In this document: positions 1-64,000 of the stretch, piece after piece
Layout: every line of letters starts with the position of its first letter
Position numbering within the stretch: position 1 is the stretch's first letter
NCBI GenBank assembly: GCA_964016885.1
Contig: OZ024745.1
Span: 56,544,001 to 56,608,000, forward strand
Length of the DNA stretch: 64,000 nt
Direction: 5' to 3'
Origin: Eledone cirrhosa
Taxonomy: Eukaryota
Notes under the pieces: model-generated
The model's database searches: none
The model's input: the letters and a program-made list of their open reading frames with translations, nothing else
What the model was told of the DNA's origin: nothing
Made by a program: the position numbers and the translations under genes

Positions 1-899
1 CTAATGGATATTCTAATTAAATGGATCAGTTGCAGCGTACTTATGACACAATAGTTTGAAAGATATAATATAAATAGATAAGAGTGTCATTAATTATAAC
101 TTGACATCTAATTAATGAGTAAAATTTTCATTTAATGTTTAAGAAAGAGAAATAAGTTTAACGGATCAATTCATGTTTTAATACTTGGGAAAGAAACGTT
201 TTGCGTCTACCCAGTCGAAAGAAGCCTATTGTTACTGTGATATTGTTAATGACACATCAACATTCTAATGGCGATAATTAAATGTATTGTAAAATTTGAT
301 AAAATATTGATTTCAATGTGACGTTATATTTTAGCGTGTATGGAATTAGGAATATTAATATCTCAAGTATACTTAAACAAGAGAGTGAAAAAAATCCAAC
401 CAGAGGGATTAAGCCTTGTTGCACAACATACCATCACAATATCCATTAAATTACAAAGACCCTTCTATGAAGAAAATGAAGAAGATATTGATGATGTAAT
501 ATAATTATTTTAATAATTTAGTCTGAAGGAAAATATTACATTATAACGTATGACTTCAGAGATCAAAATGTTGTACGGGGTTTGTATTCACTTGGAGATT
601 TTCAGGTTGATGATCGATTTAAGTTAGGTAGAAGCAAACACATTCTACCAGGCCAACATCCTCGAGTAGTAGAGCCTGCTGTGTTGGTTAATGAAAACGT
701 TTCCAGACAGGAAAATATAAGTGAGTTGTGCGAGTCTGGCTAGATTTAATACAAGGGGAACAAGCTTCGAGAGTGATGGCCACAGGAGAAATGTTCGGAA
801 TGGCAAAGAAATTTGATAATAAGCTTATTCCAGTTTGGAGTTTATTGCTCACTGACTACATATCAGTAAGTTGAGTGGATTTCCATTGTAGACAAACAG

Positions 900-2770
900 T
901 TAGCGAAGCTGCATAATCATCTTAAATGCTGGAACAAATACATTGTTTTCAGAACCTGAAAACCTCCTGCCAGCATAGCAAGTGGTCTTACTTACTACCA
1001 AAGAATAATGAAACCAAAGTTAAAAACTATCGACCCGTAAACTGTTTATTATATACTTTTCACATCTTTCAAGGCTTTGATATATATTCTGATGGAGAAG
1101 ACATATGCATTTATGGTAGATAACAACAATAATTTATTGGCAACATGACCCTCTCAAAGTATAACAACAATAATTTCACTACTGGTCAAAAAGGCTGCCG
1201 ATGATGTACATATCGATGTAAAGATCATCTCAGAATTAATCGTTTGATCATTGAGATCTGTTATAACAAATTCAGAAACTTTCGCGTGGATTGATTACAA
1301 AGAGTCTTTTGAGAGTATGCCACATTCAGGGATTCTGAAATCACTGGGCATCTTCAAAATTTCTCTTGTAAATTCAAACTTTCTGAAATATAACATGTCA
1401 TTCTGGAAACGGAATCCTAAATTACATCGTTCCGATTGAGTAATAAATTCACAAAATTAACATCGACTATGGAATTTTTTAAGGTGACTCATCTTCACTT
1501 CCTATATTTTGTATCCCTCACAATAGAATTTAGAATGTAATAATTTTCGGATGTAAAATAAAAAAAAGGTTAATTAAACATATGGATGAAGGCCTTTTAC
1601 CGACTGTGAAAGCATTCAGTGATGACATTGGGATGGCGATTGGGCTTGATAAGTGTGCCAAAGCCACTTTCAAGAAAGGGAAATGGACAAACTTAAATTC
1701 AGCCGAACTACATATTGAAAGTTAGTTATAAAATAATTTGAGCAGTAACAAATCTGTAAATACCTATGTATACTTTAAGGTCCTGGCATTCAACATGCAA
1801 GCATGAAAGTGAAAATGAGGAGTGAATGTAATCGGAGAGTAAGAAAAGTTCTGAAATCTGAGCACATAACAAGATAATAACCTTAGCAGTTTCAGTTGTT
1901 AATTATAGCTTCAATATTTTGAACTGGGATATCAGTGAAATAAGTAGAATTGACACAAAACATTGTACGTTGCTGACATGTAATAAGGCAGATATGGATC
2001 TCGTTTGCCTTACCGGAAGTCAAGGAGGCAGAGGGATGACCAAGTTTGGACTATTTTACACAATTGGATCTTCAACCAACAAATGACTGGATACTGAAAC
2101 TCTTTAAAAACACGAAAGGAGTAAGAGCTTCAATCGATATTGAATATGAGAAAAAATACTTCTGACTAATATCTAGGCTGCACAACCCGAGGGGACTGTG
2201 GAAACTGTTGTTGCACACGCAAGTAAAAATATTGGCTGAAACAAAAAGGCATGGACAATTTAACATCAGGATGGAGAAGAAAACTCTGCATGGCAAATAT
2301 GTGTCCCGTTGCAAACAAGCTGATGGTGACCAGAAGCACACTCATCAGTGGCTCTATAGCTCAGAGCTTAAGGCAGAGAGTGGTGGTTTTACATGAGCTG
2401 TACAAGATTAAATTTTATTAACTCGGAAATGTCAAGCCAGTATGATCAGAAATGGAGCGGATCCAAAGAGCCGATTTTGTTACGATGCGATTCATGCATT
2501 GGGACCCTTAGTCTTTGGATGTTGGCCAATACCTACACAAGAGAATATGTCGGTATTAAAAAGTCAAAACTGCTGAAAAGCGGTATAAACATCACCCAGA
2601 TGCTTTAATGAGGGAGAAAATGTAACGGTTCTTTGGGACTTTCCTGTATATAGAAATAGAGCCATCATAACTAATAGAACGGATATTATTGAAAAATACT
2701 AAAACAATACAGAATGTTAACGCTTTATATATGCATCCAATGTGATCACAATATTGCGGCACCAACGAAC
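900..2770 (+). mobile_element. Degenerate R4/Dong-like non-LTR retrotransposon (RT plus restriction-like endonuclease remnants)
   Basis: Broken frames contain NYRPVNCL, WIDYKESFESMPH (cf. WIDYKKAFDSVPH), FSDDIGMAIGLDKCA, KTLHGKY..HQWL..LKAE and VLWDFPVYRNRAIITNRTDII (cf. RLE WDF..NRPDI). Many stops and frameshifts; ends at a (TA)n tract. Confidence 0.75.
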
Positions 2771-2876
<106 letters not shown>

Positions 2877-3816
2877 GACAGAGTTCTTTGAGATACTGGC
2901 TGGAGTGCTCCAGGGAGATACATTGGCTCCCTACCTTTTTGTCATCGTAGTGGACTATTGTATGCGCCTTGCACTGGAGAAACACCAGGACTCTGGCTTT
3001 ACTGTAGCACCGGCTCAGAGCAGGAGAGTTAGGGCGAAAAAGGTATCGGATGCTGAATTTGCCGACGACATAGTTTTGGTGACAAATACAGTGAAGGAGG
3101 CAGAGGATTTGATGCGGGAGGTTGAGACTGTGTCGATGAGTGTGGGGCTGAGAATGAATGAGACTAAAACAAAATATCTGGTAGAGAATGTTGAGAAGCC
3201 AGAAGGGATCACTAATGTAGGCGGGAAGCCGCTGGAATTGGTTGAGGACTTCCTGTATTTGGGAGAAAAGATTGGGAATACGGAAGATGATGTGGTTGAG
3301 AGGAAGAGCAAGGCCTGGGCGGCGTGCCACATCTTGAGATCGGTGTGGAAGTCGGACATTCGTAGAGACCTGAAAATCCGCCTCTTCATTGCTGTAGTAG
3401 AGTCTGTGCTGCTGTATGGGTCTGAGACTTAGACACTGACCAAGAAACTCACTCAGATGGTGGATGGGTGCTACACGAGAATGCTGAGGATGGCTCTGAA
3501 CATTAATTGGTATACACTGAGGATGAAAAACTCAGAGCTGTATGGGAGCATCCCAAAAGTCAGCTCAAAAGTGACACAGAGGAGACTGAGGTTGGCTGGA
3601 CATGCTCACCGACATCCAGAGTTGACATTGCACTCAGTGCTCCTTTGGGAGCCCCTACATGGACACACTAGAAGAGAAAGACGAAGGTTAACATATGTTG
3701 ATGCCCTAAGGACAGACACTGGTCTGTTGGAGATGCAGGATATGGCAGCGATAATGAGGGACAGAGACCGCTGGAGAGAACTCGTCCATGGATCTCGGGA
3801 ATTTTACCCGCCTTAG
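2877..3816 (+). mobile_element. 5'-truncated RTE/RTEX-like LINE (RT C-terminal half)
   Basis: GVLQGDTLAPYLF, FADD, SVLLYGSET*(W) and RRLRLAGH in one frame with a single TAG at 3430-3432; (TA)n on both sides. Confidence 0.85.
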
Positions 3817-3835
3817 ATATATATATATATATGTA

Positions 3836-4723
3836 CGAGGTGGGTCAGAAAGTTCCAGGACTGATGTCACAAAAGATTTATTTTAAACCCAAACTTCACA
3901 CTAAGAGTTTTCTCCTTCAAAGTAATCACCCTGGAGTCTAATGCACTTTTCCATCCTTTTCTGCCATGCTTGCATGCACTCCTGGAAGGATTCTTCCGGG
4001 ACCCTCCGAAGTTCCGTCGTCACGGCCTTTTTGATGTCGTCCACGTCTTCAAAACGGGTCCTCTCCGGCCCGTACTCGAAGATCCCTGACTCATTACCGG
4101 TGATGACTGTCCCTAGCAAATCTGGTTCGGTTTCAAGACGCTCGAGGATGTCCTGGCACACTTGTATGCGTCGACCCTTCTGGTCATTGTTCAGCTGTTT
4201 TGGCACCATCTTCGCGCAAACTTTCCGCATGTCCAAATCTTCAGTGCGAATCTTCCACTCGCTGTCCCGATTCATGCCCAGCTCATTTGCCATCAGTCGA
4301 CCAGTCAGCCGACGATCGCTACGCACGATCTGCCTCACGCGCTCAAAGTTGACCTCAGTCCTGGTTGTTGAGTGCCTTCTGCTCCTGGGGTCATCTTCCA
4401 CGTCCTTCTTTAAACCTCTTGCACCACTCAAAAACACGTGAGCGTGACGTCGTCTCATCTCCATACACTTGCTACAGCAATCCCAGTTCTTCTGACAGAG
4501 CTTTCAAGTTTGTTCGTTGCTCTGTGCTCATTGCTTGACGACCTGAAACAGAGGAGATGTATATAAAATTATGAAGAAAAAAGTTTGATCGCTGCAGAGA
4601 GCTAAGATTGCAGTTACATACTTCAGGGGCATTACTTTGAAGGAGAAAACTCTTAGTGTGAAGTTTGGGTTTTGAAATAAATCTTTTGTGACATCAGTCC
4701 TGGAACTTTTCTGACACACCTCG
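3836..4723 (-). mobile_element. Internally deleted mariner element with ~100-bp terminal inverted repeats
   Basis: TA at 3834-35 and 4724-25. Inverted repeats at about 3836-3937 and 4620-4723. Transposase remnant 3901-4464 has VEDDPRS, KVCAKMVPK (WVPR-like), ITGNES and GDYFEG; the middle of the catalytic domain is missing. Confidence 0.9.
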
Positions 4724-4749
4724 TATATACAGTGTATTTGGTAATACAC

Positions 4750-5153
4750 TGTATGCTTAATTAAAAGCATTTTGAAGACCTTACGCTATTGTCACTTACT
4801 TAGTTTTCGACAAACAAAGGGAGAGAAGCTGACAGATCTCTGTTTCATACTGTTGTTATTCTTAAGAGATTATCACTAACCTTGTCTGTTGAAAAATTAT
4901 GAATGTTGGATTCTTATAGAATTCTAGTAATAATCCCCGGAACTGATTATAGAGAGCGGGTGACGGTCCAGCAAAAAATAAGAATCCAACATTCATAATT
5001 TTTCAACAGACAAGGGGAGTGATAAGGAATACCGACAGTATGAAACTGAGATCTGTCAGCTTATCTGCCTTTGTTTGTTGAAAAAAGAAGTGACATAGTC
5101 ACTACTTTAAAACAATAGCGGAAGGTCTTCAAAATGCTTTTAATTAGGCATAC
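4750..5153. repeat. Fold-back element with ~165-bp imperfect arms and a decayed HHR-like motif
   Basis: 4750-4917 is an inverted copy of about 4979-5153. The - strand at 4829-4868 reads CUUAAGA-stem-GAAACag(agau)cuGUC. Confidence 0.65.
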
Positions 5154-5202
5154 ACTATATATACATTCATATACACATCGCTATTTCAGAGCACCAATTC
5201 TA

Positions 5203-7009
<1,807 letters not shown>

Positions 7010-8343
7010 TAACAGTGCCAAAAGAGGATACATGACGAACGAGATCGCGCGAATCAAAAACAGATGCAGCGATCTCGCGAGTGGTGTCACTCATACGAAG
7101 CGATTCTTCGAGATGCTGGAGACGAACGGCTACCCTACCTCGCTCACAGACAGAGTAGGAGACACCAGACACTAGAAACAGAGAGGCACCCAAGGCAAGT
7201 GCTTCCTTAAAACGCCACACCTGCGCGAGAAAACCACCAACGCTATCCGCAATGCTATACGGAGGGAGAGCCTCGACATTCACCTGGCCCACTCGGGCCC
7301 CTCCCTGCGAAGATGCCTCTCCAGGAAACCCGGGTAATCAACTGATGCGTGCTCCCTCAGAGACTGCCCGATGCGCCATGCGAACTGTTGCCTACGCACA
7401 TACGTCGTGTATAAGATAGAATGTAACAAGTGCAACCAATACTATATAGGTAGAAGAATCCGGCCGTTGCACATCCGGATCAAGGAACACACTAACACCA
7501 GGGCCTCGTCTTTCCGGAAACACATAGCCAAATGCAGAAACAAAGACGGAAGGCCCATTGTCACAATTCTAGCGAAAGAAAGAAACGTCGGCATGTTACG
7601 TATCAAGGAAGCACTTTGGATGAAACGCATAGGGCCACAATTAAACAACCGATCCGAGAGAAGCGAAATGAGGTGGTTGGTTTAAGTTAATAAACGATGC
7701 AGCAACACACGCGCGCACACACACACACGGTAGCATTCCACCATACGAACATACTACACTGCCAATACAGAGGAACAAGGCAACAACACACGCACACACA
7801 TACTCAAGCGAGACAACAACACACGCACACACACACAGTAACATTCACTAAACAGGCAGTGAATGGACTGACAGCTAGCGCCACCCCACTCCCACAATTG
7901 AAAGAACTACTTCGGCCGCTAACATCTGCCTGACCGACCCCATTTCACGCGCACACGCGCTATGCTGAATACCTCAGATATTCAAAATAACGAACAACGG
8001 AGGACACGTTTCGCACCTTTCCGACAACCCCCCCACCCCGAAATAACCCCAGTTGATGGATGTGAGGATGTGAATCCGAAATATATAGGGACAATTAAAT
8101 CTCTCCCAAGGTAACTCTTTCTCGTGTTGTTATTTTTATTTTTATCCTTTACGCTCTTTCCTTCATTTCTCTACACGCTACAGTCTTATACACCCACGCA
8201 TATCAACGTACACCCAGTTACATCTCTCTCTTCACCACCGGATCTTGTTACCCGGAGATTTACCCATCTGCATTGTCGAGGCTTCCAAACGACTTAAAGA
8301 AATTTACCTTATTATTCCACAATGCGTCAAGAAAACTTCAATA

Positions 8344-8348
<5 letters not shown>
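7010..8348 (+). mobile_element. Inverted second arm of the same PLE
   Basis: Diverged reverse complement of about 5325-6639 (ORF 7371-7685 is the GIY-YIG part), with a ~40-nt extra 3' tail before (TA)n. Confidence 0.9.
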
Positions 8349-8400
<52 letters not shown>

Positions 8401-8404
<4 letters not shown>

Positions 8405-8979
8405 ATAATAATAAATTTGAAGACTAAAATCCAAAGAGGGCTCGATAAGGATAAATATATATCAATATATAAGAACCGTAGAGCAAATATTTATTAAAAT
8501 AACAGATTGAAGCTTAAGCAAAGAATCGCTGCTGTCACCCTTAACGGGATCTTCTGAAACTAACGAAGTCAAACTGTAAACGCAGAAGTATATATTTCAA
8601 AAAACGTTGCAACCGGAAGAAGACAGGAAGACGATACTTTGGTTCGTGGAAACGTTCCCTATGCAAATAAGTAATGGTATAAACGAAACGTTTCTTACCA
8701 GGTTCTTGGTTATGCTGGCACGATGGTTGGAATGCTTACTTATGTAATTAAGCGTATGATTCGGTAATACAACCCATTCGATAAATTGAGGGTAACGTCG
8801 AGGTAATTAACGACCGAGAGATTGGCCTCAACCTGTCCAAAGTATCGTCTTCCTGTCTTCTTCCAGTTGAAACGTTTTTTGAAATATCCACTTCCTCGTT
8901 TACAGATTGACTTTGTTAGTTTCAGAAGATCCCGTTAAGGGTGAAAGCAGCGATTCTTTGCTTAAACTTTAATCTGTTA

Positions 8980-8985
<6 letters not shown>
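8401..8985. mobile_element. Non-autonomous inverted-arm element (family A)
   Basis: About 8493-8645 is inverted at about 8838-8985; (TA)n flanks. Other copies at 13951-14211, 19717-19768 and 33153-33336. Confidence 0.75.
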
Positions 8986-9063
<78 letters not shown>

Positions 9064-9479
9064 AATAAAATAACAAGGACGATTGGTTAATCCTTCATTA
9101 CGTTAATTGGTTGGTGACGCGCGTATATGTGTGTGTGTTAACAATCGTGAGTATCTTAAATATATATTCAAAGCAGGAAGATATTCGTTCCATATATAAT
9201 TAACCGCTACAGGTTATTTTCCTTTTTTCTCATTAATTCTTTTAATTACAAGTAATTGACACAACTTTTTTTTTAAATAAAAAAATAATGTGCAGATATC
9301 TAATTACATTGCTTTTTAAAGATGAGTTCTTTAAATATGTCTCTAACTCTAAAATAATAGATACGTAGCAAATTAACCAACAGTATTAATAGCACTGTTT
9401 GGGATATTCGTACATTTTTAATTTAAGATCATAATTTGTATATATGTATGTATGTTCTCTCTTTCTCTTAATTTCGAGT

Positions 9480-9910
9480 ATATTTTTGACCGGCCATCTT
9501 CCTGGTGGCAAGGTTGTAAAAGAAAAGAAATTGTCATCCCTTGAATCGCAAGAATGTTTTGCAAATGTTGAAGGTGCCAGCTGTCCCAGCCACTTGTGGA
9601 CTATGAATTAGTGAGCTGCGCTCTTTGTCCGCAAATCCAAGTTTAGTTATACATTGGTCCAAGCGGGTTGGTATATAACCCGTAGCTCCAATAATGATGG
9701 GTATGAAGCAAACTGGATTTGTAAACCCCTCCTCGATGGTCCGTAGATGTCCTCCTTCTCCTGTATTTTTCTGACAACGTTTACATCAAGTGGGCAGCTG
9801 ATCTCCACAACAGAACACGTTTTCAATGTCTGGTCCCAAACAAAAATATCAAGCCGGTTGTGCTTTAATTTTGTGGCAGTTATTATTTTCAGATTCCACC
9901 GGTATTCCTT
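9480..9910 (-). mobile_element. 3' fragment of an RLE-type (R4/NeSL-like) non-LTR retrotransposon
   Basis: Manual - strand translation gives WNLKIITATKLKHNRLDIFVWD..CSVVEISCPLDVN..KIQEKEDIY..PIIIGATG, resembling the (P)D..E..K..Y restriction-like endonuclease C-terminus. Confidence 0.75.
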
Positions 9911-10082
9911 AGTGCCATATGTCTGTCTATATGTATGTATTTATGAATGTATGTATGTTATTTGAGGACGGTCATACGGTCAATATTGCCAGAAATATAT
10001 AATAAAACACATTCATTGTTCAGTTCTGATTGGTTTTCGCTTCCGTATATTTTATATCCGTGTAGTTAATTTAAGTGTACAA

Positions 10083-10210
<128 letters not shown>

Positions 10211-10249
10211 CATATATAATGATATATATGTATATATATATACATATAT

Positions 10250-10344
10250 ATAATTGTTTCTACATTTTAGCACAAGGCCAGCAATTATAACAGTGTATTA
10301 CTGGTACTTTACCCCGTAAGGATGAAAGGCAAAGTTAACCTCGG
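10250..10344 (-). mobile_element. SINE fragment (same family as 15507-15700)
   Basis: gcacaaggccagcaatt..ccccgtaaggatgaaaggcaaagttaacctcgg matches the longer copy. Confidence 0.75.
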
Positions 10345-10395
10345 TGAATGATATATACATATATATATATATCTATACATATATATATATACATA

Positions 10396-10452
<57 letters not shown>

Positions 10453-10498
10453 AAAATAACAGGAGGCTGGACTGGTGTAAATCCTTGAAAGGTTTATT

Positions 10499-10556
10499 AT
10501 ACTATGATCATTTCAATGACCGTGTTCCATATGAATCCGGTGATATCATCAGGTAT
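10499..10556 (-). ncRNA. Minimal type I hammerhead ribozyme motif
   Basis: auac-CUGAUGA-(accg/cggu stem)-GAAA-ugauc-AUA-guau, then AAUAAA; palindromic helix III (ugauca). Confidence 0.7.
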
Positions 10557-10864
10557 TCGAAATATAACAAAGGAATATGTAAAAAACATGGGTCCGAAAA
10601 ATCAGAGACAGAGAGGACGACTTACCAACTAGCTGCCTTCACCTCGGCCAGTCCCCCTCAAAGTGATGGCTACTCGAGTAGCCTGCTGTTATTTTTATTT
10701 ATAATTAACTCCATATTCGCACCACCAACTACACAAACGAAGACGGGTGAACTGCACTACGTTGAATACTCTCCACAATATTACACCAAGATTGACCATA
10801 CGGAATGACCAATTCTATCCAGTGGTGGACCAACAAACTTAAAGAATTATATATATATATATAT

Positions 10865-11070
10865 ATAGGAACGAGTAGGACCCCGACGGCTGAGCTCAAG
10901 CCGTTTCGACGGCTAATTCTGGACTAAAAAAAAAAAAAGAATTAGCCGTCGAAACGGCTTGAGCTCAGTCGTCGGGGTCCTACTCGTTCCTATTACCCAC
11001 TCTACTACCCTAAGTATTGAGTACTTTGGGGCATTATGGTCCACCTGGTTCCTTACCACATTTCCTTCGT
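10865..11070. repeat. 56-bp-arm palindrome plus 3' tail between (TA)n tracts
   Basis: 10865-10920 versus 10938-10993 with one mismatch; shorter relative at about 11782-11892. Confidence 0.8.
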
Positions 11071-11676
11071 TATATATATATATATATATATATATAAATG
11101 TGTGTGTATATGTGTGTGTGTGTATGTGTGTGTGTGTGTGTGTATGTGTGTGTGTGTGTGTTTATGTGTGCGTGTGTGTGTGTATGTGCATGTATTTTTT
11201 CTGATTTTATAATTTTGTAAATTTTTGCCAATGGAGAGAGAGAGTCGGTCTCTAACATAGACATACGACTCTCATTGGAATTTAAACGTCAAGTAGGTAG
11301 ATGTGACTGCATCTCTGCATGCATATGTGTGTAGGTATGGATGATATTGTATGTGTGGATATGTATGTTTTGAGTTATATGTGTGGATATGCATATGCTT
11401 TGTATCTGTACATGTATACATGCAGTTATTAGATGCATGTATGTTTGAATGTATGTCTGTCAGCTATATATGTCACAAAATTCCGGAGGGCGGGATCGGC
11501 AACGAGAAGATCGAATTAGTAATTTTGGGAGTTTCAGATTACAGAATTGTATATTAGACAACAATCAGTATTGAACATGCCATTTTGTGTCACTTGTTTA
11601 CATTTATACATATACATCGCTCTCTCTATTTCTCTCTTTATCTCTCTCTCTTTCTTTCTCTCTCTCGCTCTCTCTG

Positions 11677-11727
<51 letters not shown>

Positions 11728-12949
11728 TATATATATATATGTGTATATATATATATCATATATATATCTGTTTATATGAAAAAGATTCTGGACCCCGATG
11801 GCTGACAACTAGTCGGGGTCTTTAGTCTTTTCTTATTACGCACTCTACAACCCCAAGTATCCTGTACTCTGGTGGGTTATGCTCTAGCTGGTATATATAT
11901 ACGTATCAATTAATATGTCTCACTAATATATTATATACCAAACAATCACTCTATCTATCTTTCTTTCTTTCGTGCTATTTAACTATCACCATATCTTCCT
12001 ATTGTATACTCATCTTGGAAGTAGGCTGAATTGTTACGAGCAACGATGCCCTACATTCGTTTCTTGTTTGGATTGAATAAGGCCAGAAAAAAATCAAACG
12101 AAGCAATAATCAATATAGTCAGCAAAATAGAACCGTGCCAGTTATTCACATCAGAGGAAAATCGATAAATCACTCTAACTCACTGGTGGCAATGTAACAG
12201 AAACTGGAGTATTATGTAAATCCAAATTTGCTTGCACAGATGATTTTTTTCATCCTTCACCTCTGCATTTGAATTTCGATTTTATTTTATTCATTTTATT
12301 TATTTTTTCTTTCAGCTGAGCATTCTATTTTGTCGGCTTTATGCTTTATATACTTATTTTGACTGATCTTCGTCCATTGAAGTTTCATTATTGTTATTTC
12401 TACTATTATTAATATTTTGGCCATTGTTGCATATGATAATGTTGAAATATACAAGGATGACCCGAGGAAAGACTATGATGTGAGCTTGTAGTATTGTATT
12501 TGCATATTGCGTTCAAACAACTACATAGTACACTGCTGACTTCATTTTGCCTAGCTTGAAAAGCTAAATATCTGTAATGTGGCAGAATATTTCGATAGAT
12601 CGTTTGATCCTGACGATAAATGCAAGGCGTATTATTATTTCAGGACATATTATTATTTCAAAAGTATTGTACCTCCTTAACCGGTTATTATATCGAAAAT
12701 TTGGCTCAGAGAAAATGGGTTTGCATTTGGATGTACCCCAATTTATACCTTTAACGCTGTCTAATACGACTTTATTCCATGACTGATTACAACTCCATTA
12801 TTAGCTTTGCAATAAAATATTTCTGATCTTCTGGATCGGCGGAGGGTAGCGTTTACGGCATTCTCATAACTTGATTTAATGAATGTTAGGTATAAATATA
12901 TATAATGTATGACTATGAATCCTCGTCTGTGATATTGCTCAAGGGAACG

Positions 12950-13410
12950 GAAAGGTCAGTTCTATTCAAAGTCTCGGAGAATATGATGGAATGCTAACGT
13001 GATCATTGTACTTACCTTATTTTATTATCACTCCGATTTTAACGGAGATATCAATAACGTGGTCCAATTATATACAATTCGTGAGATGTCGGATCATCCT
13101 ACTCTGATAAAATTAAAGCAACTGTATGAAAGATTAATATATTGAAGGCACCGAGACTTGGATTTTTACCATTTGATTTCTGATATTTGGTCCTGGGCGT
13201 TTGTTCTTCAAGACTGGATAGATGTGATCCTTGTTTCCCTGTTCAATTGAAAGACGCCAAAGTCGATGTATCGTAAGTATCGGAGAATAAGCACTCTTAA
13301 AGCAGTGGATAAATTGTTTGCAAAATGTCTCTTTAATAGACGTACCAAAAGAATCCACCTAAGAGTGAGTCCTGAGACACAATGTGGTTTTAGGTTGGAC
13401 AGAGGCATAA
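12950..13410 (+). mobile_element. Highly decayed RTE-like RT fragment
   Basis: YRRISTLKAVDKLFAKCLFNR..VSPETQCGFRLDRG resembles YRGISLL..K..PESQCGFR. Confidence 0.55.
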
Positions 13411-13411
13411 C

Positions 13412-13518
13412 GAGAATAATAATAATAAAGTATATATCCCTACACGCAAAAAGCGTCTAGGGACACATGTATTGTCCAACAATCGTGTAGGGATATATAC
13501 TTTATTATTATTATTCTC
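13412..13518. repeat. Short hairpin element (~35-bp arms)
   Basis: gagaataat..aaagtatatatccctacacg versus cgtgtagggatatatacttt..attattctc. Confidence 0.7.
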
Positions 13519-13537
13519 CTCTTGGTCGAGATAAAAT

Positions 13538-13877
13538 TTGGTCGTTCTGACTGCTGCTATTTATAGTGGTAGTTGACTGACCTCCCTATCTCTGCTTCTA
13601 TCTTTACACACGGCACTGGACAGAGTTGCTTCCACATCATTCATTCTCATCTCGGGAACAATTTTGAATAGCGCCAGTTCGTAATTTGAACTCGGGAATT
13701 TTATATTCTCCGAGTGAAAAGAAACTTCGACGAGAGTTTATCTTCTCAATGGAAGGCCGCAAGGACTGTCCATTTATTTTTGAGACTCGAAACCGATTCG
13801 GTAAAGGTAACCATAGTGAGTACAGTGAATTTTTTAAAAAATTTATTTTGAAACTTTTTCTTATTTGCTAAACCTTG

Positions 13878-13882
<5 letters not shown>
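13538..13882. repeat. Dispersed ~340-bp repeat with a diverged inverted copy at about 48914-49246
   Basis: Shared blocks ctgctattt, cacacgg.act.gaca, catcattcatt, gcgccagtt and aaccttgattttata. Confidence 0.6.
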
Positions 13883-13954
<72 letters not shown>

Positions 13955-14295
13955 ATAATAATAAATTTGAAGACTAAAATCCAAAGAGGGCTCGATAAGG
14001 AGAAATATATATAAAATATGTAAGAACCCTAGAGCAAATATTTATTAAAATAACAGATTAAAGTTTAAGAAAAGAAACGCTGCTTTCACTCTTAACGGGA
14101 TCTTCTGCAACTAAAATAATACATGTGTGAACGCAGAAGTAAATATTTCGAAAGACGTTGCAACCGAAGGAAAACAGGAAGACGATACTTTGGTTCGTGA
14201 AGACGTTCCCTGTCAATGCACGGAAAAAAAATGGAAGATAAAACGTCGTTATACCTTTATCCTTGGTTATGTCAACATTTATAAAACACACTTCG

Positions 14296-14357
14296 TATTT
14301 TATCTGATGATAGCGTACCAACATTTTTGGTACCATTGAAATATATATAATAGAATA
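14296..14357 (+). ncRNA. Minimal type I HHR in a Naiad-family pseudo-LTR
   Basis: uauuuuau-CUGAUGA-(guacca/ugguac)-GAAA-uauau-AUA-auagaaua; the ~45 nt downstream match 43826-43870 (reverse complement). Confidence 0.75.
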
Positions 14358-14503
14358 AATATGGTTTTATAAATATAGTTTCCATTTATTTAATATCATT
14401 GAATATTATACTCCAGAAAATCTATTGAGTGGTCTGAATCAGTTATAAACATTTATATTTGTTGAATTACCAACACATTGAATATCCTTTCAGCTTATAT
14501 ATA

Positions 14504-14653
<150 letters not shown>

Positions 14654-14670
14654 ATTATATATATATATTA

Positions 14671-14730
<60 letters not shown>

Positions 14731-14768
14731 TATAATTATATATATATATTAATATATATATATATATA

Positions 14769-15330
14769 TTTCGTTTCTGAATTAGTTTAGCAAGATTCTT
14801 TATCTGAAATCGTGTGTTGAAACCGATATTGTTATACTTTGGGAGGGTCATGTTGCCAATAAGAAACACACGCACCAGGTGCTTTCACTTCAATTAATTA
14901 TTATAATAAATTTATAATAAATTTATAAATTTATAAATTTCTGGTTGGTTGGTTGGTTCCACAACCAGATAGTTGTTTATATATTGTCATAGTTCTTTCG
15001 TCACACACTCTGTGACCTCTTCGTTGACTGGGGATTCCTTTCTTTGTTTCTGTGCCTCTCCTTTGTTCTGTCCTACGCCATTTTGTTTCTGTGTGTGTGT
15101 TGTGTGCTCAGTCTGCGCATGCGCCACATCCGGGTGTCTGTGTGTGTTTATGTTCATTTATTTATTTGTTTATTTACATGTTACTGGTTGGTTGTTTGTT
15201 CTATGTGTGTGTGTGTTTTCATTTTGTCCTTAATTGTAAGTTGTGATGTTGCTGTTCCACTCATATTGCTGTTCCACTCATAAAATCTCCTCCGTGATTA
15301 CATCACAATCTGGGTACTATACTACATTGA
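14769..15330 (-). mobile_element. Non-autonomous HHR-bearing element (family B)
   Basis: Homologous to 19390-19715 and 31553-32185; the HHR core here is mutated (ACGAAGA). Confidence 0.65.
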
Positions 15331-15394
15331 GTGCTACAAGATGCATTCACTCGCACAACTGATAACAATCGCTGATTGACGGACACCAATGGGC

Positions 15395-15431
<37 letters not shown>

Positions 15432-15436
<5 letters not shown>

Positions 15437-15700
15437 AATTGTTTCTACTTTTGGCACCAGGCCAGCAATTATCCGAGTGCATTACTGGTACTTTATTTAT
15501 ATATATACAATAATTGTTTCTACTTTTGGCACAAGGCCAGCAATTACCCAGTGCATTACTGGTACTTTATTTTATCGACCCCGTAAGGATGAAAGGCAAA
15601 GTCAACCTCGGCGGGAATTGAACTCAGATCGTAAAGGGACGTAACTATGCTGGAAAGCATGGCGTCCGACCCTCAACTGATACTGCCAATCCACCACCCA
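15432..15700 (-). mobile_element. tRNA-derived SINE (resembles octopus OK-type / Meta-MESC-core SINEs) with a duplicated 3' end
   Basis: - strand: A-box-like tggcagtatcag, B-box gagttcaattcc and core gccgaggttgactttgcctttcatccttacggggtcgataaa. The 3' ~65 bp is repeated at 15432-15497. Family name is from recall. Confidence 0.75.
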
Positions 15701-16609
15701 ACTGAAAATAATGTTATCTGTATTTCAACGTTTCAGATTTATCTCGCAAATTTCTTTTCAAAATGATTTTCACTTTTGTACTTTTCTATCAGTAGGACGA
15801 TTTGTGTAGATATTAAATTCATCAATGACATTTATTTCATAATAAAATTGTAGAATTGTCGTGGGATATAACGGACTAAAATTCGGAAATAGTAACTGAA
15901 CACATTTTCATCCCTGTAGTTTAGCGAACACATTGCCCACTGAATACAGAAATATCCATTTATAACGTTCTGCAATGCCTTATATGAAATCCACCCTTAT
16001 ATTTTTCTGCAAGTTATGTTTTTCTAGCGCAGGAGGATCAAATGAAAATTTGACTATAGAAGGATCTACTCTCAGAATAAAATTTGATGTTGCTCCATAC
16101 CGCAAAATATGTTTCTGTGTGATCTAAAGATTCCCCATATCGACCGCTCTCAATCAGAAATATTGATGTCAAATATGTTTTCGTGTATTCTTTAAATATT
16201 AAATTTTCACACGATAATTTAAAGACAGGTAGATTAAAAAAAGAAACAAGAGACACTATTATAGTTTCGTAACATTCATATTGAACAAATTATAATATAT
16301 GCATATAACGCTCACACACACACACACAAACTCACTCAAACGTATTCTGGGTGTATATAAAAGCAAATTCAATACGTTTATGTATAATAAACATACGAGT
16401 GTTCAGCTATGAATGTCTTAAGCTGTGATCATGACACAGATGTCTAAGAAGCCGCTGAGAATGCCAGGTGTTTTCTTGAATGTTTATACGCCACCAATCA
16501 TATTAACCCACACGTTACAGAGTCAAGAAGCTGAAGTCTATTACTATGCAGTCTATGTTAGTGTTACTGCTAATAAAACCTAACCAGTCAAGTTTACACT
16601 ATATGCAAA

Positions 16610-18571
16610 CACAGTGTAACATATTTTTGTTCCCCGGTTCTAAGTGTCATTTCATGGTTTGTTATATCCCATTATTATAAAAAAAACACTATTGTTTAAT
16701 CAGAAGTTTGTGTTTGTGGTCAGGAGTTTGATATTTCGAAATTTTCATATTTTTCAAGAAAAAATACTTTTTTTTTAATTTATCAGTACATATAATTAAA
16801 TCAAGAGATTTTATTACACAAGCTTATCAAAAGCAAACAAGTAAAAACAAATAACACTTATAAAGCAACATGTCAGAAATGACTGGATTTCCTGGATTTG
16901 CGGTTGTAGTCCAGGTCGCATTCCCGCAGTAGCCCCCATATATAGTCGCCCATCATTTGTTCATTGTAGTGGCGCTGGTACCTCCACTCTATCTCTTTCA
17001 CATCTTGGTGGAATCGTTCGCCTTGTTCTTCTGAGTAGGCGCCCATATTGTCCTTGAAATTTTCCAGGTGAGCGTCCAGCATATGGAGTTTAAGCGACAT
17101 CCCATGGCACCAAAAGCCTTTATCAGATCCTGCACCAGTTGCTGATAGTTTTCAGCTCTGTAGTTGCTCGGGAAGCCCTTAACAACTGCCTTGAAACAGT
17201 TCCATGCTGTTCTCTTAATCCCATTGAGCTTATTGGAGAACTCGGTAGACTCAAACACCTTCTTTATCTGATGTCCAACAAAAATTCCACCTTTGATTTT
17301 GGCCTCAGATAACTTGGGGAAGAACTCAAGAAGGTACTTAAAAGTGGCTGATTCTTGGTTGAGAGCCTTCACAACCTGCTTCATCAACCCAAACTTAATG
17401 TGCAGTGGCGGCATGAGCACAATCCTGGGATCAACCAGTGGCTCCCACATGTCGTTCCGGGTCCCAACTACAAATTCTGTTCGCTGCTCCCAGTTCTTTG
17501 TTTTGTAGTGGTCAGAAGGCTCTGCTGTCCCAAAGGCAGAGGAAGCATTGGAATTTGATAAAGCCTCCTTGGAGTCCAAGCAGGAAAGCCACCATCTTGA
17601 AGTCTCCAATGATTTCCCAATTGTACTGGTTGTATTGCAGAGCTTCCAATAGGACTTTCACACTGTATTAATCTTCCTTCAGGCAGACTGAATGAGCTAG
17701 TGGCAGTTTCGGGAACTTGTTTCCATTGTGGAGGAGGACAGCCTTCAAACTTGTGGTGGAGCCGTCTATAAATAGCCGCAACTCCTAGGACACAAACGGC
17801 AACCCAATAACGTCAAACAGTCCAGGCACGACATGGCAGAAGCAGAGGCCATTCCTAAGTGTGTAAAAGCCTGAGAAAGGTTCGTGTCGACTTCTCTGAC
17901 TTGTCACCTGCACTTCCTCCTTGACCAAGTTCCACTGCTTCATCCTGGAGACGAATAGCTCTGCATGGGACTTGGTGAGACCCATATCCCTGACCAAGTC
18001 ATTGACTTCTTTTGGGTTTGGAAAGTGAGGAACTTTTTCTGGTACCTCAGGCAGGTAATCCAAGTCGTCAGCATCCATCTTCCCCTCTTCATCAGAATAC
18101 TTGTCTTGGAAAATAAATTTGATATGCAATACAAAATAAATATTGGAAATTGAAATACATATTTAAATAATATAAAAGAATACTAATCATACTAATGAAA
18201 ATTCGTGCTTAAAACACAACTTACCCTTTATTCAGGTTGCAAAAATCCAGTATCAATAATTCTGTTTAATCCACTTTTTAACAATTTTATACTTTATTGC
18301 ACTTTTATAACTTTTTTTAGGTATTACTCTTTATTTTATAATTTTAATTTAACCTGAAACATATATAAACAAATCATTTAACATAAGCAAATTAAACTTA
18401 CATACAACGTAAAATCTAGCATACAAATAATTCTAGTGAATAGCTTAGAATTTTTACAAACCCCAACTTTTAACTGTTTAATAGCACTTTTTTATTTATT
18501 TGGGACCTAAGCAACACAAAAAAGTTATTACAAGCCAGGAACAGAGAAAAAATGTTTTTGTTTAAACGGTG
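16610..18571 (-). mobile_element. Chapaev3-like (CMC superfamily) DNA transposon with a disrupted transposase
   Basis: CAC..GTG termini with imperfect TIRs (..TGTTCC.GG.T); aaa/taa flanks. Motifs NDLVRDMGL..AELFVSRMKQWNL, RLFIDGS..SLKAVLLHNGN, PPLHIKFGLMKQ and MSLKLH..SEEQGERFHQD; frameshifts. Confidence 0.75.
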
Positions 18572-18902
18572 TAATTTATACGCAAAGACAATATAGACGT
18601 CAAACTTTTCTCATCTGACATTCTCACAGGCAATTCTGATCGCAGTAACATGATCGCAGAGACTCTCATATATGTATTACTAGCTGGCCTGTTCGGTTGG
18701 TGCCCGGCTATGTATACCTGCCGCTCCACTGCAAAGATACCACACACCCTCCCGTGTCACATAGTCCTTCCAACTCTCTCTCTATCTGAATAACTAACAC
18801 TTTAATTGTATGTCTCTCTGTCTAACGGCCCATCTCTCTCTTTTCCCCTCCCTCTGTTTTTCTGTCTCTCTCTGTAGATGTGTGTGTAGTTTTCCTAATC
18901 TT

Positions 18903-18939
<37 letters not shown>

Positions 18940-19215
18940 ATGTATGTATATATTGAAGGGAGATACGGAAACTAAAACAGTGTTGTCATATAGAGAGTGA
19001 AGAGCGACAGAGAGGGCAAAACAGTTAAATATAGAGAGGAGGAATGATCTTACATACATACATGCATAGATACATACATATAAAGTATAGAGATGTGTGT
19101 GTGCTGGTGTATATGTATGTGTGTTTGTGTATGTGTGTATGTGCATGTGAGTGTCTGTGTGTTTTGTTTTGATTTTATCCGGCAATTGGCGAAATCAGGT
19201 GTGAAAGTATGTGTA

Positions 19216-19250
<35 letters not shown>

Positions 19251-19389
19251 TATGCGAGCGACGACAGAAAAAGTGTGTGGGATACATACATTATTATAGT
19301 TGTCTGTATTTTCGTTCTGAAACCATTATATTATGATATTTGTATGCAAATGATTTTAGATGTATATATTACCTGCTTGCCCGTCCCTC

Positions 19390-19715
19390 TGTTTCTCTTT
19401 CTCTCTCTCACAGGATGTAACACATGCGCAAACTAAGCACACAACACACACAAAAACAATATGGCATAGGACAGAACAAAGGAGGGGCACAAAACAAAGA
19501 AAATGATCCACGGTCACTGATGAGGTCACAGAATGTGTGACTAAAGAACTTTGACAATATATGAACAACCGACCGGTTGTGGAACCAACCAACCAACCGA
19601 AAGTTATAAATTTCTTAAATTTATAATTTAATTAACTTATAATAAATTGGAGTGAATGGAACTGGTGCGTATGTTTCTTATTGGCAACATAATCCTCCCA
19701 AAGTATAACAATATA
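19390..19715 (+). mobile_element. Family B element copy with a mutated HHR
   Basis: guca-CUGAUGA-g-gucac/gugac-UAAA (G12 lost) at about 19513-19555; a family A fragment follows directly. Confidence 0.65.
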
Positions 19716-19764
19716 TAAGGGTGAAAGCAACGATTCTTTGCTTAAACTTTAATCTGTTATTTTC

Positions 19765-19868
<104 letters not shown>

Positions 19869-19909
19869 CGAAACATAAGTCAATTGCATGAACTCATAAT
19901 CCTTTATTT

Positions 19910-19965
19910 ACTGCTATATATATTTCGATGATAGCCATTGAATGGCTATGACCTCATCAGGCAGT
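19910..19965 (-). ncRNA. Minimal type I HHR
   Basis: acugc-CUGAUGA-(auagcca/uggcuau)-GAAA-uauau-AUA-gcagu, then AAUAAA. Confidence 0.8.
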
Positions 19966-20024
19966 TAGTCAGTTCTTAGATATGCCAGCTATGTGTGTAT
20001 AGTGTTGATGGTATCCGAGCCTTG

Positions 20025-20108
<84 letters not shown>

Positions 20109-21183
20109 AAAAGAGGATTAACACAGATAAGCGATACAGTAGGCTTTATTTCTACGGAAACCGAAAAGGATATCTCGTATACCTGCTTATATAAATATAT
20201 ACATATGTATATATGAACATATACGTGTGTGTGTGTGTACATTTGGATGCTTTACCTTTCTATAAGTATGCTAGTGTTTGTCAATAGATGTGTCTTATGT
20301 ATTTTTAATCAATTAGCTCAAAGACATTTATAGCTAAGAAAATATATAACATCAAATGTCTATATATGTATATATTGAGTACTATTCCAAACGTAGATAA
20401 CTAACAAAAAAAAAAATAGCGTACCTTATTTTCTTTGTAGAAAATATGTTTTTTTCATGTCATAAAATGAATAAATTACGAATGAAGTTGAAAAATTGAA
20501 TGCAATCCAATTTGAAACCAATAGGAAGACAATGTTTTGCGTTAACAATATTTTCTCAAAACCACATATATACTTAAGAATATATTTTTAAAATAGTAAT
20601 GTATTTAAAATGTTCAAGCATTAATTTAATAAGCACCCAATACTGGTGGTTAATATATAGAAATATATTTTGTTGGTAGGAAAGTTGAAGTGTAATAAAA
20701 AGAAAAAAATAACTTTTAAAAAAATACATAATATATTGTTACTCTTGAGAAGATAAAAAATATGTTATCGATTTTGGACACAAGAGCAATACTCAAACAC
20801 GTTCATAGTTTCAAATGATCGGTAGATGTATTGATTACCACACTTCAATGGAAGAGAATATAATATAATGTTCAGCTTAAGTCCCATTAACTTTTCAATG
20901 TGTGATTCTGCTAAAATCACATCGTATAATTTGCAGGCTACAATAAAAGATTGAAAAGCGGTTAATCAGAAGAGATACTATACTCAAAAGTGAAATGAAA
21001 CAGCGAAAAATATTATCAAAGGAACCTACTGTGAAAAAATCCCAAAAGTGTAAGACAAAGATATACTTTTCAAAAGATGAGGATTTTCAACAATGTTGTA
21101 GGTAAATTGGTTAGGCCAAGAAAGTGGAATTCAAATTTATATAATCATATAATATACATTAAATCTGAACTCTTGTATGTTTG

Positions 21184-21235
<52 letters not shown>

Positions 21236-21269
21236 TGGAAAATGTGTGAGATCCTTGGTACAGTTAGGT

Positions 21270-21495
21270 ATATTTGAAAACAAGGAAAAGAATGACTTCA
21301 CTTGTAGTGTTAACAAATTTATATGATTTAATGTTATAATATAATATTAAAATATTATGAGTTGGTAGATCCAGTAAGTTCTTTGTTAACTTCGGCGGGA
21401 GGAATTTTAGAGATTCCTGGTTAACTTGGGTTGGAGAACTTTCTCGCATTCGTCTATATGTGGCGATTGTCAAACTGTGATCAGGTTGTGTTGAA
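21270..21495. repeat. Dispersed repeat with an inverted paralogue at about 25310-25632
   Basis: Near-identical blocks, e.g. ccaggaatctctaaaattc and ggatctaccaactcataat. Confidence 0.75.
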
Positions 21496-21611
21496 ATATA
21501 TATATATATATACACATACGTACACATACCTACACATATATACATATACATATACAAAAACACATATATATATTTATATATATACAAATACACACACATA
21601 CACACACACGC

Positions 21612-21705
<94 letters not shown>

Positions 21706-21766
21706 CTGATACATACATACACATGCACACTAAACATACATATATATTATACTATACATATCCTGT

Positions 21767-21815
<49 letters not shown>

Positions 21816-21904
21816 CATATATATATATAAATATATATATCTCACATACATTCCAATATATATTTTCTACATACATACATATACACATATACACACACAT
21901 ACAT

Positions 21905-21941
<37 letters not shown>

Positions 21942-22735
21942 ATCAAGCCATACATACATATACACATATATATACACCACATATACACATATATATTTTC
22001 TATATACATATATATATATATATATATACATATATCATATACACACCACATATATATATATATATTTTACACATATACCATACATGTTATATACACACCC
22101 TATATATCCTATACATATACCACACATATATCATATACATCCTATATATACACTATACATATCCTACATACATATTATATATATCTCTCCCACATATATA
22201 CACACATACACACACACATATATATCTATATATATGTATATCTCCAATATACACACATATATATTTTATACATACACATACACACACACACACACATATA
22301 TATACATATATATATATATACATACACACTCACGCACATACATATACATACACACACACATATATATATATATATATCCTCCACACACATATATATAGAG
22401 ATTCTCCACGCATTTTATATACACATACTTACATACACATATATATATTCCATATAAACACATTTTATACCTCCTACATATATATATTTTTTTACATATA
22501 CATATATATATATACTACATATATATACATATAAATATATTATACACATATCCACACATAAATATATACACACATATGCTCATATATATATACACATATC
22601 TATCTCACACATACATACGTGCATACATATATACATATATAAATATACATACACATATATGCACACATACACATAAACACGTATATCTGTATACCTACAG
22701 GCACATATATAAAAAAACACATCTATACATACATA
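21496..22735. repeat. Compound (TA)/(CA) low-complexity tract
   Basis: Direct reading. Confidence 0.9.
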
Positions 22736-22788
22736 TGTAAAATAAAGTTAAATAAAAGTCAAATGATTAAAATTTAGCTTCGTTTATT

Positions 22789-22843
22789 ACTGCTATATAT
22801 ATTTCAGTGACAGCCATCTTTGGCTGTGACCTCTTCAGGCAGT
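22789..22843 (-). ncRNA. Minimal type I HHR (same family as 19910-19965), at the 3' end of a probable PLE fragment reaching ~23260
   Basis: acugc-CUGAAGA-(acagcca/uggcugu)-GAAA-uauau-AUA-gcagu, then AAUAAA. Helix II has a compensatory U-A to C-G change relative to 19910. Upstream RKYKEEFFIRKYKTL resembles a GIY-YIG C-terminus. Confidence 0.8.
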
Positions 22844-23630
22844 TTGAATTAATATGGTATAGACAAGTACATATGTTGTTTAGGTGTATAATATTGTCAA
22901 TACTCTGATATGTCCAGTTCCTTGTTGGATTGTTAATTCACTGAGGAACTGGAGTCATATGTATATATCTATACAAACATCCACTCAAGTGTTTAAGTTC
23001 ATATATACATTGGTGTGGGGAAGGGGAAATTAATGAAATGTACCTCTGAGTGTGTTTCTTCTCTTCAGCGATCGAATGTTTGAAAGTACGGGTGTCATCA
23101 ACTATTTTTCTTTTTCAATATGATATTTTTTTAAAGAAAGAAGAGGGGGAATCCCGTTGCTTGAAAATGGAATATCACTTTTTTTGTTTTCAGTAGTGTT
23201 TTGTATTTTCTAATAAAGAATTCTTCTTTATATTTTCGGAAGTGTTCGTTGTCCGACCATATCTTAACGGGTGGGTGGGAGGTGGGGGGAATTGTTACCT
23301 GGACCATCGTGGATATATTACATAATATTATATAACATCTCCAATAGGTTTCTGTAAATCCGAAATCAATAAAATCCATGTGCAAGGGCTGCAAGTTAAT
23401 TGGTCTTTGGAAGATAGAACAGTGGAATTTACTTTGTCAACAAGTGTTCGTTCTGCCGCCGCCGGTTGCAAGAACTAGTAGTCACGTGGCTTCTGCGAAG
23501 GCAGGTAACCCCCGGATTTGGCGGTCAAATCCAAAATTTGAACAAAGGATTTAAATCCTTTACACAAACCGACTAAAAGCTCTCAACTAGATGTTATTAA
23601 ACAAACATAAACAATTAACCAATCAATAGA

Positions 23631-24017
23631 AGAGTCACAGAATGTTATAATAAACCTTCAAAAGTGTGGGACGAGAGTTGTTTCTAAAAAATTGTAATCA
23701 TCTATCGTACACTCTGTGGCATCCTTTTATAAAAAAAAAGAGACTTATAACGAACTCAAGACGACACGATAATTATTTAAGTGAATTTATAATATAGAAT
23801 TCGGTTTAAGTACATTTCGTATTAATCATTACTAAACATCTAATATGAGATATTGAACATTAGCTTAAATAATTATCGTGTCGTCTTGAGTTCGTTATGA
23901 GTCTCTTTTTTTATAAAAAGATGCCACAGAGTATACGATAGATAATTATTACAATATTTTTGAGCAACAACTCTAGTCTCACACTTTTCAAGGTTTATTA
24001 TAACATTCTGTGGCTCT
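23631..24017. repeat. Fold-back element with ~150-bp arms
   Basis: About 23631-23782 is inverted at about 23863-24017. Confidence 0.8.
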
Positions 24018-24623
24018 TTTGAGCTTGCGCATTTTTCAGGTCTAGTGTATATATGTGTTTGGTGTTGTGTATATATGGGTGTATATATATGTGTAGGTAT
24101 GTGTACGTATGTGTGTGTATATATATATGTACATATGAATACAACTAGACCGAGAAACAGGAAAAGTCTGTCATCAGTAGTCTGTTGATTCTCATTGGTA
24201 TTTCTTCGCATTAAAGACTAGATATCTAAAATCAGTGCGAGCGATAACTAAATTAAGTTATCGGGACAGAGGAAAGTGAACAAACAACATGGTAGTAACG
24301 CAACGTAAAGAGAGGAAAAGAGAGACAAGTCAATGAATCTTGTGGGCTTAAGTCCAACAAATCAAATGATGAGAAGAAAACAGACACGTCCGAGCCTGGA
24401 AAAAAGTGAGAGAGGAAAGAATTAACGCAAGTCAGACAGGAGGAAGTGAGAGAGGAGGAGTAGCAGAGGTGAGTGAGTGAAAGTGTGAGAAAGGGGCCAG
24501 CTGAGAGTATGTGCCAGCAGCGGGGATGGAGGAAAACAAGAGGTAAGGGAGAGAGAGAGAGGAAAGCAGTAAGGTAACAGAAAAAATACGAACCACAGCG
24601 AAGGGAAAATATATGTATGTGTG

Positions 24624-24730
<107 letters not shown>

Positions 24731-25476
24731 CTGTATATATCTGTGTATATGTATATGTGTATGGGTGTGTATATATATATATAGGTATATATATATATGT
24801 ATGTATATATGTGCTGATATGTGTTTGTATGTAGTATATATGGACTGTAGATACATTTACATATAGGGAAGTGAATATGTGACCAATATCAACAACACAT
24901 CTTTGACAACTATCCTTCTTTTCTCTTTCTCCTGTCATCCCATTCTTATCAAAAGACATGTATCTTACGCCTCATTAAAACCCAGACAAGCACCTAAATT
25001 CATGTTTGATATAGAAATGTGTAGCAGATATCTTTATGGATTTGGAAGAGAAGAGGTGATTCAGCTATGCCATTATAAACTCTACAAAGGTCAGCTAATG
25101 AAATAAAACCAGCATCAGACTACTTCACCAACACCCTTATCTTCCAACCTCACCATTTTCTGAGTGTATATATATATATGTGTGTGTGTATGTGTGTGTG
25201 GTGTTTATGTATACTTTAATTCCTCAGGACCTTCATCATCATCAACACTCATTAACACCACGCGCCACACCCAGACACATCCAAATCTCTCTTATATATA
25301 GTCACGCATTTCAACACAATCTGATCACAGTTTGACAATCACCACAGACGAATGCGAGAAAGTTCTCCAACCCAATTTAACCAGGAATCTCTAAAATTCT
25401 TCCCACCGAAGTGAACAAAGAACGTAATGGATCTACCAACTCATAATATTTTAATATTATATTATAACATTAATCA

Positions 25477-25564
25477 CGCCGAGGTTGACTTTGCCTTTCA
25501 TCCTTACGAGGTCGATAAAATAAAGTACCAGTAATGCACCGGGTGTTTGCGGCCGGTAGAAACA
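25477..25564 (+). mobile_element. 5'-truncated SINE with a 16-17-bp target-site duplication
   Basis: attataacatt(a)aatca at 25461-25476 and 25565-25581; the paralogous empty site near 21325-21341 has one copy. Confidence 0.8.
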
Positions 25565-25646
25565 ATTATAACATTAAATCATAAACATTTTTAACACTAC
25601 AAGTGAAGTCATTCTTTTCCTTTTTTCAAATATATATATATTAAAA

Positions 25647-25680
<34 letters not shown>

Positions 25681-25841
25681 TATATCTATATATATGTATA
25701 AAACATGGGAAGAAAGAGGAAAACTGCGTGTTGCACATGGGTTACATATAAAATTAGTCCCTCATCAGTGATTTGCCAACCATCATTGGTATTTCATCGC
25801 ATTAAAAATCATATACCTCAGGTTGGTGCGAGCAATAACTA

Positions 25842-25923
<82 letters not shown>

Positions 25924-27965
25924 TATAAACATATATATATATTTGTTTGTTTATCTATTTATTCAACGAGGCCGGGTCTGGAAAATTTGCTTTAGGATTT
26001 TAATTCCGCAAAATCACTATGCATATTTCGATAAAATTGGAGGTGAGAAATGATAGCGGTATAGAGAGAGAAGAGAAAAGTACGAATTAGATCGATGGAG
26101 CAGAACATTTGGAGGATTGCGAAAAATACAAGGGAACCTAAGACTGTTATCAACATAATAAATCTCTTCTTTGTTAGCAATATCAGTAAGTTATTAATTC
26201 GTCTTCCGATTCATATTTTTATAATTTCCTATAGTTAATGAAAGTCAAATAGTCAGCTAAATTTGCTTTTAAAACTCTCTATTTATAAATTACACTATAA
26301 TAGATTATAATGTTTGTGTAGCTATACGTATATAATTTGAAATGTGTGCGCCCAAACAAAAATCGCCTTAATAATAGTCAACCACTGTTGAAACATTTGA
26401 AAATATCAGGTAAAATAACTAGGGAGACGGCAAAACATGGATATAGTTGCCTTATTGGAAATGCACCTGACACTACAAAGTTAATCTTTACACAAAAGAG
26501 CGGTTTGTCATCAAATTCGCCTCTTACGGTTTTAATTCTGTAGCTATAATTGTCACATAGCTTGTTGTACAGCACATGACGAAAAGAGACAGAGAGAGAA
26601 TGCGTGTGAGTGTATGTGTATCTGTGTGTGTGTGTGTGGAGGAGGGGGGGTCCACAATTAATGCATATGTGCGTGCCAAATGATAATAATATATCGATGA
26701 AAACAATGCTTCTGTATAATGAATGAATTGAAATTCAAGGAAACTGGAGAACTTGTGGAAATATGGGTTGGCGGATTTCCTGTCAATGTTAGTGCTTCAT
26801 AGACTTTGTCATTCAATAGAAATATTATTCAAAATACAAAAATGGCTACAGTCTGATCACACATATATGGCTAATACTATATAACTAGTGAATGCTAAAT
26901 CATGAATATATTAGGTTTAGTTGGTGCTATTTAGTGTCAGACCAACCATACTCGATTACACATATATAATATTTAATGTGGTTCATTTTTATTTAATATA
27001 ACTGACCAATCAATTATGTTTATCGCCCTCCTGTAACTTGTTCCAATTTTTATGGCTGAAATAATACAACACACAACACCGTTTACAATGGTTCTTCCTT
27101 CCAACACCTGTCTCGTACATAGTTTTTAGAGTCTATAAGTCATATTATCAATGTAAGCTCTTAGATATGTCACTGTGTAGAAACATATTTTATGTTGAAA
27201 AAGTTGCAAGTTTCTAGAAAACTAAGTATTATCTGTCAGTCAAAGTATCACGTAATATGAGAGATAAATGGCATATAAAACCTATGTTACAATGTTCATA
27301 CCATTTACACATATGCACATGCACTAAAATGATCTATATAGAAGCATGTTACCTAAAATCAAATTGCAATTTCGCAATTCAGTGAAACGATAGCATACAA
27401 AATCAATATTAAAACACGAATATAAACCATAAAACTAATAGAGAATATGAAATACAACCAAATTATTACCATTCATTCATTCTTTGTGTCATCGGAAATC
27501 ATATGAATGCAGACAGCTAAAAGAGTCTTAAAGATTTGCTCCGATAATCTGAATCGTAGACTGACGTATAAAAATTGAAGTAAAGTAACATGACACGGAT
27601 CCTAGCAGCTCTTTGTAAAAAATCGATGGACAAGGAGTTAATAATGTATAAATGTGTATTTCTAGAAAGCAGGATCACTAAAAACCTGTCAAAAAACCTT
27701 TACAATATTATAGATTTGAAAAAAAAGCACGTGATTCCAGTCAGAACATTCCCGTCACAGATTTCGAACTGAAAATAATACTATTTAGAGCAACATTAAA
27801 TGTCACTCATTAGATATTCACTGACGCGTATTCTGTCTCTGCCTGTTCTGAACAACTTTCAATGTCGTTTGATTTCTTTTATCCTAGATACAACATTCAT
27901 TGAAATATTGTAGTGGTTTATTTCTCTTTGATAGAAAATAGACATTAAACCCCAGTCAGTCGATG

Positions 27966-28043
<78 letters not shown>

Positions 28044-28128
28044 GTGTGTGTGTGTGTGTATACTATGACATTTAGACCCCTAGTTGAAAATATATGATGC
28101 ATATAAATCTGCACATATACACGCACTC

Positions 28129-28189
<61 letters not shown>

Positions 28190-28249
28190 GATATATATGA
28201 GATACGTAAAATAAGAAAATTATAAAATTAAGTTACTTATTAAAATATC

Positions 28250-28331
28250 ACTTCCAACTAATTAGTTTCTGGAATGGAGTAAATATATTTTCCGAAGAAG
28301 ATACAGAGAAACATTCCGTCGTCAGGGAAGT
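28250..28331 (-). ncRNA. Type I HHR with extended helix II
   Basis: acuucc-CUGACGA-c-ggaaug..cauucc-a-GAAAC-uaauua-GUU-ggaagu. Confidence 0.75.
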
Positions 28332-28772
28332 CTATTCTCATCTAAGTTTCAAGGCAAAGCGAGGACTCTGGAAACTTATTAAAAAATAATTCAGTGGATA
28401 GGAAATAGCAAAGCGTGGACTGAATTCCTAGCCATTGAGAAAATCACTGCCTCTGCGTCTGTGGCAAATTCAAAAAGAATCAAACACGTGACATCGAGGT
28501 CAATCAGTGGAAAGTGGTTTGCTAATAAGACAGCGGCCTTCCTACTACCATAGCAGAAGTCATGGCCAATATTGCTCGAAAAAATAATTTGGAGATAATT
28601 ATAAAGAATTAATATCTAGTAACATATATATACATACAGATGCATATCAATGCTAGCAAATATATAGGTTTTGTCTTAGTAACATTGTGGTTCAATGCAT
28701 GGGGTTGCAGAACAATAATATGAGAGACGTAAAATAAGAAAATTACAAAATTAACTTACTTACTAAAATATC

Positions 28773-28854
28773 ACTTCCAACTAATTAGTTTCAGGAATGG
28801 AGTAAATATATTTTCCGAAGAAGATATGGAGAAACATTCCGTCGTCAGGGAAGT
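28773..28854 (-). ncRNA. Type I HHR with extended helix II (second copy)
   Basis: Same fold, 523 bp from the first copy. Confidence 0.75.
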
Positions 28855-29022
28855 CTATTCTCATCTAAGTTTCCAAGCAAAGCGAGGACTCGGGAAACTT
28901 ATTAAAAAATAATTCAGTGGATAGGAAATAGCAAAGCGTGGACTGAATTCCTAGCCAATATATATTTGCTAGCATTGATATGCATCTGTATGTATATATA
29001 TGTTACTAGATATTAATTGTTT

Positions 29023-29123
<101 letters not shown>

Positions 29124-29140
29124 TATATACATATATATAT

Positions 29141-29194
29141 ATGTAAGTATGTATGTATACGTACATACATATATGTATACAGACGTACAGTAGC

Positions 29195-29237
<43 letters not shown>

Positions 29238-29381
29238 CAGGCACACATATATATATGCACGTATCAGTTTACCGAACATTTATTATAATGTTCGCTTTGT
29301 TCGTTTGGAAACAAACAAACAGCCTGATTTAGTAAGTGCCGTACTAAGAGTGAGAAATGAAATTTCGTTTCATTCTATTCC
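29141..29381. mobile_element. Short diverged insertion of the 466-bp monomer family with an internal inversion
   Basis: Starts atgtaagtatg like the array; after cagcctgattt it switches to agtaagtgcc..gaaatttcgtttcatt, matching the array's right end. Confidence 0.85.
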
Positions 29382-29493
<112 letters not shown>

Positions 29494-31727
29494 GAATTAT
29501 TCTCTTTTTGCCCGCACATAAATCTTAGCTCCTATTACTTTAGACCAATTAGCTAACGCTGTAGGACTTGCACCCCCCCCTCCTGTCAGGCCTACGTGAA
29601 ACCGCGCTACCCTGGTTCCTTGTTCCTCTGTAACCTTAACTACCCCTCAAGTGTATATGGGCTACTCTCATATTTCATTTCTCTTTTCCCCTCTCGCTTA
29701 CTTTTTTTCTTCCCCTCTTCCCTAGTTCATCTTATCACCACTAACCAATAACACATAGGATACAAACTGGTTAAGGCTTTTCACTATACCTACCACAGCT
29801 TCACCCTATGCAGGCACCTTCCCACACTAACCATAATGATACGGTTTATAAACGCACCCATTGTGCGCTAACTGATAGCACTGCCTCTTAGTCTGTCGAA
29901 AGCCCAACAAACTCCGCCGCATCTATAAAGTGGGTGGTTTGGGCAACCGGGGTCCGGATAGCCTTGACCCTAATATAGTATAGTGAAATAAGGGAGCAAA
30001 TCATGTGGGCTGGGTGCCCCAGAATCGATCAAGCCCCGGGGGAAGGGGTGGTTGGTCGCCGAGGGGTTTGAATCGAACAAATGACTTGCCTCAAGCGTCT
30101 CGTGGATATCTAATAAATCCGCCCTTTAAACGTGAATTGCCTCCCATACTTTTCATAAGCACACTACGACTTCCTGTGTTTATATTCTGACAACCGTTGT
30201 GTGTTACTAGCGAGAGGCTAACCTTTGGAATTTTGAAATTGCTGAATATGAATTGTGCTGCAAATATGATGAATGACAGAACCACACTCAAGGTAGTGTG
30301 CGGCAGTAGGTATTGACTTCCGGCCGACCCAGGAGGGGTCACACCCGACTGTGAATAGATTACAACCTCCGGATTCAGTAATCTACACGAAAACCACGTG
30401 GCGGATATGTAAATAACTTAGTTGTCATTGACAGTTTTAGCCGTGAGTTTTCTATATTTTCTACAGAAATGTGCACCCACTCTAATAAACCTGCTTATTA
30501 TTGTAACCACATCTGCTTTTCCTCCACTCTGCCATAGGTAATTCTGGAAGCGGAGTTCTCTGTACACACCTTCTGCTTGTGTGACGGAATAGTCATCACG
30601 ATTTACATTTGCAGCGGTATAATTGTATACGGTATGACAATTTGTTTCGATGCCGATTCGGCCTTTCAGTGAATTTCACTTGGGTAGTTGGGTTGACTTA
30701 CCGAACGTGAGGACTTTGGGAGATTGCAGTTATTGCGGACCTGTCGTATTTTCAATTTCCTCACTGGAGTGCCGGCTGTACTTATACCCCAGCTCTCTTC
30801 AACTCATCGTACTTTATTTTATCTTAGATTTAGGGGTTCATCGCTGACTGCCTATTCGGATGAATCCCCGGAGTATATGTTTTGGAAACATAGCGTTACT
30901 TCGCCTAACGACCGGAACTGGAACCAATGGATGTTGTACGTAAGATGCTGATAAGATACAGAGGATCGACCTATTACAAGGCGGTATAACCTTCCTACAG
31001 ACAATCCTACATGTAAAGCTGCACCAACTATGCTTCTCACAGACCCATGCTTGCAAGATCTTTTAATCTGTCTGTACATCCTGTATCTACGCTGCTTGTG
31101 CGTTGATGTATCTATGCCTTGATTTGTTTGTTTCTTTTGGTGTTTTCCTTCTGCGTTTTATATTGTTTTTTTATTTTTTTTATTGTTTTTGATCATGCTG
31201 AGTAACACCTTCACTCATTCCCTGCTATCCTCTCCCAACCTGCTTGTCATCTATTGCACCATGTAAATGATACATTTTTGATGTGATCTTTGATGTTATT
31301 TTTTATGCCATTTTTTATGACATTTTTTATGATATGTTATGACAGTATATGCGTCATGAATTGTGTCTGTTTCTATTTAGAGCTGACCTCAGGACCCCCC
31401 GTGCTGGCTCTTTAACCTTGTTCTGGTGACGCAGCTTGATGGGGCATGAAACTATTGATATACTCTAGTTTATAGGGTCTGATGATTCCTGCCTTAGGGT
31501 ACGGATGAAACACTGGGCACATTGATATATTTGTCAACAAAACTATATATATATATTGTTATACTTTGGGAGGGTCATGTTGCCAATAAGAAACACACGC
31601 ACCAGTTGCTTTCACTTCAATTTATTATATATTTATAAATTCATAAATTTACAAATCTACAAACTTATAAATTATAAATTTCTGGTTGGTTGGTTGGTTC
31701 CACAACCAGATAGTTGTTTATATATAT

Positions 31728-31772
31728 AGTCATAGTCCTTTCGTCACACACTCTGTGACCTCTTCAGTGACT
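31728..31772 (-). ncRNA. HHR motif (family B), left arm
   Basis: aguca-CUGAAGA-g-gucac/gugac-GAAA-gga-CUA-ugacu; one extra nucleotide before helix II. Confidence 0.6.
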
Positions 31773-31907
31773 GGGGATTCCTTTCTTCGTTTCTGTGCCT
31801 TTTCTTTCTTCTATCCTACGCCATTTTGTTTCTGTGTGACACACACAGAAACAAAATGGCGTAGGATAGAAGAAAGAAAAGGCACAGAAACGAAGAAAGG
31901 AATCCCC

Positions 31908-31952
31908 AGTCACTGAAGAGGTCACAGAGTGTGTGACGAAAGGACTATGACT
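31908..31952 (+). ncRNA. HHR motif (family B), right arm
   Basis: Mirror copy of 31728-31772. Confidence 0.6.
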
Positions 31953-32181
31953 ATATATATAAACAACTATCTGGTTGTGGAACCAACCAACCAACCAGAA
32001 ATTTATAATTTATAAGTTTGTAGATTTGTAAATTTATGAATTTATAAATATATAATAAATTGAAGTGAAAGCAACTGGTGCGTGTGTTTCTTATTGGCAA
32101 CATGACCCTCCCAAAGTATAACAATATCGGTTTCAACACACGATTTCAGATAAAGAATCTTGTTAAACAAATTCAGAAACG

Positions 32182-32244
<63 letters not shown>

Positions 32245-32301
32245 GTTTTGTTGACAAATATATCAATGTGCCCAGTGTTTCATCCGTACCCTAAGGCAGG
32301 A

Positions 32302-32406
<105 letters not shown>

Positions 32407-32437
32407 TATATATATATACACATATATACATATATAT

Positions 32438-32491
<54 letters not shown>

Positions 32492-32517
32492 ATGTATGAT
32501 CCAGAATATTGACAAGG

Positions 32518-32945
32518 CGACCCTAAATATGGCTATTAGCTCTAGGAAGAAAGACATGAACGGTACCCCATCTTTTTAACTTTGAATTTGAAAGTAGGTT
32601 TATGATCATTAATTTTACTTTCGTACTTGTCTCGGCGGCCTAGTTGTAGGAATCATAGACGGTGGCGATCCTGCTCTGAATTTCGATCCTGGTAGGAAGT
32701 AGGGTTCCCCTTAAAACTTTTCATGTTTTTTTCTAAGGATGTAAAATAAAAACTGAAAAAGATCATATGCACCGCTCGACCAGGATTAAACCAAAGACCA
32801 GGATCTCCACATTTTCTAGTACCTACCTCAAGTCCACTGAGACAGCTACGAAAATCTACTGAAAATTCATACTTATAAACCTACTTTCAACATTTTCAAT
32901 ATCATGTCTTTCTTAATGTTATTGCTCCTACGTAAGGTCGACTTC
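32518..32945. repeat. Old fold-back element with tRNA-like segments in the arms
   Basis: aagaaagacatga/tcatgtctttctt and ttgaaagtaggtttat/ataaacctactttcaa are inverted pairs; cggcctagttg and tttcgatcctgg resemble A/B boxes. Confidence 0.5.
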
Positions 32946-33152
32946 TAAATTATTTGAGAGTTCCATGGACCGCATCCTCGTTTTGTTTCTCATCTATCTA
33001 GACTATATCTTAACCTGTAATCAATATTTCATTTCTGTTGCTCTCTTTTTCTCTCTGTGATATTTGAATCTGCTATGATTTATGTTATTCATATATTTTT
33101 TTGTATGTCAGTTAGATTCAAACTGACAATGATAGGGATTATATATATATAT

Positions 33153-33336
33153 ATTTATTAAAATAACAGATTAAATTTTAAGCAAATAATCGCTGCTTTC
33201 ACCCTTAACGGGATCTTCTGAAACTTTAATCTGTTATTTTAATAAATATTGGCTCTACGGTTGTTATATATTTTATATATATTTATCCTTATCGAGCCCT
33301 CTTTGGATTTTAGTCTTCAAAGTTCTTATTATTACT
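33153..33336. mobile_element. Short family A inverted-arm insertion
   Basis: Same two end points as 8401-8985; the arms join at aaact microhomology near 33220-33224. Confidence 0.7.
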
Positions 33337-33360
33337 ATATATATATATATATATATATTT

Positions 33361-33400
<40 letters not shown>

Positions 33401-33801
33401 AAATTTTGCTCTACATGGCTGAATACAATAAATGTAATCTGAGTTTTTCGAATATTAATAATAACATTCGATTCGTTTGTAATTATGAAAACAAGCCTTA
33501 ATTTTATAGCCATATCAGTAGAATGAACACTTCATTCTTGCTCCTGTGTTGGCATGAGAACAGAACTGAAGACACTAAATTGTCTACGTATAACCCTTCA
33601 TCCGTATAGCTCACTGTTTACCTGCCAACTGTCAGCGCTAGTGAAAATATATGCTATTTTCAAAAATACACAGTGACTGATCGTCCTGATTTGCATGTTA
33701 GCAGACTGACCAGTTAGATTCCTGTATACGAGTGATAAATGGCCGGCTTTGCCAAATTCAAATAAAAAAGAAAATTTCGCTCTACATGGTTGAATACAAT
33801 A

Positions 33802-36872
<3,071 letters not shown>

Positions 36873-36874
<2 letters not shown>

Positions 36875-39800
36875 TAATTTTCATAAGGAAAGTATATACT
36901 TTCGAACGTTCAACTATCTGGCAGATGGGTAAACGGTGCTGATGATAGCTAACAAGCTTGAAACTAGTACATCGTTCCTGTGTCAGTGTTGAACAAAAAG
37001 GTGACGTGGTTGCCTTAACACCGTATGGCATAAATTCAGGCTGTTCAGTTTGTTTACAAACGAACAAAGCGACGTTAGCGCCGCTAAACTGATACGTGCA
37101 TATATGTATGTGTACCTGTATGCATATGTATGTATATATGTATATATATATATATATGTGCATGCTACTGTACGTCTGTATACATATATGTATGTACGTA
37201 TACATGCATACTTACATTTAAGTAAGTGCCATACTAAGAGTGAGAAATGAAATTTCGTTTTCATTTTGTTTCAATTTATCGTTTTCGGTATGCCTGACCG
37301 ATTTAACTCACTCAATATGCAAATTAGGCTGCTCAGCCGTTAATTTTCATAAGGAAAGTATATACTTTCGAACGTTCAACTATCTGGCAGATGGGTAAAC
37401 GGTGCTGATGATAGCTAACAAGCTTGAAACTAGTACATCGTTCCTGTGTCAGTGTTGAACAAAAAGGTGACGTGGTTGCCTTAACACCGTATGGCATAAA
37501 TTCAGGCTGTTCAGTTTGTTTACAAACGAACAAAGCGACGTTAGCGCCGCTAAACTGATACGTGCATATATGTATGTGTACCTGTATGCATATGTATGTA
37601 TATATGTATATATATATATATATGTGCATGCTACTGTACGTCTGTATACATATATGTATGTACGTATACATGCATACTTACATTTAAGTAAGTGCCATAC
37701 TAAGAGTGAGAAATGAAATTTCGTTTTCATTTTGTTTCAATTTATCGTTTTCGGTATGCCTGACCGATTTAACTCACTCAATATGCAAATTAGGCTGCTC
37801 AGCCGTTAATTTTCATAAGGAAAGTATATACTTTCGAACGTTCAACTATCTGGCAGATGGGTAAACGGTGCTGATGATAGCTAACAAGCTTGAAACTAGT
37901 ACATCGTTCCTGTGTCAGTGTTGAACAAAAAGGTGACGTGGTTGCCTTAACACCGTATGGCATAAATTCAGGCTGTTCAGTTTGTTTACAAACGAACAAA
38001 GCGACGTTAGCGCCGCTAAACTGATACGTGCATATATGTATGTGTACCTGTATGCATATGTATGTATATATGTATATATATATATATATGTGCATGCTAC
38101 TGTACGTCTGTATACATATATGTATGTACGTATACATGCATACTTACATTTAAGTAAGTGCCATACTAAGAGTGAGAAATGAAATTTCGTTTTCATTTTG
38201 TTTCAATTTATCGTTTTCGGTATGCCTGACCGATTTAACTCACTCAATATGCAAATTAGGCTGCTCAGCCGTTAATTTTCATAAGGAAAGTATATACTTT
38301 CGAACGTTCAACTATCTGGCAGATGGGTAAACGGTGCTGATGATAGCTAACAAGCTTGAAACTAGTACATCGTTCCTGTGTCAGTGTTGAACAAAAAGGT
38401 GACGTGGTTGCCTTAACACCGTATGGCATAAATTCAGGCTGTTCAGTTTGTTTACAAACGAACAAAGCGACGTTAGCGCCGCTAAACTGATACGTGCATA
38501 TATGTATGTGTACCTGTATGCATATGTATGTATATATGTATATATATATATATATGTGCATGCTACTGTACGTCTGTATACATATATGTATGTACGTATA
38601 CATGCATACTTACATTTAAGTAAGTGCCATACTAAGAGTGAGAAATGAAATTTCGTTTTCATTTTGTTTCAATTTATCGTTTTCGGTATGCCTGACCGAT
38701 TTAACTCACTCAATATGCAAATTAGGCTGCTCAGCCGTTAATTTTCATAAGGAAAGTATATACTTTCGAACGTTCAACTATCTGGCAGATGGGTAAACGG
38801 TGCTGATGATAGCTAACAAGCTTGAAACTAGTACATCGTTCCTGTGTCAGTGTTGAACAAAAAGGTGACGTGGTTGCCTTAACACCGTATGGCATAAATT
38901 CAGGCTGTTCAGTTTGTTTACAAACGAACAAAGCGACGTTAGCGCCGCTAAACTGATACGTGCATATATGTATGTGTACCTGTATGCATATGTATGTATA
39001 TATGTATATATATATATATATGTGCATGCTACTGTACGTCTGTATACATATATGTATGTACGTATACATGCATACTTACATTTAAGTAAGTGCCATACTA
39101 AGAGTGAGAAATGAAATTTCGTTTTCATTTTGTTTCAATTTATCGTTTTCGGTATGCCTGACCGATTTAACTCACTCAATATGCAAATTAGGCTGCTCAG
39201 CCGTTAATTTTCATAAGGAAAGTATATACTTTCGAACGTTCAACTATCTGGCAGATGGGTAAACGGTGCTGATGATAGCTAACAAGCTTGAAACTAGTAC
39301 ATCGTTCCTGTGTCAGTGTTGAACAAAAAGGTGACGTGGTTGCCTTAACACCGTATGGCATAAATTCAGGCTGTTCAGTTTGTTTACAAACGAACAAAGC
39401 GACGTTAGCGCCGCTAAACTGATACGTGCATATATGTATGTGTACCTGTATGCATATGTATGTATATATGTATATATATATATATATGTGCATGCTACTG
39501 TACGTCTGTATACATATATGTATGTACGTATACATGCATACTTACATTTAAGTAAGTGCCATACTAAGAGTGAGAAATGAAATTTCGTTTTCATTTTGTT
39601 TCAATTTATCGTTTTCGGTATGCCTGACCGATTTAACTCACTCAATATGCAAATTAGGCTGCTCAGCCGTTAATTTTCATAAGGAAAGTATATACTTTCG
39701 AACGTTCAACTATCTGGCAGATGGGTAAACGGTGCTGATGATAGCTAACAAGCTTGAAACTAGTACATCGTTCCTGTGTCAGTGTTGAACAAAAAGGTGA

Positions 39801-40537
39801 CGTGGTTGCCTTAACACCGTATGGCATAAATTCAGGCTGTTCAGTTTGTTTACAAACGAACAAAGCGACGTTAGCGCCGCTAAACTGATACGTGCATATA
39901 TGTATGTGTACCTGTATGCATATGTATGTATATATGTATATATATATATATATGTGCATGCTACTGTACGTCTGTATACATATATGTATGTACGTATACA
40001 TGCATACTTACATTTAAGTAAGTGCCATACTAAGAGTGAGAAATGAAATTTCGTTTTCATTTTGTTTCAATTTATCGTTTTCGGTATGCCTGACCGATTT
40101 AACTCACTCAATATGCAAATTAGGCTGCTCAGCCGTTAATTTTCATAAGGAAAGTATATACTTTCGAACGTTCAACTATCTGGCAGATGGGTAAACGGTG
40201 CTGATGATAGCTAACAAGCTTGAAACTAGTACATCGTTCCTGTGTCAGTGTTGAACAAAAAGGTGACGTGGTTGCCTTAACACCGTATGGCATAAATTCA
40301 GGCTGTTCAGTTTGTTTACAAACGAACAAAGCGACGTTAGCGCCGCTAAACTGATACGTGCATATATGTATGTGTACCTGTATGCATATGTATGTATATA
40401 TGTATATATATATATATATGTGCATGCTACTGTACGTCTGTATACATATATGTATGTACGTATACATGCATACTTACATTTAAGTAAGTGCCATACTAAG
40501 AGTGAGAAATGAAATTTCGTTTTCATTTTGTTTCAAT
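36873..40537 (+). repeat. Retrozyme-like tandem array, right (inverted) block: ~7.9 x 466 bp
   Basis: Reverse complement of the same monomer; GT microhomology at 36873-36874; ends in (TA)n. Confidence 0.95.
36932..36976 (+). ncRNA. Minimal type I HHR, first of 8 in the right block (also 37398, 37864, 38330, 38796, 39262, 39728, 40194)
   Basis: aacggtgCTGATGAtagctaacaagcttGAAACtaGTAcatcgtt; predicted cleavage after 36969. Confidence 0.85.
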
Positions 40538-40850
40538 ATATATATATATATATATATATATAGATATATATATATTCGTCAGGGCATTCTTCTATGAGTA
40601 AGCAACTCAGGAAACTGGGATAACTCCAATATAAATCCTGCGGCTCAGTAGTTACCGACGATGTTGATCTTTTCTTCTTTTCGGGTTATAGCTACTGTCG
40701 AGTGGGATTGGCTCAGTGCATAGACTTTCCTCACTTTAAAAAATATCTTCACACACAGGTATTGCACGATAGAATTAATTAATAATGGTATATCGTGCAA
40801 TGGCCATACTCGAGAACGAGGGGGCAGTCATCATATCATATATATATATA

Positions 40851-42314
<1,464 letters not shown>

Positions 42315-42461
42315 ATTAAAATACTGGAGCGTGTTGGAGTAAAACACCCTCTTCGTATTATAGAAATGACAGTAAAAGGTATAGCCCAATGTAATTAAAC
42401 AGAGCCGAAGAATTATGAAAATAAAACAAAGAAGCCTTCAATACATCAAAAGTCTTTATTA

Positions 42462-42499
42462 GCCAACAATGTTTCGTCCTATTAAGGACTCATCAGGGC
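42462..42499 (-). ncRNA. Minimal type I HHR
   Basis: gcc-CUGAUGA-guccu(uaau)aggac-GAAAC-auu-GUU-ggc, then AAUAAA. Confidence 0.8.
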
Positions 42500-43269
42500 A
42501 ATTAAAACAACAGGAAGTACTATCGGCCAATACAAGCCGAAAACTCCGAAGAATATGGAGTGTACATACACTAAAGTATTGCAATTCATATAGTGTTACA
42601 GAGTAGGTGAGACAAAAATATATGTTAACTTACATGCCATTATATATTATATATCATATATGTTATTATATTATTATTATAGTATTATTATGACATCTAT
42701 ATTGTTTGTGTAAATTAACCGTAGATTATCTATTATATTATAATATATAGTATATAATTATATAGTTTATTATATATTATATGTGTTACTTTTAATCATT
42801 TTATTACTTCATGTATATTAGATATACGTATTATTATTATTATTATTATTATTTTTATTCCTATCATGCTTATTTATATTTAAACTCTTAATAAGGTTTA
42901 ATTTGTGCTGTTAAAGATGGATATGTGTACTGATGTATGTGTATATGTGCGTACGTGTGCGTACATATATACATATGTATATTGTGCCTTCTAATTTTTA
43001 TTGTAATTTTAATATTGTTACAAGTATATTATATTATATTATATAGTATTATATATAATTCCCACTCTATATAACCACCTTTGTTTAGCTCTAGGTTTTT
43101 TTTGCTTTGGACTATATTTGTAATATGGTTCTAAATGTTATACACCTCCTTAGTGATTTTTATTATATATTTTTACTCATAATCCTGCAATACTTTAGTG
43201 TATGTACACTCCATATTCTTCGGAGTTTTCGGCTTGTATTGGCCGATAGTACTTCTTGTTGTTTTAATT

Positions 43270-43307
43270 GCCCTGATGAGTCCTTAATAGGACGAAATAT
43301 TGTTGGC
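43270..43307 (+). ncRNA. Minimal type I HHR (mirror copy, C15.2 to U)
   Basis: gccCTGATGAgtccttaataggacGAAAtattGTTggc. Confidence 0.75.
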
Positions 43308-43353
43308 TAATAAAGACTTTTGATGTATTGAAGGCTTCTTTGTTTTATTTTCA

Positions 43354-43413
<60 letters not shown>

Positions 43414-43755
43414 TTGTGTGTGTGTGTGTCTATATATTTATGTTTGCATGCAAGAATGAATACACTAAGCTTTAGATTTAGTAGAATGTACAACCACTGA
43501 TTCCAGCTATTTCCACAACCATATACTTTCTATTAGTTGTCTGGGGGAATTGGTTGACCAACTGCTTTGCTTAATTGTTTTATTTATTTAAAATAGGATT
43601 TATTCTTTCTCTTAGACATAAGGTATTTTTAAAAAGTAAAGTATCGGCCCTGAAAATAATCCAGTGAGTCCTGCAATGCTACTGTGGTCCCTGAAATGAT
43701 ACAGTGGTTCCTGAAATGATACAGTTGCCATTGGGCAACCTGGCCCGTCCGCCAC

Positions 43756-43825
<70 letters not shown>

Positions 43826-43827
<2 letters not shown>

Positions 43828-46785
43828 ATATTAAATAAATGGAAACTATATTTATAAAACCATATTTATTTCATTATACATATTTCAGGGATACCAAATT
43901 AAAATATGGTATGCCTTCATCAGACAAAATACAATATATAAACAGTTTTATAAATAATTTTGACGTACCCTATTAGATGCGACCATTATTTTTGGAAGCT
44001 GTCTGGATAGTGAGATGTTTATAATTATTTTACTAGTTATAGTGTTAAGCACAGTTAGAAAAAAGACGGAGAGAAAGAAAAATAACGGAGAGAGAGAAGG
44101 AGAGAGAAAAAGAAGGAGAGAGAGAAAAGGAATGTATGCAGAAAAAAAAGATATATATAAATAGATAGGAGGAAATGAAAGAAAGAAAAAAAAAGAAAGA
44201 AATAAGAAAGACAAAAGAAAGCAACAGAGAGATAATACTTCATCATACAGATAGAGAAACTCAAGAAAGAGGAAGTACTATATAGAGAGAGGAGGATATA
44301 GTGACGTCATGTCATATTAAGTTGAATTAACAATTCATATGAAATGAATAATAAAAATGTAAATATCAATATTCATGAATGAGACATAGATATATAATAT
44401 GAGAAAATAACATTGTTCAATAATGACCATATGTTTAGTTTAAAACCTTGAGGTCAATATACCAAAATCTGAGTTAAAACCTTAAAAAATACCCTATTTA
44501 TAAAAATATGGATACACATATGTATATATATAAACACTCATATGTGCGTCCAGAAAAAAGAGAAAATTATGTCTACTCCAGTCAATAATATAGACATACA
44601 AATGATTTCATTTGATCACTTCTATACATTTCTTGTGTTATAAACATTTCACAGTATATATACATAAAAACACGATTAATATTCATGTCCTCACATATAT
44701 GAACACCGTTCATGTATTTAATATTATGCATATCTGCAACACACATCAACATATACACACACAGCCATACATACACATACATATGTATAAATAAATATCT
44801 GCGTGAGTTTTCCAGCATCGTTATGCATATATACAGACATATATACGAACACATAAATAAACTCTATAAACCTTTTATATGCATGTTAATACACACAAAT
44901 GGCCTTTGTATAGAGATAATCAAATATCAATATATTAATACAGAAATATCAAAGCATTAAATATCTTTAACACACTATAGAGTATCTCAAGTTAAAATAA
45001 TATGTTTTATAAATTTATAGAAAACTATCCTACCTATATCTCAAACAAGATATTGCAAGGGTAGACATATGAAAGTTATTAGAAGCTATCAGAGTCAAAC
45101 AACAAATAAAAAAATAAAAATAATTTAAAAGATTTAGAAGACCCAGTGATTCTACGGATGCCCTTATATTTAGTATAGAAATTTATCTTACGCAAATTTT
45201 ATTTAATACATTGGGAGCATATACATTTTAGAGTAATTTATTATATCCTTGTTTATATTTAGGAAGAAAATTTAAAAAGAAAAAGGTGAAGGAATCTAAT
45301 GATTTATCGTCAGGTTTCATATATTAACTAAATTTTTTAATTAATTATACTACATTTTAAATTTATATTTATATTTAAACGTTGAGTTCAATCTATGTCT
45401 GCAGCAACTGAATAAATTGCTCCTTAAATTAAGGGAATTTTTGGACTTCAATATAAAGAATATTTCTTCTATACAAAGATCGCAACTCTCTGATGAGGAA
45501 TTAAAAGGAATTCCTTTTGAGACAATATTCCAAATCATCGAATATTTAACATTATCTCGTTTAAGGTGCCAGAGTAAGCTAGATAGCGAAGTTGAGGATT
45601 TTTTGTTTGGATCTGTGAAAGAATTCTTATGATTATTGAAGCGAAGTTTAAATTCTGTCGAGGTGGAACCAACATAGTTGAAAGAATTTAATTAAGTTTT
45701 AACATTACAATTGTACACTACATTTTTAGCTAAGCAGTTGTTATTTAACGGACAGTTAGATTTATTTCTACAGTTACAGTTATTTAATTGAATATTGTTT
45801 GGGTTATTATTGGTATTTTGGTTAGGTTTTAAATCCCTATTATTAATTCTGTTAATATTTTGTGCTAAATTTTTGGTGGACGAATAAGTTAATTTTATAG
45901 TGTGTCTATTAAAAATTGATTGATATTTATGTGTTCTAGGGAAGAGTTTGTCAAGAGCATTAAAGAATAGTTTAGCAATATGGGTTTTAATATTTAGTGA
46001 GAAAGAGGGGCAAACCATAATATATTTCTAGTACTATTTCTTTTTCGGCTTTTGGAATTATTGTAATGTTTTCTATTATAGTTGTTAAAGTTGTTACCGT
46101 AATTAAAATTGTTATTATTTTGGTTAGTTTGCTTATTATTATTGATGTATTTAATTTTATCTCTATATCCTGCTCTAGCTAACGCTTCATTGTAATACTG
46201 CGCTTTTTCATCAAAAATATTTTTATTAGATGAAATTCTTGAAATTCGTTCTTGAACAGAGTTCACTATAGTATTTTTAACAGATCTGGGGTGATTAGAG
46301 TTAAAATTGACATAATTCAAGTTCTCATTTAGTTTGTGAAATGGATAGTGAAGACATGTGTTGACATTTAGTGTTACATCCAGAAAATTGACTATTCTAT
46401 GGTTATTCTCTATTTCTATTTTTAGATTAAGGTAATTAAAAAATTGTATAATTTGTTTTCTTTTTCTATTTAGTTCACAGCTATTATTTTCAATAAGTAA
46501 AAGCATGTCATCACGATATAATCCTCCGGTTACACCTGGTATTTTTCTATGTAGCGAATTAATTATAAATAGGCCCACAAGGTCCGTTACCTGAGCTGAG
46601 TCAGATGATCCCATAGTTATGTCGAAATTATTATCTCTATCTGCCCTAGTCCATAGTTGGTTATTAAATTCTATCAATGTTTTCCTTACCGATAATATAA
46701 TGTGCATTTCATTGCTAGTTAGGTCGGTATGTTTAAATGCGTAATTTAGTGCCTTATTCAGTAGATTAGGAGTGATAGATGAATA
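43826..46785 (-). mobile_element. Naiad-type Penelope-like element, 5'-truncated, with a long 3' UTR ending in an HHR pseudo-LTR
   Basis: FDITMGSSDSAQVTDLVGL, LYRDD, NFLDVTL, SNHP, CNC..CPL..CL..VVY, YVGST..FKLRFNNH and CDLC..LNLRS..CRH; one frameshift (~46010) and one TAA (45692). Confidence 0.85.
43867..43931 (-). ncRNA. Minimal type I HHR of the Naiad pseudo-LTR
   Basis: uauuuugu-CUGAUGA-aggcauacca..ugguaucccu-GAAA-uaugu-AUA-augaaaua. Confidence 0.75.
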
Positions 46786-46794
46786 GTAGTAGTA

Positions 46795-46869
<75 letters not shown>

Positions 46870-46871
<2 letters not shown>

Positions 46872-48592
46872 GGAAGTGAGTTTTATTGTAGCACAATAAA
46901 GCAATGCAAATATCGGATAAGTAGCACTCTACAGTTTGTAGGACTGGAGTATAAATAATATAAGATCAAAAGATAGTTAAAAGAGTTCCAAGTATTTTAT
47001 TATGCGCATTACAAAAACAAATATCATCAGGGATGATATCTGGGTTTTCATCAGATAAAATAGGGATACATGATATGAAGCTTAAAAAAGAACTAACACG
47101 GCACTCTCAGTACTCATATGGTCTTTGAAATACAAAATATTAACTATAACATCTCTTGGAGAAAAGTTTGTTCTGCCTCTCTCTGCTTGAATGCCTCCCT
47201 ATCCCGAACATGTAATCTTTGCCTATCTGAAAAATTTACCATTATATCTAATATCAATTATATAATAAATAGACGCACTGATTTATTCTCTCTCTGCTTG
47301 CATAAACTCCACAGAACATTCCATAAAGTATACAGCTAATATCTAATACCTTACTAGTTTAAAATCCTTTTTCTCAAAGGCTTATATATCTTTTAAAAAT
47401 ATACCCATTTTTCTACCTTATTTCAATATTATTTATTATATATTATATAATACAAGTTACTCATTCTATATCATTCCTCTTTATCACTTTCCTTTCTTCC
47501 TCTTTTCTTTCTAATTTCTAACCTCTAATCTGTACTTTTTCTTCCTAACTACTTCTCAATTCTTATTATTACTCCCCACAACATTATCCATTCTTCCATC
47601 TTTCTTCATATCATTGGCCATAAAAAATATTAATGTTTTTAATACATTATAGTATTACCTTTAACAGTCCTTCGTAAACATTTTTTTTACGTTAGATTTT
47701 TCTTCCTTAAATTCCTTATCTCTTCCTTTCATGCTCGTTTGACTTTTACATATTACAATACATAAAAACAAACTTAAACCCTAACTAATTTCTTTTAATA
47801 TATTATATTATTACCATTAGAAAATATTTCGTAAACATATATATTTTTTTATGTTAGATATTTTCTTCCTTAAACATTCTTTTCTTCTTTGCTTTCTGCG
47901 TACTATTTACGTACATATATTACGCACACATATTACATTACATAAAAACAAATTTAAACACTAACTAATTCCTCTAAATTCATAACTCATTCATTCTTTT
48001 ACTTCTTTTCACATTATATCCTTAATCACATTAATATATTTATTTTAATAATACATATTAATAATTTCTTTCCCTCGCACATATTATTAAACCCTTCAAT
48101 ATACAAACCTTAATTTAATATTATTCTTAATCCCCTTTTCTCCTCATGCATAAACCTCATCAACTTTTAATTTCAAATTCTTTTAAATTATCTATTTCTT
48201 CCAACGCCTTTTTAACCTCTCTCTGTGAGACAATATATATTTTTTTCTCAGTTGTAAAAGCTATCTCTCCCCCTCTATCACCCATCTCTCCTCCTCTCTC
48301 ATCCTTCCTTCTTATACTCCTCCCCCACCATTCTTTACTCTAAACTCCTCCTCTTCCTTACCCTTTCCATCCCCCCCTCTCACTTGTTCCCAATCTTATT
48401 CATCAATCTTAAATTATTTTTCATATGTTGATTTAAAACTTCACTATTCACAAGTGTTTTTTAAGCTTCATATCATGTATCCCTATTTTATCTGATGAAA
48501 ACGCAGATATCATCCCATGATGATATTTGTTTTTGAAATGCGCATAATAAAATACTTGGAACTCTTTTAACCATCTTTTGATCTTATATTAT
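46870..48592 (+). mobile_element. Second Naiad-type PLE 3' fragment with an inverted pseudo-LTR
   Basis: ORF 47118-47339 has ISW..CNLCLSEK..INRRTDLFSLCLH; about 46957-47089 is inverted at about 48457-48590; the left HHR (46993-47062, -) has GAAA mutated to GUAA. Confidence 0.8.
48484..48554 (+). ncRNA. Minimal type I HHR
   Basis: tattttat-CTGATGA-(long stem cagatatcatc/gatgatatttg)-GAAA-tgcgc-ATA-ataaaata; 8-bp helix I; palindromic tgcgca. Confidence 0.85.
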
Positions 48593-48594
48593 AT

Positions 48595-48640
<46 letters not shown>

Positions 48641-48649
<9 letters not shown>

Positions 48650-48855
48650 AACACGTCAAACAACACACATAGTTACGTAGGTAACATATTAAAAATGAAC
48701 GAGAACATCGAATATAGATACCTTGCAATAATGATTAATCAAGGTATCTATATTCGAGTTTCTCGTTAATTTATATTATGTTACCTCCGTAACTATGTGT
48801 GTTTCCATTCTTTACAAATTATCCCCTATAATATTTGATGTGTTTATTTTATATA
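48641..48855. repeat. Small fold-back element
   Basis: acacatagttacg..tagataccttg versus caaggtatcta..cgtaactatgtgt (~60-bp arms). Confidence 0.7.
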
Positions 48856-49779
48856 TATAGATATATATGTCAATCAATTTTTAATTTAATACTATATATA
48901 TATATATATATATAAAATCAAGGAAAATTAAATAAAGAAAAAATGTTAAAAATAAATTTCAAAAACTTCACTGTACCTACGATATGTGACTTTACCGCGG
49001 TTTAAAATCCCCAAAACAAATAGATAATCCAAGCGGGTTTCCCTTGAGAAAGAGATCCTCGTCAGCAGGCTTTTCTCTCTCGGTGAATATAAGATTCCCG
49101 TGTTCAAAATACAAACTGGCGCCATACAAAACTGCCCCAAGAAATGAATGATGAAACAATTTTGTCTAGTACCGTGTGCAAAGACTGAAAGCAAGGTGCA
49201 CAGGTCAATCTCTCGCTACTAAAAATAGCAGCCGTTCAAATGACCAATATATATATATATATTGTTATTCTTGGAGAGTGTAATATTGTAGTAATACTAT
49301 TGCCAGAAATAATAACAGACTCAGTTTGGTTGGTTTTCTTTTTCGCTTCTGCATCTTTTATATCTCCATAATTAATTTATTTGGCCATCAATGTTTATCA
49401 CTGACTAAACAACGGTTAAATATACAGATATAAATATAAATATAAATTCAACGAGAATCGTATTTCGGCGGGTAGAATTAAGCGAAACGCAATTTCCGAG
49501 TTATGCTGGCAAGCGCTCCATGGACCAAAAGAGAGGAGACCAATAAACATAGGTTATAAAGGCCATACAATCTGCGACGGCAGTTAAGAAGCTATCAACC
49601 ATCTAAGCCCCCAAAACGAAGCAAGCTAAACGGGTCAAACAAAATAAAATAAATATATATATATATAGTCTAACAAAGTCCTTTCGTTGCACATCTGCAA
49701 CATCATCATTTGTTTCGACACACGATTTCATATAAAAAATGTCGCAAGACAAATTCATCGCCGTTATATATATATATAT

Positions 49780-50410
49780 AGGTATATGATTTTTAATGCA
49801 ATGAAATATCTATGATCGTAGGGAAATCACTGATGAGGGACTCATTTTATAACATGTTATCCATGTGCAACCTGCAGTATTCTTCTCCCCATTTTTTCAC
49901 ATATATTTACCTAAACTGCGATTCTGTTTTTCTCTCTCTCTCTCTTACTGCTCCCTCGTTCTCTCTGTTTCTCCTACTTTCTTTCGCCCCCTCTGTCATG
50001 TCAGTTAACTCTTCCTCCCACTTCCACTCACTCACTCACTGTTTCTCCCCTTCTCACTTCACCCCGTTCGCGACGAATACATTTTGCTTCTTTCTTACAT
50101 TTGGATTCATCTCGAAAGGTCTTTTTTTCTAAGCGCTCATATATTCCCCTAGCTTATGCTAACAGAATAACTATGTAGCTTGTTCCCTTCCTCTCTACGG
50201 TTAGCTTTACTCTTTGTTGTTTACTTGTCTCACTCGCTTTACGCGTTTTAATTGTCCTAATAACTTAATTTAGTTATTATTGCACCGACGTGAGGTATAT
50301 GATTTTTAATGCAATGAAATATCTATGATCGTCGGCAAATCACTGATGAGGGACTCATTTTATAACATGTTATCCATGTGCAACCTGCAGTATTCTTCTC
50401 CCCATTTTTT

Positions 50411-50412
<2 letters not shown>
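49780..50412 (+). repeat. Element with ~120-bp direct terminal repeats (period 513 bp)
   Basis: 49780-49900 repeats at 50293-50412; inverted relatives at about 24140-24610 and 25700-25840. Confidence 0.7.
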
Positions 50413-50451
<39 letters not shown>

Positions 50452-50554
50452 TTTGAATATAGTAGATTGAAACCGTACCCCCAATCTCTACATACATAAA
50501 TCATGCATATATACACCACTACTACCCACACGGCCACCCACAGGACAACAAAAA

Positions 50555-50853
<299 letters not shown>

Positions 50854-50959
50854 AGAAGTAACACAACAGTTAGTTCACCATACCGAGAACAATTACCTTC
50901 CAGTGTTCTACCTCTCTCTCACTCTTTCTTTCTTTTTCTCTCTCTCTCTCTCTCTCTCT

Positions 50960-51060
<101 letters not shown>

Positions 51061-51247
51061 ATATTAAAGATACTATTTATAGCTATGTATATACTATACT
51101 ATAGACAACTATAAACAGGGAAGGTCAGTAATTTATTACTACCTTATTACCAGTAAGATAAATAGTTCGATGTAAGAATATCAGTTGTTTTACAGAGCAG
51201 TAATATTGAATACACAAGAATCAAAGCTATGTATAAAACATTTAATC

Positions 51248-51292
51248 GCTGACAATTGTTTCTTCCAAACCTAGGCTTGGGGTCTTCGGAGC
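51248..51292 (-). ncRNA. HHR variant (U4 to C)
   Basis: gcu-CCGAAGA-(ccaagc/guuugg)-GAAAC-aauu-GUC-agc; palindromic acaauugu. Confidence 0.6.
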
Positions 51293-51575
51293 ATTATTAA
51301 TGTCTGTACACACAATTGACCTCCTATTCAACTGAGGAATCATACAGATACATATATATTGACAACAGTTTCATGTTTACAGTGTGGAATGGATGCGACA
51401 TATATTATATTATACTATAATTGTACAATAATTCAAATTAAAATCAAAATTAAATTTAAATTTAAAAGCATTGGGTGGAATACATGGGACAATTAATACA
51501 AGAGAATAGTCTGATAACTAAATTAAATATATATATTAAATAAAATAAATATGTATATATATATATATATATTAG

Positions 51576-52188
51576 ATAGAAATGGCTTCTACAAGACTAG
51601 AACTGTTTCATTCGAAGGAAATCATCAGGAAAGCCGAGTGTCAATATGTCATGGTGGTATTCTTACATTTTCTGGTGGTAGGGAAAGGTGGTGATTGGCA
51701 TGGGTGGTCTTCCTTGTCTCGTGGATTTAAAGAATGGGGATTCTTTGAAAAAAACTATACATAGAGAAAAAATATATATGTATATATACATATGTGTGTG
51801 TGTGTGTTTGTGTGTGTATGTATGTATGTGTGTGTATGTGTTTGTGTGAGTGTGATTGTAAACACCTGACCATTTTGCAGGCTTTAATACAGTATGTTAA
51901 TGCACCAAACTGAATGAAAACTCTTTGATGAGAATATATGAACCTTGAAAATGAGGACTGACTGCAATTTTATCATTCTGTATCACTATGTATTTTTCTC
52001 CAAGTATAGTTTTCTCAAAGAATCCCCATTCTTTTAAAACCATTAGCCAATGACCTCCACCCATCCCAATCACCACCTCCCCCTACCACCATAAAATGTA
52101 TAAATACCACCATAACACATTGTCAATCGACTTTCCTGATGATTTCCTTCGAATGAAACAGTTCTAGTCCTGTAGAAGCCAATTCTAT
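51576..52188. mobile_element. Inverted-arm element (~190-bp arms) with outward-facing HHRs at 51584-51635 (-) and 52129-52180 (+)
   Basis: ctttc-CTGATGA-tttccttcgaat-GAAACag(ttctagtc)ct-GTA-gaagcc on the right arm and its mirror on the left. Confidence 0.75.
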
Positions 52189-52257
52189 ATAAAATATTTA
52201 TACGCTGCTATGTATTGTGTACCATACCTAGTGTGGTTACCCCCGATTGAACGCGGG

Positions 52258-52480
<223 letters not shown>

Positions 52481-52489
52481 CGTGTGTGC

Positions 52490-52915
52490 TTCAAAAGTTT
52501 CACCAAAAAACGGCTGTTGGAAAAAAATGTTTTAAGTTACGATATTTAGTATGGCATATTCATATAGTACTCAATTGTATTCGTCCTTTAGTTCATTCCA
52601 GTCTTCATGTAATTCCTCGCCCATGCTATGTGTTGTCTCTCCTATGTACGTCGTTGTCATGTTTCTACAGGCACCCTCTGTACATCTTATGTTAGAGAAT
52701 ACGTTTCTACAATTTATTTGTGGACTTACTCTACATACTATACATTTTTTATTTGTACAAAGTGTTTTCTTAAAAGGATAATTTTTACTGATCGGGGACT
52801 TTTTCGTAGTTCCTGGCTTTTCTAGCACTTTAATATTTAAATATAATTTTCTTTGGCCCTTTCTAAATCTACTAGCTAGTTCACCTCCATTTGGTTTTGA
52901 TTTAATATACAAAAT
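52490..52915 (-). mobile_element. Decayed PLE linker/GIY-YIG fragment
   Basis: CTNKKCIVC..NCRN..IRC..C..TYIGETTHSMGE. Confidence 0.6.
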
Positions 52916-53601
52916 GTGAAACATAATTACACATGTGGTGAAATACCTGTGAGACGAGTCAACAAGACAGATGATAATTGTTCAATGCATTTCTCTGAAA
53001 GCAATACAGCATTCAAAATAGGATGTATTATAACCAATTTTATATATATATATATAAATAATAATAATAATATATATATATATATATACGCGCGCACACA
53101 CGTGCGCAAACACGCACACACACACACATAAAGGGAATTCAATATTTGCTTACACAATCCATGATTTAAAAAAAACTAATGTTTGTAAAGATTTATTTTA
53201 AGTATTCTTTTAAGATCATCCACACAATTGCAAATATAAAGGATCTAATATAATTTACAAGTGCATTAATAGCAGGAGAAATACTTTGATTATTTCTCCT
53301 GCGTTGCATTAATTTTATTGTTTTCGACTAGTGCTTATTTTCCAAATTCTCCACATTATGTAATATCTTTTAATTCCAGCACTCATCATATCAAAATCTA
53401 AATATGTATTAAAACTCGCGAACAATATTGCACCAGAGAAAATCTAGTTAAAGATTTATTCATAAGTGTATTGTATTTAATCAATTTAAATGTGTTTAGA
53501 TGTAATGAAAACAGGACTGAAAGGGATTAACAATACAACTTTTATATTTAATCATACATTTTGAATTCTCCTGATATTCATAAGAACACGATTCTTATTC
53601 C

Positions 53602-53642
<41 letters not shown>

Positions 53643-53659
53643 TAATAATAATAATAATG

Positions 53660-56600
53660 TTTTCTTTATTAACCACAAGGGTTCACATAAAGTAGACATT
53701 AAGGACAGTACAGGACAATACAGGACGGTACAAATGGGCATTTCTGCGTGTAAAAAAAACAGAGGTTGAAATAAAATAACAAAGAAAAATTCCCCAATAG
53801 GGGGGAGACTTCCAAGGGACATTTGTGGAGAAAGCCCATTAAAAGACCACAGTGGCCCTGACCACCAGGGCAAGTGCCCTCTCCCAGTTTTCCACCTTTA
53901 ATTTACAGACACATACTCAGAGAAGGCCCATTCATTCGGGCCATACTTGCTTCTCTCACCCATCTTTCAACAAAATGCTGGGAAGAGAGCACTTCCCTCT
54001 CTACCCTGATTTTCCTTTTCAAATGAAATTTGAAAAAGTTAATCAGGGCATCACCGAAGAGGTAAGTACTCGTCTTCAGCCCTTTCAAACGTGTCCACCA
54101 TACTATCTCTTTCGCCATGGCCACCAGACAGATAAAAACTGCCTGCCCTTCCCAGCTAAAGGAAGGGGGCGGGGCAATCCTCACGATGGACTCAGCTGAT
54201 AGCTGGATCCGTCCTACACGTGACAGCAGGTGTTCGACATAAACCCACAAGTCAGCAATGCTCGGACACTGGACGAGTGCGTGCAGGACGGTTTCGTCGC
54301 CCTGCGCGCATCTCGGACATGCCCAGCTGACGGCACCTCCATGCCTGTAGAGTTTAACCCGAACTGGCAAAGCTCCTCGGTAGCACTGCCAGGCCAGGGA
54401 TTTCTGGAAGTTGTCCATAGGCCCCGGCCCGAAAGTCCTTCCGAAGAGATTGGCTAGTTGAATTTCGTCGACGCCTAGAGTTTCTCCAAGTACGTCGTCG
54501 CTCTTCCCCTCCACTAATCCCCTATAGAACGCCAAGGTGGAGTTTCCACCGATCACATTGCCCGATTGGTCGAGGGCTGTGAGCGCCTGAAGACATTCCA
54601 GTCTCCAAGCGCTCCCTCTCGGTCTTCGCTTGACCCAGGACTGCAGCTCCGTCAAGGAGACGAGCTGGGGAAAAACGTGTCTAGCAAACGGCGACCACAC
54701 CTGATCACCGTCGAGGAAGAGGTGGAGATGTCGTAGCCTGAGCGCGTGTCTGCGCATCATCAGCCACGGCATGCCCAGCCCTCCACGTAGCGGGTGTTGA
54801 CAGCAGATGGACCGCCTGACCATCGGAGCGCGTCCCTTCCACAAGAAGCGAAAGAGCAAACGCTCCAGCGCAGTCAGGCGGGGCTTAGGACAAGGTACGA
54901 CGGTCAGGCGGTAGTAGATGACGGACGCGATGTACGCGTTAGCCACCTCCGCTCGACCTTTCAGGGATAGCTTCCTCTCGGCCCATTTCTGGGTGAGAGA
55001 AGCTACCCTGCTCGTCACCTCGTCCCAGTTTGTGTCCGTCTGGAGGTCTGGACCGAACCAGACCCCTAGCAATTTAACCGGTCCGTCCGTCCAGCGCCCG
55101 ACGACGCTGTTGGATGGCATGGACCTGCCTCTCCAGGTGCCGAGCTGCAGGCCCACTGACTTTTCCTGGTTGATCATTGCTCCTGTCACCGCTTCGTATT
55201 CTCTTAGTGTAGTGCCGATCGCCTCGATGTGTTTGGCGTTCGAGACCACTACGGTGACATCGTCGGCATATGCTGACACGGATCTTCCGCATCCTAGTTC
55301 GCGCGGGACCCCCTTCAACGTCTCCAGTTTGTGCAGTAATGGCTCGAGAGTCAATACGTACAATAGGGACGAGAGGGGACATCATTGGCGGACCGAGCAG
55401 CATGATGTTGACCGGTTCCGAAAGGTGACCGTTCACTCTCACTACAGAGCAGATGTCGCTGTGCATGGCAGCTATCCAGCCTCTGAAGACAGGTCCAAAG
55501 CCAGCCGCCCTCAGGACTGCCGCTAGGTAACGATGGTCGACCCTATCGAAGGCTTTCGACTGATCTAAATTGATCAAAGACCCACCCGTTCCAGGTTCCC
55601 TAGTTACCCTCTCTACGATGTATCGCATGAGGTGGAGGTTGTCGTGGATGGATCTGTCGGGAATGTCGCATGTCTGTGCCTCTCCCACCAGACCACCAAC
55701 GACAAGCGCCAACCTCTTTGCTAGCACCTTGGCCAAAATCTTGAACTCTGTGTTTAGCAGAGTTATGGGCCGGAAATTATCTATGTTATCCCTCTTGTTC
55801 GGATCCTTTCTCAGCAGCGCCACCGCTCCTCGGCTCACAGAGCTGGGAATTCTCCCGTTCTGTTGCCAGTTGCAGTAGACGTCCGCCAAGAGGCCTCCGA
55901 ACAAGTCTGGCATTTGTACGTAAAGTTCATAGGGCAGACCATCCACACCAGGCGATTTACCCCTTGTGCAACTAGTCATTGCATCCCGTACTTCAGCGGT
56001 TGTTATCGGTTTTTCGCAACACTCCGCCTCAGTGGCCGAAAGCCGCGGCAGTCCGTCGAGGTAGACACTAAAGTCAATCCCCCGATCCGGTCCGCCACTG
56101 CCCCCGAACAGTTGAGCGAAGTGTCGCTGAAAAGCTTCACACATTTGCCCGGGATCGAGTAGCATGCGCCCGTGGTGGTCCACCAAAGACCGGATCGTGG
56201 CTTTGTTGCCACGACGCGCCTCCGCCACTCGGGCCCATTGAACGGCTTTCGTCCCCTCGTGTCTGAGAGCACGCACCCTAGCTCTGACGACGCAGCCTTC
56301 GTGCTTTGCATTGAAGAATTGGTCAAGGGCCAATTTCGCCGCAAGTACGTCGGTCGCGATGCCTTTGCTAAGCGCCTCATCTAATTTTCTAACTAATTCT
56401 CCCTCTGCTCTATTTTTCTCTATTGCTAAAGTCTTACTAAACCTAATGAACTCTATTCTAATTGCTCTTTTCAGAGCAAACCACCAATTGTTGTTGACGA
56501 TGGCGCCCGTCAACGCCCGCTTAACTAGTTCTCTAATCCGGTCTCTGTAGGCCTTGCGCGCTGGTAAGGACGCGTTTAGCTTCCAGTAGCCGGGTCCTCG

Positions 56601-57750
56601 TCTATGAAGCCTATCTAAGTCAAGCACACAGATCACGAATGTGTGGTCCGTGTAGCTGACTATCTTGAATTGTGGACAGCCTATGCTAGACCTATCTATT
56701 TCCCTACAAAATACTCTATCTAGATATGATCTGGATGACCCTATGCGATTTGTCCAAGTCCACATTGGTACATTCGGGAAATCCATTCGGTACCTGTCAG
56801 ACAGTTCAAAACGTCTGAGCAGGTTGGTGAGACTCTTGCACCCTCCTTCCCTATCCACTAATCCCACACAATCCCAGCGTGCATCCACTAACACTAAAGA
56901 GCGGGACGTTCCAAGAAAGGTCTCTAGACGCCGGAAGAAATCAGGCCGCCCTGCTCCTGTCGGGGCATAGACGGCCACTAACCTGAAAGCTTGCCCGTCT
57001 CCGCTGGTCACGTCCAGCACCACCAACTTACCTTCTGGGTCCAGGAAGATGGCCCGTATGGCAAGATCCAAACTTCTCCGAAAAAGCACAGCAACTCTTC
57101 CCCCCGATCCCGGACGGCTGGGAGATGCGTACACATCGTAGCCGCCGAAGATCGGTGCGAAAGCCTGTGCTTCGGAGATTCTGGTCTCGCTGATGGCCAC
57201 TACATCTATGTTTAGTGACCTGAGGTCGTTGAGCAGGTGGCCCTGCTTCCATGACGACCCCAAGCCACGCGCATTTATGCTGCCTATTCTGAGTGAGGTC
57301 ATGTTGAAAAGGAGTGGAAAAGATGGGAAAGACCACTTACCTCACTTCTCGTAGGGGAAGGACGGTTTTTCGATCCTTTTCACTGCTTGTGGCCTCCTCA
57401 GGAAGGATGTCCTTATAAATCCTCCTGGAGAGTGCTTGTCGGAAGTCTCCGATGTCTTTGGGGATTTCTTTTTTTAGTGTCATGTACGTTTTCTGTGTGA
57501 TGCGAGTGATTTGTATGTGTGGAGGTGCTGTGAATTTTGGGGTTGTTGTGTAGTCTTTTTCTGTGATGCTGGTGTTGTGTTGGATGTAGTGTAATAATTG
57601 CTTGTTGTTCAAATTTAATGCTGTGTAGTGTGTATCGTTTTGGTTGTTTTGTTTTGTTTGCGTTTGTTGTGGGTTTGTTTCTGTTTCGCATTTTGGTGAC
57701 TTTTGTGGTGTAGGTGATGGTGGTGTTGGGGTTAATGATGGTGATCGTGT
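53660..57750 (-). mobile_element. Tx1-clade non-LTR retrotransposon: ORF1 3' part, ORF2 and 3' UTR
   Basis: ORF2 domains as below; AATAAA at 53670-53665 followed by an (ATT)n tail (53602-53658). Confidence 0.9.
53903..57302 (-). pseudogene. Tx1 ORF2 (APE endonuclease, RT, zf-RVT) with one frameshift near 55400
   Basis: SINARGL..ISETR, VYAPT, LDRVF, TDH, WKLN, KSPGVDGL, FRPITLLN, DQSKAFDRVDH, AYADD and CPRC..ETVLHALVQC; the QGCPLSP motif is disrupted at the frameshift. Confidence 0.9.
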
Positions 57751-57904
57751 TGGTGTTTGGATGCTTGTCGGAAATTCTGGTTTCGCTGACTGGAGTCATA
57801 TCCATATTTAGTGGTCTGAGGTCGTTCAGCAGGCGTCAGCAGGACGAAACCAGGCAACGAATATTCAAGCATCCTACTCTTTTGATGGCCATGTTGGCAG
57901 GATA

Positions 57905-59340
57905 GAAGATAACCTGAAACTCTTGCGATATATCATAAAGAGGGTAGGGTGTAAAACTGGCTTCGGTGCGGCTCCTATTAATTTAGCTGAAACGAAAGAG
58001 AATAGGTTCCACCATCAATACTCGAAGGCTGTCCTGAAGGCAGTTGGTTTCGTTACCGTCTTCAGAGGTTGGATTGCTGCAATGGACAATGGCATATTTT
58101 CATTGATCAAAGTTAATGGCTATTTTTCGGAACCGTTTCAGGTCTCCCGGTCGGGCCATCAGTTGTGTTCTCTCTCTTCCATTCTGTACGTGTTGACTCT
58201 CGAGCCATTACTGCGAAAGCTGGAGCAATTGTAGGAATTCCACTGGAAACGGGACGGCACCTACTTGGAGGAATATGAAAGGTTGACTAAACCCGGAAAA
58301 GCCGATTGACTTGCAGCGCTGTACATGGAGAGGCAAGTCCATGCTGCCCAACAGCGTCGTCGGTCGCTGAACAGATGGACCAGTAAAGTTGCTCGGGGTT
58401 TATTTCGGACCAGGCTTCCAGGTGGATAACAATTGAGACACGGTTACGATCAAGGGGCCACTCTCACACAGAAATTGGCCGAGAGGAAGCTGTTTCAGAA
58501 AGTTCGGGTGGTGGTAGCGAAAGCGTATATCGCGTCCGTTATCTACTATTGCCTGGCCTTCCTGCTTTGCCCCCGTTCTGGCCTCGCGACACTGGAGTGG
58601 CTCCTCTTCAATCTCTTGTGGAGGAGACAGGTTCCGTTAGTGAGGTGGTCAATCTGCGGTCAGCACCCTGGATACACGGCGTACTGGGTATGCCATGGCC
58701 AATGATGCGCAAACATGCGCTGCGGCTGCAGTATCTCCAGATATTCTGCCTAAACGATACACAGGTGTGGTCACCGTTTGTGAAACATGCCTTTCCGCAG
58801 CTCATCTATTTGACTGGGTGCCTGGCATCTGGAATGATGTAAGCCGCTCACTGCCCTCTACCAGTTCGACAATGCGGTAAGTGGAACTTTCCATCTCGAG
58901 TTCTCTAGAGGATTGTGCTGGGAAAGTTCGACAACGCACTCAGAGAGGCTCTGAGCATCGATGAAGTTGAATTGACCAGTCTGTTCCGGAGAATTATAGA
59001 GTGGGGGACAACGGATAACTTCCTGAAATCCCTTCGTTGGCAGTGTTGCCGCGGGTCACTACCATTTAAAGATAAACTCTATAGGCGCGAACGGGCTGTC
59101 ACATGGACCTGTCTATGATGCGCGATGAGCGATGAAAGAGTTCTGCGCACACTCCTCCAGTGTACGTGCATTACTCACCTGTGAAGCTATGTCGAACAGC
59201 GGTTGTCGCCAGTAAGAAGGTTCCTGCTGTCGACCGAGTCCATAGTGAATATCGCCCCTCTGCCTGGTGGTGGTAGCGAAAGAGTTTGTGTGGTGGACCA
59301 GGTCGAGAGGACTGAAGTCACGCTTTTTCAAGTTTCATTT
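57905..59340 (+). mobile_element. Older decayed Tx1 ORF2 fragment (RT C-terminal region)
   Basis: LYVLTLEPLLRKLE, AYIASVIYY and LGMPWPMMRKHALRL in broken frames. Confidence 0.8.
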
Positions 59341-59394
59341 GTTATATTTTCTTGTTAATGTTATTATCTTTATATTGTTTACTCGATTTTTTTG

Positions 59395-60775
59395 TGTAAA
59401 AAAACCTGCAGTCCCCGTCACCATCACCACCACAAGCACCACCGCCAACAACAACCACACCTCCACCATCATCACCAAAAACACCAACAATGCAAACAAA
59501 ACAAAACACACACACCAAACAAAAACAAGAAGAAAACAGCAACAAAATCCCCCCTCCCCCCAAAAAAGTACGCAGCCATAAACATGACAAATAAAGAACT
59601 CATACAATATATAAAGCAGTACACAGAAATCACAGAAAAAAACTACTACACCCAACCAACACCAAGAATTCTACCGACAAACATAAGCATCATTGATATC
59701 AAAATAGAACAGTACAAACATTTAAAACAAAAATTCCCCAACGTAGTTGGAGACTTCAGAGGGTCAGTTACCAAGAGGATATACACTGACATCCTCTTGG
59801 AAACCCCCATGACCAGTCAAAGAGACGGTTCTACTGTCCCTTCACCACACCACGATCAAGGTAAGTGACCCTGTCTCACTTGCCCCGTTACTCATCCAAC
59901 ATGGCCGTACTTAGAATAGGCAGTATAAATGCACGTGGCCTAAGGTCATCTTGGAAGCAGGGTCATCTGCTCAATGACCTCAGGTCACTAAACATAGATG
60001 TGGTGGCCATCAGCGAGACCAGAATCTCCGAAGCACGAGCCTCGCACCGATCTTCGGCGGCTACGATGTATACGCATCTCCCAGCCATCCAGGATCGGGG
60101 GGAGGGGTTGCCCTCCTTTTTTCGGAGAGGCTTGGATCTTGCCATACGGGCCATCTTCCTGGACTCAGAAGGTAAGTCGGTCGTGCTGGACGTGATCGGC
60201 AGCGAAGGCAATGCCTTCAGGCTAGTAGCCGTCTACGCCCCAACTGGGGCAGGACGGCCAGATTTCTTCAGACGTCTAGAGACCTTTCTTGGAACGTCCC
60301 GCTCTTTAGTGTTAGTGGGCGACTGGAACGGTATCTTGGATGCACGCTGGGATTGTGTGGGGCTAGTGGATAGGGGAGGAGGGTGCAAGAGCCTCACCAA
60401 CTGCTCAGACGTTTTGAACTGTCTGACAGGTATCGACTTTATCACCCGAATGTGCCAATGTGGACATGGACAAACCCCATCGGGTCATCCAGATCCTATC
60501 TCGATAGGGTATTCTGCAGAGAACTAGATAATGCTAGTATAAGTTGTCCACAATTTAAAATAGTCGACTACACAGACCACAATTTTGTGATCTGTGAGAT
60601 CGACATAGACAGACTTCATAGACAAGGACCCGGTTACTGGAAGCTGAACGCGTCTTTCCCGGCGCGTAAAGCCTACAGAGCCCGGATTATCGTATTAGTT
60701 AAGTGGGCGCTGACGGGTTCGGTCGTGAACAATAGGTGGTGGTTCGCCCTGAAAAGGGCAATTAGAGTAGAGTCC
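59395..60775 (+). mobile_element. Tx1 copy: ORF1 end plus ORF2 endonuclease, 3'-interrupted
   Basis: MAVLRIGSINARGL at 59901; homology to the - strand copy stops after ALKRAIRVE. Confidence 0.85.
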
Positions 60776-63700
60776 ACTGGATGTGGAGGCAGGACACAAG
60801 AGTTACCATCACAACCGCTCCCTTCTGTGATAGAGACAGTATCATCTCAAAACGACATCACCGCCACCACCACCGCCACCACCACCACAACAACAACACA
60901 GAACAACAACGACAGCCTCAATGTAAACACTGTTGGCGGTGCCAACAGCAACATCAAACAAAACAACAACAACAACACCAACAACAACAACACCAATAAG
61001 GACAACACCAACAACAAGAGCAATGGAGGCGCCACATTTCCAGCAGCCGCAGCGAAAACAAAGCACTTATTCAATGTAGATATTAGCGATAAGGAACAAC
61101 AATTGGCCCAGGCGTGGAGGTTAATTAAACGAGAGAAGTCCTGGGCAAACCTAACCATCCCGGACGAGGCAATAGCAGCCATGCAAAGGAGGACGGTGTA
61201 CTTTCGATGCATTTCAGTGCAGACACGCAAAGTGGAACTCGCCAGCCAAGTAGAAGTCGAGGCTCCTTTAAAGTGCACCGGAAGTGACATCGAGTACAAA
61301 GAAAAGTACCAAGCAATTCGATACCATCTCGGTACTGTTCAAAACCGAGGCCCTTGCTTTTATGCACTCTGTGACCCGCTGCAGAACGGAACGCATTATA
61401 ATACACCCGTTCTACACGGGAAAAAGGACAGTAAAACTCAGCATTCTCAGGATCCCACCAGGAATCAACATATGGTGGCTCCTGGGATGCGTAATCGAGG
61501 AGGGGACAGACACTTCCCTCCTAGATATCGAAAGGACACAGAGAGAAGACAGGTCCGGAATGGATTTGAAGATTCTTTTCCAAATGAAACCAGAGGACAT
61601 CAACAGCGTCCCGCGTTTTGCTGCCTGCAGGACGGGACAACAATCCAATTAATCACTGAGGGAAGAGGCCGCACTGCTTCATCTGCGGGGAAGCAACGAA
61701 TCTGCAAGCCTTCTGCCCTAAACTCAAAGATGCAGGGGATCGCAAACCTCGTTTTGCTGCCAAAGCCAGTGTTAGCAGGGAAAGCTGCACCACCACCACC
61801 AAAAACAACACCAACAATGACATGGGTAACCCGACCAACATCAAAAACACCCGGACCACCACCAGTACCGAAACCAATCCAAGGGGAAAACGAGGAAAGC
61901 TCTCCCACCAACCCTACCCCTCCAATTATACACGTAGACGAAACCATAAATGCACACACAGACTCAGATACACTCACAGCCACAGACCATTCCAACAGTG
62001 AAGATGAAGGAAAACCCAAAAGGGCCAAAAAAAAACAAAAGAGAAAATTCACAAAAAGCCCCAACAAAACACAAAAGCATACACAGCAAAATACAGACAC
62101 CACTAACACAAACACTTCCCCAATAACATCAACACCATCCCCACAATCCCCGAGACGCAAACAACCTAAACAAACACAAGTACAAATAAACATACAGACA
62201 CCTGAAATTGCAGACACCACCTCCAACAACAAACACAGACACCCTAAACAACAACACCAAAACCATCAACACCACAGTCACTAAAAGGAAAACAAATAAA
62301 CCCACACCAACAAAACATTAAAACTTCGTGCTTGTCAGAAGGGCCAATAATAAATTGACGGCCCTCTTAGCACGAAGCGAGGACATTCAAACAGAGGGGG
62401 CGCTCTTTGAATTGGTCACATTTTGCGTGCCAGAAGATTTGTTTCTGGTGCGTATGTCGCTCGATTCCTACAAATAAATTCGAGATAGCTTTCCTCAAGA
62501 CGTGGGAACATCGAACGTGAAACCCACATCGAGACTTTTAAAGGGGTTCCCAAAAGAAACCCCACCAACCATGGAGATTCGAACCACCCGACCTTCACAA
62601 GATCCAGGGAGCTAAGTAAACCTTCCCTCTCTCTTTTAGCTTACCAACATGGCCATATTAAGAGTAGGAAATTTAAATTTTCGCGGCCTGGAAGCAAGGT
62701 CGCCCTTCAACGACCTCAGTTCACTGGAAATGGATGTGACTGCCGTCAACGAGACCAGAATTTCTGACACGCGCGCAATAGCCCCTATTTTCGACGACTA
62801 TCAGATCTTCGCATCTGTTAGCAGGCCGGGAATGGGATGTGGGGTGGCAGTGCTGTTTAGGATAGGCCTGGATCTCGAGGTAAGGTCGATCTTCTGGGAC
62901 CCGGACGGTAAGTTGGTGGTCTTGGATGTGAGCAGTAGCGAAGGATGTGCCTTTAGACTGCTGGCTGTCTACGCCCCTCCTGTGGCCGGACGACCGGACT
63001 TCTTTAGGCGCCTGGAAACCTTTCTGGGTACGTCTCGCCCTTTACGGTTAGCGGGGGACAGGAACGGCATCTTAGACGCACGCTGGGATTGTGTGGGAGT
63101 AGCTGATAGGAGCGGTGGGTGCAAAAGCCTCAAGCACCTAATCAGCCAGTTCCAACTGTCTGACAGGTATCGACTAGATTTCCCCAATGCGCCAGTGTGG
63201 ACCAACCGCATAGGGTCATTTAGATCGTATATAGACAGGATCTTCATTAGGAAATAGATAGAAATAATGTAGGCTGCTCAGTTTTTAAAACGGTCGCCTA
63301 TTCAGAGAAGAAATTTGTGATCTGTGTAGTCGACCTAGATAAAACGCGTAGGTTGGAACCGGGTTGCTAGAAGCTGAACATGTCATTTCCGGCACATAAG
63401 GCTCACAGGGACCGAGTCAACAATTTAGTTAAACAAAAGTTGACAGGGTAGTCGCCGTTTATTAGACGAGCCTTTCCGCAGCTCATTTCTTTGACTGAGC
63501 TGCAGTCCTGGGTCAAGAAGAGACCGAGACTGGGTGACTGGCACCGCAATGTTGCCAGGAACTCACTGCCCTCTACCAAGCGGGCAATGCGATCAGTGGA
63601 ACTTCCACTCTCGAGTTCTACAGAGGATTAGTGGTTGGCAAGCGCGATGACGCACTCGGAGAAGCTTTGGGCCTCGACGAAGTCGAACTGACCAGTCTTT

Positions 63701-64000
63701 TCGCGCCGGGGACGATGGCCAATTTCCAGAAATCCCTGGCTTGGCAGTGCTACCGCGGGATACTGCTGATTCAGGATAAACTCTACAGGCACGGAAGTGC
63801 TGTCAGACGGACCTGCCCAAGATGCGCACAGAACGACGAAACCGTTCTGCACGCACTTGTTCAATGTCCGTGCATTACTGACTTATGGATTTATGTCGAA
63901 CCGCTACTATTGCGTGTGGTACGAATCCGGCTATCGGCCGAGTCCATAGTGAAGATCGACCTACCGCCTTCGTTAGGTCAGGAAGAGCAGGACATTTTCC
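60776..64000 (+). mobile_element. Further Tx1 copy or copies: ORF1 remnant, ORF2 endonuclease (62649-63257) and, after a large deletion, the zf-RVT region
   Basis: Low-complexity ORF1-like frame; MAILRVGNLNFRGL; CPRCAQNDETVLHALVQC near 63814-63870. Confidence 0.75.

Follow-up and report, generated by a model that had tools for sequence, protein, structure and literature searches.

A short two-armed retrozyme copy between (TA)n tracts in Eledone cirrhosa and its probable origin by Penelope-like priming on both target strands

The closest described relatives of the elements studied here are the metazoan non-LTR retrozymes. According to the parts of two accounts used here (PMC7229834; bioRxiv 10.64898/2026.07.22.740005), these are non-coding tandem repeats with one type I hammerhead in each unit, a low GC content, a high copy number and a co-occurrence with Penelope-like elements (PLEs); an axolotl family has a U.U mismatch at the base of stem II. 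Mobilisation of retrozymes by PLEs has been proposed, not shown. Concerning the PLEs themselves, insertions with an inverted pLTR are described (parts of PMC3846280 and PMC8557442) as having a head-to-head inverted, 5'-truncated arm, partial tandems, a one-ended tail of 30-40 nt, (TA)n targets (Naiads) and a repeat-borne hammerhead. The formation of the inverted ends and of the one-sided tail is an open question (PMC8557442; PMC11167929, as far as the parts used here go). In the main text of Frangieh 2024 (PMC11167929), a PLE protein, modelled as a dimer, nicks and extends both strands, and two internal RNA starts bound the tail; inverted arms and retrozymes are not treated in that text.

The family described below shares all of the retrozyme traits listed above. 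It is set beside the known retrozymes by its sequence; its cleavage, circles and expression are putative. Its unit measures about 415-526 nt over several subfamilies (389 nt in one deleted unit), against 170-400 nt (Cervera, PMC7229834) and 51-972 nt (Li, 10.64898/2026.07.22.740005) in the portions of those papers considered. Local amplification after insertion was suggested by Li et al. 2026 (10.64898/2026.07.22.740005, same portions), whereas the arrays here look inserted ready-made. Word searches of the main texts of PMC7229834 and 10.64898/2026.07.22.740005 did not bring up insertions with two inverted arms, ends at fixed points or a tail. The listed traits of PLE insertions (PMC3846280, PMC8557442) are all found in the present family as well; unlike PLEs, it has no ORF, and its tail is about 55-59 nt long. 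Also, in contrast to the PLE accounts, the pairing of the ends is counted here, which argues against self-priming as the main route. Based on the main text of PMC11167929, the Poseidon element PAc in vitro is alike in the use of both strands, the AT-rich target, the two starts that bound the tail and the start in a stem-loop, and the anole PLE in vitro has no strand difference in start site, whereas here one strand takes site A and the other site B nearly without exception.

A dispersed hammerhead family and its short copy

The window analysed (64,000 nt of contig OZ024745.1, assembly GCA_964016885.1, positions 56,544,001 to 56,608,000 of the forward strand) is rich in (TA)n. It contains an array of 466-nt units with two opposed arms at 34060-40541 and, 4.7 kb from it, a short copy of 241 bases at 29141-29381. 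Table 1 presents the features of both; monomer positions are counted from window position 36873, which is position 1 of the array monomer. The 13 whole non-TA blocks that were scored across both arms of the array are identical. In the array, the tail arm continues beyond site A, and the inversion point is at another position. No stop-free frame of at least 150 aa is present in the array or the short copy, save a low-complexity frame which enters from the microsatellite.

Table 1. Features of the window that are relevant to the short copy, the array and the PLEs
Feature	Position in window	Strand	Remarks
PLE-like copies with GIY-YIG ORFs	5606-8026, 40724-41941		Pfam PF01541, E 1e-5 and 3e-4
(TA)n target tract, left of short copy	29022..29140	.	
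Short copy, A arm	29141..29331	-	monomer ~159-345; 3' end (site A) outward into left TA tract; without hammerhead
Short copy, B arm	29329..29381	+	tail only, monomer 346/349 to ~400; 3' end (site B) toward right TA tract
(TA)n target tract, right of short copy	29382..29491	.	
Array, A arm	34060..36874	-	6.0 units (466 nt each); site A (348) at the outer end, near 330 at the inner end
Array, B arm	36873..40541	+	7.9 units; inner end position 1, outer end site B (~403)
Type I hammerhead motif, one per unit	36933..36975	+	predicted cut after 36969 (monomer 97)
Predicted hairpin, loop holding site A (~37217-37220)	37209..37226	+	consensus fold
Tail between sites A and B	37221..37279	+	about 55-59 nt; site B in predicted unpaired linker
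PLE family fragment	45994-46965	-	also at locus L322; 43,442 first-look candidates; near-full ORFs, up to 816 aa

Fourteen hammerhead cores are found in the array. The predicted ribozyme consists of a 6-bp stem I, the core, a 4-bp stem II closed by a U.U mismatch and a minimal palindromic stem III, and its pattern recurs in 41 of the 43 distinct monomers taken from other loci, where variants of stem I keep their pairing. The match to the Rfam model Hammerhead_HH9 is weak (18.5 bits, E 0.15, under the gathering score of 52), and the other Rfam matches, mostly to miRNA models on the TA-rich part, are also below threshold; folding of the isolated hammerhead did not recover the ribozyme structure (z -0.68, not significant). 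Family copies were located by exact-motif pattern searches of the species' own 3.0-Gb genome, in which two family motifs gave 21,363 and 30,814 exact matches and the reversed controls 0. The preliminary description had proposed a dispersed retroelement and not a local satellite or an assembly error, and these counts bear it out. Since the monomer carries a type I hammerhead, and the units are tandem, non-coding, dispersed and of high copy number, the family is, judged by its sequence, a non-LTR retrozyme.

The short copy is a head-to-head pair of an antisense and a sense arm set in (TA)n. Alignment with the array monomer places window 29138-29331 antisense on 348 to 161 (85% identity) and window 29328-29383 sense on 346 to 401 (89% identity). 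Read base by base, the left end is monomer 345 and the right end ~400, near the ends of the array (348 and ~403), as had been noticed earlier. The start of the right arm falls on 349, where 1 nt is common to both arms, or on 346 when a loss of 1 nt is allowed for. The two arms thus abut on the monomer within 0-3 nt, and the statement that the right arm starts where the inverted left arm ends holds at this resolution.

Looking at each arm separately, the non-TA part of the left arm shares 72 of 76 nt with the monomer of locus L079, and 57 of 60 aligned columns of the right arm agree with that of L081; both matches are better than those to the array monomer. The short copy is of an older subfamily than the 466-nt array, and its divergence from the array is for the most part a difference between subfamilies. 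Because both arms are closer to the L079/L081 subfamily than to the array, the copy is an independent insertion, which the preliminary description had concluded from divergence alone. It is extremely improbable that it represents a deleted or recombined fragment of the neighbouring array, or an assembly error: its closeness to the array, its place between long TA tracts which are hard to assemble, and the finding that none of the public contigs of four of the six listed runs bridges the junction, though both arms are covered, would fit such an origin, whereas the different subfamilies, the tens of thousands of dispersed family matches and the recurrence of the same ends and geometry at many loci with differing junctions oppose it.

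Fixed outer ends and their pairing

The outer ends of the family are fixed at two sites ~55 bases apart, site A (345-348) and site B (401-407). A mixed-age sample, made up of 104 merged loci and the window, has 136 TA-flanked 3' ends, and 130 of them fall on one of the two sites (55 on A, 75 on B), in agreement with the fixed priming sites proposed before. Mapping of ends and inversion points on other copies was the check suggested with that proposal, and it returned dispersed copies with fixed, not random, outer ends. The 63 head-to-head pairs of this sample include 42 A/B pairs, one scored as A/A and 20 with a non-standard end. In the young subfamily of the array, exact ends running directly into TA number 1,018 for B and 264 for A, two counts which are not comparable, the A-end motif being narrower than the B-end motif.

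The first 100 places of the 1,018, all on one contig and of a subfamily younger than the short copy, formed a B-anchored sample, of which 97 were resolved (L154 and L281 were dropped for assembly gaps and L286 for lying off the fetched stretch). The inverted partner ends at A in 75 of these insertions (four with tiny or complex arms, called by eye) and at B in one (L209); it is absent in 17 and off the stretch in four. An independent set of 20 A-anchored places on another contig (C2) has a B partner in 17 cases, two of which look like mutual duplicates; two partners are off the stretch, one ends elsewhere and none at A. The junction table of the young insertions was curated by hand, and positions within 222-335 are approximate.

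This pairing bears on dual priming, by which the same PLE-type machinery would act at the same sites with each strand copying an RNA of its own. Two free molecules should often yield A/A or B/B insertions, whereas only 1 of 76 resolved partners is B. Also, the arms of one insertion differ less from each other than insertions do, with a mean of 0.94 differences per 350-nt block between arms (23 insertions) and 2.77 between insertions, a closeness that two RNAs of one source locus would likewise have.

Concerning the surroundings of the sites, the stem of the predicted hairpin at site A is nearly invariant, so covariation lends it no support. A twin-hairpin rule for both sites finds no support here: short hairpins are located 3' of both A and B, but their offsets differ, and the consensus fold has A in a loop and B in a linker. 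Pure TA of at least 8 nt is found at the outer end of the partner in 75 of 88 two-armed insertions, with a median pure run of 23-24 nt. An interrupted TA motif is common to both flanks in 11 of the 88, against 0.87 in shuffled flanks; seven of ten such cases inspected lie in periodic tracts, and L218, L244 and L285 look informative as to a target-site duplication (about 16-33 nt). Very long periodic tracts of interrupted TA flank the young insertions L231, L237, L258, L113 and L102, where the TA target may have expanded during or after insertion.

Other hammerhead-bearing elements were also observed in the window. A second family forms a perfect 286-nt head-to-head pair in TA at 31553-32185, with a right arm 58 nt longer and a two-site layout as in the family of the short copy; this pair is nested within another hammerhead-bearing element (core at 31479). 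Further head-to-head hammerhead pairs are found at 42311-43357, where the left arm is ~105 nt longer, and at 51570-52190, where the pair is old and diverged. Beside the short copy, another hammerhead family is represented at 28200-28435 and 28668-28957, with roughly 50 nt between the 3' ends of the two copies; the latter occupies the TA centre of a palindromic element (arms ~28608-28668 and 28958-29020).

Inner junctions and the first-pass stop at site A

With a second primer at A on the same RNA, a B-primed cDNA would be expected to stop there on its first pass. The inner end of the B arm lies within 341-358 on the first pass in 14 of 95 insertions, against 1.6 expected from the background rate (Poisson P 2e-9), and on later passes in 2/53, 1/32 and 0/20 (3/105 in total). 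The window 341-358 was chosen post hoc; the site had been foretold in the preliminary description, and the P value tolerates a scan of all windows. The 14 young insertions repeat the geometry of the short copy with differing junction points, and at least four more of the 75 B arms of the mixed-age sample are tail-only by eye (L001, L015, L066, L075). The short copy is typical of a real minority of insertions, those in which the B arm stops at site A. In the remaining ~85% the B arm runs past site A, and most inversion points of the family lie elsewhere. The likeness to twin priming that had been pointed out is therefore upheld by the excess of such copies and limited by the abutting geometry being that of a minority (~15%).

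The comparison with L1 in the same proposal needs a similar division. In the parts of Meyer 2010 (PMC2837659) used here, L1 twin priming likewise gives two inverted fragments by an internal second priming, with microhomology at the junction. Unlike L1, which is primed at poly(A) and at a variable inner site, the present insertions have no poly(A) tail and ends fixed at A and B; the first arm usually passes the inner site, often by several units, and the target is (TA)n (PMC2837659, same parts). The geometry thus stands, and the other traits suggest Penelope-like elements instead.

An A arm is missing from three of the 14 insertions whose B arm stops at A (L161, L213, L290), a share like the overall one (17/97), so that a retained second cDNA is not needed for the stop. 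A hairpin or a bound protein at A would likewise stop the first pass only, since later passes copy RNA which is already paired with cDNA. Under dual priming, such a roadblock would account for the stop, and several observations agree with this: the read-through of A by most B arms, the stopped arms without an A arm, the position of site A in a predicted hairpin loop, and a smaller first-pass cluster at a palindrome (308-318, 5 of 43 first-pass stops). Also, twin and dual priming could not be separated for L1 in the parts of Meyer 2010 (PMC2837659) considered. Given the pairing of A with B, we regard dual priming as unlikely and prefer the copying of one RNA from both sites.

Beyond the first pass, ~60% of the B arms survive each extra unit (at risk 53, 32 and 20) and arm lengths exceed 6.8 kb, as would be expected of a processive enzyme on a circle or a long multimer. 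The inner ends of the A arms cluster 3' of the predicted cut (15/107 at 98-117, scan P 0.009, on first as well as later passes), and those of the B arms have no cluster there (4/97). This suggests that the A enzyme leads, meeting the predicted cut end or the folded ribozyme, in which case part of the templates may be linear. A arms ending at their own start after a whole turn are not significantly in excess (6/107 in 341-358, ~4 expected). B arms end at 382-384 in 5 of 54 later passes, a figure to which the first pass is not comparable, the anchor motif excluding such ends. Inner ends at exactly 361, an artefact of the library boundary, were left out.

The two arms are joined with microhomology. 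An overlap of at least 2 nt is found in 42 of the 56 junctions with 0-16 nt overlap, against 17% of simulated blunt joins; BLAST may slightly inflate this overlap, and 15 further junctions contain filler or an unresolved overlap. The junctions also bear on self-priming, which was proposed for Penelope (Arkhipova 2013; in the parts of PMC3846280 used here): a strand would fold back at a palindrome and copy itself into the inverted arm. In some insertions (L148, L222, L273, L275) the junction does lie on a palindrome, and the two arms meet there at one and the same monomer position. Same-position junctions are not significantly enriched, however (11/105 within 15 nt, permutation P 0.11), and the two fixed outer ends are left unexplained by fold-back. 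The arms of the short copy have no monomer sequence in common, like those of L141, L201, L218 and L279, so neither arm was copied from the other. Copies like 29141-29381 thus exclude fold-back for their own origin; for the family it is highly improbable and survives only as an end-joining route in a minority of insertions.

Some junctions have features of their own. In L203, L144 and L161 an arm carries short reiterated repeats at one of its ends, inner or outer, close to site A, suggesting repeated slippage or re-priming. In L213, L142 and L233 no TA separates the B arm from other sequence at its inner junction. The adjoining piece in L213 is antisense and similar to another of the window's hammerhead families; L142 and L233 have a similar unrelated piece in common. 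These three insertions may be chimeras primed on two different RNAs.

Candidate machinery and mode of priming

The PLE family represented at 45994-46965 has many copies with a hammerhead core antisense to the ORF, near its 5' end. By motif likeness it may belong to the Neptune clade; Pfam gave no match for this family. The PLE-like copy at 5606-8026 forms an inverted pair. A non-LTR retrotransposon with APE endonuclease and RT is represented by several fragments, in both orientations, at 53903-63257. A partner was sought with one PLE RT of the window as query, and its 30 best loci were compared with the monomer: they carry a hammerhead of their own and no informative match to the monomer, so that no autonomous partner was found in the one PLE family tested. 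RT fragments next to copies of the family were rejected as partners, as they look like neighbours in shared TA tracts.

The hammerhead, the (TA)n target, the inverted arm and the one-sided tail make it likely that the machinery is Penelope-like rather than that of L1, and the known PLE footprint combined with the two-strand priming of a PLE in vitro leads to two-ended priming at A and B. We consider it probable that the short copy is a separately inserted retrozyme consisting of the tail plus one arm, for which a Penelope-like RT/endonuclease primed from the two cut strands of the (TA)n tract, probably on a single RNA. Either as a circle or as a multimer cut by the ribozyme, this RNA would be bound at its tail by the PLE protein, probably a dimer, and both strands of the TA tract would be nicked. 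Priming at B would then start from one 3'-OH and priming at A from the other, on 1-2 nt of base pairing in either case. In ~15% of events the B-primed cDNA would stop at the primer or protein on A, giving a copy like 29141-29381; otherwise it would read through A and might run over many units. Finally, the two cDNA ends would be joined via a few bases of microhomology or filler. Against this reading stand the single B/B insertion (L209), the read-through by ~85% of B arms, which twin priming of the L1 style does not predict, the negative outcome of the partner search in the one PLE family tested, and the anole PLE, whose start site in vitro does not differ between strands, unlike the strictly asymmetric pairing seen here.

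More tentatively, and with rather less confidence than in its doubt, we can envisage a PLE dimer that sits asymmetrically on one retrozyme RNA circle, with an A and a B subunit, and primes both DNA ends simultaneously, so that twin priming would be normal for PLEs. The trailing B enzyme would hit the A complex about once in seven events and would otherwise run on behind it around the circle, with strand displacement.

Both the class of element and the PLE footprint have been described before. What the present analysis adds is the stop at site A on the first pass only, with the caveats given above. The literature covered, which takes in few subscription papers and some sources only in part, yielded no prior description of twin priming in PLEs or retrozymes. 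In this family the reaction is recorded in about a thousand young insertions, and the pairing of A with B and the first-pass stop are countable predictions for an existing in vitro assay. If true, twin priming by a dimer would alone explain the inverted pLTR, the one-sided tail and the ready-made satellite arrays.

What the first reader, a model, noticed from the sequence alone, without database searches (positions are those of the whole stretch)
36857..36890. Array geometry suggests bidirectional rolling-circle reverse transcription
Seen: 6 units plus 18 bp on the - strand meet ~7.9 units on the + strand at a GT microhomology. The units look identical even in their internal TA runs, both outer ends lie in (TA)n, and the two ends are ~49 nt apart on the monomer. 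Inference: both ends of one break primed a processive RT that went round a circular RNA 6 and ~8 times, giving a 6.5-kb palindrome in one recent event. Unequal crossing-over does not readily explain the inversion or the ends shared with 29141-29381.
Basis: partly seen in the sequence, partly recalled or inferred. Interest (0 to 1): 0.85.

Follow-up and report, generated by a model that had tools for sequence, protein, structure and literature searches.

The report
Two-armed hammerhead retrozyme insertion
This is one copy of a common ribozyme-carrying jumping element whose insertions look as if both sides of a DNA cut were used to copy a small RNA over and over, which bears on the unsettled question of how such tandem repeats are born.

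Summary
The geometry is real. A minus arm 34060-36874 (6x466+19) meets a plus arm 36873-40537 (7x466+403) at a GT overlap, with no mismatch among units. The outer ends lie 55 nt apart on the monomer, not 49. The unit carries a type I hammerhead; 10,185 exact motif copies occur genome-wide. It is a non-LTR retrozyme with Penelope-like (PLE) architecture. The form is the family's rule: outer ends fall at two fixed sites, A and B, one per arm (49 of 57 junction loci; 1 A+A; 7 unresolved). Inner ends are scattered, microhomology-rich and not enriched at the ribozyme cut. Both arms share array-specific haplotypes (11 of 12 versus 13 of 132 swapped). Seven of 51 B arms stop at site A, a twin-priming mark. 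Inverted PLE ends with a tail, two-site priming of both strands in vitro, and circle-templated retrozyme cDNA are each published or proposed. I found no paper joining them. Against: some long arrays show DNA-level duplication; no RNA, spanning read, empty allele or partner RT was found. Two-sided priming about 0.9; circular template about 0.6.

The parts
34060..36874 (-). Arm primed at site A: 6 units + 19 nt of the 466-nt retrozyme monomer, sense strand reading outward; outer end m348, inner end m330
36873..40537 (+). Arm primed at site B: 7 units + 403 nt; inner end m1, outer end m403
36873..36874 (.). Head-to-head (5' to 5') junction with 2-nt GT microhomology
36933..36975 (+). Type I hammerhead of the first plus unit (one per unit, 14 in all): core at 36939, predicted cut after 36969, 2-bp palindromic helix III
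   Evidence: (Rfam HH9 18.5 bits, E 0.024, below gathering score 52)
37099..37211 (+). Internal TA/TG-rich tract of the monomer (m227-339), used as a fast haplotype marker
40483..40537 (+). 55-nt 'tail' between priming sites A (m348) and B (m403), terminal only on the B arm; contains a predicted hairpin
33902..34059 (.). Left (TA)n target flank, preceded by (AC)n at 33804-33902
40538..40575 (.). Right (TA)n target flank
29138..29382 (.). Older copy of the same family (85-89%): short A arm on the minus strand plus a tail-only B arm on the plus strand, in (TA)n

Best explanation
A non-autonomous hammerhead retrozyme moved by a Penelope-like reverse transcriptase/GIY-YIG protein acting in trans. 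The protein nicks both strands of a (TA)n target. One 3' end primes at internal site A of the RNA and the other at site B, 55 nt further 3'. Each cDNA runs until it drops off at a roughly random point, often after more than one unit length. The template is one unit long and is read round repeatedly, most simply as the circular RNA made by hammerhead cleavage and ligation. The two cDNA ends then join through 1-5 nt of microhomology and are filled in. Some arrays are later lengthened at the DNA level. SHOWN here: geometry, fixed A and B ends and their pairing, junction statistics, haplotype sharing. FROM PAPERS: both-strand nicking and two-site internal priming by a PLE protein; circular RNAs of other retrozymes. 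INFERRED: that this RNA is expressed, cleaves and circularises; that a PLE protein is the enzyme; that all 14 units here arose at insertion.
For: Pairing: 49 of 57 curated junction loci are A+B by script; by eye L042 drops out and L026 and L062 come in. Among 38 distinct loci picked by their A end: 33 A+B, 0 A+A, 2 unresolved, 3 with no second arm found (read). A sister family 63-77% alike shows the same form (13 of 13 loci with both ends clear), and one of its loci has a 15-16 bp target duplication (L201). Junction overlap of 1 nt or more in 39 of 56 (random 46%; p 3e-4), 2 nt or more in 28 of 56 (random 18%; p 6e-8). Inner ends fit a uniform spread (KS p 0.69); 3 of 112 lie at the ribozyme cut (2.6 expected); 0 indels there in 208 units. 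Arm lengths fit an exponential (58 arms, mean 814 nt, p 0.12); 51 of 98 arms exceed one unit. Rare substitutions: 185 single-unit, 21 fixed in all covering units (11 across both arms), 6 partial. Of 39 arrays with 3 or more units, 35 have no partially shared core substitution, and none of the partial ones recurs in a second array; 12 fixed haplotypes. Modal TA tract identical between arms in 11 of 12 versus 13 of 132 swapped pairs. Arm mismatch at polymorphic sites in 2 of 35 versus 666 of 1,167 swapped. Tail-only B arms 7 of 51 (p 3e-5); 3 of 28 further inner ends fall at site A (p 0.035). PMC11167929: a PLE protein cleaves and extends both strands, prefers AT-rich DNA, and starts at two internal sites that bound the tail. 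PMC7229834 proposes tandem cDNA from primed circles.
Against: DNA-level duplication is visible: 4 of 39 arrays by script (L039, L066, L141, L157), L067 by eye and L029. L141 has six identical variant units in a block but ends in N. A 30-unit and a 14-unit sister-family arm are full of recurrent variants. Expansion can therefore be fast, and uniform units do not prove one event. L027 may be a true A+A. This locus carries the commonest core haplotype (27 of 39 arrays), so it has no private marker. The site-A pile-up is only p 0.056 if every 12-nt window is allowed, and a hairpin or bound protein there would stall RT on any template. In PMC11167929 ribozyme mutants did not affect insertion and unprocessed RNA was the main substrate in vitro. 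The one autonomous PLE family examined has a different ribozyme and tail, so no partner is identified. Shared haplotypes show a shared source, not a shared molecule.
Confidence: 0.6

Rival explanations
1. The same two-sided PLE priming, but the template is a long uncleaved linear transcript of a young, still uniform source array.
For: It also predicts seamless units and scattered inner ends. Unprocessed RNA was the main substrate in vitro (PMC11167929). Long uniform arrays exist to serve as sources (L152, L080).
Against: Source units gather single-unit changes (104 in 226 units), which should pass to daughters as shared partial variants; none recurs between arrays. Many arrays instead have 1-3 private changes fixed in every unit (L090, L143 and L156, L144, L145, L153, L068), which needs a one-unit bottleneck. 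Arm length could only shrink from source to daughter (inference).
Confidence: 0.18
2. A short two-armed PLE-type insertion, with each arm then expanded by unequal exchange or replication slippage and kept uniform by conversion between the arms. Local amplification is the route put forward in bioRxiv 10.64898/2026.07.22.740005.
For: Block and periodic variants in L066, L067, L141, L157 and in long sister-family arms. In L066 a linked variant block occurs in both arms.
Against: Independent growth of two arms should let the TA tract drift apart, yet it matches in 11 of 12 loci with multi-unit arms on both sides, while 8 modal tracts exist among those loci. This locus shows 0 changes in 14 units. 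Partial variants are rare (6 against 21 fixed).
Confidence: 0.13
3. Fold-back self-priming on an antisense template makes the inversion (proposed for PLEs in PMC3846280).
For: 3 of 51 tabulated junctions are exactly symmetric at natural palindromes (L069, L082, L089). The window holds a near-perfect PLE palindrome at 31553-32127.
Against: 48 of 51 junctions, this one included (m330 against m1), join unrelated phases; arm lengths are uncorrelated (rho -0.10); each outer end sits at its own fixed site.
Confidence: 0.05
4. Assembly artefact (read fold-back, or a polished or collapsed repeat).
For: No read spanning this junction was seen; perfect identity could reflect consensus polishing.
Against: The flanks differ and are single-copy. 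The arms start at different phases. Other arrays in the assembly keep unit-level differences. Contigs of a public run show other inversion-type joints in this element, and another run shows a B end running into TA (these runs may be the assembly's own sample or study).
Confidence: 0.04

Closest known systems
Non-LTR retrozymes of animals (PMC7229834; bioRxiv 10.64898/2026.07.22.740005)
   Same: Non-coding tandem unit of a few hundred bp with one type I hammerhead per unit, short palindromic helix III, thousands of copies, co-occurrence with PLEs. Copying of a primed circle into tandem cDNA is proposed in PMC7229834 (Discussion).
   Different: In the parts read, neither paper describes two head-to-head arms, fixed A and B ends or (TA)n targeting. 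The unit (466 nt) is longer than the 170-400 nt of PMC7229834 but within the 51-972 bp range of the preprint.
Penelope-like elements with inverted pseudo-LTR and tail (PMC3846280, PMC8557442)
   Same: An inverted 5'-truncated copy head-to-head with the main copy; a tail at one end only; microsatellite (TA)n targets that hide target duplications.
   Different: No ORF; tail 55 nt rather than 30-40; both arms can be many units long; the tail is on exactly one arm in nearly every two-arm insertion.
Poseidon element PAc in vitro (PMC11167929)
   Same: Both target strands cut and extended; two internal RT start sites bounding the tail; AT-rich target.
   Different: That work used linear RNA, saw no start-site difference between strands, and found ribozyme cleavage dispensable. 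Here the genome shows one site per strand and multi-unit products.
L1 twin priming and dual priming (PMC2837659)
   Same: Both nicked strands prime; inverted pieces; one cDNA can stop where the other began.
   Different: L1 primes at the poly(A) tail and at a variable internal site and gives at most one copy of the RNA. Here both sites are fixed and most B arms run past site A.

Membership tests
Non-LTR retrozyme | Tandem non-coding unit of a few hundred bp | tested here: met
   466-nt period; the only ORFs of 100 aa or more are 114-118 aa stop-to-stop frames running through the TA tract
Non-LTR retrozyme | Type I hammerhead motif in each unit | tested here: met
   Core and three helices in 14 of 14 units; 94% of cells paired and 5 of 13 pairs with two-sided changes across 11 hand-picked related copies. 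Rfam match is weak: HH9, E 0.024, below gathering. The pair at the base of helix II is U-U in this family.
Non-LTR retrozyme | Self-cleavage of the transcript | not testable with these tools
   Needs in vitro transcription of monomer and dimer
Non-LTR retrozyme | Expressed as linear and circular RNA | not testable with these tools
   No RNA run was available to lay
Non-LTR retrozyme | Many dispersed copies | tested here: met
   10,185 exact 39-mer matches, control 0; 1,075 exact B ends and 4,734 read-through copies of the young type
Non-autonomous Penelope-like element | Inverted head-to-head copy with tail at one end | tested here: met
Non-autonomous Penelope-like element | AT-rich or microsatellite target; target duplication where visible | tested here: met
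   Ends run into (TA)n in nearly all printed cases. A 15-16 bp duplication was seen only once, in the sister family (L201).
Non-autonomous Penelope-like element | Sequence kinship with the pseudo-LTR of an autonomous PLE in the genome | tested here: inconclusive
   30 loci of one Neptune-like family carry a different ribozyme and tail; other PLE families were not searched
L1-type twin priming | Inner end of one arm coincides with the priming site of the other | tested here: inconclusive
   True in 7 of 51 B arms and at 29138-29382; not at this locus
Ordinary satellite grown by unequal exchange | Variants shared by blocks of units | tested here: not met
   0 variants at this locus; met in 4 of 39 other arrays and in long sister-family arms

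The most novel reading that the evidence does not exclude
A PLE protein dimer sits on the A-tail-B element of a single circular retrozyme RNA, gives site A to one target strand and site B to the other, and the two reverse transcriptases chase each other round the same circle by strand displacement, 55 nt apart. Tail-only arms record failure of the trailing enzyme to displace the leading cDNA. Arms ending near whole laps record stalls on return to the start. Every two-arm insertion would then be a record of double rolling-circle reverse transcription into a chromosome, and this would be the normal PLE integration mode, visible here because the template is short and circular.
Probability: 0.35. 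Interest if true: 0.78.

Novelty: new variant of a known kind. Interest (0 to 1): 0.57.

Why it matters
How PLE insertions acquire their tandem and inverted ends is described as unresolved in PMC8557442. The origin of retrozyme arrays is proposed one way (copying of circles, PMC7229834) and another (local amplification, bioRxiv 10.64898/2026.07.22.740005). This family gives over a thousand young insertions with two fixed start sites and a fast internal marker, so the models can be separated by census and by a simple in vitro assay. If right, it shows a natural RT writing multi-kilobase concatemers from a 466-nt circle into both strands of a cut, and a one-step source of long inverted repeats.

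Tried and rejected
DNA similarity search of the own genome returned nothing because common words are skipped; exact patterns were used instead. The first Rfam scan was swamped by microRNA models on TA repeats and palindromes. Single-strand folding of the ribozyme region was not better than shuffles (z -1.3). Sequencing runs: no RNA holder listed. Laying four runs on 36750-37100: two gave no reads and no listed contig spans the whole stretch, which proves nothing about this junction. No empty allele in the assembly: each flank 31-mer occurs once. Partner search: one Neptune-like family has another ribozyme; the related ribozyme in L084 led to a sister retrozyme, not an ORF. Linear monomers joined by template jumps are disfavoured: no indels and no pile-up at the cut site. 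The 42-of-46 TA-flank count is not used, because the end finder required TA. Dropped rows: L103 (near-copy of L102); spurious junction calls inside the TA tract (curated to 56-57 by eye); L042, L043, L051, L068 left out as multi-insertion loci; older flank copies trimmed from L068 and L080. Earlier scan findings: none returned.

Full report
OBSERVATION. Tandem Repeats Finder gives two 466-bp arrays, 34060-36874 (6.0 copies) and 36873-40541 (7.9 copies). Direct comparison shows the first is the reverse complement of the second, with no mismatch in any unit, TA tracts included. With m1 = 36873, the plus arm runs m1 to m403 after seven full units. The minus arm starts at m330 and ends at m348 after six full units. 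The arms overlap by GT, and both outer ends run into (TA)n. The outer ends are 55 nt apart. The copy at 29138-29382 (85-89%) has the same outer ends. Each flank is single-copy in the 3.0-Gb assembly.

WHAT THE UNIT IS. Each unit has a type I hammerhead reading outward on both arms: core at m67, predicted cut after m97, 6-bp helix I, 4-bp helix II and a 2-bp palindromic helix III. Rfam gives only a weak HH9 match (18.5 bits, E 0.024, gathering score 52). Across 11 hand-picked related copies 94% of cells pair, and 5 of 13 pairs change on both sides; slid controls pair at 21-45%. The sequences are related, so this is support rather than a probability. A short palindromic helix III is the usual metazoan form and is thought to work as a dimer (PMC4209133, passages). 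The exact 39-mer occurs 10,185 times. The young type has 1,075 exact B ends and 4,734 read-through copies.

THE FORM IS A FAMILY RULE. I examined the clusters among the first 100 listed motif matches, 39 loci picked by their A end from 291, and 20 picked from the B-end and read-through lists, all on contig C1. Outer ends fall at A (m348) or B (m403-407) and run into (TA)n. Of 57 curated junction loci the script called 49 A+B, 1 A+A (L027) and left 7 unresolved. By eye L042 drops out and L026 and L062 become A+B. Among 38 distinct A-picked loci, 33 are A+B, none A+A, 2 unresolved and 3 have no second arm found. One-armed copies also occur among the later loci (L145, L147, L148). A sister retrozyme (63-77% alike, 4,060 motif matches) shows A+B in 13 of 13 loci with both ends clear, out of 17 looked at. 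One of these has a 15-16 bp target duplication (L201). Two other PLE-type families in the genome, one with long RT/GIY-YIG frames, also have two fixed ends each, with one A+A case (L131).

THE INNER JUNCTION. Overlap of 1 nt or more occurs in 39 of 56 junctions (46% at random, p 3e-4) and 2 nt or more in 28 of 56 (18%, p 6e-8). Fifteen have inserted or unaligned bases. The 112 inner ends fit a uniform spread (p 0.69); 3 lie at m93-103 against 2.6 expected; 208 units crossing the cut site show no indel there. So the template had no fixed 5' end at the ribozyme cut and no ragged joins. The lengths of 58 arms from A-picked loci fit an exponential (mean 814 nt, p 0.12). The two arms are uncorrelated (rho -0.10), and 51 of 98 arms exceed one unit (this set still holds the L042 miscall). 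This locus is in the upper tail. Seven of 51 B arms are tail-only and end at site A (p 3e-5; 1 of 49 A arms is that short). If any window is allowed, the pooled pile-up has p 0.056. In 28 further ends, 3 fall in the same window (p 0.035). This is what twin priming on one RNA leaves (PMC2837659, passages), though a pause site would too.

HAPLOTYPES. Core divergence is 0.52% within an arm, 0.47% between the arms of one insertion and 3.4% between insertions. Rare substitutions are 185 single-unit, 21 fixed in all covering units (11 across both arms) and 6 partial. Among 39 arrays with 3 or more near-full units there are 104 single-unit changes, 12 fixed haplotypes and 4 arrays with a partial change, none recurring in another array. 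The modal TA tract matches between arms in 11 of 12 loci against 13 of 132 swapped pairs. Young arm pairs disagree in 2 of 35 against 666 of 1,167 swapped. Inference: each insertion passes through one unit's haplotype, which is then repeated in both arms. A circle does this directly. A linear multimer should pass on ordered unit differences, and independent later growth should let the arms drift apart.

RESULTS AGAINST. L039, L066, L141 and L157, L067 and L029 carry block or periodic variants. L141 has six identical variant units, although it ends in N. Sister-family arms of 30 and 14 units are full of recurrent variants. DNA-level duplication therefore acts on long arrays and can be quick. 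This locus has the commonest haplotype (27 of 39), so its uniformity dates it as young but does not fix the mechanism. A shared haplotype shows a shared source, not one molecule. In vitro a PLE did not need ribozyme cleavage (PMC11167929). No partner RT was found. Expression, spanning reads and an empty site remain untested.

MECHANISM. Most likely a PLE protein in trans nicks both strands of (TA)n, primes at A on one strand and B on the other, and copies a unit-length, probably circular RNA for a random distance. The cDNA ends then join by microhomology. My odds: two-sided A/B priming 0.9; multi-unit arms made at insertion 0.8; circular template about 0.6 overall; the same molecule for both arms about 0.35 overall.

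COMPARISON WITH PRINT. Inverted head-to-head pseudo-LTRs with a 30-40 nt tail at one end, and (TA)n targets, are described for PLEs (PMC3846280 and PMC8557442, passages). The first favours self-priming on an antisense template; the second calls the mechanism undefined. PMC11167929 (parts 1-2 of 4) shows both-strand cutting and extension and two internal start sites bounding the tail. PMC7229834 (passages and Discussion) shows retrozyme circles in other animals and proposes tandem cDNA from primed circles. The preprint 10.64898/2026.07.22.740005 (parts 1-3 of 5) ties retrozymes to PLE pseudo-LTRs and leans on local amplification. Six searches listed no paper on two-armed A+B retrozyme arrays or on haplotype evidence for lap-wise copying; I judged most hits from listings only. 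The library lacks most subscription papers, and I did not see supplements (Figure S9 of PMC7229834, Figures S1-S2 of PMC11167929, the preprint's files), which may bear on this. The labels Neptune-like and Poseidon-like for PLE fragments in the window are recalled from motif resemblance; Pfam confirmed only a GIY-YIG domain in one fragment.

VERDICT. The new content is the strict one-site-per-strand pairing and the genomic evidence for a one-unit template. New variant of a known kind; interest 0.57.

Noticed in passing
L084:2700-4000; G000:C1:5738327-5752443: Sister hammerhead retrozyme family (63-77% alike, period 461-470, 4,060 motif matches) with the same A+B form; one arm has about 30 units with higher-order variant patterns.
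   Followed up: partly
window 31553-32184: Perfect 286-bp inverted arms of another PLE-type family, with a tail of about 58 nt on one arm; abundant in fetched loci.
   Followed up: partly
window 45350-46965 (-), 43818-43971, 14295-14484, 48492: PLE RT/endonuclease fragment (recalled as Neptune-like) of a family with open frames up to 816 aa, its own hammerhead, and two fixed ends about 89 nt apart.
   Followed up: partly
window 5965-6987 (-), 7338-7685 (+), 40724-41467 (+): Fragments of a second PLE family; GIY-YIG domain confirmed for the last. It starts just right of the array.
   Followed up: no
L155:2260-2335: The junction carries a threefold stutter of a 12-nt stretch at site A, like reiterative slippage by the RT.
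   Followed up: no
L067:1200-1411 and 5030-5060: Both flanks read the same 27 nt outward (inverted), and the left flank is a PLE RT fragment; unexplained.
   Followed up: no
L034:1150-1300: A retrozyme arm is joined directly to a PLE RT fragment: a template switch or a later insertion.
   Followed up: no
L102 and L103: Near-identical insertions about 750 kb apart on C1: segmental duplication or uncollapsed haplotype.
   Followed up: no
window 36873-37338 in public runs: 20 of 24 listed runs hold words of the monomer, under 14 coded organism labels and one wastewater metagenome; only four were laid, two with no reads.
   Followed up: partly
window 53903-57341 (-), 59865-63257 (+), 2746-3816 (+), 3901-4503 (-), 16998-18162 (-): Long frames resembling LINE endonuclease/RT and DNA-transposase remnants (by recall).
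   Followed up: no
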